Notes under the pieces: generated by a model
Databases searched by the model: none
Seen by the model: the letters and a program-made list of their open reading frames with translations, nothing else
What the model was told of the DNA's origin: nothing
Translations under genes and position numbers: made by a program
In this document: in pieces, positions 1-42,959 of the stretch
Position numbering within the stretch: the first letter of the stretch is position 1
Layout: each line of letters opens with the position of its first letter
Source: an uncultured Gammaproteobacteria bacterium
GTDB taxonomy: Bacteria > Patescibacteriota > Patescibacteriia > Magasanikbacterales > GCA-002688135
Assembly: GCA_964536205.1 (NCBI GenBank)
Contig: CAZHVT010000007.1
Location: 1,054-44,012, forward strand
Length of the DNA: 42,959 nt
Direction of reading: 5' to 3'

Positions 1-2
1 CA

Positions 3-485
3 GATGCAAGTGTTGAGGAGATTTTGGATCGGTTGCTTTCGAATTTTGATAATAAGATTTCAGATAAGTTGCGAGATGAGATAAAAAAACAACATAAGTC
101 GTTGTATGAAATTATGACGATGGCGTCGATTATTGAACGAGAAGTGAATACAGATGGTGATCGCGAGAAAGTTTCTGATATTTTGTGGAGTCGTATGCGT
201 GTGGGGATGCCGTTACAAGTTGACTCGAGTGTGAATTATGTGACGGAAAAAAATGATGCAGCGATTACAAAAAAAGATTCGCGGATCGAGTCTCCGTATA
301 ATACCTATCGATTTAAAGGTTTGCCGGTTGGTCCGATTTCAAATCCTGGGCTGAAAAGTATTCGCGCGGCGATTTATCCTGAAGTTACGCCGTATACATA
401 TTTTTTGACGGATAAAGAGGGAAATGTTCATTATGCAAGGACGTTGGATGAGCATAATGTTAATAAATATAAGTACCTTAAGTAG
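3..485 (+). CDS. mltG: Endolytic transglycosylase MltG (YceG-like), 5'-truncated by the window edge
   Basis: ASIIEREV, MPLQVDSSVNY, SPYNTY..GLPVGPISNPG motifs; the frame is open back to position 3. Confidence 0.95.
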   Translation, partial: DASVEEILDRLLSNFDNKISDKLRDEIKKQHKSLYEIMTMASIIEREVNTDGDREKVSDILWSRMRVGMPLQVDSSVNYVTEKNDAAITKKDSRIESPYNTYRFKGLPVGPISNPGLKSIRAAIYPEVTPYTYFLTDKEGNVHYARTLDEHNVNKYKYLK

Positions 486-508
486 GATTGAGGGAAGAGG
501 ATTGGGTG

Positions 509-529
509 AAAGCGGCTTTGCCGCTTTTT
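509..529 (+). terminator. Intrinsic terminator after mltG
   Basis: AAAGCGGC-TTT-GCCGCTTT followed by TT; an extended -10 TGATATAAT for queA follows at 532-540. Confidence 0.75.
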
Positions 530-567
530 GTTGATATAATTGTAATTTTATGATGTAATTAGTTCTT

Positions 568-1668
568 ATGAAAACATCCGATTTCAACTATCATTTACCA
601 AAAGAATTGATTGCGCAGTCGCCGATTGAACCGCGAGAATTGTCGCGGATGTTAGTGGTGAATCGATCTTCTGAAACATTTACTGATGCTCGATCGCGCG
701 ACATTATTACGCTGTTGAAACCTGGGGATGTTTTGGTGAGAAATGTTTCAAGAGTTTTTAATGCACGATTGCGAGGGTGGAAAAAAGTTGAGGATGCGCG
801 CGAACAAAATGGAAACGGAGATTGTGAGGTTTTGGTTACGAAATTTATGTATGAGATTCCAGGTGGTGACATTGCAATGCCACGATCTCAATGGGAGGTT
901 TTGATCAAGCCTGGTAAAAAATTTAAAGAAGGGGATGATATTTATTTTGGAAATTTGGATAGCGATTCGTTTGGGGGAGATGTTTCTGCGACGGTCATGA
1001 AAAAACATGAAGATGGTGTTGTTGAAGTTCAATTTAATGTTGAGAAGCAGTTTGTATTTGATCTTTGTGAAGCGTTTGGTGACGTTCCGATTCCGCCGTA
1101 CGTAGAAAAGGTTCCGGAAAATCCAGACGATTATCAGAATGTGTATGCGCGTGAGTTAGGTTCTGCTGCTGCGCCAACGGCAGGATTTCATTTTTCAGAA
1201 AATTTATTGGCGTTGTGTGAGTCGCATGGAATTCAGTTTGCAGATGTTGTTTTGGATGTGGGGATCGGGACATTTCGTCCGATGAAAAGTGATAGGGTCG
1301 AGGAACATGAAATGCATAGTGAGCGTGTATCAATCGATCAGGAAAATATTGAGAAGATTTTGCAGGCGCATGTGAATGGGAATCGCGTGATTGCGGTGGG
1401 GACAACGACGGTGCGGGTTTTGGAAGGTGTGTATCAGAAGATGGGTGCACTTGTTCCGTATGAGGGTGATGTGAATTTGTTTATCAAGCCGGGTTTTGAA
1501 TTTAATGTGATTGATGGTTTAATGACGAATTTTCATTTGCCGAAATCTACCTTACTTGTTTTGGTTTCTGCGTTTGGTGGACAGGATTTGATGAAGAAAG
1601 CATATGAGCATGCGGTTACAGAAAAATATCGATTTTATTCGTTTGGTGATGCAATGTTGATTCTGTAA
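568..1668 (+). CDS. queA: S-adenosylmethionine:tRNA ribosyltransferase-isomerase QueA
   Basis: SDFNYHLPKELIAQ, AAPTAGFHF, VGTTTVRVLE, TNFHLPKSTLL, YRFYSFGDAM. Confidence 0.97.
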   Translation: MKTSDFNYHLPKELIAQSPIEPRELSRMLVVNRSSETFTDARSRDIITLLKPGDVLVRNVSRVFNARLRGWKKVEDAREQNGNGDCEVLVTKFMYEIPGGDIAMPRSQWEVLIKPGKKFKEGDDIYFGNLDSDSFGGDVSATVMKKHEDGVVEVQFNVEKQFVFDLCEAFGDVPIPPYVEKVPENPDDYQNVYARELGSAAAPTAGFHFSENLLALCESHGIQFADVVLDVGIGTFRPMKSDRVEEHEMHSERVSIDQENIEKILQAHVNGNRVIAVGTTTVRVLEGVYQKMGALVPYEGDVNLFIKPGFEFNVIDGLMTNFHLPKSTLLVLVSAFGGQDLMKKAYEHAVTEKYRFYSFGDAMLIL

Positions 1669-1670
1669 CC

Positions 1671-1699
1671 TTGACAAAAGGTTTTTATTGTGTTATTTT
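1671..1699 (+). promoter_or_regulatory. Sigma70-like promoter for the small membrane protein gene
   Basis: TTGACA-17 bp-TATTTT. Confidence 0.55.
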
Positions 1700-1741
1700 G
1701 GAGTGTTCGATAGTTCATTCCAGATACAAAAGGATACGATC

Positions 1742-1936
1742 ATGTTTGAGACGGCTTTGGAGATTTTCTTGATGTTGGAGGTAATCATTCCGATTATTCT
1801 CGCAGTCATCATGATTATTTTTTTCTCGGTTGATGGTACGTTTTCTGGGTTCAGTCGCTGGCGACAAAGTTCCGCCAACAGTAAATGGAAGCAGTTGGCC
1901 AATGAGCCGGACGAAGATGCGAGTGAGATTCTCTGA
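1742..1936 (+). CDS. Small single-pass membrane protein (64 aa), unknown function
   Basis: Hydrophobic N-terminus; AAGGA SD before ATG 1742; flanked by its own promoter and terminator. Confidence 0.6.
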   Translation: MFETALEIFLMLEVIIPIILAVIMIIFFSVDGTFSGFSRWRQSSANSKWKQLANEPDEDASEIL

Positions 1937-1953
1937 CGTTTTTGTTCCACATT

Positions 1954-1980
1954 GACCTGGTTTTAGCCAGGTCTTTTTTT
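1954..1980 (+). terminator. Intrinsic terminator
   Basis: GACCTGG-TTTTAG-CCAGGTC followed by T7. Confidence 0.8.
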
Positions 1981-2017
1981 ATTGCTCAAATTTAACGTGT
2001 GTGGTAGGTTTTTGCAT

Positions 2018-3172
2018 ATGTCTTTTTTTGAGGTAACACATCAAGATGGAAAAGCTCGGACGGGGATTATCCATACAGATCATGGTGATATTCATACACC
2101 TGCGTTTATGCCGGTTGGAACGCAGGCAGCTGTGAAAACGTTGGATATCGCGGATTTACATTCAATTGGTTCGGATATTATTTTGAATAATACGTATCAT
2201 TTGCATTTGCGTCCGGGGGAGGATCGAGTGGCGAAGTTAGGTGGTGTGCACACATTTCAAGGTTGGGATAAGCCGATTCTTACTGACTCGGGTGGTTTTC
2301 AGGTTTTTTCATTAGCGCAGAAATCTGGGTTAGTGAACATTGATGATGAGGGTGTGACATTTAAATCTCATATCGATGGATCGCAGCATAGATTTACTCC
2401 GGAGGAGGCGATTGTTATTCAGCAGAAATTGGGTGCGGATATTATCATGGCATTTGATCAGTGTACTGCAGATGATGCGAGTGAAATTGAAGCGCGTGCA
2501 GCTATGGAAAAAACTCATCGCTGGGCTCAACAATGTATTGAGCAGATGAAAACTCCTGGACCTCATCAATGGAAACAATTTTTGTTTGGGATTATTCAAG
2601 GGGGATATAATCAGAAGTTGCGAGAGGAAAGTGCAGATGTGATTACTTCGATGAATTTTGATGGGATTGCGATTGGTGGAGAATCGATTGGATATTATAT
2701 GGATAAAACGGTGGAGATTTTGAAGTGGTTGGATGGGAAATTACCTGTGGATAAACCTCGTTATACGATGGGTGTTGGTGCATCGCCTTTGGATATTTTG
2801 GATGTGGTGGAGCAGGGAATTGATATGTTTGATTGTGTTGTGCCGACGCGGATGGCGCGTAATGGTGGGGTTTTTGTGAGGGCGCAGGGAGTTCAGGGAA
2901 AGTTTCGGATTTCGCTTCCAAAGTCGCCGCATGTTGAAGATCTGTCGCCGATGTGTGATTGGTGTCAGTGTCGATATTGTAAGGGGACGGCTCATGAACC
3001 GCCTGTTTCTCGCGCATATTTGCATCATTTGTTTAAGACAGATGAATTATTGGGTGCGCGAATTGCAACGTATCATAACTTGTTTTTTATGGAGCAATGT
3101 ATGTCTGAAGTGAGAGATGCGATTTCTTCGGATTCTTTTTCTTCATGTGCAAAGGAGTGGAGAAGTTTGTAA
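2018..3172 (+). CDS. tgt: tRNA-guanine transglycosylase Tgt
   Basis: TPAFMPVGT, NTYHLHLRPG, TDSGGFQVFSL, DMFDCVVPTRMARNG, CxCxxC..H zinc site; ATG 2018 chosen as start. Confidence 0.97.
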   Translation: MSFFEVTHQDGKARTGIIHTDHGDIHTPAFMPVGTQAAVKTLDIADLHSIGSDIILNNTYHLHLRPGEDRVAKLGGVHTFQGWDKPILTDSGGFQVFSLAQKSGLVNIDDEGVTFKSHIDGSQHRFTPEEAIVIQQKLGADIIMAFDQCTADDASEIEARAAMEKTHRWAQQCIEQMKTPGPHQWKQFLFGIIQGGYNQKLREESADVITSMNFDGIAIGGESIGYYMDKTVEILKWLDGKLPVDKPRYTMGVGASPLDILDVVEQGIDMFDCVVPTRMARNGGVFVRAQGVQGKFRISLPKSPHVEDLSPMCDWCQCRYCKGTAHEPPVSRAYLHHLFKTDELLGARIATYHNLFFMEQCMSEVRDAISSDSFSSCAKEWRSL

Positions 3173-3196
3173 TTGTTTTTATTAACATTTGATATC

Positions 3197-3224
3197 AAAA
3201 AGCGGCTGCGCGCCGGTTTTTTTT
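3197..3224 (+). terminator. Probable terminator after tgt
   Basis: CGGC-TGCGC-GCCG stem with an upstream A-tract and downstream T8. Confidence 0.6.
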
Positions 3225-3238
3225 GTGCTATAATTTAA

Positions 3239-3398
3239 GGGTATGGCGTACCATAGGACTTTCATTAAAACGTTCATATTCCAGCTCATATGACCTAAAA
3301 ATTTTTTGCCTTAGCTTTTGCTAAAGCTCCAAAATTTTTATTCCATATGATTCTGTAATCTGAACGTTTGTAATTGAAAGCCTAGGTACGACACACCC
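3239..3398. repeat. 160-nt imperfect inverted repeat (rod-like hairpin) upstream of the T4SS cluster
   Basis: GGGTATG..CGTACC..AAACGTTCA..TCATATG..TAAAAATTTT..TTAGC pairs with the mirrored right arm around a TTTT loop. Confidence 0.85.
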
Positions 3399-3443
3399 TT
3401 ATAAATTTGGAGGCAATAAATTGTCCATCCACAGCATTTTTCT

Positions 3444-6347
3444 ATGCAATGGATCAGATCGAAATTTTGTAACATAACGCGGCGTCAGATCGCGTTTCTT
3501 GCGATTGGAGCGGCGTTGCTTTTTGTATTTTTTCTGCCGTCTTTTGTTCATGCTGGGATGAGTATCACAAATATTTTGCAGATGATTTTGGGGAACTTGA
3601 TTCAGTGGCTCATGAACATCATTTCGCAGATTATGTTGTGGGCGATGAATGGTGTGGTTGCTGTAGCGATGTATAACGATTATGCGCATGCAACAGCGGT
3701 ATCGATTGGATGGATTTTGATTCGAGATATCACCAACATGTTTTTGGTAGCGTTGATGTTGATGATGGCTTTTGGAACGCTTTTGAATCGTGGAGATTTG
3801 TTGGGTGATTATAAGAGTTTGCCAAAGTTTGTGATCATCGCGATTGTGATCAATTTTTCAAAGATGATTACGTTGTTGATTATCGATATTGGTCAGGTTG
3901 TGATGCTCTCGTTTGTTGCAGCGTTTCAAAATAGTGCGGGTGGAAATTTCTTGAAAGCTTTTGGAATGACGAAGTGGCTGCAGGCTTCAACAGGGGGATC
4001 GGCTGCCAATTATGGAACTAATTTGGTATTAGCTTTGTTGATGGCTCTTGTGTTATCTGCGATTGTGTTGGTGGTGATGTTGGTTTTCTTGGCGTATCTG
4101 ATTGCTCGTATTGCGATGCTATGGATTTTGTTGATTTTTTCACCGCTCGCATTTGCATTGAAGTTGATGCCAACTCGAGGACAGAAATTTTATGGACAAT
4201 GGTGGGAATATTTAATTTCAACAATTATTGCAGGGCCGCTTCTGGCATTCTTTTTATGGCTGACGCTGATCACGGCTGGAGTTTCTAATGGTTCTTTGGG
4301 TACAGAGGTTATGGCGGATGCTGCGGCTGTTCGAGCGGCACAGCAGGGTGAGTTGGCTGCTGGGCAGAATGTTGGCAAACAATCTGGAATTACGATTTTG
4401 AATGAAGACACACTCACGACATTCATGATTTCTGTAATCATGTTGTTGTTGGGATTGAAGATCACTTCGGAGATGGGTGGTGTTGTTGGTGGTGCGATTG
4501 CGGGGAAGGGGTTGGGTGCGGTTAAGGGTGGCGCAAAGCTGTTAGTTAAAAAGGGGTACCAAAAAACAAAAGAGAAAGCGGCGAATACCAGAATACCGTT
4601 TACTGGTGGGCAAACGTATGCTGGGCGTGCGAAAGCAAAAAAAGCTATTAAGGAAGAGCGTCTGTCTTCCAATCAGAAATATGCCGAGTTGCAATCTCGT
4701 AAAGCTTTGGGAGATACCAGAGGTGCTGCAAAACTTGAAGCATCGTTAGTGAATGATGAACGTGAGAATGTGAAGGGTCTCAATCAGGCTGATAAGATTC
4801 AGGCTTTGAATAATGCTCCTGAAGGTTCTCTTGAGCAGCAAGCTATTAAGTTGGAGTTGGCTTCAGGCGGATATTATAATGATAAATTACATGAAGTTGA
4901 TGATGCTATTGGAGGGAATAAAGAATTTGGAATTAAATTTAAAGCTGAAATTAAAAAGTCTGGTGGTCAGGTGCTTGATATTAAACCGGGTCAGACTGCT
5001 GCGGAAGTAATTAGTGAAAAATTTGCAAATGGTGATAAAGATATTATTAAGAATTTGCCCTCAAGAGTTAAGTTGGCTCGTTCGAGTTCTGGTGAGGTGA
5101 AGATGGCTGATCCTCATGCAATGGATGTGTTGGAGGCTATTCCTCCGGATCAATTTGCGAAATATTCAGCTTCTCAAAAGCAGTCTGTCAATGATTCGTT
5201 TATGCTTGCCATGAAGAATAATTCAGATATGGCTAATCCGGATCAGGTTGCACAGCTGGCAAAATTGAAAGCTAAATTTGAGTCATTGAATGGCTTGGCT
5301 GGTGCAACGTATGATAATGCGGGTGGTGGAGGTGGTGTTGGTGATTATAGGTTGGTTTCAGCCCGTGTTACGGAGAAAAAGAATGCAAAGGGAGATATTG
5401 TGCGAAAAGAACAGACTGTTGCTGAATATGCTGACACAGCTTCTAAGCTTCGTGCTCGTCAAGGTTCATCAGTTGCTAAACAATCATCTGGCCTGTCTGC
5501 TGCCTCATTGACAGAACAACGAAAAGTAGATGGAGCGATTCCAGCGCAAGATGTCGCGGTTTCTCGTGGTGTTGCCTCAATGAGTAGTAGTGAGCGTAGT
5601 TTGTTTGATGCTTCAGCTTCTGTTATCACGAGTGATGCAGATGCAGATATTGCAGCTGGAAATTTTGCTGATGCTTCAACGAAGATGAGCACTGAACTTA
5701 CTAATATTGAGGATAGGTTTCGAGGGCTTGATGGAACCGGGCATTCTACAAAGGCCACAAATAAAGATGGTTCAACCATGACTAATGAAGAGGCTGTTGG
5801 AGGCAGTACGTTATCTGCTGCAATTAAGTCGCTGAAGGAGGCTGTTGATGCACGCGCTGCATTACCAGCCACAGCTACGGCTGCTGAAGAAGAAACTGCT
5901 ATGAAGCGAATTGCTGCTTTGCAGAAGGAATTGAAAGAAGTTGTTTTCAATGCACAAAGAAGACAAGGTGCGGTATCAGGTGCTTCAAGTAGATTGGGTC
6001 GAAAAATGCGAACAGGAGCGCGTAAGAAGTTATCTGTCAGTGCGCCTGCGGTTAAGAGTGCTGCAACAAGGGCTAATTCAGCAGCAACTGAATCTGATCA
6101 AGCTGCAGCTATTCGAGATTATCGTGCGGCTTTGGCCAAAGCAATGGATCATTTGCATGGTGCGAGTAAGGAAAGCAAGGTTCCTGTGGCAAGGCTCGGA
6201 GAAGTTGCTCAATTGAAGCGTGATTTGGCCATCATGGCTGGTAAGCTTCAGGCTAATCGTGTTGCTGGGCGAGATAATGCTGCAGACCTTGCTGAACTTA
6301 AACGTATTAAGGATGAGTTTGATCGTTTGAATGATGAATTAGGTTAG
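3444..6347 (+). CDS. VirB6/TrbL-like polytopic T4SS membrane protein with a long Ala-rich helical C-terminal extension
   Basis: About 8 hydrophobic segments in aa 1-350; GWILIRDITN, IVINFSKMI, RIAMLWILLIFSPLAF motifs; upstream of prgI and virB4. Confidence 0.75.
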   Translation: MQWIRSKFCNITRRQIAFLAIGAALLFVFFLPSFVHAGMSITNILQMILGNLIQWLMNIISQIMLWAMNGVVAVAMYNDYAHATAVSIGWILIRDITNMFLVALMLMMAFGTLLNRGDLLGDYKSLPKFVIIAIVINFSKMITLLIIDIGQVVMLSFVAAFQNSAGGNFLKAFGMTKWLQASTGGSAANYGTNLVLALLMALVLSAIVLVVMLVFLAYLIARIAMLWILLIFSPLAFALKLMPTRGQKFYGQWWEYLISTIIAGPLLAFFLWLTLITAGVSNGSLGTEVMADAAAVRAAQQGELAAGQNVGKQSGITILNEDTLTTFMISVIMLLLGLKITSEMGGVVGGAIAGKGLGAVKGGAKLLVKKGYQKTKEKAANTRIPFTGGQTYAGRAKAKKAIKEERLSSNQKYAELQSRKALGDTRGAAKLEASLVNDERENVKGLNQADKIQALNNAPEGSLEQQAIKLELASGGYYNDKLHEVDDAIGGNKEFGIKFKAEIKKSGGQVLDIKPGQTAAEVISEKFANGDKDIIKNLPSRVKLARSSSGEVKMADPHAMDVLEAIPPDQFAKYSASQKQSVNDSFMLAMKNNSDMANPDQVAQLAKLKAKFESLNGLAGATYDNAGGGGGVGDYRLVSARVTEKKNAKGDIVRKEQTVAEYADTASKLRARQGSSVAKQSSGLSAASLTEQRKVDGAIPAQDVAVSRGVASMSSSERSLFDASASVITSDADADIAAGNFADASTKMSTELTNIEDRFRGLDGTGHSTKATNKDGSTMTNEEAVGGSTLSAAIKSLKEAVDARAALPATATAAEEETAMKRIAALQKELKEVVFNAQRRQGAVSGASSRLGRKMRTGARKKLSVSAPAVKSAATRANSAATESDQAAAIRDYRAALAKAMDHLHGASKESKVPVARLGEVAQLKRDLAIMAGKLQANRVAGRDNAADLAELKRIKDEFDRLNDELG

Positions 6348-6357
6348 TTTGTATAGT

Positions 6358-8112
6358 ATGGATTTTGGGAATGAACAACAGATGAAGGATTTTGAAACCT
6401 TTATCGCGAATCATTCTTTGGAGGCGCATAAGGCCTCTCTCTATTCACTTGCGCAAGAATTGTTTGATGGAACTGTTTCTATTGATAATATTTCAGATCG
6501 ATTGTTTGATATATTTGGTGAGGATTCCGTTACGGATGAGAAGCGTTTGAATATCGAAGAGGATTTTTATGTTGGTTTGATATTTCCGTATGAGAAAGAT
6601 ATTAATGTTGCATTTGAGAATAACAAATTAAGTATACATGAGATTGTTGAGGCCATTAAAAAGGTGGTGGAAGTTTCTTTTGATGATAAGCGGATGAATC
6701 GTCGTTTTGATCATATTGTTGGACTTTTTTTTAAGGGTCAATATGATGTGCTGCGTACATCACGTTCGATGTCAAAGAGTACGAAGGCTGGTGGGATGGG
6801 ATTGGACACAGAAACTGGTCAGAAGATTATGCAGGAGTTGGTGAAGTATGAGAATCGTGTAAGTCTTGAGAAAACGAAGAAGGAGGATGTTGCGGAAGCT
6901 GCTGCAGTTGAAAAGAGGGAAGATGATGTTGCGAAATGGTTGGAGGAACACAAAGAGAATGAAGTTGTTGAAGAAAAACCTGTTGTAAAAAGTAAGAGTC
7001 AATTGAAGGGTGCGGATGCGCGGGGGGCTGCGAAGTTGAAGGCTGCGTTATCTCCTGAAAAAATCTCAAAACCTGCTGCTCCGAAAGTGCCAAAGAAAAA
7101 AGTTGTTAAGAAGGTTGCAAAGGAAAAAGTTGTGGTTGGAAAACAGCCGCAGATTGTGAAGAAAAAACGTCAGGTTGGTGATGTTGCGATTGCGGCGAAT
7201 TCGGAGACTGTGAAAACTGTTTCTGTTGGTGCAGGGGATATGTTGACAGATGAGGAGGTTGGACAGGTAAAGCATGCTGCAGCAGTAGTGAAATCAAAAC
7301 CTGTTCAACATGATACGCAGAAGGAATTGATGGAAAAGGTGAAGGAAACAATCGCGAAATCTGGGATTTCATATAAAGAACCAAAAATAGAGAAACAATT
7401 TCAGAGTATTGTGATGTCTCGTTTGAAGGATACGCGTGGGCCATATGAAACACGAGATGCGGTGATGAAGCCGGTGGAGCAAGGAGGTTTGGGTATGAAG
7501 GTTGATGAGGCGCAGAAATTTTTGCATTTGTTGGAAGCAGCGAATGATGAATTAACGGGTGCGTGGGAAGATAGGGAGCGTGAGAAGAAGATGGCGTATT
7601 TGCAAGATCGTCGAGCAAAATTATTTCATAGTAAACCTGCGGTGGTGGAGAAGGTGGCGCATAAAGGTACGTCGGCGGATGTGCGGACTGTGGTGAAGAA
7701 AAAGCCTGCGAAAAAACGTCAGCCGCATGTTGCGGATGGATTGAAATCTTCTAAGCCTGCGATGCATGACGTGAAAGCTCCGCCGAAATTGATAAATCCT
7801 GTTTCTGAATTGAAATCATATACGTTGGAGGATTTTCATCGATTGCATGCAGATCCGGTTGAAGCTGCGCTGAAAGTTGAGGGGAAGATTCGATTGTTAG
7901 GTCATGAGTCGTTTGTGATGATGAAAAAAGGAGCTGCAGCGTGGAAGCATTCTGAAGTGATGAAGATTTATAAGGAGCAATTGCAGCAGAGTATTGTGGG
8001 GAATATGCCATTAACAGATGTGATTGCAAAGCGAAAGGAGTCAGGGATGTTGGTGTTGGAGGTTGCGGAGGTTGAGGCGTTAACTGATTTGTCATCGAGA
8101 TTAAGAGGATAA
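6358..8112 (+). CDS. Hypothetical protein in the T4SS cluster, with a Lys/Val/Pro-rich linker and two GGxG-containing helical repeats
   Basis: Long ORF with genome-typical codon usage; internal similarity between KSTKAGGMGLDTETGQK and KPVEQGGLGMKVDEAQK. Confidence 0.8.
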   Translation: MDFGNEQQMKDFETFIANHSLEAHKASLYSLAQELFDGTVSIDNISDRLFDIFGEDSVTDEKRLNIEEDFYVGLIFPYEKDINVAFENNKLSIHEIVEAIKKVVEVSFDDKRMNRRFDHIVGLFFKGQYDVLRTSRSMSKSTKAGGMGLDTETGQKIMQELVKYENRVSLEKTKKEDVAEAAAVEKREDDVAKWLEEHKENEVVEEKPVVKSKSQLKGADARGAAKLKAALSPEKISKPAAPKVPKKKVVKKVAKEKVVVGKQPQIVKKKRQVGDVAIAANSETVKTVSVGAGDMLTDEEVGQVKHAAAVVKSKPVQHDTQKELMEKVKETIAKSGISYKEPKIEKQFQSIVMSRLKDTRGPYETRDAVMKPVEQGGLGMKVDEAQKFLHLLEAANDELTGAWEDREREKKMAYLQDRRAKLFHSKPAVVEKVAHKGTSADVRTVVKKKPAKKRQPHVADGLKSSKPAMHDVKAPPKLINPVSELKSYTLEDFHRLHADPVEAALKVEGKIRLLGHESFVMMKKGAAAWKHSEVMKIYKEQLQQSIVGNMPLTDVIAKRKESGMLVLEVAEVEALTDLSSRLRG

Positions 8113-8145
8113 AATATCTTTTATCTGTTATAATGTAAAAGAATC

Positions 8146-8256
8146 ATGAATAATGAATTATGAAGCATGGGTATGTGTCGTGGAGCGACATTTATATTAT
8201 TGAGCTTAGCTCAATTTCCGCCTACGTCATTATTCATATTTCATAATTCATTATTC
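8146..8256. repeat. Palindromic AT-rich heptamer-repeat element
   Basis: GAATAATGAATTATGAA ... TTCATAATTCATTATTC inverted arms built from 7-mers; preceded by TGTTATAAT at 8126-8134. Confidence 0.7.
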
Positions 8257-8262
8257 TCATGT

Positions 8263-8733
8263 ATGCCGCAGCAATATGTCGTGCCACAATTTTTAACTGT
8301 TGAGCCCAAAATTATTGGGCCTATTACGATGCGACAGTTTGTGATTTTGTTGGGTACGGCTTTGTTGATTGCGATTAATTTTAAGTTGTTAACATTGTGG
8401 TATTCGATTCCATTGTCATTGTTTGAGTTTGGTTTGGCTGCCTTATTTGCATTTTATAAAGTGAATGGATTGCCATTTCAGTATTTTGTATTGAATTACT
8501 TGCAGAATTTGAAACGTCCGAATGTGCGTGTGTGGAGTAAGGAATATACGAAAAAGGAGTTGAAAGTTTTTATGAGTATGAAGGCGCCGGAATTACCGGA
8601 AGCGGCGTTGGCGCGTGTGAGGCCTACTGAATCTCGTTTGGCGAAGCTGTCTTTGATTGTGAATACTGGGGGAGCGTTTTCTCCGGACGATCAGAAAGTA
8701 CTTGAACCAATGAAATTTGAGAAGAAAAAATAA
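8263..8733 (+). CDS. prgI: PrgI-family (VirB3-like) T4SS membrane protein
   Basis: QYVVPQF..EPKIIGPITMRQF N-terminal motif and two TM helices. Confidence 0.85.
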   Translation: MPQQYVVPQFLTVEPKIIGPITMRQFVILLGTALLIAINFKLLTLWYSIPLSLFEFGLAALFAFYKVNGLPFQYFVLNYLQNLKRPNVRVWSKEYTKKELKVFMSMKAPELPEAALARVRPTESRLAKLSLIVNTGGAFSPDDQKVLEPMKFEKKK

Positions 8734-8734
8734 T

Positions 8735-9445
8735 ATGCCCATCGACGAACAACACGAAGCTCGCAAAGAGGTCAGAACAAAATCGGTGAAACAGCGTGCT
8801 GCTGCAACCAAACGTTTTTTGGATATTTCTGAAATTCGTGATGGAGTTGTGGTTATGAAAGACGGAACGCTTCGTCGTGTTTTGATGGTTTCAAGTATCA
8901 ATTTTTTCTTAAAAGGAGTTGATGAGCAGGATGCGATTATTGCTGCATATGTGCAATTTTTGAATGCGTTGGAATCGCCTGTGCAGTTTGTGATTCAATC
9001 TCGAAAGTTGAATGTTGATCCATATTTGCAGATGTTAGTTGAGAAAGAAAAGGAGCATACAACTGATTTGATGAAAAGTCAGACTGCAGAGTATCGAGAT
9101 TTTATCACGCAGTTGATTGATTTACAGGATATTATGGAGCGTCGATATTTTGTGGTTGTTCCATATAATCCTCTCACAAATAAACAAAAAGGATTTTTTA
9201 AACGTTTTTCAGAATTGTGGGCTCCAGGTGCGACGATTAAATTGAAGGAAAAAGAATTTCAGAAACGAAAGTATGATTTGGATTTGTTAACTCAGCGTAT
9301 TTCTTCGGGGTTGTATCAGATGGGATTGGAGATTACGCAATTAGATACACAGTCTTTAATTGAACTTTATTATGATACGTATAATCCGGATGTGGCTGCT
9401 ACGGAACACCTTGAAGACATAAACAAAATACAAATCGACGGATAA
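8735..9445 (+). CDS. T4SS protein resembling the VirB4/TraC N-terminal region
   Basis: EIRDGVVVMKDG, VSSINF, EQDAII..Y..FLNAL, RRYFVVVPY, LIELYY; located between prgI and virB4. Confidence 0.75.
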   Translation: MPIDEQHEARKEVRTKSVKQRAAATKRFLDISEIRDGVVVMKDGTLRRVLMVSSINFFLKGVDEQDAIIAAYVQFLNALESPVQFVIQSRKLNVDPYLQMLVEKEKEHTTDLMKSQTAEYRDFITQLIDLQDIMERRYFVVVPYNPLTNKQKGFFKRFSELWAPGATIKLKEKEFQKRKYDLDLLTQRISSGLYQMGLEITQLDTQSLIELYYDTYNPDVAATEHLEDINKIQIDG

Positions 9446-9448
9446 CAT

Positions 9449-11290
9449 ATGGCATTTAATCTTAACGCACCAAAAGCAAAAGTGAAGCAAAAGGTTTCTG
9501 CGGAAGCTAAGGAGGCGAAGTATAATCTTTCGGCTTTGCAGGAGGAGCGCGTGTATCGACGCGGTGTGGTGAGTATTCATGATGTGATTGCGCCGCAAGC
9601 GATGAAAATAGAATCATCGTATTTGCGATTGGGTGATACGTTTGTGCGTACCATGTTTGTGATGACGTATCCACGATATTTGGCTGTTGGGTGGTTTGGG
9701 CCGATTATGAACATCAACAAAACAGTTGATGTGAGTATGTTTTTTTATCCCATTCCAGCTCCGATTATTTTGAAACAGTTACAGAAAAAGGTTGGTGAGG
9801 TGCAGGCGCAGTTGATGGCAGATGCACAAAGTGGTGCGCCGCGGGATCCTTTGCGTGAGGCTGCTTTGCAAGATATTGAAAAATTGCGAGATGATCTTAC
9901 GCAGGGGATTGAGCATTTTTTTCAGTTTGCATTGTATGTGAGTTATTATGCGAAGAGTTTGAAGGAGTTGGATCAGTTGACTGATGAGTTGGAGGGAATG
10001 TTTAGTAGTAAGTTGGTGTATACGAAAAAGGTGTTTTATCAGGCAGAGGCCGGGTTTAATTCGACTGTGCCGCTTGGATTGGATGAGTTGATGATTACAT
10101 TTAATTTGTCGAGTTCACCATGTGCAACTTCATTTCCTTTCATGAGTGCGGATTTAACATCGAGTTCTGGAGTTTTGTATGGTATCAATAATCATAATAG
10201 AAGTTTAATTATTTTTGATCGATTTAGTTTGCAAAATGGGCACATGGTTGTGTTTGCGACTTCTGGTGCTGGGAAATCATTTGCGATTAAGTTAGAGATT
10301 TTACGTTTGTTGATGTTGGGATCTGAAGTAATTGTGATTGATCCTGAAATGGAATATAAAGCGGTTTCAGATGCGGTTGGTGGAACGTACATTAATATTT
10401 CGTTGTCGAGTAAAAATAAAGTTAATCCGTTTGATTTACCGCGGCCAATGGAAGGGCAGACTGAAGGTGAGGATTTGATTCGATCAGCGGTTACGATTGT
10501 GAAAGGTTTGCTGCGATTGGTTTTGGTTGAGGTTACTCCGGCTGAAGATTCATTGCTTGATCGGGCGTTGTTGGAAACATACGCAAAGAAAGATATCACG
10601 CCTGACTCTGATTTTTCTAAGGTTGAGTCTCCGATCATGGCGGATTTCTTGGATATTTTGGAGGGGATGGAGGGTACGAAAAATATTATTATTAAGTTGA
10701 AGAAATATACTGAAGGGACGTTTTCTGGTTTGTTTAACTCGCCAACAACTGTGCAGACAAATAATAATTTAGTTGTTTTTAGTGTTCGGGATTTGGAAGA
10801 TGAGTTGCGTCCGATGGCTGTGTATTTGTTGATGGCGTACATTTGGAATGTTGTGCGAAGTGAGAAGAAGCAGCGCATTTTGGTTGTTGATGAGGCGTGG
10901 TGGATTATGCAGTTTGAGGATAGTGCGAAGTTTTTGTTTGCGCTTGTGAAACGTGGTCGTAAGTATTTCTTGGGTGTGACGACGATTACGCAGGATGTGA
11001 ATGATTTTTTGCGCAGTCCGTATGGACAGGCGATTGTGAATAACTCGGCTTTGCAGTTGTTGTTGAAACAATCTCCAGCTGCGATTGATGTAATTCAAAA
11101 GACATTCTTGTTAACGGATTCTGAAAAACATTTGTTATTGGAAGCAAAGCCAGGATATGGTATCTTTTTTGCAGGATCAAAACATGCTTCGATTTACGTA
11201 GCGGCGTCATTTCAGGAAACACAATTGGTGACGACTGATCCGAAGGCATTATTGAAGCAAAGAGCTGCAAAAGAAGAGAAAGAGGCATAG
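9449..11290 (+). CDS. virB4: VirB4-like T4SS ATPase
   Basis: Walker A ATSGAGKS, VIDPEMEY, VNPFD, Walker B ILVVDEAW, RGRKY, ITQDVNDF. Confidence 0.92.
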   Translation: MAFNLNAPKAKVKQKVSAEAKEAKYNLSALQEERVYRRGVVSIHDVIAPQAMKIESSYLRLGDTFVRTMFVMTYPRYLAVGWFGPIMNINKTVDVSMFFYPIPAPIILKQLQKKVGEVQAQLMADAQSGAPRDPLREAALQDIEKLRDDLTQGIEHFFQFALYVSYYAKSLKELDQLTDELEGMFSSKLVYTKKVFYQAEAGFNSTVPLGLDELMITFNLSSSPCATSFPFMSADLTSSSGVLYGINNHNRSLIIFDRFSLQNGHMVVFATSGAGKSFAIKLEILRLLMLGSEVIVIDPEMEYKAVSDAVGGTYINISLSSKNKVNPFDLPRPMEGQTEGEDLIRSAVTIVKGLLRLVLVEVTPAEDSLLDRALLETYAKKDITPDSDFSKVESPIMADFLDILEGMEGTKNIIIKLKKYTEGTFSGLFNSPTTVQTNNNLVVFSVRDLEDELRPMAVYLLMAYIWNVVRSEKKQRILVVDEAWWIMQFEDSAKFLFALVKRGRKYFLGVTTITQDVNDFLRSPYGQAIVNNSALQLLLKQSPAAIDVIQKTFLLTDSEKHLLLEAKPGYGIFFAGSKHASIYVAASFQETQLVTTDPKALLKQRAAKEEKEA

Positions 11291-11300
11291 ATTTAATTAT

Positions 11301-11409
11301 CAATGACCAAATGACAATTTACAAACAAATTCTAAACTCTAAAAACAAGGCGTTTGAGATTTGAAAATTAGTATTTGAGTTTTGTTTGAAAATTGTTATT
11401 TGGTGATTG
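11301..11409. repeat. Palindromic AT-rich repeat element, copy 1
   Basis: CAATGACCAAATGACAATTTACAAACAAA ... TTTGTTTGAAAATTGTTATTTGGTGATTG; first 36 nt match 28914-28949 at 34/36. Confidence 0.8.
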
Positions 11410-11434
11410 GAATTTCTAAACTTTGTTTAGTATT

Positions 11435-12028
11435 ATGTTTGTACACAAAAAACTTCCTCTTGTTATAGGAGTATTAGTTCTCGTCATTGCTGTTTTGGTT
11501 GCAGTATTTTATTTTGGCTCGAAGGATCGCTCGGACGATTTTGAGGAATTTCCAGAAGTTGAGGATGTAGAAGTTTCAGTTGAGGATACGGTTGTGCCGG
11601 AAGAAGTTCCTGCGCTTGAGAATGAGTCTGAAGAGGAAATTGTGATTGATGATCCGGAAGGTGAGCAGATCAAACAGATTGCGCGTGTGTTTGTGGAGTT
11701 GTGGGGAAGTTATTCGTTGGATAATGATTTTGAAAATTTTGATGATGCTGCGCATTTTGGAACTCTTGAGGTGTTTGATTATTTGAATGGTTTGAAATTG
11801 GAATTACAATCAGATAACGATAAGCCTCATCAAATTGTTTCATCTGCTATGTCTGCAAAATTTGTTGAACGAGATGTTAGTTATGCAGAGTTAGAGGTTT
11901 TGGCAGTGCGTGTTGAGCGAAATGATGGAGTTGAGAGGGAGTATCGACAGCGGGCATTTATTGAGATGACAGAGTTTGAGAGTGGATGGTTGGTGAGTCG
12001 TGCGACATGGTCAGATAAAACTTTTTAA
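11435..12028 (+). CDS. Bitopic membrane protein, possibly VirB8/TcpC-like (NTF2 fold)
   Basis: N-terminal TM, acidic linker, ARVFVELWGSYS, C-terminal GWLV; directly after virB4. The fold is inferred. Confidence 0.65.
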   Translation: MFVHKKLPLVIGVLVLVIAVLVAVFYFGSKDRSDDFEEFPEVEDVEVSVEDTVVPEEVPALENESEEEIVIDDPEGEQIKQIARVFVELWGSYSLDNDFENFDDAAHFGTLEVFDYLNGLKLELQSDNDKPHQIVSSAMSAKFVERDVSYAELEVLAVRVERNDGVEREYRQRAFIEMTEFESGWLVSRATWSDKTF

Positions 12029-12693
12029 TGATTGATGTAATTTTGGATCGAATACTTCCGCAGTTTTGTTCTGTGTGTGGTGATGAGGGTTTTGTTTTGT
12101 GTGAAAAATGTATTGACACCATTGATGTAAGTGGTGTTTTTTTGTGTCCGGATTGTGATCGACCGTCGCCTGGGGGCGATGTGCATGCAGGGTGTGAGTC
12201 GAGTTTGGATAATGTTGTTGCAGTTGTCAGTTATGCAAAGCCTGTTGCCCAGCACATGGTTCGGTTGTGTAAATATCAATATATTGAGTTGATGGGTGAG
12301 AAGATGGGAAAGATGTGTGAATCGATTGTGCGATTTGTTCCGGATGTTTCTGATGAGGTTGTGGTGGTGCCTGTTCCGTTGCATAAGAAAAGATTTGCAT
12401 CACGTGGGTTTAATCAGGCAGAATTGATGGGGAACATTGTTGCGGATATGTTGGGGGTAACGTGTGAACAATTATTGGTTCGGTCTCGTGCGACTGCACG
12501 GCAGGTTGATATGGTGGGGGAGGCTCGTCGTGAGAATGTCGTGGATGCATTTTCAGTAATAAAAAAACCGCCCCGTAGGGTGGTGTTGGTGGATGATGTT
12601 GCTACGAGTTGTGCGACACTTTCTTCTTGTGCGGACGTGTTGAGGGCGGCCGGGTGTGATTATGTGTCGGCGGTTGTGTTTGCGCGGGGTTGA
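12028..12693 (+). CDS. comF: ComF-family double zinc-ribbon / phosphoribosyltransferase-like competence protein
   Basis: CxxC..CxxC..CxxC, VPVPLH..RGFNQAE, VLVDDV motifs. Confidence 0.9.
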   Translation: MIDVILDRILPQFCSVCGDEGFVLCEKCIDTIDVSGVFLCPDCDRPSPGGDVHAGCESSLDNVVAVVSYAKPVAQHMVRLCKYQYIELMGEKMGKMCESIVRFVPDVSDEVVVVPVPLHKKRFASRGFNQAELMGNIVADMLGVTCEQLLVRSRATARQVDMVGEARRENVVDAFSVIKKPPRRVVLVDDVATSCATLSSCADVLRAAGCDYVSAVVFARG

Positions 12694-12941
12694 TTGTTCT
12701 TTGATATTCTTTTGATGTATCGTTGTGCGACGAGTGATATAATTCCGAGGAAGGTGCAAGTCATCACGATTATTATTCCAGAGAGGATCATTGTTTTTGC
12801 TTGAGAAAAAATGATCAGTAGGCCGCCTAGGAGTAAGCCACAACATACAAGTATGTACACGGCTTTATAGCGGTATTTACTGAATATTATATTTCCTATG
12901 ATTCCGCCGAGAAGCGATGCTATTACTAGGTTCCATTCCAC
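12660..12941 (-). CDS. Small 3-TM membrane protein (about 93 aa), unknown function
   Basis: GTG start with AAGGAG SD; three hydrophobic segments; the longer ORF call to 13070 overlaps a tRNA. Confidence 0.55.
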   Translation of the reverse strand: MEWNLVIASLLGGIIGNIIFSKYRYKAVYILVCCGLLLGGLLIIFSQAKTMILSGIIIVMTCTFLGIISLVAQRYIKRISKNNQPRANTTADT

Positions 12942-13012
12942 TTGAATGATCTCCTTGTGTTCTACTGACTGAATACAAAATATCCAATCAGAAGGACACA
13001 AGTCCTTCGGTA

Positions 13013-13084
13013 TGCCCCCACCAAGAATCGAACTTAGATCAATGGCTCCGCAAGCCACCGTTTTATCCATTAAACTACAGGGGC
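13013..13084 (-). tRNA. tRNA-Arg (anticodon GCG), CCA not encoded
   Basis: GCCCCTG-TA-GTTT..AAAC-GTGGC TT GCG GA GCCAT-..CTAAG TTCGATT CTTGG-TGGGGGC-A cloverleaf. Confidence 0.93.
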
Positions 13085-13105
13085 GTATTTAGTTTTGATT
13101 TATAA

Positions 13106-13334
13106 CACCAAGAATCGAACGAGGAACCCAATTGCGAATATCTTACTTACATCTGCAGCGCCTGTTTTGGTTAAAATAATTTTATAGCTTCTCAACGATA
13201 CGATTGTATCGCTTCGTCGCCAGTAAAATGATTTTATCTCAAAACATGCACTACATCTGCAAGCAACATATTAGCAACTGGATTCCAGATCAATGGCTCC
13301 GCAAGCCGCCGTTTTATCCATTAAACTACAGGGG
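13106..13334 (-). pseudogene. Interrupted second copy of tRNA-Arg(GCG)
   Basis: 13287-13334 matches the tRNA 5' part (1 mismatch) and 13106-13120 matches the T-loop part; 166 nt separate them; the 3' acceptor strand is missing. Confidence 0.85.
13123..13286 (-). repeat. 164-nt rod-like hairpin inserted in the T-stem of the tRNA copy
   Basis: Minus-strand GGAATCCAGTTGC pairs with GCAATTGGGTTCC; further stems lead to a GATAC-AATC-GTATC apex. Confidence 0.85.
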
Positions 13335-13387
13335 TTAGGGCAAATTAAAGATTGCAGGAATCTTTCGATTTTTTGTTTTCTTGTTTT

Positions 13388-13879
13388 TTAGATTTTTAGG
13401 ATCCTTGCGATCTGTTCTGACATTGGTTCGTCGTCGCGTTCGAGATCTTCTAGGACGACACGTCGTAACCAGCGACGTAATTCGATAGGATCGACATCGC
13501 CCATAGGAATTCCATAGTGCGAACGGATGATACCATCAGTTGAGAGGTATAATATTTTTACTTCAGGTGGTTCGTATGCCAGCCAGAATCCTGTGAATTT
13601 TGAGTATGGATAAAATTGTTTATCCATATATACACCAGCATCAGTGATGACGCATGTATGATCGACAGGTTCGCGGAGATCGTGAACGAAGATAACAAAT
13701 GCGAATAAAACAAGCAAGAGTGCAAACAAGAAGTTTGCTGTTGAGAGAGCATACATGATGAGCAGTGCAGTTACGATGAGTGCTCCGATATACCACATTG
13801 TTCCCCGACGATGTTTTTCAAATGACGGGTATGTGAACTCGAACAATTTGTTTTTGATTGTTGATGGTGCTTCCTCCAT
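13388..13879 (-). CDS. Conserved-looking two-TM membrane protein, unknown function
   Basis: 163-aa ORF with a TM hairpin followed by a small soluble domain (ITDAGVYMD..FYPYSKF). Confidence 0.75.
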   Translation of the reverse strand: MEEAPSTIKNKLFEFTYPSFEKHRRGTMWYIGALIVTALLIMYALSTANFLFALLLVLFAFVIFVHDLREPVDHTCVITDAGVYMDKQFYPYSKFTGFWLAYEPPEVKILYLSTDGIIRSHYGIPMGDVDPIELRRWLRRVVLEDLERDDEPMSEQIARILKI

Positions 13880-13881
13880 AT

Positions 13882-14133
13882 TTATTTTTTTGAAAATCGA
13901 ATAATTTGTTTTAATGACGATTTCCCTTTTTGCGTTTTGAAGTATCTTTTTCTGCGTTCGGCATCTCGTCTGTTCTTGAAAGCCTCATAGAAAATTAATT
14001 CTAACGGTCTACGATGCTTGGTTGATATCACTTCTCCACGCTCGTGTTGTGCGTATCTAACTTTTAAGTTGTTTGTGTAGCCGATGTATAGTTTTTCATC
14101 GTACTTGCTTTGTAGGATGTATGTGTAATACAT
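13882..14133 (-). CDS. Short stand-alone GIY-YIG nuclease family protein
   Basis: YYTYILQS..LYIGYTNNLKVR..QH..G..STK.RRP.ELIFYE. Confidence 0.9.
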   Translation of the reverse strand: MYYTYILQSKYDEKLYIGYTNNLKVRYAQHERGEVISTKHRRPLELIFYEAFKNRRDAERRKRYFKTQKGKSSLKQIIRFSKK

Positions 14134-14142
14134 AAGATGACG

Positions 14143-14196
14143 GCCATGAACCACAAGGGTTCACGGCTCGCCATGCACCCTACGTGGTGCATGGCG
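14143..14196. repeat. Two tandem REP-like palindromes between tRNA-Ser and the GIY-YIG gene
   Basis: GCCATGAACC-ACAAG-GGTTCACGGC and CGCCATGCACC-CTACGT-GGTGCATGGCG. Confidence 0.75.
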
Positions 14197-14279
14197 GAGA
14201 GGACTGGATTCGAACCAGCGAGACCCCGGAGGGTCACAGATTAGCAATCTGTTGCCTTCAGCCGCTCGGCCACCTCTCC
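14192..14279 (-). tRNA. tRNA-Ser (anticodon GCT), long variable arm, CCA encoded
   Basis: GGAGAGG..ACAGA TT GCT AA TCTGT..GCTGG TTCGAAT CCAGT CCTCTCC GCCA. Confidence 0.95.
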
Positions 14280-14285
14280 ATGCAT

Positions 14286-14410
14286 TAAAATTCGTGAAAT
14301 GGGCGGACTGCACTGATCTTCACAAAATCCTTACTCGATGTACCTCTCAGTACACCTTGCTTCGGATTTTGCTCCAGATCAGTACATTCCATCCCATTTG
14401 ACGAATTTTA
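14286..14410 (-). repeat. 125-nt rod-like hairpin in the tRNA-Ser leader
   Basis: TAAAATTCGT..AAATGGG..ACTGATCT..CAAAATCC..TGTAC with mirrored arms. Confidence 0.85.
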
Positions 14411-14483
14411 TCTCGTTGTAATATGTGCGTGGTATCATCTCATCCCATTTGGCGCGATCTCCAAGTGCGTTGAATCTGTCTAA

Positions 14484-14512
14484 AGTATACGAAAATGCAG
14501 GTTTTGAGTCAA
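14484..14512 (-). promoter_or_regulatory. Sigma70-like promoter of the tRNA-Ser transcript
   Basis: TTGACT-17 bp-TATACT on the minus strand. Confidence 0.7.
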
Positions 14513-14530
14513 TGTGATACAGTAAGATCT

Positions 14531-16609
14531 ATGTCATGTGATGAATCGGTTACAATATTGTCTGGTTTGGCGAAGAAGCTGGGTGGGAAATTTAAGAAGC
14601 TGTCTGTTGAGACGGTGGGTGATTTGTTGCATTATTATCCTGTTGATTATCAGGATCGTCGGGCGGTTACTCCGATTGATAAGGTTCAGGCTGGGGATGT
14701 GGTGACGATTAAGGCGCGGATTGAATTGTTGCAAGCGAAGCGGAGTTTTCGTCGGAAGACGACAGTAACCGAAGCATTAGTGAATGATAATTCTGGGACG
14801 ATGCGGATTGTGTGGTTTGGTAATCGATTTATTCAAAAAGCTCTGAAACCTGGTGATCAGGTTTATTTTTCTGGGAAGGTTCATGAGGATCAGTTTGGTT
14901 TGCAGCTGCGCTCGCCCGAGCATGAAAAAGTGAAGGAACAATCCTTGCATGCAAATAGTATTGTGGCGCGTTATGCATTAACGAAAGGCTTGACGCATAA
15001 GCAGATGCGTTTTTTTGTTTCTAAGGCGCAGGCGAAATGTCAGATTGTTGAGTGGCTGCCGGAATTGTTGCGAAGTCGTGCTGGTTTGATGCGAATTGAT
15101 GAGGCGTTGCGAGCGATTCACGCGCCGAAAAGTTGGAAGCATTTGCGGATGGCGCAGAAGCGCTTGAAGTTTGATGAATTGTTTTTGTTGCAGTTGAGAA
15201 GTTTGTTGACGCGGGAGGAATTGTTGGCGTTTTCTTCTCCGTCGTTTGATGTTGATGAGAAATTGTTGCAGCATTTTGTTGGAGGATTGCCGTATCAATT
15301 AACAGATGATCAGAAGAAATCTGCATGGGCGATGTTATTGGATTTGAAAAAGGGACATCCGATGAATCGATTGTTGCAGGGGGATGTTGGTTCTGGGAAA
15401 ACCGTTGTTGCGGCAATGTTGATGTATCATGTTGCGTTGCAAAATTCCGTGAGTATTTTGATGGCGCCGACAGAGATTTTGGCGCGACAGCATTTTGAAA
15501 CGTTGAGTGAGTTATTTAAAGATATGACGGTGGGGATTGGATTGTATACGAGAAGTTTTCGTCGCATACATGGATCTGAAGATGCATTAACAAAAAAACA
15601 GTTTGGGAATTTGCTTGAGCATGGAGGATTGAAGATTTTGATTGGAACACATGCGTTATTGCATGATCCTTTGAAGATTGATGATTTGGGATTGGTGATT
15701 GTTGATGAGCAGCATCGGTTTGGAGTGAAGCAAAGACGAGCGATTAAAGATCGAATGAAGGGTGATATGATGCCACATTTTTTATCTATGACTGCGACGC
15801 CGATTCCGCGATCTGCGAGTTTGGTATTGTATGGTGAGTTGGATGTTTCGGTGATTCGGGAAAAACCAAAAGGAAGAAAGCCGATTCAAACAAAGATTGT
15901 GAGCAATGATGATCGAGAAAAGACATACAAGTTTATCAAAAATCATTTGGATCGTGATCGACAATGTTTTGTGGTGTGTCCGATGATTGACCCTGAACCA
16001 CATGGGTATCAGGGCGAGGGAGATGTAGCGAGTGTGCAGAGTGTTTTTGATAGGTTATCTTCTGGGCCATTTGCAAATTACAAAGTTGAGATGCTGACAG
16101 GAAAAATGAAATCGAAAGAGAAGGAGGAGATTATGGGAAGGATGGCGGTGGGGGAAATTGATGTGTTGGTGGCGACGAGTGTGATTGAGGTTGGTGTTGA
16201 TGTGCCGGGTGCGACAGTGATGATGATTGAGGGTGCAGAACGATTTGGACTGGCGCAGCTTCATCAATTTCGTGGGAGGATTGGAAGGTCTTCACATCAA
16301 TCTTTTTGCTTTTTATTTACGACAAAAGAATCGGATGAATCGAATTACCGGTTGAGAATTTTTGAAAAACATGATGACGGATTTATTTTGGCACAACATG
16401 ATTTGAAAATGCGTGGACCAGGAGATATGTATGGAACGGTGCAATCTGGATTTCCGGATTTGAAATTAGCCAGTTTGAAAGATGTAGAATTAATTGAACT
16501 CGCGCAAAACTCTGCAAAAAAATTATTTGAATCTGATCCCAACAAAATGCGCTATCCAGAAATTTGGGCAAAGCTGGATGTGCTTCGACAAAAAGTTCAT
16601 ATGGAATAA
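14531..16609 (+). CDS. recG: ATP-dependent DNA helicase RecG
   Basis: OB wedge domain, QGDVGSGKT, DEQHRFGV, MTATPIPR, RFGLAQLHQFRGRIGR, DLKMRGPG. Confidence 0.97.
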   Translation: MSCDESVTILSGLAKKLGGKFKKLSVETVGDLLHYYPVDYQDRRAVTPIDKVQAGDVVTIKARIELLQAKRSFRRKTTVTEALVNDNSGTMRIVWFGNRFIQKALKPGDQVYFSGKVHEDQFGLQLRSPEHEKVKEQSLHANSIVARYALTKGLTHKQMRFFVSKAQAKCQIVEWLPELLRSRAGLMRIDEALRAIHAPKSWKHLRMAQKRLKFDELFLLQLRSLLTREELLAFSSPSFDVDEKLLQHFVGGLPYQLTDDQKKSAWAMLLDLKKGHPMNRLLQGDVGSGKTVVAAMLMYHVALQNSVSILMAPTEILARQHFETLSELFKDMTVGIGLYTRSFRRIHGSEDALTKKQFGNLLEHGGLKILIGTHALLHDPLKIDDLGLVIVDEQHRFGVKQRRAIKDRMKGDMMPHFLSMTATPIPRSASLVLYGELDVSVIREKPKGRKPIQTKIVSNDDREKTYKFIKNHLDRDRQCFVVCPMIDPEPHGYQGEGDVASVQSVFDRLSSGPFANYKVEMLTGKMKSKEKEEIMGRMAVGEIDVLVATSVIEVGVDVPGATVMMIEGAERFGLAQLHQFRGRIGRSSHQSFCFLFTTKESDESNYRLRIFEKHDDGFILAQHDLKMRGPGDMYGTVQSGFPDLKLASLKDVELIELAQNSAKKLFESDPNKMRYPEIWAKLDVLRQKVHME

Positions 16610-16634
16610 AAAACACCCAAAGGGTGTTAGGGTG

Positions 16635-16955
16635 CTAGGGGGTTTCTTTGTTTCGGCGCCTGATGCTGATGAAAGCATGGATCATCGGTTCAAAGAATAC
16701 GCGCAGGAGATGATTGATGCCACACATGAGTGTGACTATCATGAGGCTCATGGTGAGCATTTCGGGATGTGCTTGTTCGGCGGGATTTGCTCGTATCACG
16801 AATATTGTCGCGAAGATGTAGAAGAAAAGTGCTAGCCAACCGTAGAATTGTGGTCGCCATGCATCTTCCAGCTTTTTTTCTGTGATGATGGTGACGAATC
16901 TGACGCAGATTACTGTTGCAATCCACGCGATGAACATGAAGGTGTGTTGTTCCAT
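16635..16955 (-). CDS. Small 3-TM membrane protein (106 aa), unknown function
   Basis: GAGGT SD; three hydrophobic segments; own promoter upstream. Confidence 0.65.
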   Translation of the reverse strand: MEQHTFMFIAWIATVICVRFVTIITEKKLEDAWRPQFYGWLALFFYIFATIFVIRANPAEQAHPEMLTMSLMIVTLMCGINHLLRVFFEPMIHAFISIRRRNKETP

Positions 16956-16984
16956 GAAGTACCTCGCCTGAATGATCTGAAGGG

Positions 16985-17013
16985 ATACTAATTGTTTTAG
17001 GGCTGTTTGTCAA
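16985..17013 (-). promoter_or_regulatory. Sigma70-like promoter for 16635-16955
   Basis: TTGACA-17 bp-TAGTAT. Confidence 0.65.
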
Positions 17014-17045
17014 CCTTTCTGGGTTAATTTTTTGATAAGGGGTTC
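17010..17045 (-). pseudogene. Diverged remnant of the radA 3' end
   Basis: Encodes EPLIKKLTQKG* versus the radA end ESLVQKLTQKS* (17486-17521); 25/36 nt identical. Confidence 0.65.
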
Positions 17046-17056
17046 GTTCGACCACT

Positions 17057-17302
17057 TTACTCGCTATACAGAAATTTGGGGAAAGTTGGATGTGCTTCGA
17101 CAAAAAGTTCATATGGAGTAAAAAAAGAGCTGATGCGTGACAGGCAAAAGCTCGTGCTCATGTGACTCCAGCTTATCCTTGATGGGTATTCGCCCTGAAT
17201 ATCTTTTTCGTGGCTCAGCACCACGATGTACCTTGGGCACACTTGCAACATGTGCACTGTACTCTGATATTCATTCAGGCATGCGGTGCTGCACCATCGC
17301 AT
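17057..17302 (-). CDS. Possible small or degraded ORF behind a structured leader
   Basis: AAGGAG immediately upstream and a consensus-like promoter, but no recognisable protein features. Confidence 0.25.
   Translation of the reverse strand: MRWCSTACLNEYQSTVHMLQVCPRYIVVLSHEKDIQGEYPSRISWSHMSTSFCLSRISSFFTPYELFVEAHPTFPKFLYSE
17062..17121 (+). pseudogene. Duplicated recG 3' end
   Basis: 56/60 nt identical to 16550-16609, including the TAA stop. Confidence 0.9.
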
Positions 17303-17460
17303 GCGTCTCCTTAGTCTCTTTGACGGGCACTGTGCTGTTTAATTCACAGTCATTACTGGAGGAGTTGGTGATGTCTTGTTCAGTTTACTCCGCAAGTGTG
17401 GTATTTCTATCCCATCCACACTCGGAGCGCCGTAGCGCTAAATTCACATAGAGCTGTCAT

Positions 17461-17489
17461 ATCATAACCTGCGTTTGGCATTTTGTCAA
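17461..17489 (-). promoter_or_regulatory. Sigma70-like promoter overlapping the radA stop codon
   Basis: TTGACA-17 bp-TATGAT. Confidence 0.7.
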
Positions 17490-18844
17490 GATTTTTGGGT
17501 GAGTTTTTGTACTAGTGATTCGATGTTGTCGAGTTCGACAATTGAGAGATTTGTTTTGATTTTTGAATGTTTTTTGGGGACTATTGCGTAAGTGAATCCT
17601 AATCTGGCGGCTTCTTTGATGCGTTTTTCAAAGTGGGGGATTGAGCGGATTTCACCGCCGAGACCGATTTCACCAAAGGTGATTATTTTTTTTGAAACTG
17701 GTTTATCTTTGAGTGCGGAGACGATTGCGGTTGCAACTGCGACATCTGCGGCGCGTTCTTTTATTTTCATGCCGCCAGAAACGTTCACAAACACATCGTA
17801 GCTATCGAGCGGAAGTTTCATTCGTTTTGATAAAATTGCGATGATGATTTGTAAGCGATTCAAATCAAATCCTGAAGCTCTGCGTTGTGGAAATCCGAAT
17901 TGTGTATTTGTGACAAGTGCTTGGACTTCTACCAGGATTGGTCGTGTACCTTCGATAATGCTTGTGACAACTGATCCTGAAGAAGCTTCTGGTCGCTCTT
18001 CCAATAATAATTCTGATGGATTGGTGACTTGTTGCATACCTTCTTCACTCATGCTGAACATGCCAATTTCATCTACGGGGCCGAATCGGTTTTTTAAGGC
18101 TCGCAAGATCCGTGTTTCCCCAGAACGCTCTCCTTCAATTAAAAATAATGCATCGATCAGATGTTCGAGAGTTTTTGGTCCTGCAACTCCTCCTTCTTTG
18201 TTTACATGACCAATTAAAAATACGGGAATGTTATTTTTTTTCGCTGATGTTGTGATGATTGCTGCGGCTGCACGAACTTGTGAAATGCTTCCTGGTGCTG
18301 CATCAGAAACAGGGGATTGGATTGTTTGGATTGAATCGATGATTGCGCAGGCTGGTTTCTCCTTTTCGATTGTAGCGGCGATGTTTTCAGCGAGTGTTTC
18401 TTCCGAATACAAAATGTGTTCGTTTGTAATGCCGAGTCTGTTGGATCGTCTTGCTACTTGTGAGCCCGATTCTTCGCCGGAAATATATAACACCGACGAT
18501 TGTTTTGTGGCTAGTTTGTTGGCAACTTGCAAAATAAGAGTTGATTTTCCAATTCCTGGTTCTCCCGCTAATAACATGATTGATCCTGGTACAATTCCGC
18601 CGCCTAATACGCGATCCATTTCTTCGATATTTGTTTTAATTCGAGAAACTTTTTGTGTGTCTATGTTTGTGAGTGATTGTGTTTTCGCGGGGGAGCCGGT
18701 TACTTTTTTTTGTGTACCTAAGATAGCTGGAGTCTCCTCAATCATCGTTCCCCATTTTGAGCACTCAAAGCATTGTCCACTCCACTTCTGGGACTGAGCA
18801 TCACAGTTCGTGCATGTAAATATTGTTTTAACCTTGGTACTCAT
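17486..18844 (-). CDS. radA: DNA repair protein RadA/Sms
   Basis: C4 zinc finger, GEPGIGKSTL, IDSIQT, KNRFG, Lon-like C-terminal domain; start at ATG 18844. Confidence 0.97.
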   Translation of the reverse strand: MSTKVKTIFTCTNCDAQSQKWSGQCFECSKWGTMIEETPAILGTQKKVTGSPAKTQSLTNIDTQKVSRIKTNIEEMDRVLGGGIVPGSIMLLAGEPGIGKSTLILQVANKLATKQSSVLYISGEESGSQVARRSNRLGITNEHILYSEETLAENIAATIEKEKPACAIIDSIQTIQSPVSDAAPGSISQVRAAAAIITTSAKKNNIPVFLIGHVNKEGGVAGPKTLEHLIDALFLIEGERSGETRILRALKNRFGPVDEIGMFSMSEEGMQQVTNPSELLLEERPEASSGSVVTSIIEGTRPILVEVQALVTNTQFGFPQRRASGFDLNRLQIIIAILSKRMKLPLDSYDVFVNVSGGMKIKERAADVAVATAIVSALKDKPVSKKIITFGEIGLGGEIRSIPHFEKRIKEAARLGFTYAIVPKKHSKIKTNLSIVELDNIESLVQKLTQKS

Positions 18845-18869
18845 GATGCTTTGCTGCAAACAAGTTTTC

Positions 18870-18941
18870 CTGCCCAGCCCATCGTTGGGACTGAGCATCA
18901 CAGTTCGTGCATGTAAATATTGTTTTAACTTTCGTATTCAT
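18870..18941 (-). pseudogene. Duplicated radA 5' end (24 codons)
   Basis: MNTKVKTIFTCTNCDAQSQRWAGQ versus MSTKVKTIFTCTNCDAQSQKWSGQ; 61/72 nt identical with a 44-nt perfect core. Confidence 0.9.
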
Positions 18942-18942
18942 G

Positions 18943-20853
18943 TTATGGAACTTTTTTACACGATGCGCTAAATTTTTGACTGAAGTTGCTTGTTAATCTC
19001 GGATTTTGAGTTCTTGCGTGAAGTTTGTTGTTAAATGTTGCTCCTGCGGATTTTCCCATTTTTTCGAAGTCCCAGTGCTGTGCGTCAGTTCTGCTGTCTT
19101 GGCATTCCCCATGCCCACGTACTGTCTCGTCATTGATAGGGATGCCATAGGTAGTTCCTAGGTATTTTACCAATCTGCCCACCGCCTTATATTGAGCATC
19201 AGTCCATGTAACGTCATAATTGATGAGTTTTTTTACTTTCTTGCCCGTTTTTTTATTAGTGCGTGTTACCCATTTACCTCCTTCTTTTTTGAAAATGAGA
19301 TCGATCCCGATTGATTGGGAGTTGAATTTTTTTGCGTGATAAGTTTCGAGCAAAACGTCCGCAGTTTGGTATACTGTACCGTCTCGCCCTACGGTAAAGT
19401 GACTTGATGCAGGGAATCCAGATCCGTATCTTGCAGATCTCCAATCTACGATTTGTTTATATACCGGATAGTATACTTCTTTACCGAAACTTTTTGACCA
19501 ATTTTTTTGTGAATTTGCATGTGTTGCTGTACTTCTTCCGTTGTGCAAAATTATCAATACAATATTTTTCTTTTTGCGAAAATTTTTACTATTGTTGCAA
19601 TCCAAACTTCCGTAATAATCATAATTCATTTTGACGCCTGGTGGCTTGTCTTTTACCTTTGATGGATTTTTCACCTTACAATACGATGTATCTTTGAGGT
19701 TTTGTAACACTGCTTTTGGCGGCCTGTCATTTTGAACTTTATTTCGAGGTCCTGAATTCATTTTCGCACCACCAACAACACTTGGTTTGTTGCTTCCTGA
19801 ACTTTCGGCCGTTCCTCCAACAACACCTGCTGATGAACCACGAGAATTAAATTCAGCTTGCATTTCTGCTTCTTCTCTGTCGACTACTATAATATCTAGG
19901 ACTTGTAGCGACAAGATTTCTGGATTGATGATTGTTAATATGAAATACGAACCCAATAACAGTGCGAGCCCGAATGTTGCTCGATTTATTTTTTCTTTTG
20001 CTTGTTCAACTCGGCCAGATCCGCCTGCAGTCATCCATTGAATTCCTCCAATCATCATGATGATAATGGCGATGATGATTCCGACCCCTATGAGATAATT
20101 ATATGCAGCTGTTGCGTATTCTGCCAACCATGGGATATCAACACCTTTGTCATCTTCGTCTGCGGTTACTTTTGAAAATTGCAATCCCGGAATAGGTATG
20201 TGTAGTTTTGGTGTGGCGATGGGTGCTGGGGGAATCTTATCTAGTGGTTTGCCGGATGTTCCTGCTGCTTTTGGTGCCCACGCGCATTTTATTTTGTCTT
20301 TTACGGTGGGATTTTCTTTTTTGAAATTTGCTTGTAACCCTGCGCATTGTGTTGGGCTGTGGTTTGGTGTTGGTGTAATTTCTTTGCCTGGCACAGTGCA
20401 CGCACAGTCACCTTGTTTTTGTGTAAATTCTTTATTTGTTGTGCTGGTGCATTTGCCTGTTTGTCCTACTGCTAAATAACATGCTTTGGTGTCTGTATCT
20501 TCTTTTGATTTGCATGTTGTATAATCTACATTTTCAAAACACGCTCCTTGTTTTGGTGGTTGTTCGCCAATGATACAGTGACAGTTTCCGTTGCTTGTTG
20601 GGGGATTGGCAACCCATGTACATTTTTTTTCAAAGAATTTACTTGAAGGTTTTTGTAGATTTTGACAGTCATTGTTTGTTAATTCTTTGACTGGATCTTT
20701 AACTGCTTTTCCGCCTTTTGTCCCTGTTGTGGTACATGAGCATTTTCCGAGTTCGATTGCCTGTGTTTTTTGTAGTGGAATGAATACAAATATACACATC
20801 AATGCAATTGCTGCGACCATGAATTGATTTTTGTACACCGTATGTTTATACAT
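18943..20853 (-). CDS. Secreted Cys-rich protein with a T4SS-pilin (VirB2-like) domain and a C-terminal Amidase_2/AmpD-like N-acetylmuramoyl-L-alanine amidase
   Basis: Signal peptide; IMMIGGIQWMTAGG..AKEKI..A..GL.LLLGSYFIL..INP; IILH, SSHFTVGRDGTVYQ, YHA..NSQSIGI, QY..L, RGH. Confidence 0.8.
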   Translation of the reverse strand: MYKHTVYKNQFMVAAIALMCIFVFIPLQKTQAIELGKCSCTTTGTKGGKAVKDPVKELTNNDCQNLQKPSSKFFEKKCTWVANPPTSNGNCHCIIGEQPPKQGACFENVDYTTCKSKEDTDTKACYLAVGQTGKCTSTTNKEFTQKQGDCACTVPGKEITPTPNHSPTQCAGLQANFKKENPTVKDKIKCAWAPKAAGTSGKPLDKIPPAPIATPKLHIPIPGLQFSKVTADEDDKGVDIPWLAEYATAAYNYLIGVGIIIAIIIMMIGGIQWMTAGGSGRVEQAKEKINRATFGLALLLGSYFILTIINPEILSLQVLDIIVVDREEAEMQAEFNSRGSSAGVVGGTAESSGSNKPSVVGGAKMNSGPRNKVQNDRPPKAVLQNLKDTSYCKVKNPSKVKDKPPGVKMNYDYYGSLDCNNSKNFRKKKNIVLIILHNGRSTATHANSQKNWSKSFGKEVYYPVYKQIVDWRSARYGSGFPASSHFTVGRDGTVYQTADVLLETYHAKKFNSQSIGIDLIFKKEGGKWVTRTNKKTGKKVKKLINYDVTWTDAQYKAVGRLVKYLGTTYGIPINDETVRGHGECQDSRTDAQHWDFEKMGKSAGATFNNKLHARTQNPRLTSNFSQKFSASCKKVP

Positions 20854-20875
20854 GTATTTTATTATACCATGAGGC

Positions 20876-23434
20876 TTATGTGCCTGGGAGTGTCAAGAAT
20901 TTTCCACTTGAGGTTTTGTTTACGCCACATACACTTTCATCTACTACTCCTTCGGTCCATCTGCCTTTTACATGCACTCCTTTTGGTTTCAATTTTTTTA
21001 TTTTGTATTTTGTTAGTATGGTACATAGTTTTTCTGGTGTAATCGCTCTCCAAACTTTTGTAATTTCGCAACATCCGATTGGCTCTGAATTTTTACTTGA
21101 TGGGTAGACAAGGAAGTCAAATTTTTGTAATGCCTTATGATCCCTCATTTGCCATACTTGATTTCCGCTACATCTATCTAGTTTTTTATTTGCTGCATCT
21201 TTTACTTTTGTGCCTGCGTAAGCTTTTGACCATGGTTCATGTCCTTTAATAAGTCCGCATTTGCCACACGCGTTAAAAGCTTTTTGATTTTCTGCGTCAG
21301 TTATGGCGGTATCGTATGCATAGCCTGAACATCCAGGAAACCATTTTGATACATTTGCTGCGCCACCACCAGAACCCCAAATTTTTCCTTTACCGAGAGA
21401 AACTTCAATGTGACCAGATAGTTTGTAAATAAATCCGATTGGTAAGTTTTTGTAATCGAGTCCTGGATCTTTAAGATAAATGGTTGACCATCCTTTTGGA
21501 ATCATTGCTACTGTTCCTCCTGCAGCCCATGAGCTTAATGTGTTTCCGCAACCTATGTAGTTCATAAAACGTGTTGCTGACCACGCACAATGACAAGGTC
21601 CCATACAAATGCGGTTGTTTCCATCCTTTTTTCCTCCACGTGCATTAAATTGGCTTGCGAGGCTTATTGCTCTTTCTGATGAGCAGGGCGCTCCTGTAAG
21701 TACTGGATTAAATCCTGAAAATGCTTTTTTTGCGCTAACTGCTGATGCGGTGGAGCTGGGTTGGTAATCGCTTGCTGGATACACACCCTCATCTTCATCA
21801 TCAAAATGGATAGGGTCTGGAACTGCAGTTAGTAGCTCAAGTGCTTTGAATGAGAGAATGTTTGGATTAATAGTGAACAAGATGAGGTATGAGCCGACAA
21901 GTAACATGAGTCCCATAGTTGCGTTTCTGATTTTTTCTTGTGCTTTTCCGAGTCGGCCTGAATTTGCAGCGGTCATCCACTGAATACCTCCGATCATTAT
22001 TATGATAATTGCGACTATGATTCCAACGCCAGTAAAGTACTGATATGCAGCAGTAGCGTATTCAGCAAGCCAGGGGATGGTGATCGGGTCTCCGTGCTGT
22101 TCTTGTGTGATTGATTTCGTAAAGTTGAGGCCGGGGAGTGGTACGTGTAGTGTTGGGGCTGTGATGGGTGCTGGTCCGGGGGTTTTGGGTTTTCCGGCTG
22201 TTCCTGCTGCTTTGAGTGCCCATGTGCATTTTACCTCATCTTTGACTGTCGGATTAGCTTTTTTTGCGTTTACTTGTAGAACTGCACATTGTGTAGGATC
22301 GTGATTTGTGCTTGTTTTTGTTGTTTTGCCTGGGATTGTGCATGTGCAATCTCCGTTCGTTGTTAGAAAACTGGTATTTTTTGGTTCATCACATTTTCCA
22401 GATTGACCTGATGCTAAATAACATGCAAGGTTTGTGGTTCCTGTTTCTTTTGTTTTACATTCTGTGTCACTTTTTACTTCGTAGCACGTTTCGAGTTTTG
22501 GTGGGGCTTCTCCGTTGATACAATGACATAATCCTGCGCCGCCTGATGACTTGGGTGCTTCTTGTGGTTTGTCTGTTGGTTGTGTAACAGATTTTGCCCA
22601 ACCACCACACTTATCATCTAACACATGATCTGCAAAACATTTTTTTAAAACATCATAGTGACTATTTGGGGTTAATGTGAGTTTTGATTTTTTTGGATTT
22701 GTGTCATAGCCTTTTTTTGCGTTAATGCCTTCTTTTTTTGATCCTTTTTCTTGACCATAAAAAAATGCTTGGTAGATGCTACTCTGGTTCGCAATTTTTT
22801 TACAAGAATTGCCGTAACATGAATCAAGAAGAATTGCCTTGTTGACCGTTTTTGATTTCATGTAACCAAGAATGAATTCGCTCCCTCCGCTATGAGAAAC
22901 CAGATTGACAGAACTGCTGTCTGCATTGATTCCGAGTTCGTTTTTTAATACTTCTTTTGCTTCGGTCAGAAGACAGTTGAATTCCGATTCTTTAAATCCA
23001 GGTTTTGCTGCAATGTTTCCGTCGTTTACGTTTGGAGCCAGTATGTATACTGCATTGACGCCGTTGTCTTTGAGTACTTTTGCATTTTCACAAATTTTAT
23101 GATCTTTACACGATTGAATGTTGGAGTGTTGTGTCAGACCGTGGAAGTATATGTATATTGTGTTTACAGATCCAGAGACTCCATCAGGAATCACAATACC
23201 GCGCTTTTTTTTGATATAGAGCTTTTTGCTCTTTGCTGTAGTCTTACTTGTGCTTTTGGCGTGTTCGCATGTGGTGTTATATTCTCGAAATGTAGATCCT
23301 GATATGGATTGCTCTTTCTGTATTAGCTTACCGGCAGCTTGTGCTGTTGATGTGAGATTAAATGATATGAGAAGAAATCCTGCCAAAAAAATTGTCAGGA
23401 TTATGTTTTTTTTGCTTGTGATTGTTCTGATCAT
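20876..23434 (-). CDS. Secreted multidomain protein: alpha/beta-hydrolase-like, Cys-rich, T4SS-pilin and putative Cys-His (CHAP/NlpC-like) peptidase domains
   Basis: Signal peptide; YFHG, SHSGG, LLDS; pilin motif IMIGGIQWMTA..AQEKIRNA; HCAWSATRF and GHIEV. Confidence 0.7.
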   Translation of the reverse strand: MIRTITSKKNIILTIFLAGFLLISFNLTSTAQAAGKLIQKEQSISGSTFREYNTTCEHAKSTSKTTAKSKKLYIKKKRGIVIPDGVSGSVNTIYIYFHGLTQHSNIQSCKDHKICENAKVLKDNGVNAVYILAPNVNDGNIAAKPGFKESEFNCLLTEAKEVLKNELGINADSSSVNLVSHSGGSEFILGYMKSKTVNKAILLDSCYGNSCKKIANQSSIYQAFFYGQEKGSKKEGINAKKGYDTNPKKSKLTLTPNSHYDVLKKCFADHVLDDKCGGWAKSVTQPTDKPQEAPKSSGGAGLCHCINGEAPPKLETCYEVKSDTECKTKETGTTNLACYLASGQSGKCDEPKNTSFLTTNGDCTCTIPGKTTKTSTNHDPTQCAVLQVNAKKANPTVKDEVKCTWALKAAGTAGKPKTPGPAPITAPTLHVPLPGLNFTKSITQEQHGDPITIPWLAEYATAAYQYFTGVGIIVAIIIIMIGGIQWMTAANSGRLGKAQEKIRNATMGLMLLVGSYLILFTINPNILSFKALELLTAVPDPIHFDDEDEGVYPASDYQPSSTASAVSAKKAFSGFNPVLTGAPCSSERAISLASQFNARGGKKDGNNRICMGPCHCAWSATRFMNYIGCGNTLSSWAAGGTVAMIPKGWSTIYLKDPGLDYKNLPIGFIYKLSGHIEVSLGKGKIWGSGGGAANVSKWFPGCSGYAYDTAITDAENQKAFNACGKCGLIKGHEPWSKAYAGTKVKDAANKKLDRCSGNQVWQMRDHKALQKFDFLVYPSSKNSEPIGCCEITKVWRAITPEKLCTILTKYKIKKLKPKGVHVKGRWTEGVVDESVCGVNKTSSGKFLTLPGT

Positions 23435-24657
23435 TTCAATCTGATTTTTTCAACTGATCCACTGAAGTTGTTTTCGTAGAATAGATATTGGCCGTTTGGT
23501 GTGATTTGTAGGTTTGATGCGTTGACTGCATCGTCTGGAATAGCAAGTTGTGTTTTGAGTCCAGAGTTTGTATCGATTTTGTAGAAAGTGTCTGGTGTGT
23601 TGTCTGCGACGTCTGGTGCATAACCTGCTCCTTCTGGAAGCTCATTTGGTACTGCGCAGATAATTGATGTTTGTGAATCAAATGTGCATTTGTGTGCCCA
23701 TGTTGATACGCCGAGTTCGCGTCGATTTGCTCCGACGTTTGCACCATCCGCATTCACAACCCAAATAAGTGGTTTGTAATCGTTGAATTGTGAGTATGTT
23801 GAATACATTAATGAGTCTCCTGTCTCTGACCATTGTGGTTCAAATCCATATCCATCAACAATGAGTGATTTGTAATTTTCGTTGTTTTGTCCGATGAGAT
23901 AGATTTCGTTTGCTTCGCCGCCGACTGGATCTCCTGTTTTTGAGAATGCTACAACTTGTCCGCCTGGGTTCCATGCTGGAATAACTTTGTTTGCGTTGTC
24001 TCCGAGTGGTTCGATGCCGTGTGCATTTGATCCATCTGGATTTACGGTGAGCAACCAATTTTGTGAGCGATGAATTCCTTTTGATTTTGCAGAAATTTTT
24101 TGTCCGTTTTTTGCGAATTGAAAATCTTCCCAATGGCGGGGGAGTGTGACTTGTTTGTCGGTTTGAAAATCATATACAACGTTGAATCCGTCGGGGTATT
24201 CGATGACTGCTTTGTCTTGTGTTGGGGAAAATGCAACTGCATCAACATTAAAGAATGTTTTGTCAGTTAATAATTTTTGATTTCCATCTTCATCGATTTT
24301 GTAAAACTTTCCGTCATCTTTGTCGTAGAGTGTGATTCCGGAACCGTCTGCAGCAGCCGTGAGTCCCAAAGTTGAATTTTGTACAACAGTTTCTGTTTGT
24401 GTGATGCCTCCTTGTGCCACTGCATCTGTATCTGGAACGAGTGCTTCGAATGATTCAAATTCTTCTGGGTCTTCAACTGTAACAAATGAATCCTGTTCGC
24501 CAGCAAAGGGGAGTTCGTCTGGGAATTGTTGGGCAATTTCTTCATCTGTGACCGGTCCAGTGAAAATTTGGCGAAAGAAAAAGAAGTAGAGAGTGAATGC
24601 TATCGCAACGGATGCTACGATAAATATGGTTGCTAAGATTATCCTTCTTTTGTCCAT
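23431..24657 (-). CDS. Membrane-anchored beta-propeller (TolB/WD40-like) protein
   Basis: N-terminal TM; repeated FSPTQDK, WNPGGQ, WSETGD, ITPNGQYLF blades. Confidence 0.8.
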   Translation of the reverse strand: MDKRRIILATIFIVASVAIAFTLYFFFFRQIFTGPVTDEEIAQQFPDELPFAGEQDSFVTVEDPEEFESFEALVPDTDAVAQGGITQTETVVQNSTLGLTAAADGSGITLYDKDDGKFYKIDEDGNQKLLTDKTFFNVDAVAFSPTQDKAVIEYPDGFNVVYDFQTDKQVTLPRHWEDFQFAKNGQKISAKSKGIHRSQNWLLTVNPDGSNAHGIEPLGDNANKVIPAWNPGGQVVAFSKTGDPVGGEANEIYLIGQNNENYKSLIVDGYGFEPQWSETGDSLMYSTYSQFNDYKPLIWVVNADGANVGANRRELGVSTWAHKCTFDSQTSIICAVPNELPEGAGYAPDVADNTPDTFYKIDTNSGLKTQLAIPDDAVNASNLQITPNGQYLFYENNFSGSVEKIRLK

Positions 24658-24667
24658 ATGCGTCTCA

Positions 24668-25888
24668 TTATAGTCCGAATGCGGAGCATGCTAAGCTCAC
24701 ACCTGGCACATCACACAATTTAATTATGATTGCCATGATGAATATTATTATTAAGATTATACCACTAACTATGGCGCAAATGCGAACCGTGGGTTGAATA
24801 AGAGCATTTGCTAATCCGCGCATTGTTTTTTCAAGTTTGAGGTCTTTTCGGATGCCTTTGTTGTGTGCTGCGGTGATTTTTCCACTTTGTCTTGCGAAAT
24901 ATCTTTTTGCTTTTTTTGTTTTGATTCTGCGACTCATTTTTTTTGGTTTTTCTGGTGTTCGTGGTGTGAAAAAAAATCTTAGACTTTGAGAAAGTACTTT
25001 CATGATTCCTCCAAATGCGATATAGAGAATTCCGATGAGTGATGTGATGAGATATCCAGATAATGTGATTCCTCCTTTGAGTAGTCCATCTCCGACGGGT
25101 TCTGTGATAAGTGTTGGTCGACGTTTCATTTTTCCGCGTCGTCTTTTTTTTGCAAGATTTTTTTTGATCGCTTTTAATTCTGCCAGTGCGACGACTGCGT
25201 CAGTTTGTTCTTGAACGGTCTCTCTTTGCGGTATTTCTTGGTATTCATCATCATCAATTTGGTCATCAACAGTTCGGCCTTCTTGTAGGCGGGCTTGTTG
25301 GCGTATGGTGTTAAGATTTAGCGCCATTTGCGCATCGTTACTTATTTTTTGAGTCATTGGCTGTATCTTCTGAACTGAAATTTGTCCGACTTTTGATGCA
25401 GGCAGTGCTCCGGCTTCTTGCGTTTGGGTGTTTGGCCGCGATGTTTGTTGTTGTGATTGTACTGTTGTACTGGGATTTTTTGAAGAATTTTGAGCTTCTT
25501 GACTGCTTTTAGCTTTTTGTGTTTCTGCTGCTTGCCTCATTGTCGGTGCTTGTTGTTGGGTATTGGGTTTTATTGTAAGTATTTGGTTTCCTGCAGTGCT
25601 TGTTTGTGATTCTGATTGTGGTTCACCTGCTTGTGTTAGGGGAGGAGCTTGGTTTTGCTGAACATTTTTTACATCCTGTGAGTTAATTTTTTTCTCCGGT
25701 GATTGATTTTGTGTCCATTTTTTTACAGCATCTTTCATTGCATTTTCCATTTCGGAATTATCCAATGCGGTTTTAACCGCCTTAACATCTGTATCAGAAA
25801 TTTGCCCACCTGAAACTTGTGAGGTGAGCGCGCCAAGACTTTGTTTCAAGAAGGACTCCATCCCTTCTCCTTCAGATTGTGTTGCCAT
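24668..25888 (-). CDS. Hypothetical protein with a Gln/Thr-rich N-terminus and C-terminal TM helices
   Basis: 406-aa ORF within the minus-strand operon; low-complexity region followed by hydrophobic segments. Confidence 0.75.
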   Translation of the reverse strand: MATQSEGEGMESFLKQSLGALTSQVSGGQISDTDVKAVKTALDNSEMENAMKDAVKKWTQNQSPEKKINSQDVKNVQQNQAPPLTQAGEPQSESQTSTAGNQILTIKPNTQQQAPTMRQAAETQKAKSSQEAQNSSKNPSTTVQSQQQTSRPNTQTQEAGALPASKVGQISVQKIQPMTQKISNDAQMALNLNTIRQQARLQEGRTVDDQIDDDEYQEIPQRETVQEQTDAVVALAELKAIKKNLAKKRRRGKMKRRPTLITEPVGDGLLKGGITLSGYLITSLIGILYIAFGGIMKVLSQSLRFFFTPRTPEKPKKMSRRIKTKKAKRYFARQSGKITAAHNKGIRKDLKLEKTMRGLANALIQPTVRICAIVSGIILIIIFIMAIIIKLCDVPGVSLACSAFGL

Positions 25889-25943
25889 ACAAGTATTTTT
25901 TTCTACATCTTATTTTTTAAGACGCAAAAAGAATACTCGATGT

Positions 25944-26240
25944 TTACGTCGTCACTAATTCATTATCGATAGCAACTGCAATTGAAATGATGTCTTCTTT
26001 GTATTGTGATTGTAATCTATTTTTTTCCTGTTCGTAATGCTCCTTTGCCATGCTGCCTTTTTTGTCTTGTAGATTGTTTTGAAGTGTATCGAATTTTTGT
26101 GTAACCAAATCCACGAAACGCTTGTATTCAATTTTGATGAATGATGGGTTTCGTTTTTCTTCAACTAAATATGTTAATCGATCTAGTTGGTGTGCGATTT
26201 TTTCTTCTAGTGCATCGAGATGATCTGTGTGTTCATCCAT
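25944..26240 (-). CDS. Small helical hypothetical protein
   Basis: 98-aa ORF starting 5 nt after the clpC stop. Confidence 0.7.
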   Translation of the reverse strand: MDEHTDHLDALEEKIAHQLDRLTYLVEEKRNPSFIKIEYKRFVDLVTQKFDTLQNNLQDKKGSMAKEHYEQEKNRLQSQYKEDIISIAVAIDNELVTT

Positions 26241-26245
26241 ATTTT

Positions 26246-28828
26246 TTAGGACTTAACAGCTTTTTTTCGTTTCTTTTTTACTTCAATGTCAGATCCTTTG
26301 AGTTTCATGGCGATTGCTGATCCGTGTTCTGGGTCTTCATCTACTAAGTAATTTGAGAGTGGATCCTCAATGAGTTCTGAAATGATTTTTCGAACCATGC
26401 GAGCGCCTTGATCCGGAACATGTGAATTTGAAAGCAATCGATCTTTGATTTTGTTTCCGATGGAAACTTCAAATCCCATTTTTTGAATTCGATTTTGAAC
26501 TTCTCCTAATTCTTTATTGATGATTAATTCGATGTGTTCTTTTGCTAGAGGGCGGAATACAGCGATTTTGTCGATACGATTTAAGAATTCGTCGCGGAAG
26601 CGTTCTTTTACGTTTTCTCGAACCGCAGCGGTTTGAATTAACATTTCATCTTCACCTTCGACATTATCAAATCCCATAACTCCTTCTCCGGAATATGAGC
26701 GAGGATCGGCCGCAGCTGTCATGACAATGATAGTGTTTTTGAAGTTGATTTGTTTTCCGCCAGCGTCTGTAACATGCCCATCTTCCAATAATTGTAATAA
26801 TAAGTTCAATACATCAGGATGTGCCTTGTCGATTTCATCAAATAATACTAATGAGTGTGGTCGGCGTTTTACTTGATCGGTGAGGCGATTTTCTTCTTTG
26901 TATCCGACATATCCTGCCGGCGCACCGATTAATTTTGACATGTTAAAGTTTTCGCGGAATTCTGACATGTCGACGCGGACGAATGATTGTTGTCCGCCGA
27001 ACACTGTGTCTGCGATTGATTTTGCTAATTCAGTTTTTCCAACTCCAGAAGGCCCGACAAATAAGAAGCTTGCCAGTGGGCGATTGGGGTGTACTAATCC
27101 GAGGCGAGCGCGGCGGATGCTTTGTGCAACTTGATCCACAACATGATCCTGTCCGATGACGCGCGATTTTAACATTGCATCCAGTTCTGCGAGTTTTTCA
27201 CGATCACTATCTTCGAGTGAATTTAATGGGACACCTGTCATTTGTGCGATAACTCGTTTGATATCCTTTGATGTCACCACGCCGTGTGATTGTTTTTCGC
27301 GTTTGTTCATGCGGCGACGTAGCGCATATTTTTTGTTTTTCAATTTCTTTTCTTGCTGTTTCAAGCCGAGTGCTTTTTTGAAATCACCTTTTTGTAATGC
27401 CTCTGATTTATTTTTTTCAATTCCATCGAGTGCTTCTTCTGTTTCCATGAACTGTCGTTTTTCTGCGGTTTTGCGTGTGTGCATGCCAACGATTGCTGCA
27501 GCTTCATCGAGCACATCGATAGCTTTGTCTGGAAAGAATCGTTCGGGGATATATCGTTTTGCTAATTCAACAGCCTCTGTGATCGCTTCTTCTTCAATAC
27601 TTACTTTGTGGAATTTTTCGTATTTGTCTTTGATTCCGGTGAGAATTGCAATGGTTGTTTCTTCGTCTGGTTCATATACATGAATTGGTTGCAATCGTCT
27701 TTCTAATGCTGAATCGGATTCGATATGTTTTTTGTATTCGTTTTCTGTGGTTGCTCCGATACATTTGAAAACTCCGCGGGCGAGTGCAGGTTTCAGCATG
27801 TTTGCTGCGTCCATTGATCCGTTTGATGACCCTGCGCCGATGATAGTGTGAATCTCATCGATAAATAAAATGACATCTTTGTTGTTCGAGATTTCATCGA
27901 CGATTTGTTTAACGCGCGCTTCAAATTCACCTCGATACATTGTTCCGGCGACAACTAATCCGAGATCGAGCGAAAGGATGCGTTTTCCTAATAATGCGTC
28001 TGGGACATTTTTTTCCACGACTCGTTTTGCTAATCCTTCTACGATTGCTGTTTTTCCGACACCAGGATCTCCCAAAAGTAGTGGATTGTTTTTTGATCGA
28101 CGTGAAAGAATTTGAATCATGCGCGCAACTTCTTTGTCGCGGCCGATCATTGGATCAATTTTTTTCTGTTCATCTATATGTGTGAGATCTGTGCAAAAGA
28201 AATCTAGTGCTGGCGTTTGGCTTTGGGGTTGTTGTTTTCCTGGTTCGAGCATCATGGGCTGTTGCTGTTGCTGCATGCCCATTCCTGGGGGTGCTGCATT
28301 CATGTCCTCAAAAGGGGATGGTTGATTTACAGCAGAGCCTTCGACGTAATCTACGGCGTCTGTCATGTCGGGGAATTTTGATGTGCTCATGAAGATTGCA
28401 TTCAAGAAATCTTCTAATTCTGCGGTGTTGAGTTTTGATTGCTCGAATAGTTTTTTGATCTCTGCATCTGAAACTTGAAGAATGCCGGCGAGAAGATGTT
28501 CTGTGCCAACATAGGTGTGTTCATGAATGGATGCAATCAACACAGATTTTTCGATGATTTTTTTTGTGTTGTTGTTCAGGCTTGGCATTGCGCCTTGTGA
28601 TGCTTTTTTCTTTGCTCTGTCTTTGGCGAGGATTGCTCGGATTCTTCCTGCATCGAAATGGATTTTTTGTAATAAGTCTGCGCCGATAGATCCTTTTTCT
28701 AGTGACAACGCTAAGAGTAAATGTATGGGGCGAATTTTGACGGCATGCGCCTCAACTGCCAACGCATATGATCGTGCGAGTACGTTTCGTAAATGCGTTG
28801 TGAATTTGTCGAGGATTTCGTTGTCCAT
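26246..28828 (-). CDS. clpC: ATP-dependent Clp protease ATP-binding subunit, ClpC-type
   Basis: Two Clp-N repeats, GDPGVGKT, DEIH, short UVR-like M domain, GPSGVGKT, LIGAPAGYVGY, MGF loop. Confidence 0.92.
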   Translation of the reverse strand: MDNEILDKFTTHLRNVLARSYALAVEAHAVKIRPIHLLLALSLEKGSIGADLLQKIHFDAGRIRAILAKDRAKKKASQGAMPSLNNNTKKIIEKSVLIASIHEHTYVGTEHLLAGILQVSDAEIKKLFEQSKLNTAELEDFLNAIFMSTSKFPDMTDAVDYVEGSAVNQPSPFEDMNAAPPGMGMQQQQQPMMLEPGKQQPQSQTPALDFFCTDLTHIDEQKKIDPMIGRDKEVARMIQILSRRSKNNPLLLGDPGVGKTAIVEGLAKRVVEKNVPDALLGKRILSLDLGLVVAGTMYRGEFEARVKQIVDEISNNKDVILFIDEIHTIIGAGSSNGSMDAANMLKPALARGVFKCIGATTENEYKKHIESDSALERRLQPIHVYEPDEETTIAILTGIKDKYEKFHKVSIEEEAITEAVELAKRYIPERFFPDKAIDVLDEAAAIVGMHTRKTAEKRQFMETEEALDGIEKNKSEALQKGDFKKALGLKQQEKKLKNKKYALRRRMNKREKQSHGVVTSKDIKRVIAQMTGVPLNSLEDSDREKLAELDAMLKSRVIGQDHVVDQVAQSIRRARLGLVHPNRPLASFLFVGPSGVGKTELAKSIADTVFGGQQSFVRVDMSEFRENFNMSKLIGAPAGYVGYKEENRLTDQVKRRPHSLVLFDEIDKAHPDVLNLLLQLLEDGHVTDAGGKQINFKNTIIVMTAAADPRSYSGEGVMGFDNVEGEDEMLIQTAAVRENVKERFRDEFLNRIDKIAVFRPLAKEHIELIINKELGEVQNRIQKMGFEVSIGNKIKDRLLSNSHVPDQGARMVRKIISELIEDPLSNYLVDEDPEHGSAIAMKLKGSDIEVKKKRKKAVKS

Positions 28829-28913
28829 AGAAAATAAAAAATAGGATATTAGTCCTATATTATAGCATATCTTTTATTGTCTGACCTGTGGAGTACCAAG
28901 ATGGCAGAAGAAC

Positions 28914-29052
28914 CAATGACCAAATATCAATTTACAAACAAATTCTAAATCTCAAATATCAAATTTCAGCACTTATGCTGGTAGCAGATTTTGAGTATTT
29001 GAATTTGAAGTTTGAATTTTGTTTGTAAATTGATATTTGGTACTTGGTCATT
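28914..29052. repeat. Palindromic AT-rich repeat element, copy 2
   Basis: ACCAAATATCAATTTACAAACAAA ... TTTGTTTGTAAATTGATATTTGGT perfect arms; homologous to 11301-11409. Confidence 0.85.
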
Positions 29053-29929
29053 ACATTCGTCTAAGGATCTTGATTCTATCTTCTATTGGAGGGTGAGTTG
29101 CAAATAGTTTTGCGAGACCTTTTCGAGCTGCGCCAAATGGAGATGAGAGAAATAAGTGTGCGGTCGCGTTGTTCGCACGTTGCATTGGTTTATTTTGTTT
29201 TGAGATTTTTTCAAGTGCGCCCGCAAGCCCTTCTGGATAACGTGTGAGTAATGATCCTGAAGCATCGGCTAAATATTCTCGTTTTCGTGAGATGGCGAGT
29301 TTGATGATGTTTGCAATGATGGGGGAGAGGATTGCTAATACAATTCCGACAATAATAAGCCATCCACCGCCACTATCTTTGCCACGGCGTCTTCCTCCAT
29401 ATAATTGCATGCGTAAGAGTAGGTCTGAAATGAGTGCGATTAATCCTACTAATACAATGACGACTGTCATGATGCGAATGTCGTAGTTTTTGATGTGAGA
29501 TAATTCATGAGCCAGTACGCCTTCGAGTTCTTCATTTTCCAGTGCATCAATTGCTCCTGTTGTGACTGCGACTGATGCATGTTTTGGATCTCGTCCCGTT
29601 GCAAATGCGTTTATTGCCGGATCTTGCATGACATACACTTTTGGCATGGGAAGTCCTGCGGTGATGGCGAGGTTTTCTACCATGTTATACACATATGCAT
29701 TGTCGCGTTTTGTGATTGGTTTTGCGCCAGCTGTAGCGAGTGCTACCTTGTCTCCTTTATAGAGCGAGATGAGTGTCATGATTAATCCGATAATTCCAGC
29801 CAGGATTAAACCGACAATTGGTTCGCCGATGTACACACCAAATGCATATCCAACTCCTGCAATAAAAAGAAGGAATATGAAAATTAGTATCCATGTTTTT
29901 CTTTTGTTGGAGTCGATTTGGCTGTACAT
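29051..29929 (-). CDS. htpX: Zinc metalloprotease HtpX (M48)
   Basis: NAFATG, HELSH, SRKREYLAD, FATHPP. Confidence 0.95.
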   Translation of the reverse strand: MYSQIDSNKRKTWILIFIFLLFIAGVGYAFGVYIGEPIVGLILAGIIGLIMTLISLYKGDKVALATAGAKPITKRDNAYVYNMVENLAITAGLPMPKVYVMQDPAINAFATGRDPKHASVAVTTGAIDALENEELEGVLAHELSHIKNYDIRIMTVVIVLVGLIALISDLLLRMQLYGGRRRGKDSGGGWLIIVGIVLAILSPIIANIIKLAISRKREYLADASGSLLTRYPEGLAGALEKISKQNKPMQRANNATAHLFLSSPFGAARKGLAKLFATHPPIEDRIKILRRM

Positions 29930-29930
29930 G

Positions 29931-30203
29931 TTATGTGAGTCCAATGAGTAGTTTACAATCTAAGGCGTTTGCAACTTTTTTAAGGAATGATAGTGAGGGG
30001 TTGTAGCTTCCGGATTCTAATCGAGCGACTGCTGACTGTTTTGTTCCTATTTTTTTTGCGAGTGCTGCTTGGGTTAGGCCTTTTTGAAGCCTCTTTTCTA
30101 TTAAGGTTTCGATCAACGCAAATTCTGGTTCGAGTTTTTTGTATTCAGCTCGAACTTTTTTGTTTTGAAGTAATTTTTTTTTGGTTGATGCGTATGATTT
30201 CAT
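29931..30203 (-). CDS. higA: XRE-family HTH antitoxin (HigA-like)
   Basis: GLTQAALAKKIGTKQSAVARLESGSYNPSL; downstream of a RelE-like toxin. Confidence 0.85.
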   Translation of the reverse strand: MKSYASTKKKLLQNKKVRAEYKKLEPEFALIETLIEKRLQKGLTQAALAKKIGTKQSAVARLESGSYNPSLSFLKKVANALDCKLLIGLT

Positions 30204-30209
30204 ATGATT

Positions 30210-30238
30210 AACATAACGTATATGTTATGTGTTGTCAA
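30210..30238 (-). promoter_or_regulatory. Internal antitoxin promoter with a palindromic operator
   Basis: TTGACA-17 bp-TATGTT, 6 nt before the ATG; palindrome ACATAAC-N6-GTTATGT at 30211-30230. Confidence 0.7.
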
Positions 30239-30539
30239 GGAGTCTTAGCCTTGCTTTTGCTGTTTTGATCTCCCTCTTTGGGATTTTTTGAGATTTTTTT
30301 ATAAACGCATGAAGAAGGTATGCTTTCTTGTTTTTGTATGTATAGATGATTCTTACTTCTGATTTACCTCGAATGCGTAACTCAAACATTTTATTCGATA
30401 TTTTTTTGCTATGCGGCATAGCAAGTTGATTACCGAATTTTTCCAGTAGATCTATCGTTCGTAAAATTTTTGCTTGTGTTGATTCTTGCGAATTCAGAAA
30501 AAATAATTCTATGGATTCGTCCCATAGAATTATTTCCAT
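30225..30539 (-). CDS. higB: RelE/ParE-family toxin (HigB/Gp49-like)
   Basis: MPHSKKI..FELR..RIIY..LLHAFIKKSQKIP.REI. Confidence 0.85.
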   Translation of the reverse strand: MEIILWDESIELFFLNSQESTQAKILRTIDLLEKFGNQLAMPHSKKISNKMFELRIRGKSEVRIIYTYKNKKAYLLHAFIKKSQKIPKREIKTAKARLRLLDNT

Positions 30540-30548
30540 ATACGGTTA

Positions 30549-31118
30549 TTAGAATTCAACTTTCACGTTCTCTCGCTCCTTTACATCACCAACTTCGAAG
30601 AATTCAAATGCTTTGAAATTGAATGCGCCTGCGATAGTGTTTGTTGGGAATGATTTGATTGCAATGTTGAAATCGCGGACGTTTCCGTTGTAGAAGCGTC
30701 GTGCGGCTTGGATTTTGTTTTCTGTGTCTGCAATTTCATCTTGCAGTTGTAAGAAATTTTGTGATGCTTTCAAATCTGGGTAGCTTTCTGACAATGCAAA
30801 CAGATTTTTTAATGCTCCTGCCAATGCAGATTCAGCGACTGCCATGTCAGCGAGTGCTGCACCGGATTTGTCATGGATTTGCACTGCTTGTTGACGTGCT
30901 TTTACCACAGCCTCCAATGTTTCTTTTTCGTGTTTCATGTAACCTTTGACCGCTTCCATCAAATTTGGAATCAGGTCGTATCGGCGCTTTAGTTGTACGT
31001 CGATGTCTGACCATGCTTCGTCTGATCGTGTTTTGAGTTGTACGAGTCTGTTGTATGTGAACATGAGCCACAACAAGAGTACTACGACAACCCCTATTAC
31101 TATGTATAAAACAGGCAT
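30549..31118 (-). CDS. lemA: LemA family protein
   Basis: YNRLV, AWSDIDVQLKRRYDLIPNL, ESYPDLKAS, ARRFYN. Confidence 0.96.
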   Translation of the reverse strand: MPVLYIVIGVVVVLLLWLMFTYNRLVQLKTRSDEAWSDIDVQLKRRYDLIPNLMEAVKGYMKHEKETLEAVVKARQQAVQIHDKSGAALADMAVAESALAGALKNLFALSESYPDLKASQNFLQLQDEIADTENKIQAARRFYNGNVRDFNIAIKSFPTNTIAGAFNFKAFEFFEVGDVKERENVKVEF

Positions 31119-31283
31119 ATATATTAAAATCGTTCGTACGATTTATTATGAATTATTGTTTGTAGTATAACAGAATCGGTGAAAATAGCAAGGATTGACA
31201 GATTTAATTTGTTTTGCTTTTTTATGTTTTTTTCTAACCAGACAGATGGTGAGGGTTACATGTTTATTTGGGTGTGTCAATAT

Positions 31284-31318
31284 AAAAAATCACCTTCTTT
31301 CAAGGTGATTGTTTTTTT
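31284..31318. terminator. Hairpin/terminator overlapping the stop of the Zn-finger ORF
   Basis: AATCACCTT-CTTTC-AAGGTGATT flanked by A- and T-tracts. Confidence 0.6.
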
Positions 31319-31707
31319 GATTTTCTGTCTCGTTGATAACATGTGTGGCAGATTGGTCCGGCATCTGTGCGTTTTGCTATACTTTTTTCCTTTCCGCATT
31401 CTACGCAGATTTTTTTTGGTCTGTGATTGCGGGCATAGCATGTGTTGCAAATTGGTCCGGCATGTGTGCGTTTTGCTATACTTTTTTTCTTTCCGCATTC
31501 CACACAGACTTCTTTAGGTCTGTGATTGAGGATGTAGTATGTGTTGCAGACTGGGCCTGTATCTGTGTATTTTGCTACACTTTTTTTCTTTCGGCATTCT
31601 ACGCAGTTTTTTTTCGTATCTCTGCATGATTTACAGATTCTATCATTTCGATCTTTGTATTTTCTGACGGCTGTCTCTGTTTTGCATTCGGCGCAGATGC
31701 CGATCAT
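31300..31707 (-). CDS. Basic protein with tandem 33-aa CxxC..CxxC zinc-finger-like repeats
   Basis: Three 99-bp repeats (CVECGKxKSIAKRTxAGPICxTCY) plus one diverged unit; the start could be further upstream at 31773. Confidence 0.75.
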   Translation of the reverse strand: MIGICAECKTETAVRKYKDRNDRICKSCRDTKKNCVECRKKKSVAKYTDTGPVCNTYYILNHRPKEVCVECGKKKSIAKRTHAGPICNTCYARNHRPKKICVECGKEKSIAKRTDAGPICHTCYQRDRKSKKQSP

Positions 31708-31833
31708 GATCACACCTTCGCTTTTTGTGAATGAACATGCTTCTTGTCTATCGTATTTGCTTGTGTGTGTCAATAAAAAAATTACCCTGATGAGTGATGT
31801 TATGTTTGCTTGATTGCATTGATTTTACTACAC

Positions 31834-31897
31834 TACGAATGATGTTGATGAACAACATCGATACCTGTCATTCGTCATTAGTTATTCGTCATTCGTA
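31834..31897. repeat. Heptamer tandem repeat with an inverted arm
   Basis: GTCATTC GTCATTA GTTATTC GTCATTC; TACGAATGA..TCATTCGTA. Confidence 0.6.
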
Positions 31898-31902
31898 AAT
31901 TT

Positions 31903-33237
31903 ATGTCTATTTTTCATGCATATGATGTTCGCGGGCTGTATCCGCACGAAGTTACGCCAGATATTGTGATGAAAATTGGTAAGGCGTTTGTGGAATACAC
32001 TGGTGCGAAAACGGTTGCAGTGGGGCGTGATATGCGACCTTCTGGTGAGATTTTGTTTCCGATGTTGTGTGTGGGGATTATGTCAGCGGGGGCGAAAGTT
32101 GTTGATGTGGGGTTGGTTTCAACTCCGCTTTTTTATTTTTCTGTGATTAATTATGATGAGCATGATGCGGGAATTATGGTTACAGCTTCACACAATCCTG
32201 CGGAATATAATGGGCTTAAATTTTTACATGGAGATGGTTCGCCGATTGGAGGGGATTCGGGATTGCCGGAAATTGAGAAAATGGTGAATGAGATGAGGCC
32301 TATAACTTCTACCATAAGTGAAACAACGAAGAAGGATGTTATGGATGATTATATTTCGAAATTGTATTCGTTTGTTTTGCCTTCTGATGTTTCGCCGATG
32401 CGTGTGGTGGTTGATGCAGGGAATGGAATGGCTGGCCATGTTGCGCCGGAGGTTTTTAGGAGATTGCGTGTGGCGATGACGCCGATGTATTTTGATTTGG
32501 ATGGGACGTTTCCGAATCATGAGGCAAATCCGATTAAGCCGGAGAATATGAAGGATTTGCAACGTGAGGTTTTGGAGCAGCAAGCGGATGTGGGGATTGC
32601 GTATGATGGAGATGGGGATCGAGTGGGGTTTGTTGATGAGAAAGGTGGTTTAATTTCTGGTGATATTACAACTGCATTGTTGGCTCGTGAATTATTAAAG
32701 GATAAGCCTGGCGCTCGGATTTTGTATGATTTGCGAAGTTCGAAATCTGTTGGTGAAGTTGTGAATGAGTATGGTGGGACGTCTGCGGTTACTCGTGTTG
32801 GTCATGCATTTATCAAGCAGCAAATGAGAAAGGAAAGTGCGTTGTTTGCGGGCGAGGTTTCCGGGCATTATTATTTTCAGGATTTTAAGTATTTAGATAT
32901 TTCAGATTACGCGATGTTGTTGATGTTACGGATGATCTCGCGAGATGGTCGGCCTTTGTCTGAAATTGTTAAGGATGTACTTCGTTATGCACATTCGGGT
33001 GAGATTAATTTTGATGTGGATGATAAGCAGGCGGTGATTGATCGTTTGATATCTACCTATAAAGATACAGCAAAAAAGTTTTCAGATATGGATGGGGTGC
33101 TGTTTGATTTTGGTGATTGGTGGTTTAATGTGCGACCTTCAAATACCGAGCCGAAGTTGCGTTTGAATTTGGAGGCGAAGGATGAGGCGATGATGGAGGA
33201 AAAAAAGAAGGAGGTTGTAGCAATTATAAAACAATAA
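31903..33237 (+). CDS. manB: Phosphomannomutase/phosphoglucomutase
   Basis: AYDVRG, TASHNP, DGDGDR, GEVSGH, RPSNTEP. Confidence 0.93.
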   Translation: MSIFHAYDVRGLYPHEVTPDIVMKIGKAFVEYTGAKTVAVGRDMRPSGEILFPMLCVGIMSAGAKVVDVGLVSTPLFYFSVINYDEHDAGIMVTASHNPAEYNGLKFLHGDGSPIGGDSGLPEIEKMVNEMRPITSTISETTKKDVMDDYISKLYSFVLPSDVSPMRVVVDAGNGMAGHVAPEVFRRLRVAMTPMYFDLDGTFPNHEANPIKPENMKDLQREVLEQQADVGIAYDGDGDRVGFVDEKGGLISGDITTALLARELLKDKPGARILYDLRSSKSVGEVVNEYGGTSAVTRVGHAFIKQQMRKESALFAGEVSGHYYFQDFKYLDISDYAMLLMLRMISRDGRPLSEIVKDVLRYAHSGEINFDVDDKQAVIDRLISTYKDTAKKFSDMDGVLFDFGDWWFNVRPSNTEPKLRLNLEAKDEAMMEEKKKEVVAIIKQ

Positions 33238-33314
33238 TTTCTTTTGAGAGGTTTTTAAATTTGTGTTATACTATAGTTAATTCACACTACACGGTAATAA
33301 CGATTAAATTGTAT

Positions 33315-34382
33315 ATGTCACAAAGGTTTTTTGTGTTTGTATTTGCATGTGTGGTGTTTTTTGGTTCAGCATCTTCTGTTGTTGCAGCAGAAGATATTTT
33401 TATTGGTCCGGAATTTTATACACGGACTGATGCGTATGCGATTTTGGATTCAGATGATGGAAGTGTGTTGTTGGGGAAAAATGCGTATGAGGCTCGTCCG
33501 ATTGCATCGCTTACGAAATTGATGACAGCGATGGTAGCGATTGATCATGGTTTTGATTTTTCAGATTCTGTTACATACAATTCGAGAAAGCATTATGCGT
33601 ATCGGAACTATATGAATTTGCGTAATGGTGATGTTGTTGCGAATCGAGATTTGTGGGCTGCGATGTTGGTTGGGTCGATGAATGTTCCGGCGCGCATGAT
33701 TGCAGATTCATTACCGATGAGTGAGGCGGAATTTATTGGTGCGATGAATGATAAGGTTGTTGAGTTGGGATTGCATGATATGCACTTTGTGGATGTGTCT
33801 GGTTTGGATGACAAGAATGTTGGTAGTGCAGTTTCAGTGGGTAAGATGATGCGCGCTGCAATGGAATATCCAAAAATTTATCAAACGCTTTCTTTAAAAA
33901 ATTATGAGTTTAATGAGGTGGTGAGTGCGGATCGTCGATATCATCATCAATTTCGGCATACGAATCGATTGCATCGTAAAAAGTTGTATATTCCGGTTGG
34001 TGCGAGTAAGACGGGGTATTTGTGGGAGGCGGGGAATTGTTTGGCGTTTGAGACAGTTTTGAGTAGGAAGAATCGAATTGTGGTGACGTTGGGTGAGGAT
34101 TCATGGAATCGTCGGCATGAAGATGGGAATCGGTTGGCGGTGTGGTGGGATAATTTGTCGCTTTCGCAGAAATCTCGTAGTGATGCATTTTTAATAAAAT
34201 ATCCAAATGATCCGCGTGTGTTTGAGGTGGTGAATGGAAAAAAGGCGTGGATTCCAGATGCGAAAACGTTTTTGAAAAAAGGGTATCGGTGGAATCAAAT
34301 CATGACGGTTTCGCCGGATGATAGAATAAAACTTGGCGTGCGGACGGTATTGCAGGTTGCTTCGAGTAAAGGAATTAGATAA
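33315..34382 (+). CDS. D-alanyl-D-alanine carboxy/endopeptidase (peptidase S11) with a small C-terminal domain
   Basis: Signal peptide; SLTK, SMN, KTG catalytic motifs. Confidence 0.9.
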   Translation: MSQRFFVFVFACVVFFGSASSVVAAEDIFIGPEFYTRTDAYAILDSDDGSVLLGKNAYEARPIASLTKLMTAMVAIDHGFDFSDSVTYNSRKHYAYRNYMNLRNGDVVANRDLWAAMLVGSMNVPARMIADSLPMSEAEFIGAMNDKVVELGLHDMHFVDVSGLDDKNVGSAVSVGKMMRAAMEYPKIYQTLSLKNYEFNEVVSADRRYHHQFRHTNRLHRKKLYIPVGASKTGYLWEAGNCLAFETVLSRKNRIVVTLGEDSWNRRHEDGNRLAVWWDNLSLSQKSRSDAFLIKYPNDPRVFEVVNGKKAWIPDAKTFLKKGYRWNQIMTVSPDDRIKLGVRTVLQVASSKGIR

Positions 34383-34394
34383 ACTGTCACTTCT

Positions 34395-35477
34395 ATGCTA
34401 GAAGCAGTTGTGATATTTATTTTAGTGTTGGCCGTTCTTGTGTTGGTTCACGAGTGGGGTCATTTTTTCGTTGCGCGTAAGGCGGGGATAAAAGTTGAGG
34501 AGTTTGGGTTTGGGTTTCCGCCGCGGATTTGTGCGTGGAAAACGAAGGTTACGACATTTACGTTGAATTGGTTGCCTTTGGGAGGGTTTGTGAAATTGAA
34601 GGGAGAGGATGGATCTTCTGCCAATGAGTCTGATAGTTATTCAAGCAAAGGGCCGTGGACGCGTGCTGCTGTTGTTGTTGCGGGGGTGGTGATGAATTTT
34701 TTGTTGGCAGCGGTTTTGTTTAGTGTTGGATTTATGATTGGTGCTCCGACAATTGTCCATGATGATTTGCCAGAGAGTGCTGTTGTTTCTGATGTGCATA
34801 CAGATGTTGTAACAGTGGTGGAGGGAACTACTGCAGCGTCGGCTGGTTTGCAAGTTGGTGATAGAATAGTTTCAATTGCTGGTGGAGATGGCACTGCGGA
34901 ATATTTGATGGAAGTTTCGGATTTTCGATATGAACATAATACATCTTTTGATATTTTGATTGATCGTGGTGGTGAGGAATTAACGTTTGAAGTTACGCCG
35001 GAAATTTTAGAACAAACAAGTAAGCCGGGGATTGGAGTTGGATTGATTGAGACTGGAACCGTTTCGTATCCTGTTGGTTCGGCGATAGTGCAAGGTGTGG
35101 TGAAGACAGGGACATTTACAAAAAGTGTGGTTGTTGGTTTGTATACATTGTTGCGTGATTTGGTTTTTGGAAAAGGAGTTTCGGGTGATGTTGCGGGGCC
35201 GGTGGGGATTGCAGTGATCACAAAAGATGTGGCTGCATTAGGATGGAATCATATGATTCAGTTTATTGCGATTTTGTCCGTGAATTTGGGTGTGTTGAAT
35301 TTAATTCCATTTCCGGCGCTTGATGGTGGCCGATTATTGTTTATTGGTATAGAATTAGTGAGAGGGAAACCGGTTAATCAGAAATCTGAACAATTGGCGC
35401 ATATTATTGGTTTTGCGTTGTTGATGTTGTTGATTATTGTGGTGACGGTGAAGGATGTTTCAAGATTTGGTTTCTAA
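34395..35477 (+). CDS. rseP: Site-2 intramembrane metalloprotease RseP
   Basis: HEWGH, one PDZ domain, NLIPFPALDGG. Confidence 0.95.
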   Translation: MLEAVVIFILVLAVLVLVHEWGHFFVARKAGIKVEEFGFGFPPRICAWKTKVTTFTLNWLPLGGFVKLKGEDGSSANESDSYSSKGPWTRAAVVVAGVVMNFLLAAVLFSVGFMIGAPTIVHDDLPESAVVSDVHTDVVTVVEGTTAASAGLQVGDRIVSIAGGDGTAEYLMEVSDFRYEHNTSFDILIDRGGEELTFEVTPEILEQTSKPGIGVGLIETGTVSYPVGSAIVQGVVKTGTFTKSVVVGLYTLLRDLVFGKGVSGDVAGPVGIAVITKDVAALGWNHMIQFIAILSVNLGVLNLIPFPALDGGRLLFIGIELVRGKPVNQKSEQLAHIIGFALLMLLIIVVTVKDVSRFGF

Positions 35478-35496
35478 TTTAGAGTGACATCAACGT

Positions 35497-35574
35497 GTCA
35501 TTCCGGCCCAGCATAAACTCCGGCCGGAATCCATGTTGATAATAATGATGGATCCTGTACGACTACGGGATGAC
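35497..35574. repeat. REP-like paired palindrome (GTCATTCC...GGATGAC type)
   Basis: GTCATTCCGGC..GCCGGAATCCAT ... ATGGATCC..CGGGATGAC. Confidence 0.7.
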
Positions 35575-35577
35575 GAT

Positions 35578-36648
35578 ATGAAAAAAGAACTTGATAAAAT
35601 TAAGAATGCCGCCCTAAAAGCTGCTGAAAAAGCGAATGGTGTAGATGCATTACAAGATGTGCGTGTGCAGTTTTTGGGTCGTAAAGGAGAGCTAACGAAA
35701 TTGTTAAAGGGTTTGAAAGATTTGGATGGTGATGCGCGAAAGGAAATGGGGCAGGCGGCAAATGCAGTGAAAGAAGACGTTGAGGCTGCACTTGTTGCGC
35801 GCGAGTCCGCATTAGAGAAGGCTCGGTTTGATGCGATTGCGCAGGAGGAGTGGATTGATGTGACGGCGCCGGGGACTGCGACTCAAGCAGGGAGTTTACA
35901 TTTGGTGACACAAACAATTAACAAGATTGTAGATATTTTTGCATCGATTGGATTTTCGCGTGTTGCTGCACCAGAAGTTGATTGGGATTATTATGCGTTT
36001 GAAGCTTTGAATATGCCGAAGGAGCATCCAGCGCGTGATGATTGGGAAACGTTTTTTATCCATGAACCACAAGGGTACACGGCAGGTGATGAAGAGGTTT
36101 CGCAAAAATATGGTAAGCAGGTTTTGACTCCGCATACCTCCAATGCGCAAGTTCGATTATTGGAAGAGCATGATGTGCCGTTGAAAGTGATTAATATTGC
36201 GCGTGTGTATCGACGACAGGCAGACGCATCGCATGTGCCGATGTTTCATCAAGTAGAGGGATTTTGTGTGGGTGATGCAATTACGATTGCGGATTTGAAG
36301 GGGACTGTTGAATATTTTTTACATTCGTTTTTTGGACAAGATCGGAAGATTCGATATCGTCCCTATGATTTTCGATTTACTGAACCTTCGTTTGAGATTG
36401 ATATTGATTGTGATGTGTGTGGTGGTACGGGACATGAGTGCCGTGTGTGTAAAGGTGGTTGGGTTGAATTGGCTGGGGCAGGTTTGACGCATCCACATGT
36501 TTTGAAATGTGGTGGTGTTGATCCGGAGAAATATAGTGCGTTTGCGTTTGGGTTTGGTGTTGAGCGAATTGCGATGATGAAAGGGGTGTCGATTCCTGAT
36601 ATGCGCATGTTGTATCAGAATGATCTTCGATTCCTTAAACAATTTTAA
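35578..36648 (+). CDS. pheS: Phenylalanine-tRNA ligase alpha subunit
   Basis: FEALNMPKEHPARD, HTS, FHQVEG, FRFTEPS, FAFGFGVER; start at ATG 35578. Confidence 0.97.
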   Translation: MKKELDKIKNAALKAAEKANGVDALQDVRVQFLGRKGELTKLLKGLKDLDGDARKEMGQAANAVKEDVEAALVARESALEKARFDAIAQEEWIDVTAPGTATQAGSLHLVTQTINKIVDIFASIGFSRVAAPEVDWDYYAFEALNMPKEHPARDDWETFFIHEPQGYTAGDEEVSQKYGKQVLTPHTSNAQVRLLEEHDVPLKVINIARVYRRQADASHVPMFHQVEGFCVGDAITIADLKGTVEYFLHSFFGQDRKIRYRPYDFRFTEPSFEIDIDCDVCGGTGHECRVCKGGWVELAGAGLTHPHVLKCGGVDPEKYSAFAFGFGVERIAMMKGVSIPDMRMLYQNDLRFLKQF

Positions 36649-36649
36649 T

Positions 36650-36985
36650 ATGAATGTATTACTTTTATTCATCGTTCAAGCAACATACTCGCTTTCTGAT
36701 TTAGGTAAGAAGGTGTATGTAGAAAAAATTGGGTGGAGTTGGAGTTTGTTGAAAAGTCTGCCTTTCATTGTGATTATGGCAGTGCCGTTTTTTGCTTTAG
36801 CTCTACAGGTGTATGTGTTGAGTCGATATGAGTTATCTAAGACGATGATTACATTAGGTGTTTTGAATGTTGTGTTCGCAACGGGATTGGGTGTGATGGT
36901 GTTGAAAGAAAAATTATCTACTTTAAATTATGTAGGGGTTGTGTGTGCGGTATTGGCTGTTATTCTTTTGAATATAAAACAATAG
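36650..36985 (+). CDS. Small multi-TM protein, SMR/EamA-like
   Basis: Four hydrophobic segments; G..VLKEKLS..YVG motif typical of the DMT superfamily. Confidence 0.7.
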   Translation: MNVLLLFIVQATYSLSDLGKKVYVEKIGWSWSLLKSLPFIVIMAVPFFALALQVYVLSRYELSKTMITLGVLNVVFATGLGVMVLKEKLSTLNYVGVVCAVLAVILLNIKQ

Positions 36986-36986
36986 T

Positions 36987-39323
36987 ATGGAAATGTTTGC
37001 GTCGTATTCGTGGCTTAAGGATTTAACTGGTACAAAAAAATCTGCTGAGCATGTTGCAGATGTTTTAAGTTTGCATGGATCGACAGTTGAGCATGTGGTT
37101 GATTGGGGGGCAAAATTTGAAGATATGGTTGTGGGGGAGATTATTGAAGTTAATCCACATCCAAATGCAGATAAATTGAAGTTGTGTGTGACTGATATTG
37201 GCAAGAAAAAAGTGCAGATTGTGTGTGGTGGTGCGAATGTTGCACAGGGCATGAAAGTTGCTGTTGCGTTGCCTGGTGCATCGGTTGTGTGGCATGGAGA
37301 AGGCGAGCCGGTTGTTTTAGAGGAAACGAAAATTCGTGGTGAGGAAAGTTATGGGATGATTTGTGGAGCAAGTGAGATTTTTTTGGAGAAATTGATTTCC
37401 CATGGTGAAAAGGATATTGCGGATATTTCTTATGTGGAAGCGAAGGCCGGGACTCCGCTTGCGAAAGCTTTGGGGTTGGATGATACGGTTTTTGAAATCG
37501 AAGTGACAAGTAATCGCGTTGATGTGATGAGTATGGAGGGGGTTGCGCGTGAGGTTATGGCGATTGAAGGAAAGACATATGACTTGAAAAAAACGAAGCC
37601 GATAAAAGCTGGGAAAGAGAAGTTGAAAGTGAGTGTGAAAGATGTAAAATTATGTCCGCGTTATCAGGCTGTGAAGATTGATGGTGTGAATATTGGGCCG
37701 TCACCAGACTGGATGCAGAGTGCATTGTTGAAGGCTGGTGTGAAATCTATTAACAATCTTGTGGATATTTCTAATTATGTGATGATGGAGATGGGTCAGC
37801 CGTTGCATGCGTTTGATGCAGCAAAGGTTGATGAGATTGTAGTTCGCAACGCGAAGGTAGGTGAGAAGCTTGAAGCGCTCGACGATAATACATATGAATT
37901 GGATCCATCGATGTTGGTGATTGCAGATTCTAGTAAACCGATTGCATTGGCTGGGGTGATGGGTGGTGCGCCAACAGGGATTTCGGATTCGACTACTTCG
38001 GTGATTTGGGAGGCAGCGAATTTTGAGAAAGTTACGGTTCGAAAAGGTGCGCGATCTATTTTGTTATTTTCTGAATCGCAAATGCGTTTTGAAAAAGGTT
38101 TGTCGATGTTTTCTACGCAGCGTGCTTTGGAACGCGCGGTGGAATTAACATTGGAATTGGCTGGGGGTTCTGTTGTCAGTGAGGTTGTGGATACTGCGAA
38201 ATCTTCGTATAAGCCATTAACGTATGATTTTGATACCGCAGATATTGAACGGCTCGCAGGATTTTTAATTGATGAAAAAGATGCGAAAGCTTCGTTGGAG
38301 AGATTAGGATTTAAAGTAAGTGGGAGCAAAACATGGAAGGTTGAAGTTCCGTTTTGGCGCGATGGTGATATTGAGGATTCGCGAGATTTTGTTGAGGAGA
38401 TTGCGCGATTGTATGGATATGATAATATTGCGGGGACGATTCCGATGGGAGTTTCAGAAGTTCAGACCGATCCATTGTTTGGATTGCGAAAAAATTTGGA
38501 ACAGTTTTTGGTTGGGAAGGGATTTTCTGAAATGATTAATTATTCGTTTGTTGGTGAGGATGATCTTACAAAAGCTGGGGAGCCTTTGCATAAAGCTGTG
38601 CGTATTTTGAATCCTCTTTCTGTTGAAGGTGAGTATATGCGGACGTCTTTGATTCCAAGTGTGCTGCTTTCGATTGCGCGAAATACATCTCACACAAATT
38701 CCGCTCGATTATTTGAGATTGCGAATGTGTATGAGAAGCAAGAGGGATTGCCGAAAGAGGAATTGCGATTGGTGTGTGCTGTTTGGAGTGCGAAATCTAA
38801 AACTCCACTGTTTTATGATTTGAAGGGTGTGTTTGGTGAGTTGTTGGTTGGATATGAATCTTGTGAACATGGTATGTTGCATCCAGGACGAAGTGCGGAA
38901 ATTAAAGATGTGGGGGTTATGGGGGAGGTTCATCCACATGTGTTGAAACAGTTTGATATTGAAGGTTCTGTGGCGGTATGTGAGTTTTCGATGGAAGGTT
39001 TGGCGGCGAATCTCGTGGCGCGAGATACATTTCAAGCGATTCCAGAATTTCCGGGAGTAAAGCGAGATATTGCATTTTATGTTGATAAAAAAGTTTTATA
39101 TAAAGATTTGGAAGATGCGATTTCTGGTGCGCATGAGTTAATTTCTGATGTGGATCTATTTGATATCTACGAAGGCAAAGGGGTTCCTGAAGGCAAAAAA
39201 TCAATGGCGTTCCACATCGAATATCTTAATCCAGAAAAAACTCTCTCAATGGAAGAAGCCGACGCAGCTCACAACGCATTAGAAAAATCCCTCAAAAAAC
39301 TCGGCGCAGAGGTGCGAAAATAG
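36987..39323 (+). CDS. pheT: Phenylalanine-tRNA ligase beta subunit
   Basis: HPNADKL, IVCGG.N, TSNRVD, FEKG, EEIARLYGY, RDIA, FDX-ACB C-terminus. Confidence 0.97.
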   Translation: MEMFASYSWLKDLTGTKKSAEHVADVLSLHGSTVEHVVDWGAKFEDMVVGEIIEVNPHPNADKLKLCVTDIGKKKVQIVCGGANVAQGMKVAVALPGASVVWHGEGEPVVLEETKIRGEESYGMICGASEIFLEKLISHGEKDIADISYVEAKAGTPLAKALGLDDTVFEIEVTSNRVDVMSMEGVAREVMAIEGKTYDLKKTKPIKAGKEKLKVSVKDVKLCPRYQAVKIDGVNIGPSPDWMQSALLKAGVKSINNLVDISNYVMMEMGQPLHAFDAAKVDEIVVRNAKVGEKLEALDDNTYELDPSMLVIADSSKPIALAGVMGGAPTGISDSTTSVIWEAANFEKVTVRKGARSILLFSESQMRFEKGLSMFSTQRALERAVELTLELAGGSVVSEVVDTAKSSYKPLTYDFDTADIERLAGFLIDEKDAKASLERLGFKVSGSKTWKVEVPFWRDGDIEDSRDFVEEIARLYGYDNIAGTIPMGVSEVQTDPLFGLRKNLEQFLVGKGFSEMINYSFVGEDDLTKAGEPLHKAVRILNPLSVEGEYMRTSLIPSVLLSIARNTSHTNSARLFEIANVYEKQEGLPKEELRLVCAVWSAKSKTPLFYDLKGVFGELLVGYESCEHGMLHPGRSAEIKDVGVMGEVHPHVLKQFDIEGSVAVCEFSMEGLAANLVARDTFQAIPEFPGVKRDIAFYVDKKVLYKDLEDAISGAHELISDVDLFDIYEGKGVPEGKKSMAFHIEYLNPEKTLSMEEADAAHNALEKSLKKLGAEVRK

Positions 39324-39378
39324 TTTATCACCAGTTTTGTTTTGTGATTAAGGGGAGTTTCCTTTATAATGTGTTTAT

Positions 39379-39687
39379 ATGATTGAATCGTCGAAAGATA
39401 TTTTATATGTTGTGTTGGCATTTGCTGCTTTGTGGGTGGCGATTTTTTTGTGCTGGACGTTGTATTATGTGGGGCGATTGATCAAAAATGCAAATGAAGT
39501 TATGGAAGAGGTTCGTGAATATGGTGGGCGATTGGATGAGGCGGTGCGATCGATTCGAGATCGGATGGAGACAGTTGCTGGTGGGATGAGTGTTGTGGCT
39601 ACTGGGATTACGAAGGTTGTTGGGAAGGCGATTGAGAAACGGTTTGGGGAGGAAGAGAAGCCGAAGAGGAAAACTAAGAAGAAGTAG
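39379..39687 (+). CDS. Small membrane-anchored coiled-coil protein
   Basis: N-terminal TM then an amphipathic helix; TATAAT 8 nt upstream of the ATG. Confidence 0.7.
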   Translation: MIESSKDILYVVLAFAALWVAIFLCWTLYYVGRLIKNANEVMEEVREYGGRLDEAVRSIRDRMETVAGGMSVVATGITKVVGKAIEKRFGEEEKPKRKTKKK

Positions 39688-39689
39688 AT

Positions 39690-39717
39690 GAGAATAGAGA
39701 ATTGAGAATACAGAATT
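39690..39717. repeat. Heptamer tandem repeat
   Basis: GAGAATA GAGAATT GAGAATA CAGAATT. Confidence 0.6.
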
Positions 39718-39775
39718 AAGGGAAATCGCTCGCGCGGTTTTTTTGTATGCAAGATTATGAAGGATCATGTGTAAC

Positions 39776-39799
39776 AAAAAACCAGCCGTAGCTGGTGTT
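39776..39799 (-). terminator. Intrinsic terminator of the RHH gene
   Basis: ACCAGC-TACG-GCTGGT followed by a T-tract on the minus strand. Confidence 0.7.
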
Positions 39800-39800
39800 C

Positions 39801-40013
39801 TTAGTCAATGTATATAATTATTTTCTCATCATTTTCATTGCGGATGATGAGTGCTCCGTCATCGTTTGTAAATTTTCGTAATCGACGCATTTGTTTGAGT
39901 GAACTTCTTACGACTTGTGCTCTTGAGGCGGCGTTCAAGGATTCTACATCATTATCTAATGCATCTACTTCTGATTGTGTAAAATCAAACTGGAGACGTT
40001 TTTTTGTACTCAT
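39801..40013 (-). CDS. Ribbon-helix-helix (CopG-like) DNA-binding protein
   Basis: KRLQFDF beta ribbon, LD, SRAQVVRSSL helix; GGAGG SD. Confidence 0.7.
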   Translation of the reverse strand: MSTKKRLQFDFTQSEVDALDNDVESLNAASRAQVVRSSLKQMRRLRKFTNDDGALIIRNENDEKIIIYID

Positions 40014-40124
40014 TGATTGATTTTCCTCCCAGATTGTTATGTTGAGATTTAAGCAGATTCTTATGTATGTGTCAAGATTTGTGCACATTGATGTGAGATT
40101 GGAGAGGGTGTAAGATTACTCTTC

Positions 40125-42959
40125 ATGGAGAATAATTCTGAGGAGAAATTCGTGCATTTGCATGTGCATTCCCATTTTTCGTTGTTGACGGGATTGCCGA
40201 AAATTAAGGAGTTGGTGAAAACCGCGAAAGCGCGGGGATTTTCGAGTTTGGCGCTGACGGATTATGGGAGCATGTATGGGATGATTAAGTTTTTTGAGAC
40301 GTGTCAAAAGGAAGAAGTGAAGCCGATTGTGGGGTGTGAAGTGTTTGTGGCGGTGGATACGCGATTTGATAAACGTCATAAAATTGATAATCGGGCTGCG
40401 CATTTGGTTTTGTTGGCAGAGAATTTTGAGGGGTATCGGAATTTGATGCAGCTTTCGAGTCTAGGGCATTTGGAAGGTTTTTATTATCGGCCTCGTGTTG
40501 ATCGTGAGTTGTTGCAGAAATATTCTAATGGTGTGATTGCGCTTTCCGGATGTATGGGTGGAGAGGTTCCGCAATTGATTGCGCAAGGCGCTGATGATGA
40601 GCGGGTTGATGAAAAAATTAAATGGTATGTTGATTGTTTTGGAAAGGAAAATTTCTTTTTGGAGTTGCAAGATCATCCGGAAAAGGAAGGGCAGATGAAT
40701 GTGAACAATGCGTTGATTGAGGCGGGGAAGCGTAATGATGTGGGGATTGTAGTGACGCGGGATGTGCATTATTTGAATTCTGATGATAATGAGGCGCAGG
40801 ATATTTTGGGGTGTATTAAGGATGGTCGTCATGTTGATCAGCCTGGGCGATTTACCATGCGGCATGTGGATCGATCGCTCAATACTGCAGAAGATATTGC
40901 GAGTCGGTTTGGGCATGTGCCGGAGGCAATGGAAAATACGGTGAAGATTGCAGCGCGTTGTAATGTTGAGATTCCGTTGGGGAAGTGGCATTTTCCTGAT
41001 TATAAAATTCCGGAAGGTACGACGCATAAGAGTGAGTTGAATCGTTTGGTGTATGAAGGTTTGCGTGATAAATATTCGGAGGAGAAACAGAAGGAATATA
41101 CGGAGCGTGTTGAATATGAATTGAAGATTATTAATGATCGTGGATATGCGCCGTATTTTTTGGTGGTGTCTGATTTTTTGAAATGGGCGAAGGAAAATAA
41201 AGTGGTGACGACGACGCGAGGTTCAGCGGCGGGTTCTTTGGTTAGCTATTGTATTGATATTACGAATATTGATCCAATGCATTATAAGTTGCCGTTTGAG
41301 CGATTTTTGAATCCGTTTCGACCGAGTCCGCCGGATGTTGATGCGGATATTGCGGATTATCGTCGGGGTGAAGTGATTAAGTATGTGACGGAGAAATATG
41401 GTGCTGATAAGGTTGCCCAAATTTGTACGTTTGGAACGATGGCTGCGCGTGCGAGTTTGCGGGATTGTGGTCGTGCATTGGGGATGTCGTATGGTCGTGT
41501 TGATCAGATTGCAAAATTAGTGCCGATGGGTTCGCAAGGTTTTCCGATGACGTTGAAAACAGCTTTGGAAATTACACCAGATTTGAAAAAGGTGTATGAC
41601 GAGGATAAGGAGGTGAAGCGGTTGATTGATTTGGCGCAGAAGATTGAGGGGTGCGCGCGACATGTCAGTGTGCATGCGGCTGGTGTGGTGATTTCGCCGA
41701 CGCCGTTGGTTGATTATACGCCGTTGCAACGCGAGCCGGGTGGGGAGAAAGTTGTGACGCAATATGAAATGAAATCTGTTGAGAATGCAGGTGTGTTGAA
41801 AATGGATTTCTTGGGATTGCGAAATTTGTCGATTTTGGAGGAGGCGATGCGTTATATTAAGAAGACACGTGATGTTGATATTGATTTAGAGAATATTCCT
41901 CTTGATGATACAAAAACCTTTGAAATGTTGTCGCGTGGGGAAACGCAGGGTGTGTTTCAGTTGAGTGGTGCGGGGATGACGCGATATTTGAAAGATCTTC
42001 AGCCGGAAAAGATTACTGATATCATGGCGATGGTGGCGCTGTATCGTCCAGGGCCGATGGAGATGATTCCGGAATATATTGCGCGTAAACGTGATCCATC
42101 GAAAGTGACATATTTGGATCCGCGTTTGAAAGATATTTTGGATATGTCGTATGGGATTATTACGTATCAGGATGATGTGTTGTTAACGGCGATTCATTTG
42201 GCTGGGTATAACTGGGGTGAGGCGGATAAATTGCGAAAAGCGATGGGTAAGAAAATTCCGGAGGAGATGGCGAAGCAGAAAATTAAGTTTTATGAGGGTG
42301 CGATTTCTGGCGGGATGACAAAAGAAAAAGTCAATGAATTGTGGAAACAAATTGAACCTTTTGCCGCCTATGGTTTTAATAAAGCGCATGCTTGCAGTTA
42401 TGGCATGGTGGCGTATCAGACGGCGTATTTGAAGGCGAATTATCCGGAGGAGTATATGGCGGCGGTGCTTTCTTGCGAGTCGCATGATTTGGATAAAGTT
42501 GCGGTGAATGTGCATGAATGTGAGACGATGGGGATTGAGGTGTTGCCGCCAGATGTGAATGAGAGTTTTAAATTGTTTGGTGTGGTGACGGAGGCTGATC
42601 AGCCTCGTATTCGTTTCGGGTTGGGTGCAGTGAAGAATGTTGGTGCGCATATTACGGAGGTCATTATTTCCGAGCGGAAAGAAGGTGGGAAGTTTGCAGA
42701 TTTGGAGGATTTTTTGACGCGTGTGCGAGATAAAGATTTGAATAAAAAATCTGTGGAGAGTTTGATTAAATGTGGAGCGATGGATTGTTTTGGCGAACGA
42801 AATGTTTTGTTGGGAAATTTAGAGAGGATTTTGATTTTTTCAAAGGAGATTGGCGAGATTCAGTTTTCGCAGCAGTCGAGTTTGTTTGGTGGGGATTTGG
42901 GGGGGATGAAGATTACGCTCGATTCGGCTGAGCCTTTGATTGAGTCTGAAATGTTGGCC
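40125..42959 (+). CDS. dnaE: DNA polymerase III alpha subunit, 3'-truncated by the window edge
   Basis: Translated by eye: FVHLHVHSHFSLL, ALTD, RGSAAGS, FERFLNP.R.SPPDVDAD, KMDFLGL, ALYRPGP, YGFNKAH. Absent from the ORF track because there is no stop in the window. Confidence 0.96.
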   Translation, partial: MENNSEEKFVHLHVHSHFSLLTGLPKIKELVKTAKARGFSSLALTDYGSMYGMIKFFETCQKEEVKPIVGCEVFVAVDTRFDKRHKIDNRAAHLVLLAENFEGYRNLMQLSSLGHLEGFYYRPRVDRELLQKYSNGVIALSGCMGGEVPQLIAQGADDERVDEKIKWYVDCFGKENFFLELQDHPEKEGQMNVNNALIEAGKRNDVGIVVTRDVHYLNSDDNEAQDILGCIKDGRHVDQPGRFTMRHVDRSLNTAEDIASRFGHVPEAMENTVKIAARCNVEIPLGKWHFPDYKIPEGTTHKSELNRLVYEGLRDKYSEEKQKEYTERVEYELKIINDRGYAPYFLVVSDFLKWAKENKVVTTTRGSAAGSLVSYCIDITNIDPMHYKLPFERFLNPFRPSPPDVDADIADYRRGEVIKYVTEKYGADKVAQICTFGTMAARASLRDCGRALGMSYGRVDQIAKLVPMGSQGFPMTLKTALEITPDLKKVYDEDKEVKRLIDLAQKIEGCARHVSVHAAGVVISPTPLVDYTPLQREPGGEKVVTQYEMKSVENAGVLKMDFLGLRNLSILEEAMRYIKKTRDVDIDLENIPLDDTKTFEMLSRGETQGVFQLSGAGMTRYLKDLQPEKITDIMAMVALYRPGPMEMIPEYIARKRDPSKVTYLDPRLKDILDMSYGIITYQDDVLLTAIHLAGYNWGEADKLRKAMGKKIPEEMAKQKIKFYEGAISGGMTKEKVNELWKQIEPFAAYGFNKAHACSYGMVAYQTAYLKANYPEEYMAAVLSCESHDLDKVAVNVHECETMGIEVLPPDVNESFKLFGVVTEADQPRIRFGLGAVKNVGAHITEVIISERKEGGKFADLEDFLTRVRDKDLNKKSVESLIKCGAMDCFGERNVLLGNLERILIFSKEIGEIQFSQQSSLFGGDLGGMKITLDSAEPLIESEMLA

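Follow-up and report, generated by a model that had tools for sequence, protein, structure and literature searches.

A dispersed hairpin repeat interrupts a tandem copy of a tRNA-Arg gene in a CPR bacterium

The tRNA-Arg(GCG) gene of a tiny-genome CPR-type bacterium is preceded by a broken copy of itself, in which two nucleotides of the T-stem are replaced by a 166-nt hairpin, called hereafter the "rod". The rod is one member of a family of dispersed hairpin repeats of about 167 nt, with compensated stems and a conserved apex, and the same architecture recurs at two further tRNA genes. Only the tRNA-sense strand keeps the fold of the rod, and this holds even when the single orthologous Arg locus is considered by itself. 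The tRNA-Arg locus is probably a dead tandem duplicate that was hit by a non-autonomous, non-coding, strand-specific hairpin element. The window, i.e. the whole stretch of DNA analysed (42,959 nt), originates from the 1.12-Mb genome G000.

Results

Structure of the tRNA-Arg locus

The locus is made of the following features.

13013..13084, minus strand: intact tRNA-Arg(GCG) gene, 72 nt, without encoded CCA (ARAGORN; Rfam RF00005, 61.8 bits)
13085..13105, minus strand: AT-rich spacer of 21 nt separating the broken copy from the intact gene (sequence; four-genome alignment)
13098..13107, minus strand: extended -10-like box TGTTATAAAT (read from the sequence)
13106..13120, minus strand: broken copy, 3' piece, gene positions 52-66, i.e. 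T-loop, 3' T-stem strand and nt 1-2 of the acceptor 3' strand (15/15 identical to the intact gene)
13121..13286, minus strand: insert of 166 nt, rod-like hairpin of subfamily A, paired core 13123-13286 (164 nt) (folds; G002 orthologue; family)
13287..13334, minus strand: broken copy, 5' piece, gene positions 2-49 (47/48 identical to the intact gene)

ARAGORN and Rfam both detected a single intact tRNA-Arg(GCG) gene at the locus. An earlier note on this DNA had described, upstream of it, a near-identical copy in which 2 nt of the T-stem give way to 166 nt, and which could not yield a tRNA by splicing because its 3' acceptor strand is missing. All of this was borne out. The two pieces of the copy lie on the same strand as the gene, and alignment and BLAST place the 166 nt at gene positions 50-51 (AA). 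The 5' piece spans the acceptor 5' strand, the D arm, the anticodon arm with GCG and the variable loop. The anticodon stem has one C-A mismatch, and the diagnostic C of the copy is at gene position 28. Past position 66 the copy diverges from the gene, and positions 67-72, the acceptor 3' strand, are missing. Its Rfam tRNA score was 22.6 bits, below the gathering score of 29. No gene was found inside the 166-nt insert. When the whole 341-nt locus was folded, the two tRNA copies mispaired with each other.

The final ~10 nt of the spacer (AAAACTAAAT) are shared with the upstream flank of tRNA-Arg in the sister species G001, as seen in the four-genome alignment. In the TGTTATAAAT box, TG is contributed by the two bases with which the broken copy ends; the equivalent place in the sister species G002 reads TGCTAAAAT. 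Judged from its sequence, this box is likely to be the intact gene's own promoter. A consensus promoter scan, in which a -35 hexamer was required, returned nothing on the minus strand and did not list the box.

Contigs from four other sequencing runs (two studies) span the junctions unchanged (13007-13312, 13060-13506 and 12854-13237), so that a misassembly is unlikely. No joints or variants at the locus were present in the contigs of these four DNA runs.

Fold of the insert

On the tRNA strand, the insert folded as one rod of 68 pairs (-83.0 kcal/mol, z -14.1), and none of 200 shuffled sequences equalled it, versus -45.4 kcal/mol (z -5.4) for the plus strand. Eight G-U pairs formed on the tRNA strand versus one on the opposite strand. 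The end-to-end fold, its preference for the tRNA strand and the tandem GA pairs had all been proposed in the earlier note and were recovered, the last as GA/GA internal loops seen in the fold and in the family alignment. According to that note, equal stability of the two strands without covariation among homologues would have spoken against an RNA function; the strands proved unequal, and covariation was present (in 49 of 50 pairs, see below). The junctions of the insert correspond to a plain helix end with 2 unpaired nt per side. Three elements of the rod were delimited.

13152..13153, minus strand: lower tandem GA/GA internal loop, 3' half (fold; partner 13256-13257)
13185..13222, minus strand: apical module (near-invariant columns in the 37-copy alignment; fold; family alignment)
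13256..13257, minus strand: lower tandem GA/GA internal loop, 5' half (fold; family alignments)

The apical module consists, in this order, of a short stem, a tandem-GA loop, one Watson-Crick pair, another tandem-GA loop, an 8-bp stem and a 4-nt loop. Alignments revealed an A-GA-T motif on both arms in most copies of subfamily A.

The orthologue of the Arg rod in G002 shares 80% identity with it, including 8 compensated pairs. Comparison of the 68 pairs between the two species showed that 49 were unchanged, 8 were changed on both sides, 7 had one-sided changes that still pair on the sense strand as wobbles, and only 4 were broken. Such a retention of pairs was matched by only 1 of 500 shuffles, and slid controls paired in 37–44% of cells, versus 97% for the real alignment. 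This compensatory change in situ argues for selection on the individual Arg rod copy.

A family of dispersed rods

Other members of the family were searched with a structure model built from two sequences, the two Arg rods; its E-values are rough. Its full-length hits measured 162–171 nt. In G000 there were 11 loci, of 166–170 nt, ten of them diverged copies beyond the Arg rod, and 10 of the 150 other genomes of the order had between 1 and 17 matches each (11 of 151 counting G000). Related rods were present in MAGs titled Magasanikbacteria, Kerfeldbacteria, Uhrbacteria and others. A BLAST search, suggested in the earlier note, gave a partial view: the homologue in G002 was found, but in G000 only the self match was returned, so that the rod looked like a singleton before the structure model added the ten diverged copies. 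Among 61 genomes including G000, the G002 rod was the sole real BLAST homologue; nine other hits were 19–38 nt long with E > 1e-3. The hit in G001 lies far from tRNA genes and was dismissed as fortuitous.

When 37 copies of three species were aligned with MAFFT, which takes no account of structure, the apex proved nearly invariant. RNAalifold predicted 50 pairs from it, 49 of which had compensatory changes. The stems are therefore variable yet compensated, whereas the apex with its tandem GA is conserved. G-U pairs were more frequent on the sense than on the antisense strand in all 37 copies (290/2359 versus 53/2037 overall), and in 49 of 50 further copies the sense strand was the more stable. 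The sense strand is G-rich (+0.11 to +0.39), whereas the flanks are C-rich on the same strand at 10 of 11 loci in G000 and at 35 of 50 others. Mutational bias was therefore rejected as an explanation of the G-U asymmetry. On the sense strand the termini read RGAAYC...GRTTCY, and the whole element is an inverted repeat.

The novelty supposed in the earlier note withstood comparison with described RNA families: none of 4227 Rfam families matched a rod, whether the cut-off was the gathering score or an E-value of 10. Neither phage and plasmid records (blastn, E 1e-3) nor IMG/VR contigs (motif pattern) contained a match. A motif scan of metagenomes returned 3 stretches, one of which is a further tRNA-Gln case. 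Full-text searches of the literature turned up no account of such a repeat in CPR bacteria, and to that extent the family appears to be new.

Transcription signals of the rods' own were looked for. Scores for -10-like sequences upstream of rods were no better than for control flanks, and a T-run (U-run in RNA) after the 3' end was present in 0 of 37 copies. One rod lies between the S8 and L6 genes, on the opposite strand. Four of the 11 rods of G000 have their nearest genes on the opposite strand; at these sites only antisense transcription would produce the stable strand.

Recurrence at other tRNA genes

The tRNA-Arg, tRNA-Ile and tRNA-Gln loci share one layout, consisting of a rod-broken copy, a short AT-rich spacer and an intact gene; when the flanks of 37 rods were tested, these were the only tRNA loci to appear. 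At tRNA-Ile(UAU), in G000 and G001, gene positions 1-48 are followed by the rod, positions 52-68, a 15-nt spacer and the intact gene. At tRNA-Gln(CUG), in G001, G002 and one metagenome contig, the rod lies in the 5' strand of the anticodon stem, with the intact gene downstream. Each arrangement was found in two of three sister species: the broken copy is missing in G001 for Arg, in G000, where the gene is clean and single, for Gln, and in G002 for Ile. The outgroup genera G003 and G004 have single genes at Arg and Ile.

The tRNA-Gln locus of G002 is informative as to how the copies arose. The native upstream (promoter) flank adjoins the broken, rod-bearing copy, and the 37-nt spacer starts like the 3' flank of the gene and ends like its promoter flank. 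A retrocopy of the mature tRNA was rejected for this locus: the copy is devoid of CCA, the spacer resembles native flanks, and no reverse transcriptase was matched.

Rods next to a tRNA are always on the strand of that tRNA (7/7 and 5/5 in two sets, 9 distinct loci). In one relative a rod is placed exactly between two tRNA genes, with 3-nt gaps. In total, 117 of 124 rods have no tRNA within ~240 nt. Three tRNA loci in roughly 30 insertion sites exceed what would be expected from chance placement.

Presence and absence of rods at orthologous sites

Rods are discrete units, present or absent at orthologous sites, without target duplication. At 10 of 26 rod loci of G001 and G002, both flanks were found 0–37 nt apart in G000 and the rod was absent; 2 of the 26 were filled at the same G000 site. 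The five cleanest filled/empty junctions (L030, L034, L048, L031 and L029) showed no target duplication, with differences of 0–3 nt. The direction of each event is unproven, because precise deletion of a hairpin could also yield "empty" sites.

An enzyme that could move rods was sought in G000, which is 99.4% complete. RVT_1, Y1_Tnp, the TnpB domain and IS110 DEDD had 0 matches each. The sole tyrosine recombinase is encoded on another contig, beside a different tRNA, and looks like a housekeeping or island integrase. A gene for RNase III is present. A 90-aa GIY-YIG gene lies ~550 nt upstream of the Arg locus, on the same strand, but neither of the two small GIY-YIG genes of G000 adjoins a rod. 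No partial tRNA-Ser copy was found flanking the GIY-YIG gene of the window.

Recombination of hairpins of the integron attC or Xer type was considered and set aside. The core sites of attC are RYYYAAC...GTTRRRY, and the rod termini differ from them. A GTT is present at the 3' junction of the three tRNA sites and of L034, but it is missing at L030, L031 and L048 and is therefore not general.

Discussion

How the broken copy may have arisen

The earlier note had suggested that a small structured element inserted into a tRNA gene, with regeneration of the gene. The first part stands, since a discrete non-coding structured element is involved and 10 of 26 sister loci are empty in G000. The second found no support in that form, as the flanks at tRNA-Gln, where the locus is better preserved, fit a tandem duplication that has the rod in its upstream copy. 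On the strength of these flanks, we propose that promoter, tRNA gene and about 10 nt were duplicated in tandem by an ordinary DNA event, either before the insertion or together with it; an insertion into a single-copy essential tRNA gene could presumably survive only owing to such a duplication. The rod would have inserted into the 5' strand of the T-stem of one copy. The tRNA would be supplied by the intact gene, which follows after 21 nt and has an extended -10-like box of its own. The broken copy would later have lost its 3' acceptor strand. Gene conversion may exchange sequence between the two tRNA copies, and recombination between them may delete the rod again, which would explain why each locus is clean in one of three sisters. 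The element may act or move as a single strand, namely the G-rich one. The simplest candidate for this at tRNA loci would be an RNA that starts at the tRNA promoter, and the RNase III encoded in the genome could cut it.

Several observations sit uneasily with a mobile element landing in a dead duplicate. No enzyme able to move rods was found among the families searched, target duplications are absent, unlike in classical MITEs, and the empty sites may stem from precise hairpin deletion. A purely selfish, immobile relic would not need compensatory change in situ, and the excess of tRNAs among roughly 30 sites would call for either targeting or function. Four of 11 rods in G000 would need antisense transcription, in the context of no enriched -10 sequence and no U-run. 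The resemblance between flanks that speaks for a duplication extends over a mere 10 nt or so and is weak at the Arg locus itself, and the structure model comes from two sequences, with rough E-values.

Alternative readings

It is unlikely, in our opinion, that the broken copy and its rod form a chimeric non-coding RNA under host selection, transcribed from the tRNA promoter and freed from the downstream tRNA by RNase P, although several results would suit such an RNA. A chimeric tRNA-like ncRNA had been the second option of the earlier note. The rod would be its working part and may, for instance, bind a protein or be a double-stranded RNA directed to RNase III. Between two species, compensatory and wobble changes maintain the fold at the Arg locus, the conserved tandem-GA loops are typical protein-binding RNA motifs, every tRNA-adjacent rod is on the strand of the tRNA, the native promoter flank of tRNA-Gln lies beside the rod-bearing copy, and the rod located between two tRNAs would be released by tRNA processing. 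However, each tRNA-linked arrangement is missing in one of three sisters, those at Arg and Ile are missing in both outgroup genera, the great majority of rods have no tRNA nearby and many face away from their neighbours. Rods have no promoter or terminator signature of their own, and the tRNA-like part decays differently at each locus. That insertion and duplication were a single event, through a special mechanism with an intact and an interrupted tRNA gene as its outcome, seems to us quite improbable. Such a mechanism may involve a small circle with a tRNA segment (site-specific recombination) or, in the manner of a homing cassette, the repair of a nuclease break, and the 90-aa GIY-YIG gene upstream on the same strand would fit the latter. 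All tandem tRNA pseudo-duplicates seen carry a rod, with zero rod-free ones in the ARAGORN list of G000. At 3 of 3 loci the broken copy, which starts at most 1 nt from the mature 5' end, has the intact one downstream of it; two of the three rods interrupt the same structural element, the T-stem 5' strand, and the rod termini (GGAAYC...GRTTCC) resemble T-arm halves. Yet most rods are at non-tRNA sites where duplication is absent, no integrase or nuclease is linked to them, the broken tRNA-Gln without CCA argues against copying from a mature tRNA, and its spacer looks like joined native flanks.

An intron, or a split tRNA from which the interrupted copy would still give a working tRNA-Arg, is contradicted by the sequence, and we give it almost no credit. 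The insert does lie within tRNA sequence, on the tRNA strand, and its closed helix would join the flanks, but acceptor positions 67-72 are missing, the anticodon stem has the C-A mismatch, two T-stem nt are replaced rather than merely interrupted, and an intact gene with the same anticodon is 21 nt away. Furthermore, the same element is found between protein genes (e.g. S8/L6), no Rfam intron family, group I included, was matched, and the junctions do not form a bulge-helix-bulge. The host is a bacterium (RecG, RadA, ComFC), in which an archaeal-type splicing endonuclease is not expected. An integrative island with att duplication was also set aside, because a repeat of the 3' tRNA fragment and a linked integrase are absent; unlike what a tRNA-targeting integrative element leaves, the extra piece is an upstream copy running from the 5' end to the T-arm, with an insert of only 166 nt.

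Going beyond the preferred reading of a hairpin element in a dead duplicate, rods could possibly, though this is doubtful, represent a new CPR class of strand-specific mobile element. It would be carried as single-stranded RNA or DNA of the G-rich strand, would be moved by an enzyme outside the known transposase families and would show a homing preference for those parts of tRNA genes that form helices; duplication of the tRNA gene would aid persistence, and source copies would be expressed by the tRNA promoter.

Significance

CPR bacteria (Patescibacteria) have genomes of about 1 Mb under strong streamlining, yet this lineage harbors at least ten 167-nt hairpins in each genome; in relatives, the structure model gave up to 17 matches. 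One strand actively maintains their fold. If rods are mobile, their movement involves no recognisable transposase, leaves no target duplication and can end in essential single-copy tRNA genes, which would offer a handle on new transposition or recombination chemistry in organisms not yet genetically manipulable. If they are functional RNAs, they make up a large family that has escaped annotation and whose defined apex resembles a protein-binding motif. In practice, such loci give rise to tRNA pseudogenes and long hairpins, which in CPR MAGs hamper assembly, the annotation of operons and the counting of tRNAs.

Comparison with known systems

Rods share with MITEs their many uniform small copies, terminal inverted repeats and orthologous presence or absence, but target-site duplication and a parent transposase (RVT_1, Y1_Tnp, TnpB and IS110 were searched) were not found. 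With RNA families of the Rfam type they share covariation on one strand, but not a match to a curated model. As in tRNA introns (bacterial group I, archaeal bulge-helix-bulge) and split tRNAs, the insert is in tRNA sequence, on the tRNA strand and closed by a helix; unlike in these, the host copy is truncated and mutated, an intact paralogue is adjacent, and the element also exists outside tRNAs.

In Correia elements, 26-bp terminal repeats enclose a core that is not palindromic, a TA duplication is present, and the RNA hairpins are RNase III substrates. In contrast, the entire rod is one helix, and duplication was not seen. The Correia/nemis elements of Neisseria are listed in PMC3184786 (Table 1) as MITE-like, 104–157 bp long, with long inverted repeats. 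REP/REPIN sequences, moved by the Y1 HUH enzyme RAYT, resemble rods in being strand-specific hairpin DNA with a chromosomal orientation bias and without classical terminal repeats or target duplication. REPs are 20–40 bp long (PMC3733652), so that rods (~167 nt) are 4–8 times longer; rods also have an RNA-like apex, and Y1_Tnp had 0 matches in G000.

ERIC and YPAL (YAPL/RU-2, ~168 bp) of Enterobacteriaceae and Yersinia are dispersed, non-coding, imperfect palindromes of 127–168 bp, and ERIC-type elements have TA target duplications (PMC3184786). Rods are like them in their intergenic and intercistronic siting, in the long RNA hairpin expected upon co-transcription and in positions that vary among relatives. 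They are unlike them in having no target duplication, no sequence similarity to them and no Rfam match, and in their tandem-GA apex, strong one-strand G-U bias and insertions in tRNA copies. Finally, bcr1 (~155 bp) of the Bacillus cereus group is, according to PMC3184786, a transcribed repeat of mobile type whose RNA structure is kept by compensatory changes, with 5-bp direct repeats at its ends and a two-hairpin cruciform fold. Rods, which are not known to be transcribed, differ from it as single end-to-end hairpins of another phylum without target duplication. Like bcr1, they appear to combine mobility with constraint at the RNA level.

A tRNA-Arg copy split by a rod-like hairpin

The window comes from a genome (G000) of 1.12 Mb, assembled as 20 contigs and 99.4% complete. 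Bacterial neighbour genes in the window encode RecG, RadA, a ComFC-like protein and a TraG/VirB4-like ATPase. From these genes and the titles of public records with the hairpin family described below, the window can be assigned to a CPR/Patescibacteria bacterium, for which tRNA splicing of the archaeal type is not to be expected.

Features of the tRNA-Arg locus and the second tRNA gene of the window
13013-13084, minus strand: intact tRNA-Arg(GCG), one of two tRNA genes in the window
Between broken copy and intact gene, minus strand: AT-rich spacer, 21 nt (from the sequence)
13120-13106, minus strand: 3' piece of the broken tRNA-Arg copy, gene positions 52-66, 15/15 identical
13286-13121, minus strand: foreign insert (rod), 166 nt, between the two pieces of the copy
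13334-13287, minus strand: 5' piece of the broken copy, gene positions 2-49, 47/48 identical
14192-14279, minus strand: tRNA-Ser(GCU), the other tRNA gene in the window

In the broken copy the AA at gene positions 50-51, in the T-stem, is swapped for the rod, and the 3' acceptor strand (positions 67-72) is missing; its Rfam score is 22.6 bits, versus a threshold of 29. The rod is predicted to fold as a single unbranched helix of 68 pairs with three 2x2 internal loops, tandem GA/GA or GA/AA. Folding is far stronger on the tRNA strand (-83.0 kcal/mol, z -14.1) than on the plus strand (-45.4 kcal/mol, z -5.4), with 8 G-U pairs versus 1. The junctions were unchanged in contigs of four other sequencing runs (two studies). 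Given this layout, the folds of both strands and these independent contigs, the earlier note had therefore described the locus correctly in every particular. BLAST within G000 matched the Arg rod only once.

CGY arginine codons of G000 are read by this tRNA-Arg (gene 13013-13084). A GCG anticodon is unusual in bacterial tRNA-Arg, ACG edited to ICG being the usual solution. Near tRNA-Ser(GCU), a 90-aa GIY-YIG nuclease gene (13882-14191, minus strand, Pfam E 4.8e-13) has its start 38 nt past the tRNA. Two small hairpins lie in between, the first pairing with the tRNA 3' end (GCCATGCACC...GGGTGCATGGC). G000 has another small GIY-YIG gene, at C1:76618-76839, and neither of the two adjoins a rod.

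Conservation of the fold at the Arg locus

Broken copy, rod and intact gene are arranged in the same way at the orthologous site of the sister species G002. The G002 rod aligns gap-free to that of G000 at 80% identity, and its folding energy is -73.9 kcal/mol for the tRNA strand versus -40.3 for the other. Between the two rods, 49 of the 68 pairs were unchanged, 8 had changed on both sides with pairing kept, 7 had a change on one side (A-U or G-C to G-U) after which only the tRNA strand still pairs, and 4 were broken. Such retention of pairing was matched by only 1 of 500 column shuffles, and sliding the partner columns by 1-3 lowered pairing from 97% to 37-44%. This comparison argues strongly that the fold is under constraint in place, on the tRNA strand.

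The 5' strand of the anticodon stem reads GGYGGC in both tRNA-Arg copies of G000, and TTCGGC in both copies of G002. The tRNA-like flanks thus match the intact gene of their own genome, which indicates that gene conversion has probably taken place between the intact and broken copies.

A family of rods

A covariance model built from the two orthologous Arg rods (G000, G002) matched 10 further loci of G000 full-length (162-171 nt). Matches were present in 11 of the 151 genomes sampled from the order, G000 included, with at most 17 per genome. In a structure-blind MAFFT alignment of 37 rods from G000 and its sister species G001 and G002, the apex was nearly invariant (roughly TGAAYAAGCGAGGAGGYGAT...ATCRYYGACGAGCTTTGA), with two tandem-GA loops and one covarying Watson-Crick pair between them; the lower stem holds a second tandem-GA loop. 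RNAalifold predicted 50 pairs on this alignment, 49 of them with compensatory changes. Judged from sequence, the model matches are a true family and not just any hairpins.

Besides rods like the Arg rod (subfamily A), a subfamily B with a different but homologous apex (TTGAATAAATTTTGAGGTTTAAC...) was found in other families of the order, and a scan for the motif, with each species represented by one genome, gave at least 124 stretches. Among the matches listed, titles of public records with the family name Candidatus Magasanikbacteria, Kerfeldbacteria, Uhrbacteria, Falkowbacteria and Azambacteria, and further titles the Parcubacteria or Patescibacteria group. The rod had no match in Rfam, in phage or plasmid records, or in 2.9 million viral contigs. 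Two subfamily-B rods (L184, L141) end in TATAATGGG...CCCATWATA, which gives an outward-pointing -10-like hexamer at both ends; these hexamers, of putative promoter role, sit 29-60 nt upstream of tRNA-Gly(CCC) and tRNA-Asn(GUU).

Strand specificity

The sense strand was defined by the orientation of the apex motif. Over the 37 rods, G-U pairs accounted for 290 of 2359 pairs in sense versus 53 of 2037 in antisense, and every rod (37/37) had the sense excess. Among 50 further rods, the sense strand folded better in 49 (mean -70.7 vs -50.7 kcal/mol). It was G-rich in every rod, whereas on the same strand the flanking DNA was C-rich at 10 of 11 G000 loci (±500 nt) and at 35 of 50 other loci (±300 nt). 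The asymmetry is therefore opposite to the local compositional bias, and its being a mutational by-product was ruled out; strand specificity appears intrinsic to the element.

The strongly folding strand tends towards the locally C-rich strand, opposite most genes, and rods that put a strong hairpin into mRNAs or exposed single-stranded DNA may be less tolerated. In at least 10 of the 37 rods (L225-L234, L028-L053), a reverse-complement start codon (…CAT) was found within 0-9 nt of the 5' end, so that the rod directly precedes an opposite-strand gene, where a ribosome-binding site would be expected.

Rods as insertions

For 26 loci with a rod in G001 or G002, the flanking sequences were compared with G000. 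At 10 of them both flanks lay 0-37 nt apart in G000 with the rod absent, and at 2 the rod was common to G000. At the cleanest junctions, for example between a stop codon and the ATG of the following gene, filled and empty sites, apart from the rod, matched to the base or differed by 1-3 nt, and no target-site duplication was visible. On this comparison, the rods appear to behave as discrete insertions. One rod of G000 separates the ribosomal protein genes S8 and L6 and lies on the strand opposite to theirs.

RVT_1, Y1_Tnp, TnpB domain and IS110 DEDD transposases had no match in G000. Its sole tyrosine recombinase (L239, G000:C1:125640-126197, Phage_integrase E 1e-44), on a different contig from the window, ends 57 nt before tRNA-Arg(UCU), and may be either Xer or an integrase belonging to an island at this tRNA.

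Rods in other tRNA gene copies

tRNA-Ile(UAU) has a broken copy in G000 (C10:45056-45374, L234, outside the window) and in G001 (L043). At this locus, positions 1-48 are followed by a rod (170 nt in G000) in place of 49-51, then by positions 52-68, an AT-rich spacer of 15 nt and finally the intact gene; G002 (L240) has a clean single gene. For tRNA-Gln(CUG), in G001 (L039), G002 (L049) and one metagenome contig, the rod takes the place of about 4 nt of the anticodon-stem 5' strand in the upstream copy, with the intact gene downstream. When flanks of the 37 rods were tested against all G000 tRNAs, only Arg, Ile and Gln were found. Each arrangement is lacking in just one of the three sister species (Arg in G001, Gln in G000, Ile in G002), and both outgroup genera have single genes for Arg and Ile.

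Among the matches listed, rods within about 240 nt of a tRNA were always on its strand (7/7 and 5/5, 9 distinct loci). In genome G005 (L066), the space from tRNA-Arg(UCG) to tRNA-Lys(CUU) is taken up by a subfamily-B rod, apart from 3 nt on each side; in genome G041 (L056), the spacer from the 16S rRNA 3' end to tRNA-Ile(GAU) contains a rod. A short REP-like hairpin (ATCCCGAG-loop-CGAGGGAT), unlike the rods, is found upstream of the G001 tRNA-Arg (L083) and broken tRNA-Ile copy (L043), and has many short BLAST matches across G000.

Origin of the tRNA loci

The best preserved locus is tRNA-Gln of G002, where the upstream copy is almost complete (positions 1-72) and contains the rod plus a second, unrelated insert of ~95 nt in the T-loop; the G001 copy has lost everything after the T-loop. 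In G002, the native upstream flank, common with the clean G000 locus, adjoins the broken copy, the 37-nt spacer resembles the gene's 3' flank at its start and the promoter flank at its end, and the broken copy has no CCA. These traits point to ordinary DNA duplication, and form what appears to be the signature of a tandem duplication of promoter, tRNA and about 10 nt.

Most likely the Arg locus, whose own flank similarities are too short as proof, is to be read in the same way. The tRNA gene would have been tandemly duplicated by ordinary DNA duplication, a rod would have landed in the upstream copy (in the T-stem at Arg), and the broken Arg copy would then have lost its 3' acceptor strand. 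Its remaining GGTG would now provide the TG of the extended -10-like box before the intact gene (TGTTATAAAT in G000, TGCTAAAAT in G002). Recombination between the 48-nt direct repeats would delete the rod and restore a single gene, consistent with each locus being clean in one species. The earlier note had proposed that an element inserted into a tRNA with regeneration of the gene: the insertion is supported by the rod family, the empty sites and the recurrence at tRNAs, whereas prior tandem duplication agrees better with the tRNA-Gln flanks than regeneration does.

Three tRNA loci in roughly thirty insertion sites are more than random placement would give, since most such insertions should be lethal. 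Each broken copy has its start at most 1 nt from the mature 5' end, the structural position is the same for two of the three tRNA-inserted rods, and the ends of the rod (GGAAYC...GRTTCC) look like the two halves of a T-arm. At the Arg locus the fold is kept in place although the locus looks like a pseudogene, and in the 37 copies no promoter or terminator signature of the rod itself was found (-10-like scores no better than controls, U-run in 0/37). Because of these points, two further explanations have to be weighed against ordinary duplication followed by insertion. That the rod is a host-selected RNA driven by the tRNA promoter is an unlikely candidate explanation, and we hold it quite improbable that a dedicated mechanism couples rod entry to tRNA duplication, which the tRNA-Gln flanks present as an ordinary DNA event.

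Comparison with known repeats

Tests of the rod as an intron, a REP/RAYT element, an att-site duplication or an attC site each failed. Full-text literature searches turned up no account of repeats of this kind in CPR bacteria. As far as the descriptions in PMC3184786 go, the rods are similar in kind to the small hairpin repeats ERIC and YPAL (~168 bp), to bcr1, which is transcribed and has RNA-level compensatory changes, and to Correia elements. They differ from these in that target duplications are absent, the whole element is one end-to-end helix that has a tandem-GA apex, the one-strand bias is very strong and tRNA gene copies are occupied. Compared by description in this way, the rods are a new family, with unusual features, among the known small hairpin repeats.

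Follow-up and report, generated by a model that had tools for sequence, protein, structure and literature searches.

How the short gap between two convergent genes of a tiny marine Parcubacteria bacterium came to hold two different units, separated by displaced ends of the flanking genes, is the question raised by this locus. The window, meaning the whole 42,959-nt stretch that was analyzed, contains recG and radA in convergent orientation with 876 nt between them. Going from the recG stop towards radA, one meets cargo A, then a diverged radA tail, a joint of 16 nt, another copy of the recG tail, and finally cargo B. An earlier note had given the same order of parts, and all of its coordinates were correct. 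The features are listed below.

14495..16609, + strand: recG, 704 aa, intact (Pfam RecG_wedge, DEAD, Helicase_C, and RecG_dom3_C)
16550..16613, + strand: recG tail copy 1, the functional end with the stop at 16607-16609 (direct repeat family D2)
16612..16628, - strand: terminator-like hairpin of cargo A, with a 7-pair stem, 3-nt loop, and T-tail
16635..16955, - strand: cargo A, a 106-aa orphan ORF with three hydrophobic segments (ORF list, hydropathy)
16985..17013, - strand: promoter-like site A, TTGACA-17-TAGTAT, 10/12 consensus; the -35 box holds the TGA of the radA fragment
17010..17045, - strand: diverged radA tail fragment, 11 codons and stop (six-frame match, DNA alignment)
17046..17061, no strand: 16-nt joint with no clear parent (read from the sequence; bridged in X1, X2, X3, and X5)
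17062..17125, + strand: recG tail copy 2, displaced, with no gene attached (self-comparison)
17122..17460, - strand: cargo B, a candidate structured RNA of ~330 nt with no credible ORF
17461..17489, - strand: promoter-like site B, TTGACA-17-TATGAT, 11/12 consensus; the -35 box holds the real radA stop
17486..18844, - strand: intact radA of 452 aa, counted from the ATG at 18844 (Pfam ATPase/KaiC, ChlI, Lon_C, and zinc ribbon)
18871..18942, - strand: third gene-end fragment, repeating codons 1-24 of radA and lying directly against the stop of the amidase/pilin gene upstream

The sequence supports a reading of the gap as two putative units of promoter, cargo, and terminator, both of which include a tail of recG and one of radA (cargo spans 16610-17009 and 17122-17485). 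Units A and B meet at a non-homologous junction, in which the radA-tail fragment (17010-17045) is followed by the 16-nt joint and then by copy 2 of the recG tail, from 17062. Compared with the close relative G001, recG is 80-92% identical at the nucleotide level from start to stop, its 3' end showing no break, and radA is 74-97% identical throughout. Neither gene has an imported, more divergent 3' segment relative to G001, so no foreign tract could be delimited.

Displaced gene tails

A second copy of the final 60 nt of recG and the 4 nt beyond lies at 17062-17125, identical at 60 of 64 positions (E = 1.5e-19 when the complete 1.12-Mb genome is searched against itself); the 56/60 nt previously given for 17062-17121 was reproduced. 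The four mismatches are at 16556, 16569, 16574, and 16606, and the copies share an exact 31-mer (16575-16605 = 17087-17117). Copy 1 keeps the base of G001 and G002 at two of the four sites, and copy 2 differs from copy 1, G001, and G002 by two derived non-synonymous changes. A diversity-generating retroelement was rejected, as the mismatches (C/A, C/G, C/T, and A/G) are not confined to adenines; no reverse transcriptase families were found among the window ORFs scanned.

The radA fragment reads EPLIKKLTQKG* and the real end ESLVQKLTQKS*, with 7 of 11 residues and the stop shared. It was the best non-self match among 2,238,350 six-frame genome positions, the next best being 6/11, found twice. 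In the DNA, 17046->16994 aligns with 17522->17473 at 37 of 50 columns, and the likeness therefore extends through the TTGACA box. The local score was 41 versus 20.3 +/- 3.5 in 1000 shuffles, none of which reached 41, and the possibility raised in the earlier note that the likeness is no better than in shuffled controls can be set aside. The first 7 nt of the joint are also present at 17534-17540, 12 nt further inside the real radA.

Divergence is unequal, at 4/64 nt (6%) for the recG tails and 11/36 (31%) for the radA tails; one uniform donor is therefore not a sufficient explanation. Homogenization of the recG tails by gene conversion would plausibly reconcile the two values, because the radA head copies in G002 are 97.8% alike though their duplication is shared with G000. 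The radA head copy (repeat D1, 86% over 72 nt) has the same breakpoint in G002 and is variable among sequencing runs.

Evidence for the joint

The joint was bridged with zero differences by per-run contigs in all four public runs examined (X1, X2, X3, and X5, of which X1 and X2, having the same longest record, are possibly one data set filed twice, and any of which may be the source sample). Mapping of reads over 17046-17061, the check that had been proposed, was thus answered at the level of contigs, and the joint is therefore not an assembly chimera. Record 2 of X1 and record 6 of X2 span 16576-17117, record 12 of X3 spans 16750-17116, and record 19 of X5 spans 16872-17164 and extends into cargo B. 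Depth was equal for units A and B (6.2 versus 6.1 in X1; 5.5 versus 5.9 in X2).

Wrongful concatenation of two strain alleles of the gap by the assembler is highly improbable. The population is heterogeneous here: contigs of X1 and X2 omit 97 nt between the radA head copies and none of them covers 16480-16575, and X3 and X5 have 37 extra letters at 18853. Units A and B are also linked through the exact 31-mer, the same length as the k of the Logan contigs (k = 31), and zero Logan contigs bridge the link from recG to unit A over it, the basis for this link being the original assembly and graph logic. However, collapse of a bubble cannot yield a radA-tail/joint/recG-tail sequence, the joint was invariant in every run, and record 19 of X5 runs on into cargo B. 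Because recG and the joint are the only two ways into the 31-mer, the path into unit A has to come from recG.

Cargo and predicted signals

Cargo A is a predicted membrane-type protein, with hydropathy windows above 1.5 at approximately residues 3-27, 35-59, and 66-89. Its codon score (-0.12) is low for the host genome, and the protein matched only itself in 5.8 billion proteins and in 1.84 billion representatives. Cargo B is predicted to fold stably on the minus strand (z = -4.89, 0/100 shuffles as stable; z = -2.94 on the plus strand) and ends in a weak hairpin and T7 adjoining recG tail copy 2. It had no Rfam match, and an 81-aa ORF within it had a codon score of -0.30 and no protein-library match. 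Relatives of either cargo were absent from 200 genomes of the order, species-representative genomes, viral contigs, phages, plasmids, and protein libraries, and there was no further copy elsewhere in the genome itself. Cargo A and cargo B gave no blastn match at E < 0.2 and no tblastx match at E < 1. Plain tandem duplication, which would need units homologous over their full length, is therefore rejected.

Both radA TGA stops lie inside TTGACA on the minus strand with a 17-nt spacer, as previously described. Three promoter-like sites were counted in the region versus 1.8 +/- 1.3 in shuffles, a count that is not itself unusual. Genome TGA stops of long ORFs were within TTGACA in 6 of 190 cases versus 1.07% of all TGA trinucleotides. 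The T-run of the cargo A hairpin is the complement of the recG stop and its A-run.

Related genomes and the rest of the genome

recG and radA are convergent in 10/10 relatives having both on one contig. The gap is ~30 nt or less in five of these and 0.5-3.1 kb in the other five, and the recG-radA slot is therefore a recurrent insertion point. Close relatives lack the added DNA. The slot is near-empty in G001 and metagenome contig L023, where the two stops are ~3-4 nt apart; in G002 it is filled differently, by a 505-nt unit with another orphan ORF. The build of that unit is the same as here: its TTGACA box follows the radA stop at a distance of 26 nt, and its terminator is placed on the recG stop. 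Scanning of metagenomes for the locus yielded two loci only. Strains with unit A alone or unit B alone, for which the earlier note had suggested a search, were found neither in the contigs of the four runs nor in the genomes searched. No radA ending like the fragment was present in representative genomes (two pattern matches in Bacillales were not radA), and no donor lineage was found by the cargo and radA-ending searches.

A scan for copies of gene termini near their parent, also suggested earlier, gave a second case in the same genome. There the uvrA tail, whose final TGA likewise falls inside TTGACA, has a copy 525 nt downstream, and the two tails surround a 133-aa ORF; this copy is in G000 only, and G001-G004 have one tail each.

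Pfam scanning of 36 window ORFs gave no integrase or transposase family, which agrees with the earlier reading of the window, and the whole genome has one tyrosine recombinase (PF00589), on contig C1. A site-specific-recombinase island at a gene 3' end was rejected on these grounds. An integron cassette array was also rejected, with no integrase and no inverted repeat flanking the units (12 pairs found in 14000-20000). A ComEC-type gene is present in the genome, intact and above the cut-off, and T4SS genes are present in the window. In the part of PMC10633639 considered here, natural competence is shown in Saccharibacteria only, not in Parcubacteria.

Origin of the second unit

The junction probably arose by homology-facilitated illegitimate recombination (HFIR) or by insertion-duplication, with the second unit added beside the resident one and no dedicated recombinase. 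The slot would gain self-contained units, each with a -35 box overlapping the radA stop, a cargo, and a terminator T-run overlapping the recG stop. The second unit would have joined the first through a single recombination event that left one illegitimate junction behind, made of the last ~36-50 nt of a radA, at most 16 nt of filler, and the last 60 nt of a recG. DNA taken up or transferred from a lineage whose slot held another unit would have paired homologously on one side, at recG or radA, and its other side would have been joined without homology, as in HFIR. Equivalently, in an insertion-duplication, one crossover within the recG tail may have brought in a short circularized fragment. 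The recG tails, given their identity and exact 31-mer, could be the homology anchor or a duplicated recipient segment. The outcome would be two intact genes, two cargos each with its own promoter and terminator, and displaced tails as relics. We infer that there was a donor, which way the event ran, that DNA was taken up, and that the units are expressed. In experimental HFIR, deletions of recipient DNA are commoner than duplications, and duplication by HFIR requires two chromosome copies or a circular intermediate.

The earlier note had proposed that an allele was added beside the resident one. The two-unit anatomy, the real joint, and the empty or alternatively filled sister sites favor this; the missing donor and the unequally diverged tails do not. 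Its proposal of a recombinase-free route is supported, with no recombinase gene nearby and a single tyrosine recombinase in the genome.

Two steps in place are an unlikely alternative origin. The slot, from recG tail to radA tail, would have been duplicated in tandem by unequal or illegitimate sister-chromosome exchange, after which one copy lost its cargo to replacement or decay, and gene conversion acted on the short repeats. The joint is exactly the novel junction of a tandem duplication, recG tail copy 2 resembles copy 1 (94%) much more than G001 (80%), the pattern predicted by duplication within the lineage, and gene-end duplications do persist and homogenize in the genus (the radA head copy of G000 and G002, with one breakpoint). 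Against this, the cargos have no residual similarity, the radA tails are 31% apart with an indel, and a cargo swap would depend on crossovers within homology arms 36-64 nt long, or else on another illegitimate event. This course needs more steps than a single event because later cargo replacement is required. Still less likely are mobile cassettes set at gene ends by a trans-acting enzyme, for instance the genome's only Xer-like recombinase or a small nuclease of the GIY-YIG type, of which one is encoded at 13882-14154, with the repeated tails as target or attachment sequence. The 64-nt direct repeats around a 448-nt insert resemble att sites, the uvrA locus shows the same grammar with a repeat ending at GGTTGACA, long-ORF stops occur in TTGACA at the frequency given above, and the GIY-YIG gene lies 340 nt upstream of recG. 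However, the recG/radA and uvrA repeats share only the -35 hexamer, no inverted repeats or attC-like arms surround the units, the window lacks an integrase or transposase, and the cargos, absent elsewhere in the genome and in all collections searched, give no sign of movement.

Comparison with known systems

Parts of two papers document HFIR in transformable bacteria and invoke it for displacement arrays (PMC5361080, PMC2884548), and part of a third reports it in E. coli conjugation (PMC3240628). As in HFIR, this locus has a non-homologous joint, would have one homologous side and foreign DNA added beside conserved genes, and has no dedicated recombinase; a DNA-uptake gene is present in the genome. 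It differs in that the recipient segment would be duplicated rather than deleted and that the joint connects two convergent gene ends. The primary papers on HFIR, or "homologous recombination at the border", are reportedly de Vries and Wackernagel 2002, Prudhomme et al. 2002, and Meier and Wackernagel 2003.

In insertion-duplication (Campbell-type single crossover), direct repeats would likewise flank an insert, here the 64-nt recG tails around 448 nt. However, a 512-nt circle of donor gap and both gene tails would be required, a molecule of which we know no example, and 64 nt of homology is short.

Displacement at C-terminal ends of rhs loci is said to have been described by Jackson et al. 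2009. Sequential displacement arrays of T6SS effector-immunity modules in Vibrio cholerae are described in part of PMC5361080. There as here, a new module at a conserved gene end pushes the old end and module downstream, leaving a stack of modules and orphaned 3' pieces. Unlike the toxin-immunity pairs of those arrays, the cargo here consists of a small orphan ORF of membrane type and a structured non-coding stretch; the orphaned pieces are just 11-20 codons, and both flanking genes give a tail. The route is not a new one, as the locus matches HFIR or insertion-duplication and displacement arrays as far as these are described in the parts seen of PMC5361080 and PMC2884548.

Phage morons are independent promoter-gene-terminator units. 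Integron cassettes and morons resemble the arrangement here as small stand-alone units stacked at one site, and morons also in the promoter and terminator of each unit. Unlike integron cassettes, the units here have no attC or IntI and each has its own promoter, and unlike morons they have no phage context. The double-tail joint and the stop codon inside a -35 box are neat, not new in kind. The locus is best read as the scar of sloppy recombination with foreign DNA, a known gene-gain route and no new mechanism.

CPR/Patescibacteria have tiny genomes with few classical mobile elements, which makes their gain of strain-specific genes a question of interest. The locus is a base-level record of gene gain that would have occurred via one-sided homologous recombination. 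Within one genus the slot can be seen empty, filled in another way, and stacked, with orphan cargo comprising a membrane-type ORF and a candidate folded RNA.

It is conceivable, if doubtful, that the site between the convergent stops is a recombinase-free cassette slot, with the flanking gene tails as portable homology arms because the two stop codons would themselves contain the -35 box and the terminator T-run of each unit. Competent CPR populations might, by a similarly speculative extension, swap, stack, and lose orphan units, whether small genes or RNAs, at slots of this kind by RecA, illegitimate joining, and gene conversion. Such a slot, if real, would be an integron-like supply of novel genes without an integrase. 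Four gene-end relics lie within 6 kb (tRNA-Arg head, recG tail, radA tail, and radA head) and could, tentatively, mark a recombination hot spot.

The recG-radA gap

The window spans C7:1054-44012 of the source genome (1.12 Mb, 20 contigs, 99.4% complete) and carries recG and radA as intact genes with the expected Pfam domains, convergent and 876 nt apart. All the elements that the earlier note had described in this gap were recovered at their positions. The features with defined limits are as follows.

14495-16609 (+), recG, whose end is recG tail copy 1
17010-17045 (-), radA-tail fragment, lying past cargo A
17046-17061, joint
17062-17125, recG tail copy 2
17110-17455 (-), cargo B, segment folded on the promoter-B strand
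17486-18844 (-), radA
18774-18845, first 24 codons of radA
18871-18942 (-), upstream copy of the radA head

The recG tail copy 2 repeats the final 60 nt of recG and 4 nt beyond, with 60 of 64 positions identical, an exact 31-mer included (E = 1.5e-19 in a genome self-search). The radA-tail fragment shares 7 of 11 residues and the stop with the real radA end, and it is the top non-self match of that end among 2,238,350 six-frame positions. At the DNA level, 37 of 50 aligned columns match, and the similarity continues through the TTGACA box. The proposed likeness of the two radA tails held against shuffled controls, with a score of 41 versus 20.3 +/- 3.5 and none of 1,000 shuffles as high.

The TTGACA box encloses the TGA stop in both radA tails, and both putative promoters have 17-nt spacers and good -10 hexamers (11/12 for the one at cargo B and 10/12 for the one at cargo A). 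The recG stop is overlapped by a hairpin and T-run, terminator-like, for cargo A. Divergence between the copies is 6% for the recG tails and 31% for the radA tails. The recG tail copy 2 is much nearer to copy 1 than to the same-genus relative G001 (80%), and at two of the four sites differing from copy 1 its changes are derived and non-synonymous. From these comparisons the recG tail copy 2 seems to be the lineage's own sequence, and the radA fragment an older or a foreign one.

Support for the joint in separate assemblies

The joint was checked on per-run Logan contigs (k = 31). It is spanned with zero differences in four of four runs (X1, X2, X3 and X5), of which X1 and X2 have the same longest record and are perhaps one data set and any may be the source sample, the assemblies being separate.

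Contigs bridging the joint, by sequencing run
X1 record 2 and X2 record 6: 16576-17117
X3 record 12: 16750-17116
X5 record 19: 16872-17164, extending via recG tail copy 2 into cargo B

In X1 and X2, the depth of unit A (promoter, cargo A and terminator) equals that of unit B (the same around cargo B). The passage from recG into unit A across the exact 31-mer is spanned by no contig of the four runs; the evidence for this link is the original assembly, together with recG and the joint being the sole entries into the 31-mer. A chimeric assembly of the gap is very improbable, because the joint is bridged in all four runs, the units are equally deep in X1 and X2, and entry into the 31-mer is limited to recG and the joint. 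Contig cover is lacking at 16480-16575 in X1 and X2 and at 16394-16863 in X5, holes that prove nothing. The former comprises the 96 nt of recG that immediately precede the exact 31-mer; a 6-kb contig of X1/X2 ends at 16479, and X3 covers the interval. SNPs between strains at the margin of a recombination tract may account for the hole in X1/X2.

The gap in relatives

Relatives were matched by a 2-kb region in 33 of 40 genomes (34 of 41 counting the source). The stops of recG and radA lie about 3 nt apart in G001, and likewise in a metagenome contig that is 85% identical (L023). G002, also of the same genus, has a 505-nt gap with another ORF in it, about 120 aa long and with several hydrophobic stretches, for which the search returned no homologue. 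This gap has a TTGACA box 26 nt past the radA stop and a hairpin and T-run on the recG stop. The two genes are convergent in all 10 relatives with both matched on one contig. By estimates from tblastn ends, the gap is at most about 30 nt in five of them (G001, G007, G022, G031, G036) and 0.5-3.1 kb in the other five (G002, G023, G026, G030, G032). The larger gaps of G023, G026, G030 and G032 contain ordinary genes, and blastn found no tail relics in them. A metagenome scan with RadA gave two loci only, one identical to the G002 contig. These states, as read from the sequences, indicate that the slot between recG and radA is old and repeatedly used and that stacking is specific to the source species.

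The two cargos

Cargo A and cargo B are unrelated. The 106-aa ORF of cargo A encodes three hydrophobic segments and is served by a plausible ribosome-binding site and a predicted promoter and terminator. Its codon usage is atypical (score -0.12 versus +0.30 for recG and +0.21 for radA), and its GC content is 47%, with 42% for the genome. Searches of 5.8 billion proteins and 1.84 billion representatives returned only cargo A itself. Pfam gave a single sub-threshold match (MpPF26), all Atlas scores were below 0.9, and no relative was found in viral contigs, genome contigs, phages or plasmids.

In cargo B no ORF is credible. The 81-aa candidate scores -0.30 on codon usage, runs antisense across recG tail copy 2 beyond a terminator-like hairpin, and gave no match in a protein search. 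On the promoter-B strand, cargo B folds with z = -4.89 (0 of 100 shuffles as stable) and several perfect hairpins; z is -2.94 for the opposite strand and -1.77 for the cargo A mRNA. Rfam gave no family for cargo B, no second copy occurred in any collection searched, and the interval 16500-17600 had no Rfam match above noise, the whole window returning two tRNAs only. Since it combines the lack of a credible ORF with a strong promoter-strand fold, cargo B is a candidate for a structured RNA or a non-coding unit rich in hairpins, known from a single sequence.

Origin of the stacked units

The gap is a recombination scar that stacks two stand-alone units between convergent genes, and it is real and well resolved. 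It had been proposed that a whole allele was added beside the resident one by a route free of recombinases. This proposal is supported in part. The anatomy agrees with it, as does the scan of 36 window ORFs, among which no integrase or transposase was found. The expected allele with unit A alone or unit B alone was not encountered in the contigs of the four runs or in any collection searched, nor was a donor of either unit. A degenerate pattern for the donor radA (the last eight codons of the fragment plus the stop) had two matches, both in Bacillales and outside radA. In sliding comparisons with G001 and G002, identity has no break that would mark an imported tract, and neither functional recG nor functional radA has an imported 3' tract. 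The whole genome has one tyrosine recombinase only; it also has an intact ComEC-type gene and T4SS genes. Integron and integrase-island readings were rejected, there being no integrase among the 36 window ORFs scanned and no inverted repeat at the borders of either unit. A diversity-generating retroelement (DGR) was rejected too: the four recG-tail mismatches (C/A, C/G, C/T and A/G) are not confined to adenines of one copy, and the scanned window ORFs include no reverse transcriptase family.

The junction of a radA 3' end with a recG 3' end would be the product of a second slot copy placed beside the first. DNA from a lineage with another unit in the slot may have paired homologously on one side and been joined illegitimately on the other (homology-facilitated illegitimate recombination, HFIR). 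An equivalent route would be integration of a small circularised piece of DNA through one crossover within the recG tail (insertion-duplication). A two-step history in place is a fair rival that we regard as unlikely: the recG tail copy 2 favours it in looking like the lineage's own and in lying nearer to copy 1 than to G001, and the unrelated cargos count against it. The unrelated cargos make HFIR or insertion-duplication, with a donor lineage that had a different unit, the simplest history and the probable one. The asymmetric divergence of the tails could then be accounted for by gene conversion between the recG tails, for which the radA head copy is a precedent. HFIR has been proposed as the source of stacked T6SS modules and of orphaned 3' regions at rhs loci (PMC5361080), and much of the small-scale diversity of genomes has been attributed to homology-assisted illegitimate recombination (PMC2884548). 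The process and its footprints are already described in the literature, and the recG-radA scar is a further case.

Other gene-end relics and stop-codon promoters

Short copies of gene termini near their parent genes, which the earlier note had suggested looking for, do occur. The ends of ORFs of at least 150 aa were scanned at the protein level with settings that missed the radA tail and head, and 5 of 1,558 ends had a nearby copy with at least 11/16 identities versus 0 of 1,531 controls. Clear relics among the five are the recG tail, the uvrA tail (contig C2) and one gene head (contig C5). In a self-blast of the genome, 81 repeat pairs were local (under 5 kb apart). Of the 32 inspected, most were repeat elements between genes or tails of paralogues and not relics of gene ends.

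At uvrA (C2:69077-69654; 2078-2655 of locus L032), the tail and its TTGACA recur 525 nt downstream, with a 133-aa ORF between the copies. The uvrA tail ends in a TGA within TTGACA, as at radA, and past its second copy lie another promoter-like site, a basic ORF of 52-59 aa and a terminator. The second copy occurs in the source genome only, being absent in G001-G004. Among long ORFs, 6 of 190 TGA stops lie within TTGACA, versus 1.07% of all TGA trinucleotides, which indicates that the putative stop-codon promoter is a recurrent compact layout in this genome, not peculiar to the recG-radA locus.

The copied radA head lies 97 nt upstream of radA and abuts the stop of the amidase/T4SS-pilin gene. 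As an ORF the copy has 37 aa, and its stop codon overlaps the start of radA. A radA head copy with an identical breakpoint occurs in G002 too, where the spacer is homologous, which dates the duplication to before the two species separated. Yet within G002 the copies are 97.8% alike, which raises the question of concerted evolution. Contigs of the four runs do not show the window's 97-nt form as such: those of X1 and X2 skip the 97 nt between the head copies (18789-18885) and have a single head, and those of X3 and X5 have 37 extra letters at 18853, resembling the G002 spacer. In G001, contig C29 ends at 8184 (3446 of locus L003), within the first radA codons, a break of the kind expected if G001 also carries the repeat.

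A stretch of 6 kb in the window thus holds four gene-end relics (tRNA-Arg head, recG tail, radA tail and radA head). The 5' 48 nt (13036-13083) of tRNA-Arg(gcg) at 13013-13084 (-) are copied 251 nt upstream at 13287-13334 with 47 of 48 identical, and ARAGORN called no second tRNA there. At C5:52250-52401, a 334-aa ORF has a copy of its head (the first 13 of 16 residues) some 110 nt upstream, as with the radA head. T4SS genes (PrgI family, TraG/VirB4-like ATPase) lie at 3444-11290, and directly upstream of radA 18943-20853 encodes a 636-aa protein in which a T4SS-pilin-like segment and an Amidase_2 domain are combined. A stand-alone GIY-YIG nuclease gene (90 aa, 13882-14154, -) adjoins tRNA-Ser, 340 nt upstream of recG.

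Follow-up and report, generated by a model that had tools for sequence, protein, structure and literature searches.

We analyzed two adjacent genes in a DNA stretch of 42,959 nucleotides from an ultra-small (CPR) bacterium (hereafter, the window). The two open reading frames described in a sequence-only reading of this DNA were both confirmed on the minus strand, as are all of their features given below. ORF A (18943-20853) encodes a 636-aa protein with a signal peptide, a Cys-rich stalk, a VirB2-like hairpin, a linker and an Amidase_2 domain, and ORF B (20876-23434) encodes an 852-aa protein with a signal peptide, an alpha/beta-hydrolase, a Cys-rich stalk, a VirB2-like hairpin, an NlpC/P60/CHAP-like domain and a small C-terminal Cys-containing subdomain. 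A conserved neighbor, the gene for a membrane-anchored TolB-like beta-propeller protein of 408 aa (23431-24657, minus strand), overlaps B by 4 bp. The window also contains T4SS genes, in line with that reading. Specifically, a monoderm-type T4SS module on the plus strand (3444-11290), located 7.6 kb from the pair, encodes a polytopic 967-aa protein, a 587-aa protein, a PrgI/VirB3-like protein, a 242-aa protein and a VirB4-like ATPase.

BLASTP comparison of A and B gave a single strong HSP (A 89-361, B 301-581; 152/284 identical, 54%; E 2e-76), consistent with the proposal that they are paralogs sharing about 225 aa; the best-conserved part (A 89-324, 19882-20589; B 301-538, 21821-22534) fits the intervals 19910-20590 and 21850-22530 proposed for it. 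At the DNA level, the shared segments were 66% identical (464/702) without any long identical tract, indicating an old duplication rather than an assembly repeat. The common scaffold of about 240 aa comprises a 10-Cys module, PxLHxPxPGLxF, IPWLAEYA and a two-helix hairpin, and every motif quoted previously was found, namely the ten aligned Cys (CHC..C..C..CY..GKC..GDCxC..QC..KCxW), PKLHIPIPGLQF / PTLHVPLPGLNF, IPWLAEYA and SHSGG (B 180-184). In A, an N-terminal hydrophobic segment (aa 1-33, 20755-20853), which a hydropathy scan predicts to be a Sec signal peptide ending in ..TQA, precedes an extra 4-Cys unit (CxC..C..CxW; aa 36-81, 20611-20748) that resembles the final unit of the shared module in its Cys positions and in a second, weak BLASTP HSP (E 1.1). 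These are followed by the shared 10-Cys module (aa 89-193, 20275-20589), a segment with the juxtamembrane motifs (PKLHIPIPGLQF, IPWLAEYA), TM1, a short basic loop, TM2 and INPEIL (aa 205-324, 19882-20241), and a low-complexity linker without a Pfam match that leads from TM2 to the amidase (aa 325-425, 19579-19881). The corresponding parts of B are the 10-Cys module (aa 301-405, 22220-22534) and the segment with the juxtamembrane motifs, TM1 (about 460-491), the basic loop (WMTAANSGRLGKAQEKIRNAT), TM2 (about 504-527) and INPNIL (aa 416-540, 21815-22189).

Hydropathy profiles of both proteins showed an N-terminal hydrophobic segment and then two hydrophobic segments split by a K/R-rich loop, and all of the shared Cys fall in parts predicted to lie outside. 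With the short basic loop inside, both flanks of the hairpin would be outside, suggesting a topology in which the hairpin sits in the cytoplasmic membrane and both flanks face outward; the Cys-rich module is probably disulfide-bonded. The T4SS_pilin family (PF18895) scored under Pfam's own cut-off in both A and B (19.9 and 19.6 bits against 26.6; 25.2 and 23.9 in a second scan), and 132 of the best 150 relatives out of 11,731 scaffold matches contained it at the E-values applied. Profile-profile comparison (hhalign) of 30 enzyme-linked hairpins with six canonical pilins of the same genome gave a probability of 99% and an E-value of 7e-18 over 61 columns covering TM1-loop-TM2, indicating that the hydrophobic domain, previously called pilin-like, is homologous to VirB2-like PF18895 pilins. 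The canonical pilins of Patescibacteria, whose arrays are described in the accessible text of PMC12102498 and PMC10633639, share with A and B this homologous hairpin, a G-x-W-M-T-A-x-G loop entry, an N-terminal signal peptide and the phylum. However, canonical pilins are 130-190 aa long and end directly after TM2, whereas A and B (636 and 852 aa) add enzyme domains and conserved outer-face motifs, which their hairpin subfamily keeps as its own (PxLxIxIPGLxFS, IPxxGxYI, INPxL). The same genome has an array of ten PF18895 genes on contig C1, and two ORFs of that contig (500 and 765 aa, stop-to-stop frames) combine large Cys-rich extracytoplasmic domains with a PF18895 hairpin as A and B do. In those two the hairpin forms the very C-terminus and no enzyme domain was assigned, while A and B run on past it into hydrolases.

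Different hydrolase-type domains on the shared scaffold had been proposed, and the domain analysis supports this. The Amidase_2 domain of A (N-acetylmuramoyl-L-alanine amidase family; aa 430-585, 19099-19566) scored 59.6 bits against a Pfam cut-off of 26, and A matches PHROGs endolysin/amidase families. The earlier label of an AmpD-like amidase thus stands as a generic Amidase_2 but is too specific, as the AmpD equivalog, whose cut-off is 143 bits, scored only 17.7. Judging from an alignment to PDB 7f5i, H438, H581 and D590 are the likely Zn ligands. Note that this genome, which is 99.4% complete, encodes no Amidase_2 or Amidase_3 protein besides A, and that three M23 proteins and one NlpC/P60 protein, all untethered, are encoded elsewhere in it.

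In B, neither the alpha/beta-hydrolase-like nor the Cys-His-peptidase-like domain matched a Pfam family. The N-terminal domain (aa 34-294, 22553-23335) has Ser182 (in SHSGG), Asp204, His259 and an FHG oxyanion motif (97-99), and FHG, the GHSxG Ser, the Asp and the His were nearly invariant among 20 aligned sequences. Its AF2 model (pLDDT 87.2) matched at least 500 alpha/beta-hydrolase entries of the PDB at E<=1e-3 (Foldseek; best E 1.6e-8), which points to an esterase of the cutinase / esterase-D fold class, so that the assignment made from SHSGG is borne out by both residues and fold. The C-terminal Cys-His peptidase-like domain is likewise supported: its papain-like NlpC/P60/CHAP-type region (aa 583-781, 21092-21688; AF2 pLDDT 73.5) contains Cys616 and His675, invariant in an alignment of 18 sequences (Cys60/His119). 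Its model gave no Foldseek match at E<=1e-3; in VIA-align, the titles of the best-ranked rows named NlpC/P60 or CHAP wall hydrolases, the best with a Z of 8.6 (rmsd 3.2, 122 residues), just above the level of unrelated models. At the position of the third polar residue, after the catalytic His, B and its closest relative, P0006, have Gly and 17/17 other relatives have E, D or Q, and the peptidase of B could therefore be weakened or inactive. Fold matches barely reach the small subdomain at the C-terminus (aa 782-852, 20879-21091), which has a conserved CC..C and received no assignment. The best structural matches of the B C-terminus were phage endolysins and NlpC/P60 or CHAP autolysins (PlyGRCS 8h1i, MepS 8xud, LytE 8i2f, CwlO 8wt3; Z 6.9-8.6, sequence identity 6-15%), in which catalytic domains are shuffled modularly as in the A/B family. 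Unlike these enzymes, A and B would be permanently membrane-tethered, without the usual cell-wall-binding domains and without phage context.

The scaffold search matched 11,731 cluster representatives. Among the best 150 of these relatives, 74 have a Pfam peptidoglycan-hydrolase domain, which belongs to one of seven types and in every case lies C-terminal of the hairpin: VanY/M15 (24), C39-like (16), NlpC/P60 (10), SLT (9), Amidase_2 (7), glucosaminidase (4) and M23 (4); two relatives, P0060 and P0145, are GDSL lipase fusions. Such genes are present in 40/41 related genomes. Synteny of the locus extends across the order, in several families: in 16/18 fetched loci it runs from the TolB-like gene, in most cases accompanied by a DsbA-like gene, to RadA, within a block of conserved core-chromosome genes (ClpB, TolB-like, DsbA-like, RadA, RecG). 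A DsbA-like gene is a neighbor in 13/18 of these loci, and one lies directly upstream of the third paralog in this genome. The enzyme at the TolB-like/RadA locus was not invariant, being Amidase_2, SLT, C39_2, M15_4 or a B-type domain depending on the genome, and five relatives without Amidase_2 there have none anywhere in the genome. In the hairpin tree, sister scaffolds bear different enzymes, as in G031 (SLT/Amidase_2; SH-aLRT 99), the G012 pair (99), G021 Amidase_2 with G038 M15_4 (95) and the window clade (97). The swappable catalytic ends suggested by the sequence-only reading are thus seen across a very large family, whose scaffold was kept through repeated changes of the enzyme. On the other hand, linkage of the locus to T4SS genes is lineage-specific: the distance to virB4 ranges among relatives from 5 kb to >300 kb, being <=10 kb also in G002, G021, G038 and G015, 94 kb in G016 and >300 kb in G023 and G028. 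In addition, five draft genomes without a VirB4 match carry hairpin-enzyme genes, a gap that incompleteness alone, expected to cost about 5% of genes, may explain.

Our preferred explanation, held with moderate confidence, is that A and B are modular cell-wall hydrolases, tethered to the membrane and facing outward, that combine VirB1-type activity with a VirB2-type anchor. The N-terminal signal peptide would direct the export of both, and the hairpin, its basic loop inside, would anchor them in the cytoplasmic membrane, with the Cys-rich module and the juxtamembrane motifs as a common stalk. A would present a MurNAc-L-Ala amidase on a flexible linker of roughly 100 aa, and B two enzymes, with a serine esterase/lipase-type alpha/beta-hydrolase N-terminal of the stalk and a cysteine peptidase of the NlpC/P60/CHAP type C-terminal of it. 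CPR bacteria retain the scaffold and exchange the catalytic module (amidase, NlpC/P60, C39-like, M15/VanY, M23, SLT, glucosaminidase), and selection seems to act on breaching peptidoglycan locally beside the membrane and not on one particular bond. VirB1-type wall opening, for envelope-spanning machinery such as a T4SS, is the most likely role, and the host contact zone may perhaps also be served. The analysis shows the homologies and folds of the domains, the conservation of catalytic residues, the exchange of modules throughout the family and the synteny; the topology, the disulfides, the enzymatic activity, the substrate and any T4SS link are inferred. Counting against this explanation are the sub-threshold PF18895 scores of A and B, the B C-terminus without a Pfam or Foldseek match, the Gly shared by B and P0006, the core-block locus, the distant virB4 in G016, G023 and G028, the drafts without a VirB4 match, the position of A as sole Amidase_2/Amidase_3 protein, and the small PF18895 proteins of Southlakia with their separate hydrolase.

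Several of these points would suit housekeeping autolysins, whose hairpin is a mere anchor drawn from the abundant pilin-like gene pool and which serve own-wall growth and daughter separation without a T4SS or host tie. The conserved core-gene block in 16/18 loci, the occurrence in 40/41 genomes, the lone amidase A, the remote virB4 and the drafts without a VirB4 match all fit such a role. However, housekeeping autolysins usually retain bond specificity, whereas here the enzyme type switches at the same locus between related genomes and between sister scaffolds, and five relatives do without any Amidase_2. The untethered M23 and NlpC/P60 proteins could do the housekeeping, and the conserved outer-face motifs suggest a specific partner rather than a passive anchor; we regard this alternative as unlikely.

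Quite improbable, in our estimate, is that A and B become part of a VirB2-like T4SS pilus or form its cap, or are displayed at the epibiont-host contact, cutting the host wall with ends that track host wall chemistries. Hairpin homology and the predicted outward termini point that way, catalytic-module turnover on a conserved carrier resembles polymorphic effector systems, and the cutinase / esterase-D-fold esterase and GDSL lipase fusions would suit non-peptidoglycan wall layers. Moreover, the T4SS and pilin array of Southlakia are essential for epibiotic growth, according to the accessible part of PMC10633639. Nevertheless, a PF18895 pilus is not demonstrated in the portions of the literature searched, and a helical pilin lattice would not easily accommodate large globular domains on both hairpin ends; the bulk of B on either side of the hairpin, about 430 aa N-terminal and about 310 aa C-terminal of it, makes a plain pilus subunit less likely. 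The pair has no evident immunity-like gene next to it, its locus belongs to a syntenic core block (RadA, RecG, ClpB) and not to a variable island, and virB4 linkage is lineage-specific. It is very improbable that at least B is no longer an enzyme and, its peptidase having degenerated, binds the wall as an adhesin or scaffold, by analogy with inactive VirB1 homologs, which the consulted text of PMC12857230 gives as proposed adhesins in some Gram-positive conjugation systems. The Gly of B and P0006 fits this idea, but the catalytic Cys and His are invariant, B included, the Ser-Asp-His triad of its N-terminal domain is intact, and A retains a full-scoring Amidase_2.

To our knowledge, Southlakia has the only CPR T4SS studied genetically. 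Its Table S2, as far as available, gives seven PF18895 proteins, all small, and the hydrolase SEML1_0006 as a separate protein. Fusions of hydrolases with VirB2-like pilin hairpins are not mentioned in that table or in the accessible text of PMC12102498 and PMC10633639, nor described in the literature searched, as far as its text was available, and a recognized VirB1 is missing in most Patescibacteria with VirB2-like genes (PMC12102498, in part). In monoderms, known VirB1 homologs have a membrane anchor and at least one extracellular hydrolase domain, according to the available sections of PMC12857230. As described there, PrgK (pCF10), TraG (pIP501) and Orf14 (Tn916) resemble A and B in this architecture, and their CHAP/NlpC, SLT, muramidase or LytM domains open the wall locally, are modular and differ between systems. 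This likeness is one of described architecture: those proteins have a single N-terminal TM segment and are encoded inside T4SS operons, whereas A and B combine a VirB2-like hairpin with a signal peptide and a Cys-rich stalk, an enzyme can lie on either side of the anchor, and their genes lie in a core chromosomal block.

Two adjacent minus-strand ORFs of the window, A (18943-20853, 636 aa) and B (20876-23434, 852 aa), showed operon-like spacing, with a 4-bp overlap between B and the upstream TolB-like gene, a 22-bp gap between B and A, and a 41-bp gap between A and RadA. BLASTP comparison of the two proteins gave a single strong HSP that joins residues 89-361 of A to residues 301-581 of B (54% identity, E 2e-76). 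The well-conserved part of this HSP lies at 19882-20589 in A and 21821-22534 in B, in agreement with the shared region delimited in the sequence-only reading, and all the motifs quoted there were found in the two proteins. The shared segments were 66% identical at the DNA level and had no long identical tract, indicating that the duplication is old and ruling out recent duplication or gene conversion. Metagenome contigs from four DNA runs, examined over 17400-25000, were short and identical to the window wherever they covered it; a contig joint from 20640 to 22680 was left aside because its shorter side has only 21 letters. Note that, at the start region of RadA (18788-18886), one contig of sequencing run X1 skips 97 bases of the window, and that 37 different letters are found at 18853 in contigs of runs X3, X4 and X5.

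The scaffold common to A and B has three parts, namely a module with ten aligned cysteines (preceded in A by an extra four-Cys unit), the conserved juxtamembrane motifs PxLHxPxPGLxF and IPWLAEYA, and two hydrophobic helices (TM1 and TM2) with a short K/R-rich loop between them and INPxIL behind. No usable match to the Cys-rich module was found in the ESM Atlas. Scores for the pilin family PF18895 (T4SS_pilin) were under the curated cut-off of 26.6 bits in both A (19.9 bits) and B (19.6 bits), and reached 25.2 and 23.9 bits, respectively, in a six-frame search; close relatives clear the cut-off, as exemplified by P0006 (27.6 bits), a cluster representative. Thirty enzyme-linked hairpins from this genome (G000) and related genomes were compared by hhalign with six canonical small pilins of G000, all of which clear the PF18895 cut-off, and the alignment extended over 61 columns of TM1, loop and TM2 with a probability of 99.0% and an E-value of 7e-18. 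As judged by this profile homology, the hydrophobic domain of A and B is a VirB2-like hairpin, so that the pilin-like domain proposed earlier held, though its Pfam scores lie below the cut-off. Hydropathy segments were located at residues 6-33, 246-278 and 291-324 of A, and at residues 5-31, 460-491 and 504-527 of B, and the loop between the TM helices is short and basic (WMTAANSGRLGKAQEKIRNAT). Both proteins thus follow the PF18895-type pattern, in which a signal peptide precedes two TM helices with a short basic loop. Given the signal-peptide-like N-terminal segment and the basic loop, both flanks of the hairpin are predicted to be outside the cell, a location that suits Cys-rich modules and wall hydrolases.

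Residues 430-585 of A matched Amidase_2 (PF01510) with 59.6 bits (E 5.2e-16; cut-off, 26 bits). This was the sole Amidase_2 match in the genome, and A also matched phage endolysin/amidase families. Putative Zn ligands are H438 (ILHNG), H581 (RGH) and D590 (RTD), as suggested by a weak alignment to the PDB amidase 7f5i and by the motifs of AmpD and T7 lysozyme. The score of A against the AmpD equivalog NF008758 (1,6-anhydro-MurNAc-L-Ala amidase) was, however, 17.7 bits versus the required 143. Furthermore, AmpD is located in the cytoplasm, whereas A is predicted to be extracytoplasmic. The "AmpD-like amidase" of the sequence-only reading is therefore too specific a label, and the domain is assigned to the Amidase_2 family in general.

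The N-terminal domain of B (residues 34-294) had no Pfam match and no PDB sequence match, and searches of NCBIfam, PHROGs and PDB sequences with B likewise gave none. In a word-index search, the domain had no relatives of near length, and B itself was the sole match at longer lengths; the matches of the domain in the ESM Atlas were unnamed clusters, with esterase families as distant leads only. A six-frame search of genomes located the domain in 25 of the 240 genomes of the order, and it was on the N-terminal side of the hairpin in 18 of the 19 fetched ORFs. When the AF2 model of the domain (pLDDT 87.2, pTM 0.88) was compared with the PDB by Foldseek, at least 500 alpha/beta-hydrolase matches were obtained at E<=1e-3 (best E 1.6e-8), and the top rows were polyester hydrolases/cutinases and esterase D/S-formylglutathione hydrolases (E 1.6e-8 to 1e-7, TM 0.48-0.62). 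Across an alignment of 20 sequences, S149, D171 and H226 were nearly invariant, as were F64 and H65 of the oxyanion FHG, while G66 and G151 (the latter in GHSxG; SHSGG in B) were invariant. The equivalents in B are S182, D204 and H259, with F97-H98-G99 as the oxyanion motif. The modelled fold and the nearly invariant Ser, Asp and His bear out the alpha/beta-hydrolase-like N-terminus that had been noticed in B, and the domain is predicted to be of the serine esterase/lipase type.

The C-terminal domain of B (residues 557-852) was present in 19 of the 240 genomes and had no Pfam match even at E<=5, either to NlpC/P60 (PF00877), PF05257 or their relatives; P0021, a distant relative of the domain, gave a weak NLPC_P60 match (20.8 bits; cut-off, 23). 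Cys60 and His119 of the domain (residues 616 and 675 of B) were invariant among 18 sequences, and in the AF2 model (pLDDT 73.5) helix 60-70 begins with Cys60 and strand 119-125 with His119. Foldseek found nothing for this model at E<=1e-3, and many of the weak rows were NlpC/P60 enzymes. VIA-align against 48,161 chains ranked NlpC/P60 and CHAP wall hydrolases (by title) best, with PlyGRCS (8h1i_A, Z 8.6, rmsd 3.2, 122 aligned), MepS (8xud_I, Z 8.5) and LytE (6.9) among them, values that are near the stated background of the tool. Taken together, the consistency of the matches and the positions of the two residues, Cys at the beginning of a helix and His on the strand that follows, point to a papain-like NlpC/P60-CHAP fold, with the caveat of the near-background Z, and they agree with the Cys-His peptidase-like C-terminus suggested before. 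The third polar residue, which orients the catalytic His, was E, D or Q in all 17 other relatives and is Gly in B and in P0006, the closest relative of B. Because of this Gly, full activity of the domain is not assured, and another residue of B may replace the missing one.

At E<=1e-3, the 246-aa scaffold of B matched 11,731 of 1.84 billion cluster representatives, and 2,290 of them were matched at E<=1e-10; the weaker part of the longer list must include plain pilins. The best 150 of the 11,731 matches were 141-891 aa long, and PF18895 was recognized in 132 of them at the E-values used. The limit was E<=1e-3 among the first 75 relatives and E<=1e-4 among the other 75, and some matches are therefore under Pfam cut-offs. 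A peptidoglycan-hydrolase Pfam domain was present in 74 of these 150 relatives, always C-terminal of the hairpin: VanY/M15 in 24, C39-like in 16, NlpC/P60 in 10, SLT in 9 (two of which also have a GDSL lipase), Amidase_2 in 7, and glucosaminidase and M23 in 4 each. The remaining 76 had no recognized enzyme domain, which does not mean that they have no enzyme, since the C-terminal domain of B is itself unmatched by Pfam. With a 5-sequence hairpin alignment, 79 related genome loci (L081-L159) were found, whose record titles name Parcubacteria, Uhrbacteria, Magasanikbacteria, Komeilibacteria, Peregrinibacteria, Saccharibacteria and others, all of them CPR. Many of the GTDB-species MAG records in which the hairpin protein, itself of CPR type, is encoded bear the titles "uncultured Gammaproteobacteria", "Bdellovibrionales", "Methanoregula" or "Methylomirabilis"; such titles are unreliable and look like bulk-submission mislabels. 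Other arrangements of the hairpin were also seen. Two or three tandem PF18895 hairpins occur per polypeptide in the cluster representatives P0012, P0014, P0063, P0067 and P0094 (up to 96.5 bits summed), and such "concatenated pilins" sometimes have an SLT domain (P0075, P0132). Contig C8 of the genome itself encodes, at G000:C8:14529-18950 (loci L002 and L009), two large PF18895 proteins with frames of 690 and 780 aa, in which an N-terminal pilin hairpin is followed by long extracellular regions; together with the Cys-rich fusions of contig C1 and the hydrolase fusions, they make three types of pilin fusion in G000.

Exchange of the enzyme was also evident at a fixed chromosomal position. One or two hairpin-enzyme genes were directly beside RadA in 16 of the 18 loci fetched from related genomes, with RecG beyond RadA on the opposite strand, and a gene for a membrane-anchored TolB-like beta-propeller was on the other side in 15 of the 18, followed by ClpB, HtpX and LemA. 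The TolB-like protein of the window (23431-24657, minus strand, 408 aa) was 36-52% identical to 14 relatives (loci within L024-L040), with many invariant residues; complex prediction of its residues 85-408 with the hairpin region of B scored 0.00 and was uninformative either way. A gene for a DsbA-like thioredoxin was between the TolB-like and hairpin genes in 13 of the 18 loci (confirmed by Pfam in both of the two tested). It was absent from the window by hmmsearch; a DsbA-like gene (Thioredoxin_4/DSBA, with an N-terminal TM segment) is directly upstream of a third paralog of A and B on contig C14 (L160, 3004-5140), which encodes 473 aa with a Cys-rich C-terminal part and is followed by UvrA. 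As side observations, a 406-aa protein without Pfam match is encoded between the ClpB and TolB-like genes (24668-25888, minus strand). Its N-terminal part is a long low-complexity region rich in Q, S, T and K, its C-terminal part has two hydrophobic segments, and the protein encoded at this position in G003 (209 aa) looks unrelated. A 104-aa Gp49-like ORF (PF05973, HigB-type toxin family; 30225-30539, minus strand) adjoins LemA and HtpX.

The enzyme encoded at this locus was Amidase_2 in the related genomes G002, G003, G015, G021 and G031, SLT in G012 and G031, C39_2 in G020, M15_4 in G006, G023, G027, G033 and G038, and the B-type C-terminal domain in G010, G015, G016, G021 and G027. The architecture of B was patchy, in that neither its N-terminal nor its C-terminal domain turned up in the four other genomes of its family, and G021, from another family, has an 895-aa ORF with a three-part architecture like that of B. 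In the tree of the hairpins, genes with differing enzymes grouped together with high support, as in the clade that unites A and B with the Amidase_2 proteins of G002 and G003 (support 97). Sister hairpins with differing enzymes were found for SLT and Amidase_2 in G031 (support 99), for the G012 pair (99), and for the Amidase_2 protein of G021 and the M15_4 protein of G038 (95). Five genomes without Amidase_2 at the locus had none elsewhere, indicating that the catalytic module was truly replaced and not relocated. The swappable catalytic ends proposed from the sequence alone are thus seen at the syntenic locus, among the best 150 relatives and between sister hairpins.

A monoderm-type T4SS module is encoded in the window at 3444-11290 on the plus strand. 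It comprises a polytopic 967-aa protein (about seven hydrophobic segments in its N-terminal part; possibly VirB6-like), a 587-aa and a 242-aa protein without Pfam match, a PrgI/VirB3-like protein (PF12666) and a VirB4-like ATPase (P-loop_TraG, AAA_10), and is followed by a ComFC-like gene (12028-12693). Between the VirB4-like gene and the A/B pair, which is encoded on the other strand, are 7.6 kb that include the ComFC-like, RecG and RadA genes. The distance between virB4 and the hairpin-enzyme locus was at most 10 kb in G000, G002, G015, G021 and G038 (two families), 25 kb in G033, 94 kb in G016, and more than 300 kb in the complete genomes G023 and G028. A VirB4 orthologue was present in 229 of the 240 genomes of the order, and five draft genomes without a VirB4 match have hairpin-enzyme genes. 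Note that the number of VirB4-less genomes (11 of 240) is that predicted from incompleteness alone, so that these genomes weigh neither for nor against a link with the T4SS. As other wall hydrolases, G000 has three M23 proteins and a single NlpC/P60 protein, all of them unlinked to a hairpin, and neither Amidase_3 nor SLT was found in the genome.

The best-supported reading of these data is that A and B would combine a VirB2-type anchor with an activity of the VirB1 type. They would be outward-facing, membrane-tethered wall hydrolases, in which a common disulfide-rich stalk carries an exchangeable catalytic head, and peptidoglycan would be cut locally. The locus has core-genome synteny and A is the sole amidase of the genome, both of which speak for a housekeeping autolysin, and that explanation is still a live one; on the other hand, the free exchange of bond specificity is better explained by the making of a hole than by a single defined housekeeping reaction. 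Such a hole may serve the T4SS or another machinery of the cell itself, may serve cell separation, or may be made in the host's wall. A putative role in host attack or pilus display is likewise kept alive by the polymorphism of the enzymes and by the homology of the hairpin to pilins. Its most far-reaching form is that of "enzymatic pili", in which the fusions would co-assemble with or cap VirB2-like pilins, and a T4SS-driven filament would carry interchangeable wall-degrading heads (amidase, peptidases, glycosidases and esterase) to the host envelope. We consider this form improbable. If true, it would account for the essential pilin arrays of Patescibacteria as well as for their missing VirB1, and would provide a mechanism by which epibionts open the host wall to feed.

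Apart from such filaments, the tethered hydrolases form a very large CPR-wide protein set, in which wall hydrolases are fused to a VirB2-like module and the catalytic part is rapidly exchanged. The fusions are a concrete candidate for the "missing" wall-opening function of Patescibacteria, and offer a defined family for the question of host-wall attack as well as a natural catalogue of modular membrane-tethered lysins. Even if they were only housekeeping autolysins, PF18895 would still be no reliable pilin marker, which affects counts of CPR "pilin genes". We rate the finding as of moderate to high interest for workers on the CPR envelope and on T4SSs. A full-text search of open-access papers found none describing hydrolase-PF18895 fusions in CPR/Patescibacteria, and the passages considered from the survey by Quinonero-Coronel et al. 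(2025, PMC12102498) contain no mention of hydrolase fusions to VirB2-like pilins. The domain combination itself is presumably visible in domain-architecture databases, which is our assumption.

Several known systems can be compared with A and B, as far as the accessible parts of the publications go. VirB2-like PF18895 genes and arrays occur across Patescibacteria, and most Patescibacteria with VirB2-like genes have no VirB1-type wall hydrolase (Quinonero-Coronel et al. 2025, PMC12102498). Few systems have been shown to be required by Patescibacteria for life as epibionts; the T4SS and its VirB2-like pilins belong to them, and their role is described as "completely unknown" (PMC11665869). Southlakia needs both its T4SS and its pilin array, which were shown to be essential (Wang et al. 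2023, PMC10633639); its seven PF18895 proteins are all of small size, and its hydrolase SEML1_0006, with three domains, is a protein of its own (Table S2 of the same paper). All known Gram-positive VirB1 homologues are membrane-anchored and have at least one extracellular enzyme domain, according to a 2025 FEMS review (PMC12857230). A canonical PF18895 pilin would be small and polymerize into a T4SS pilus; A has 636 aa and B has 852 aa, and the hairpin of each stands between globular domains.
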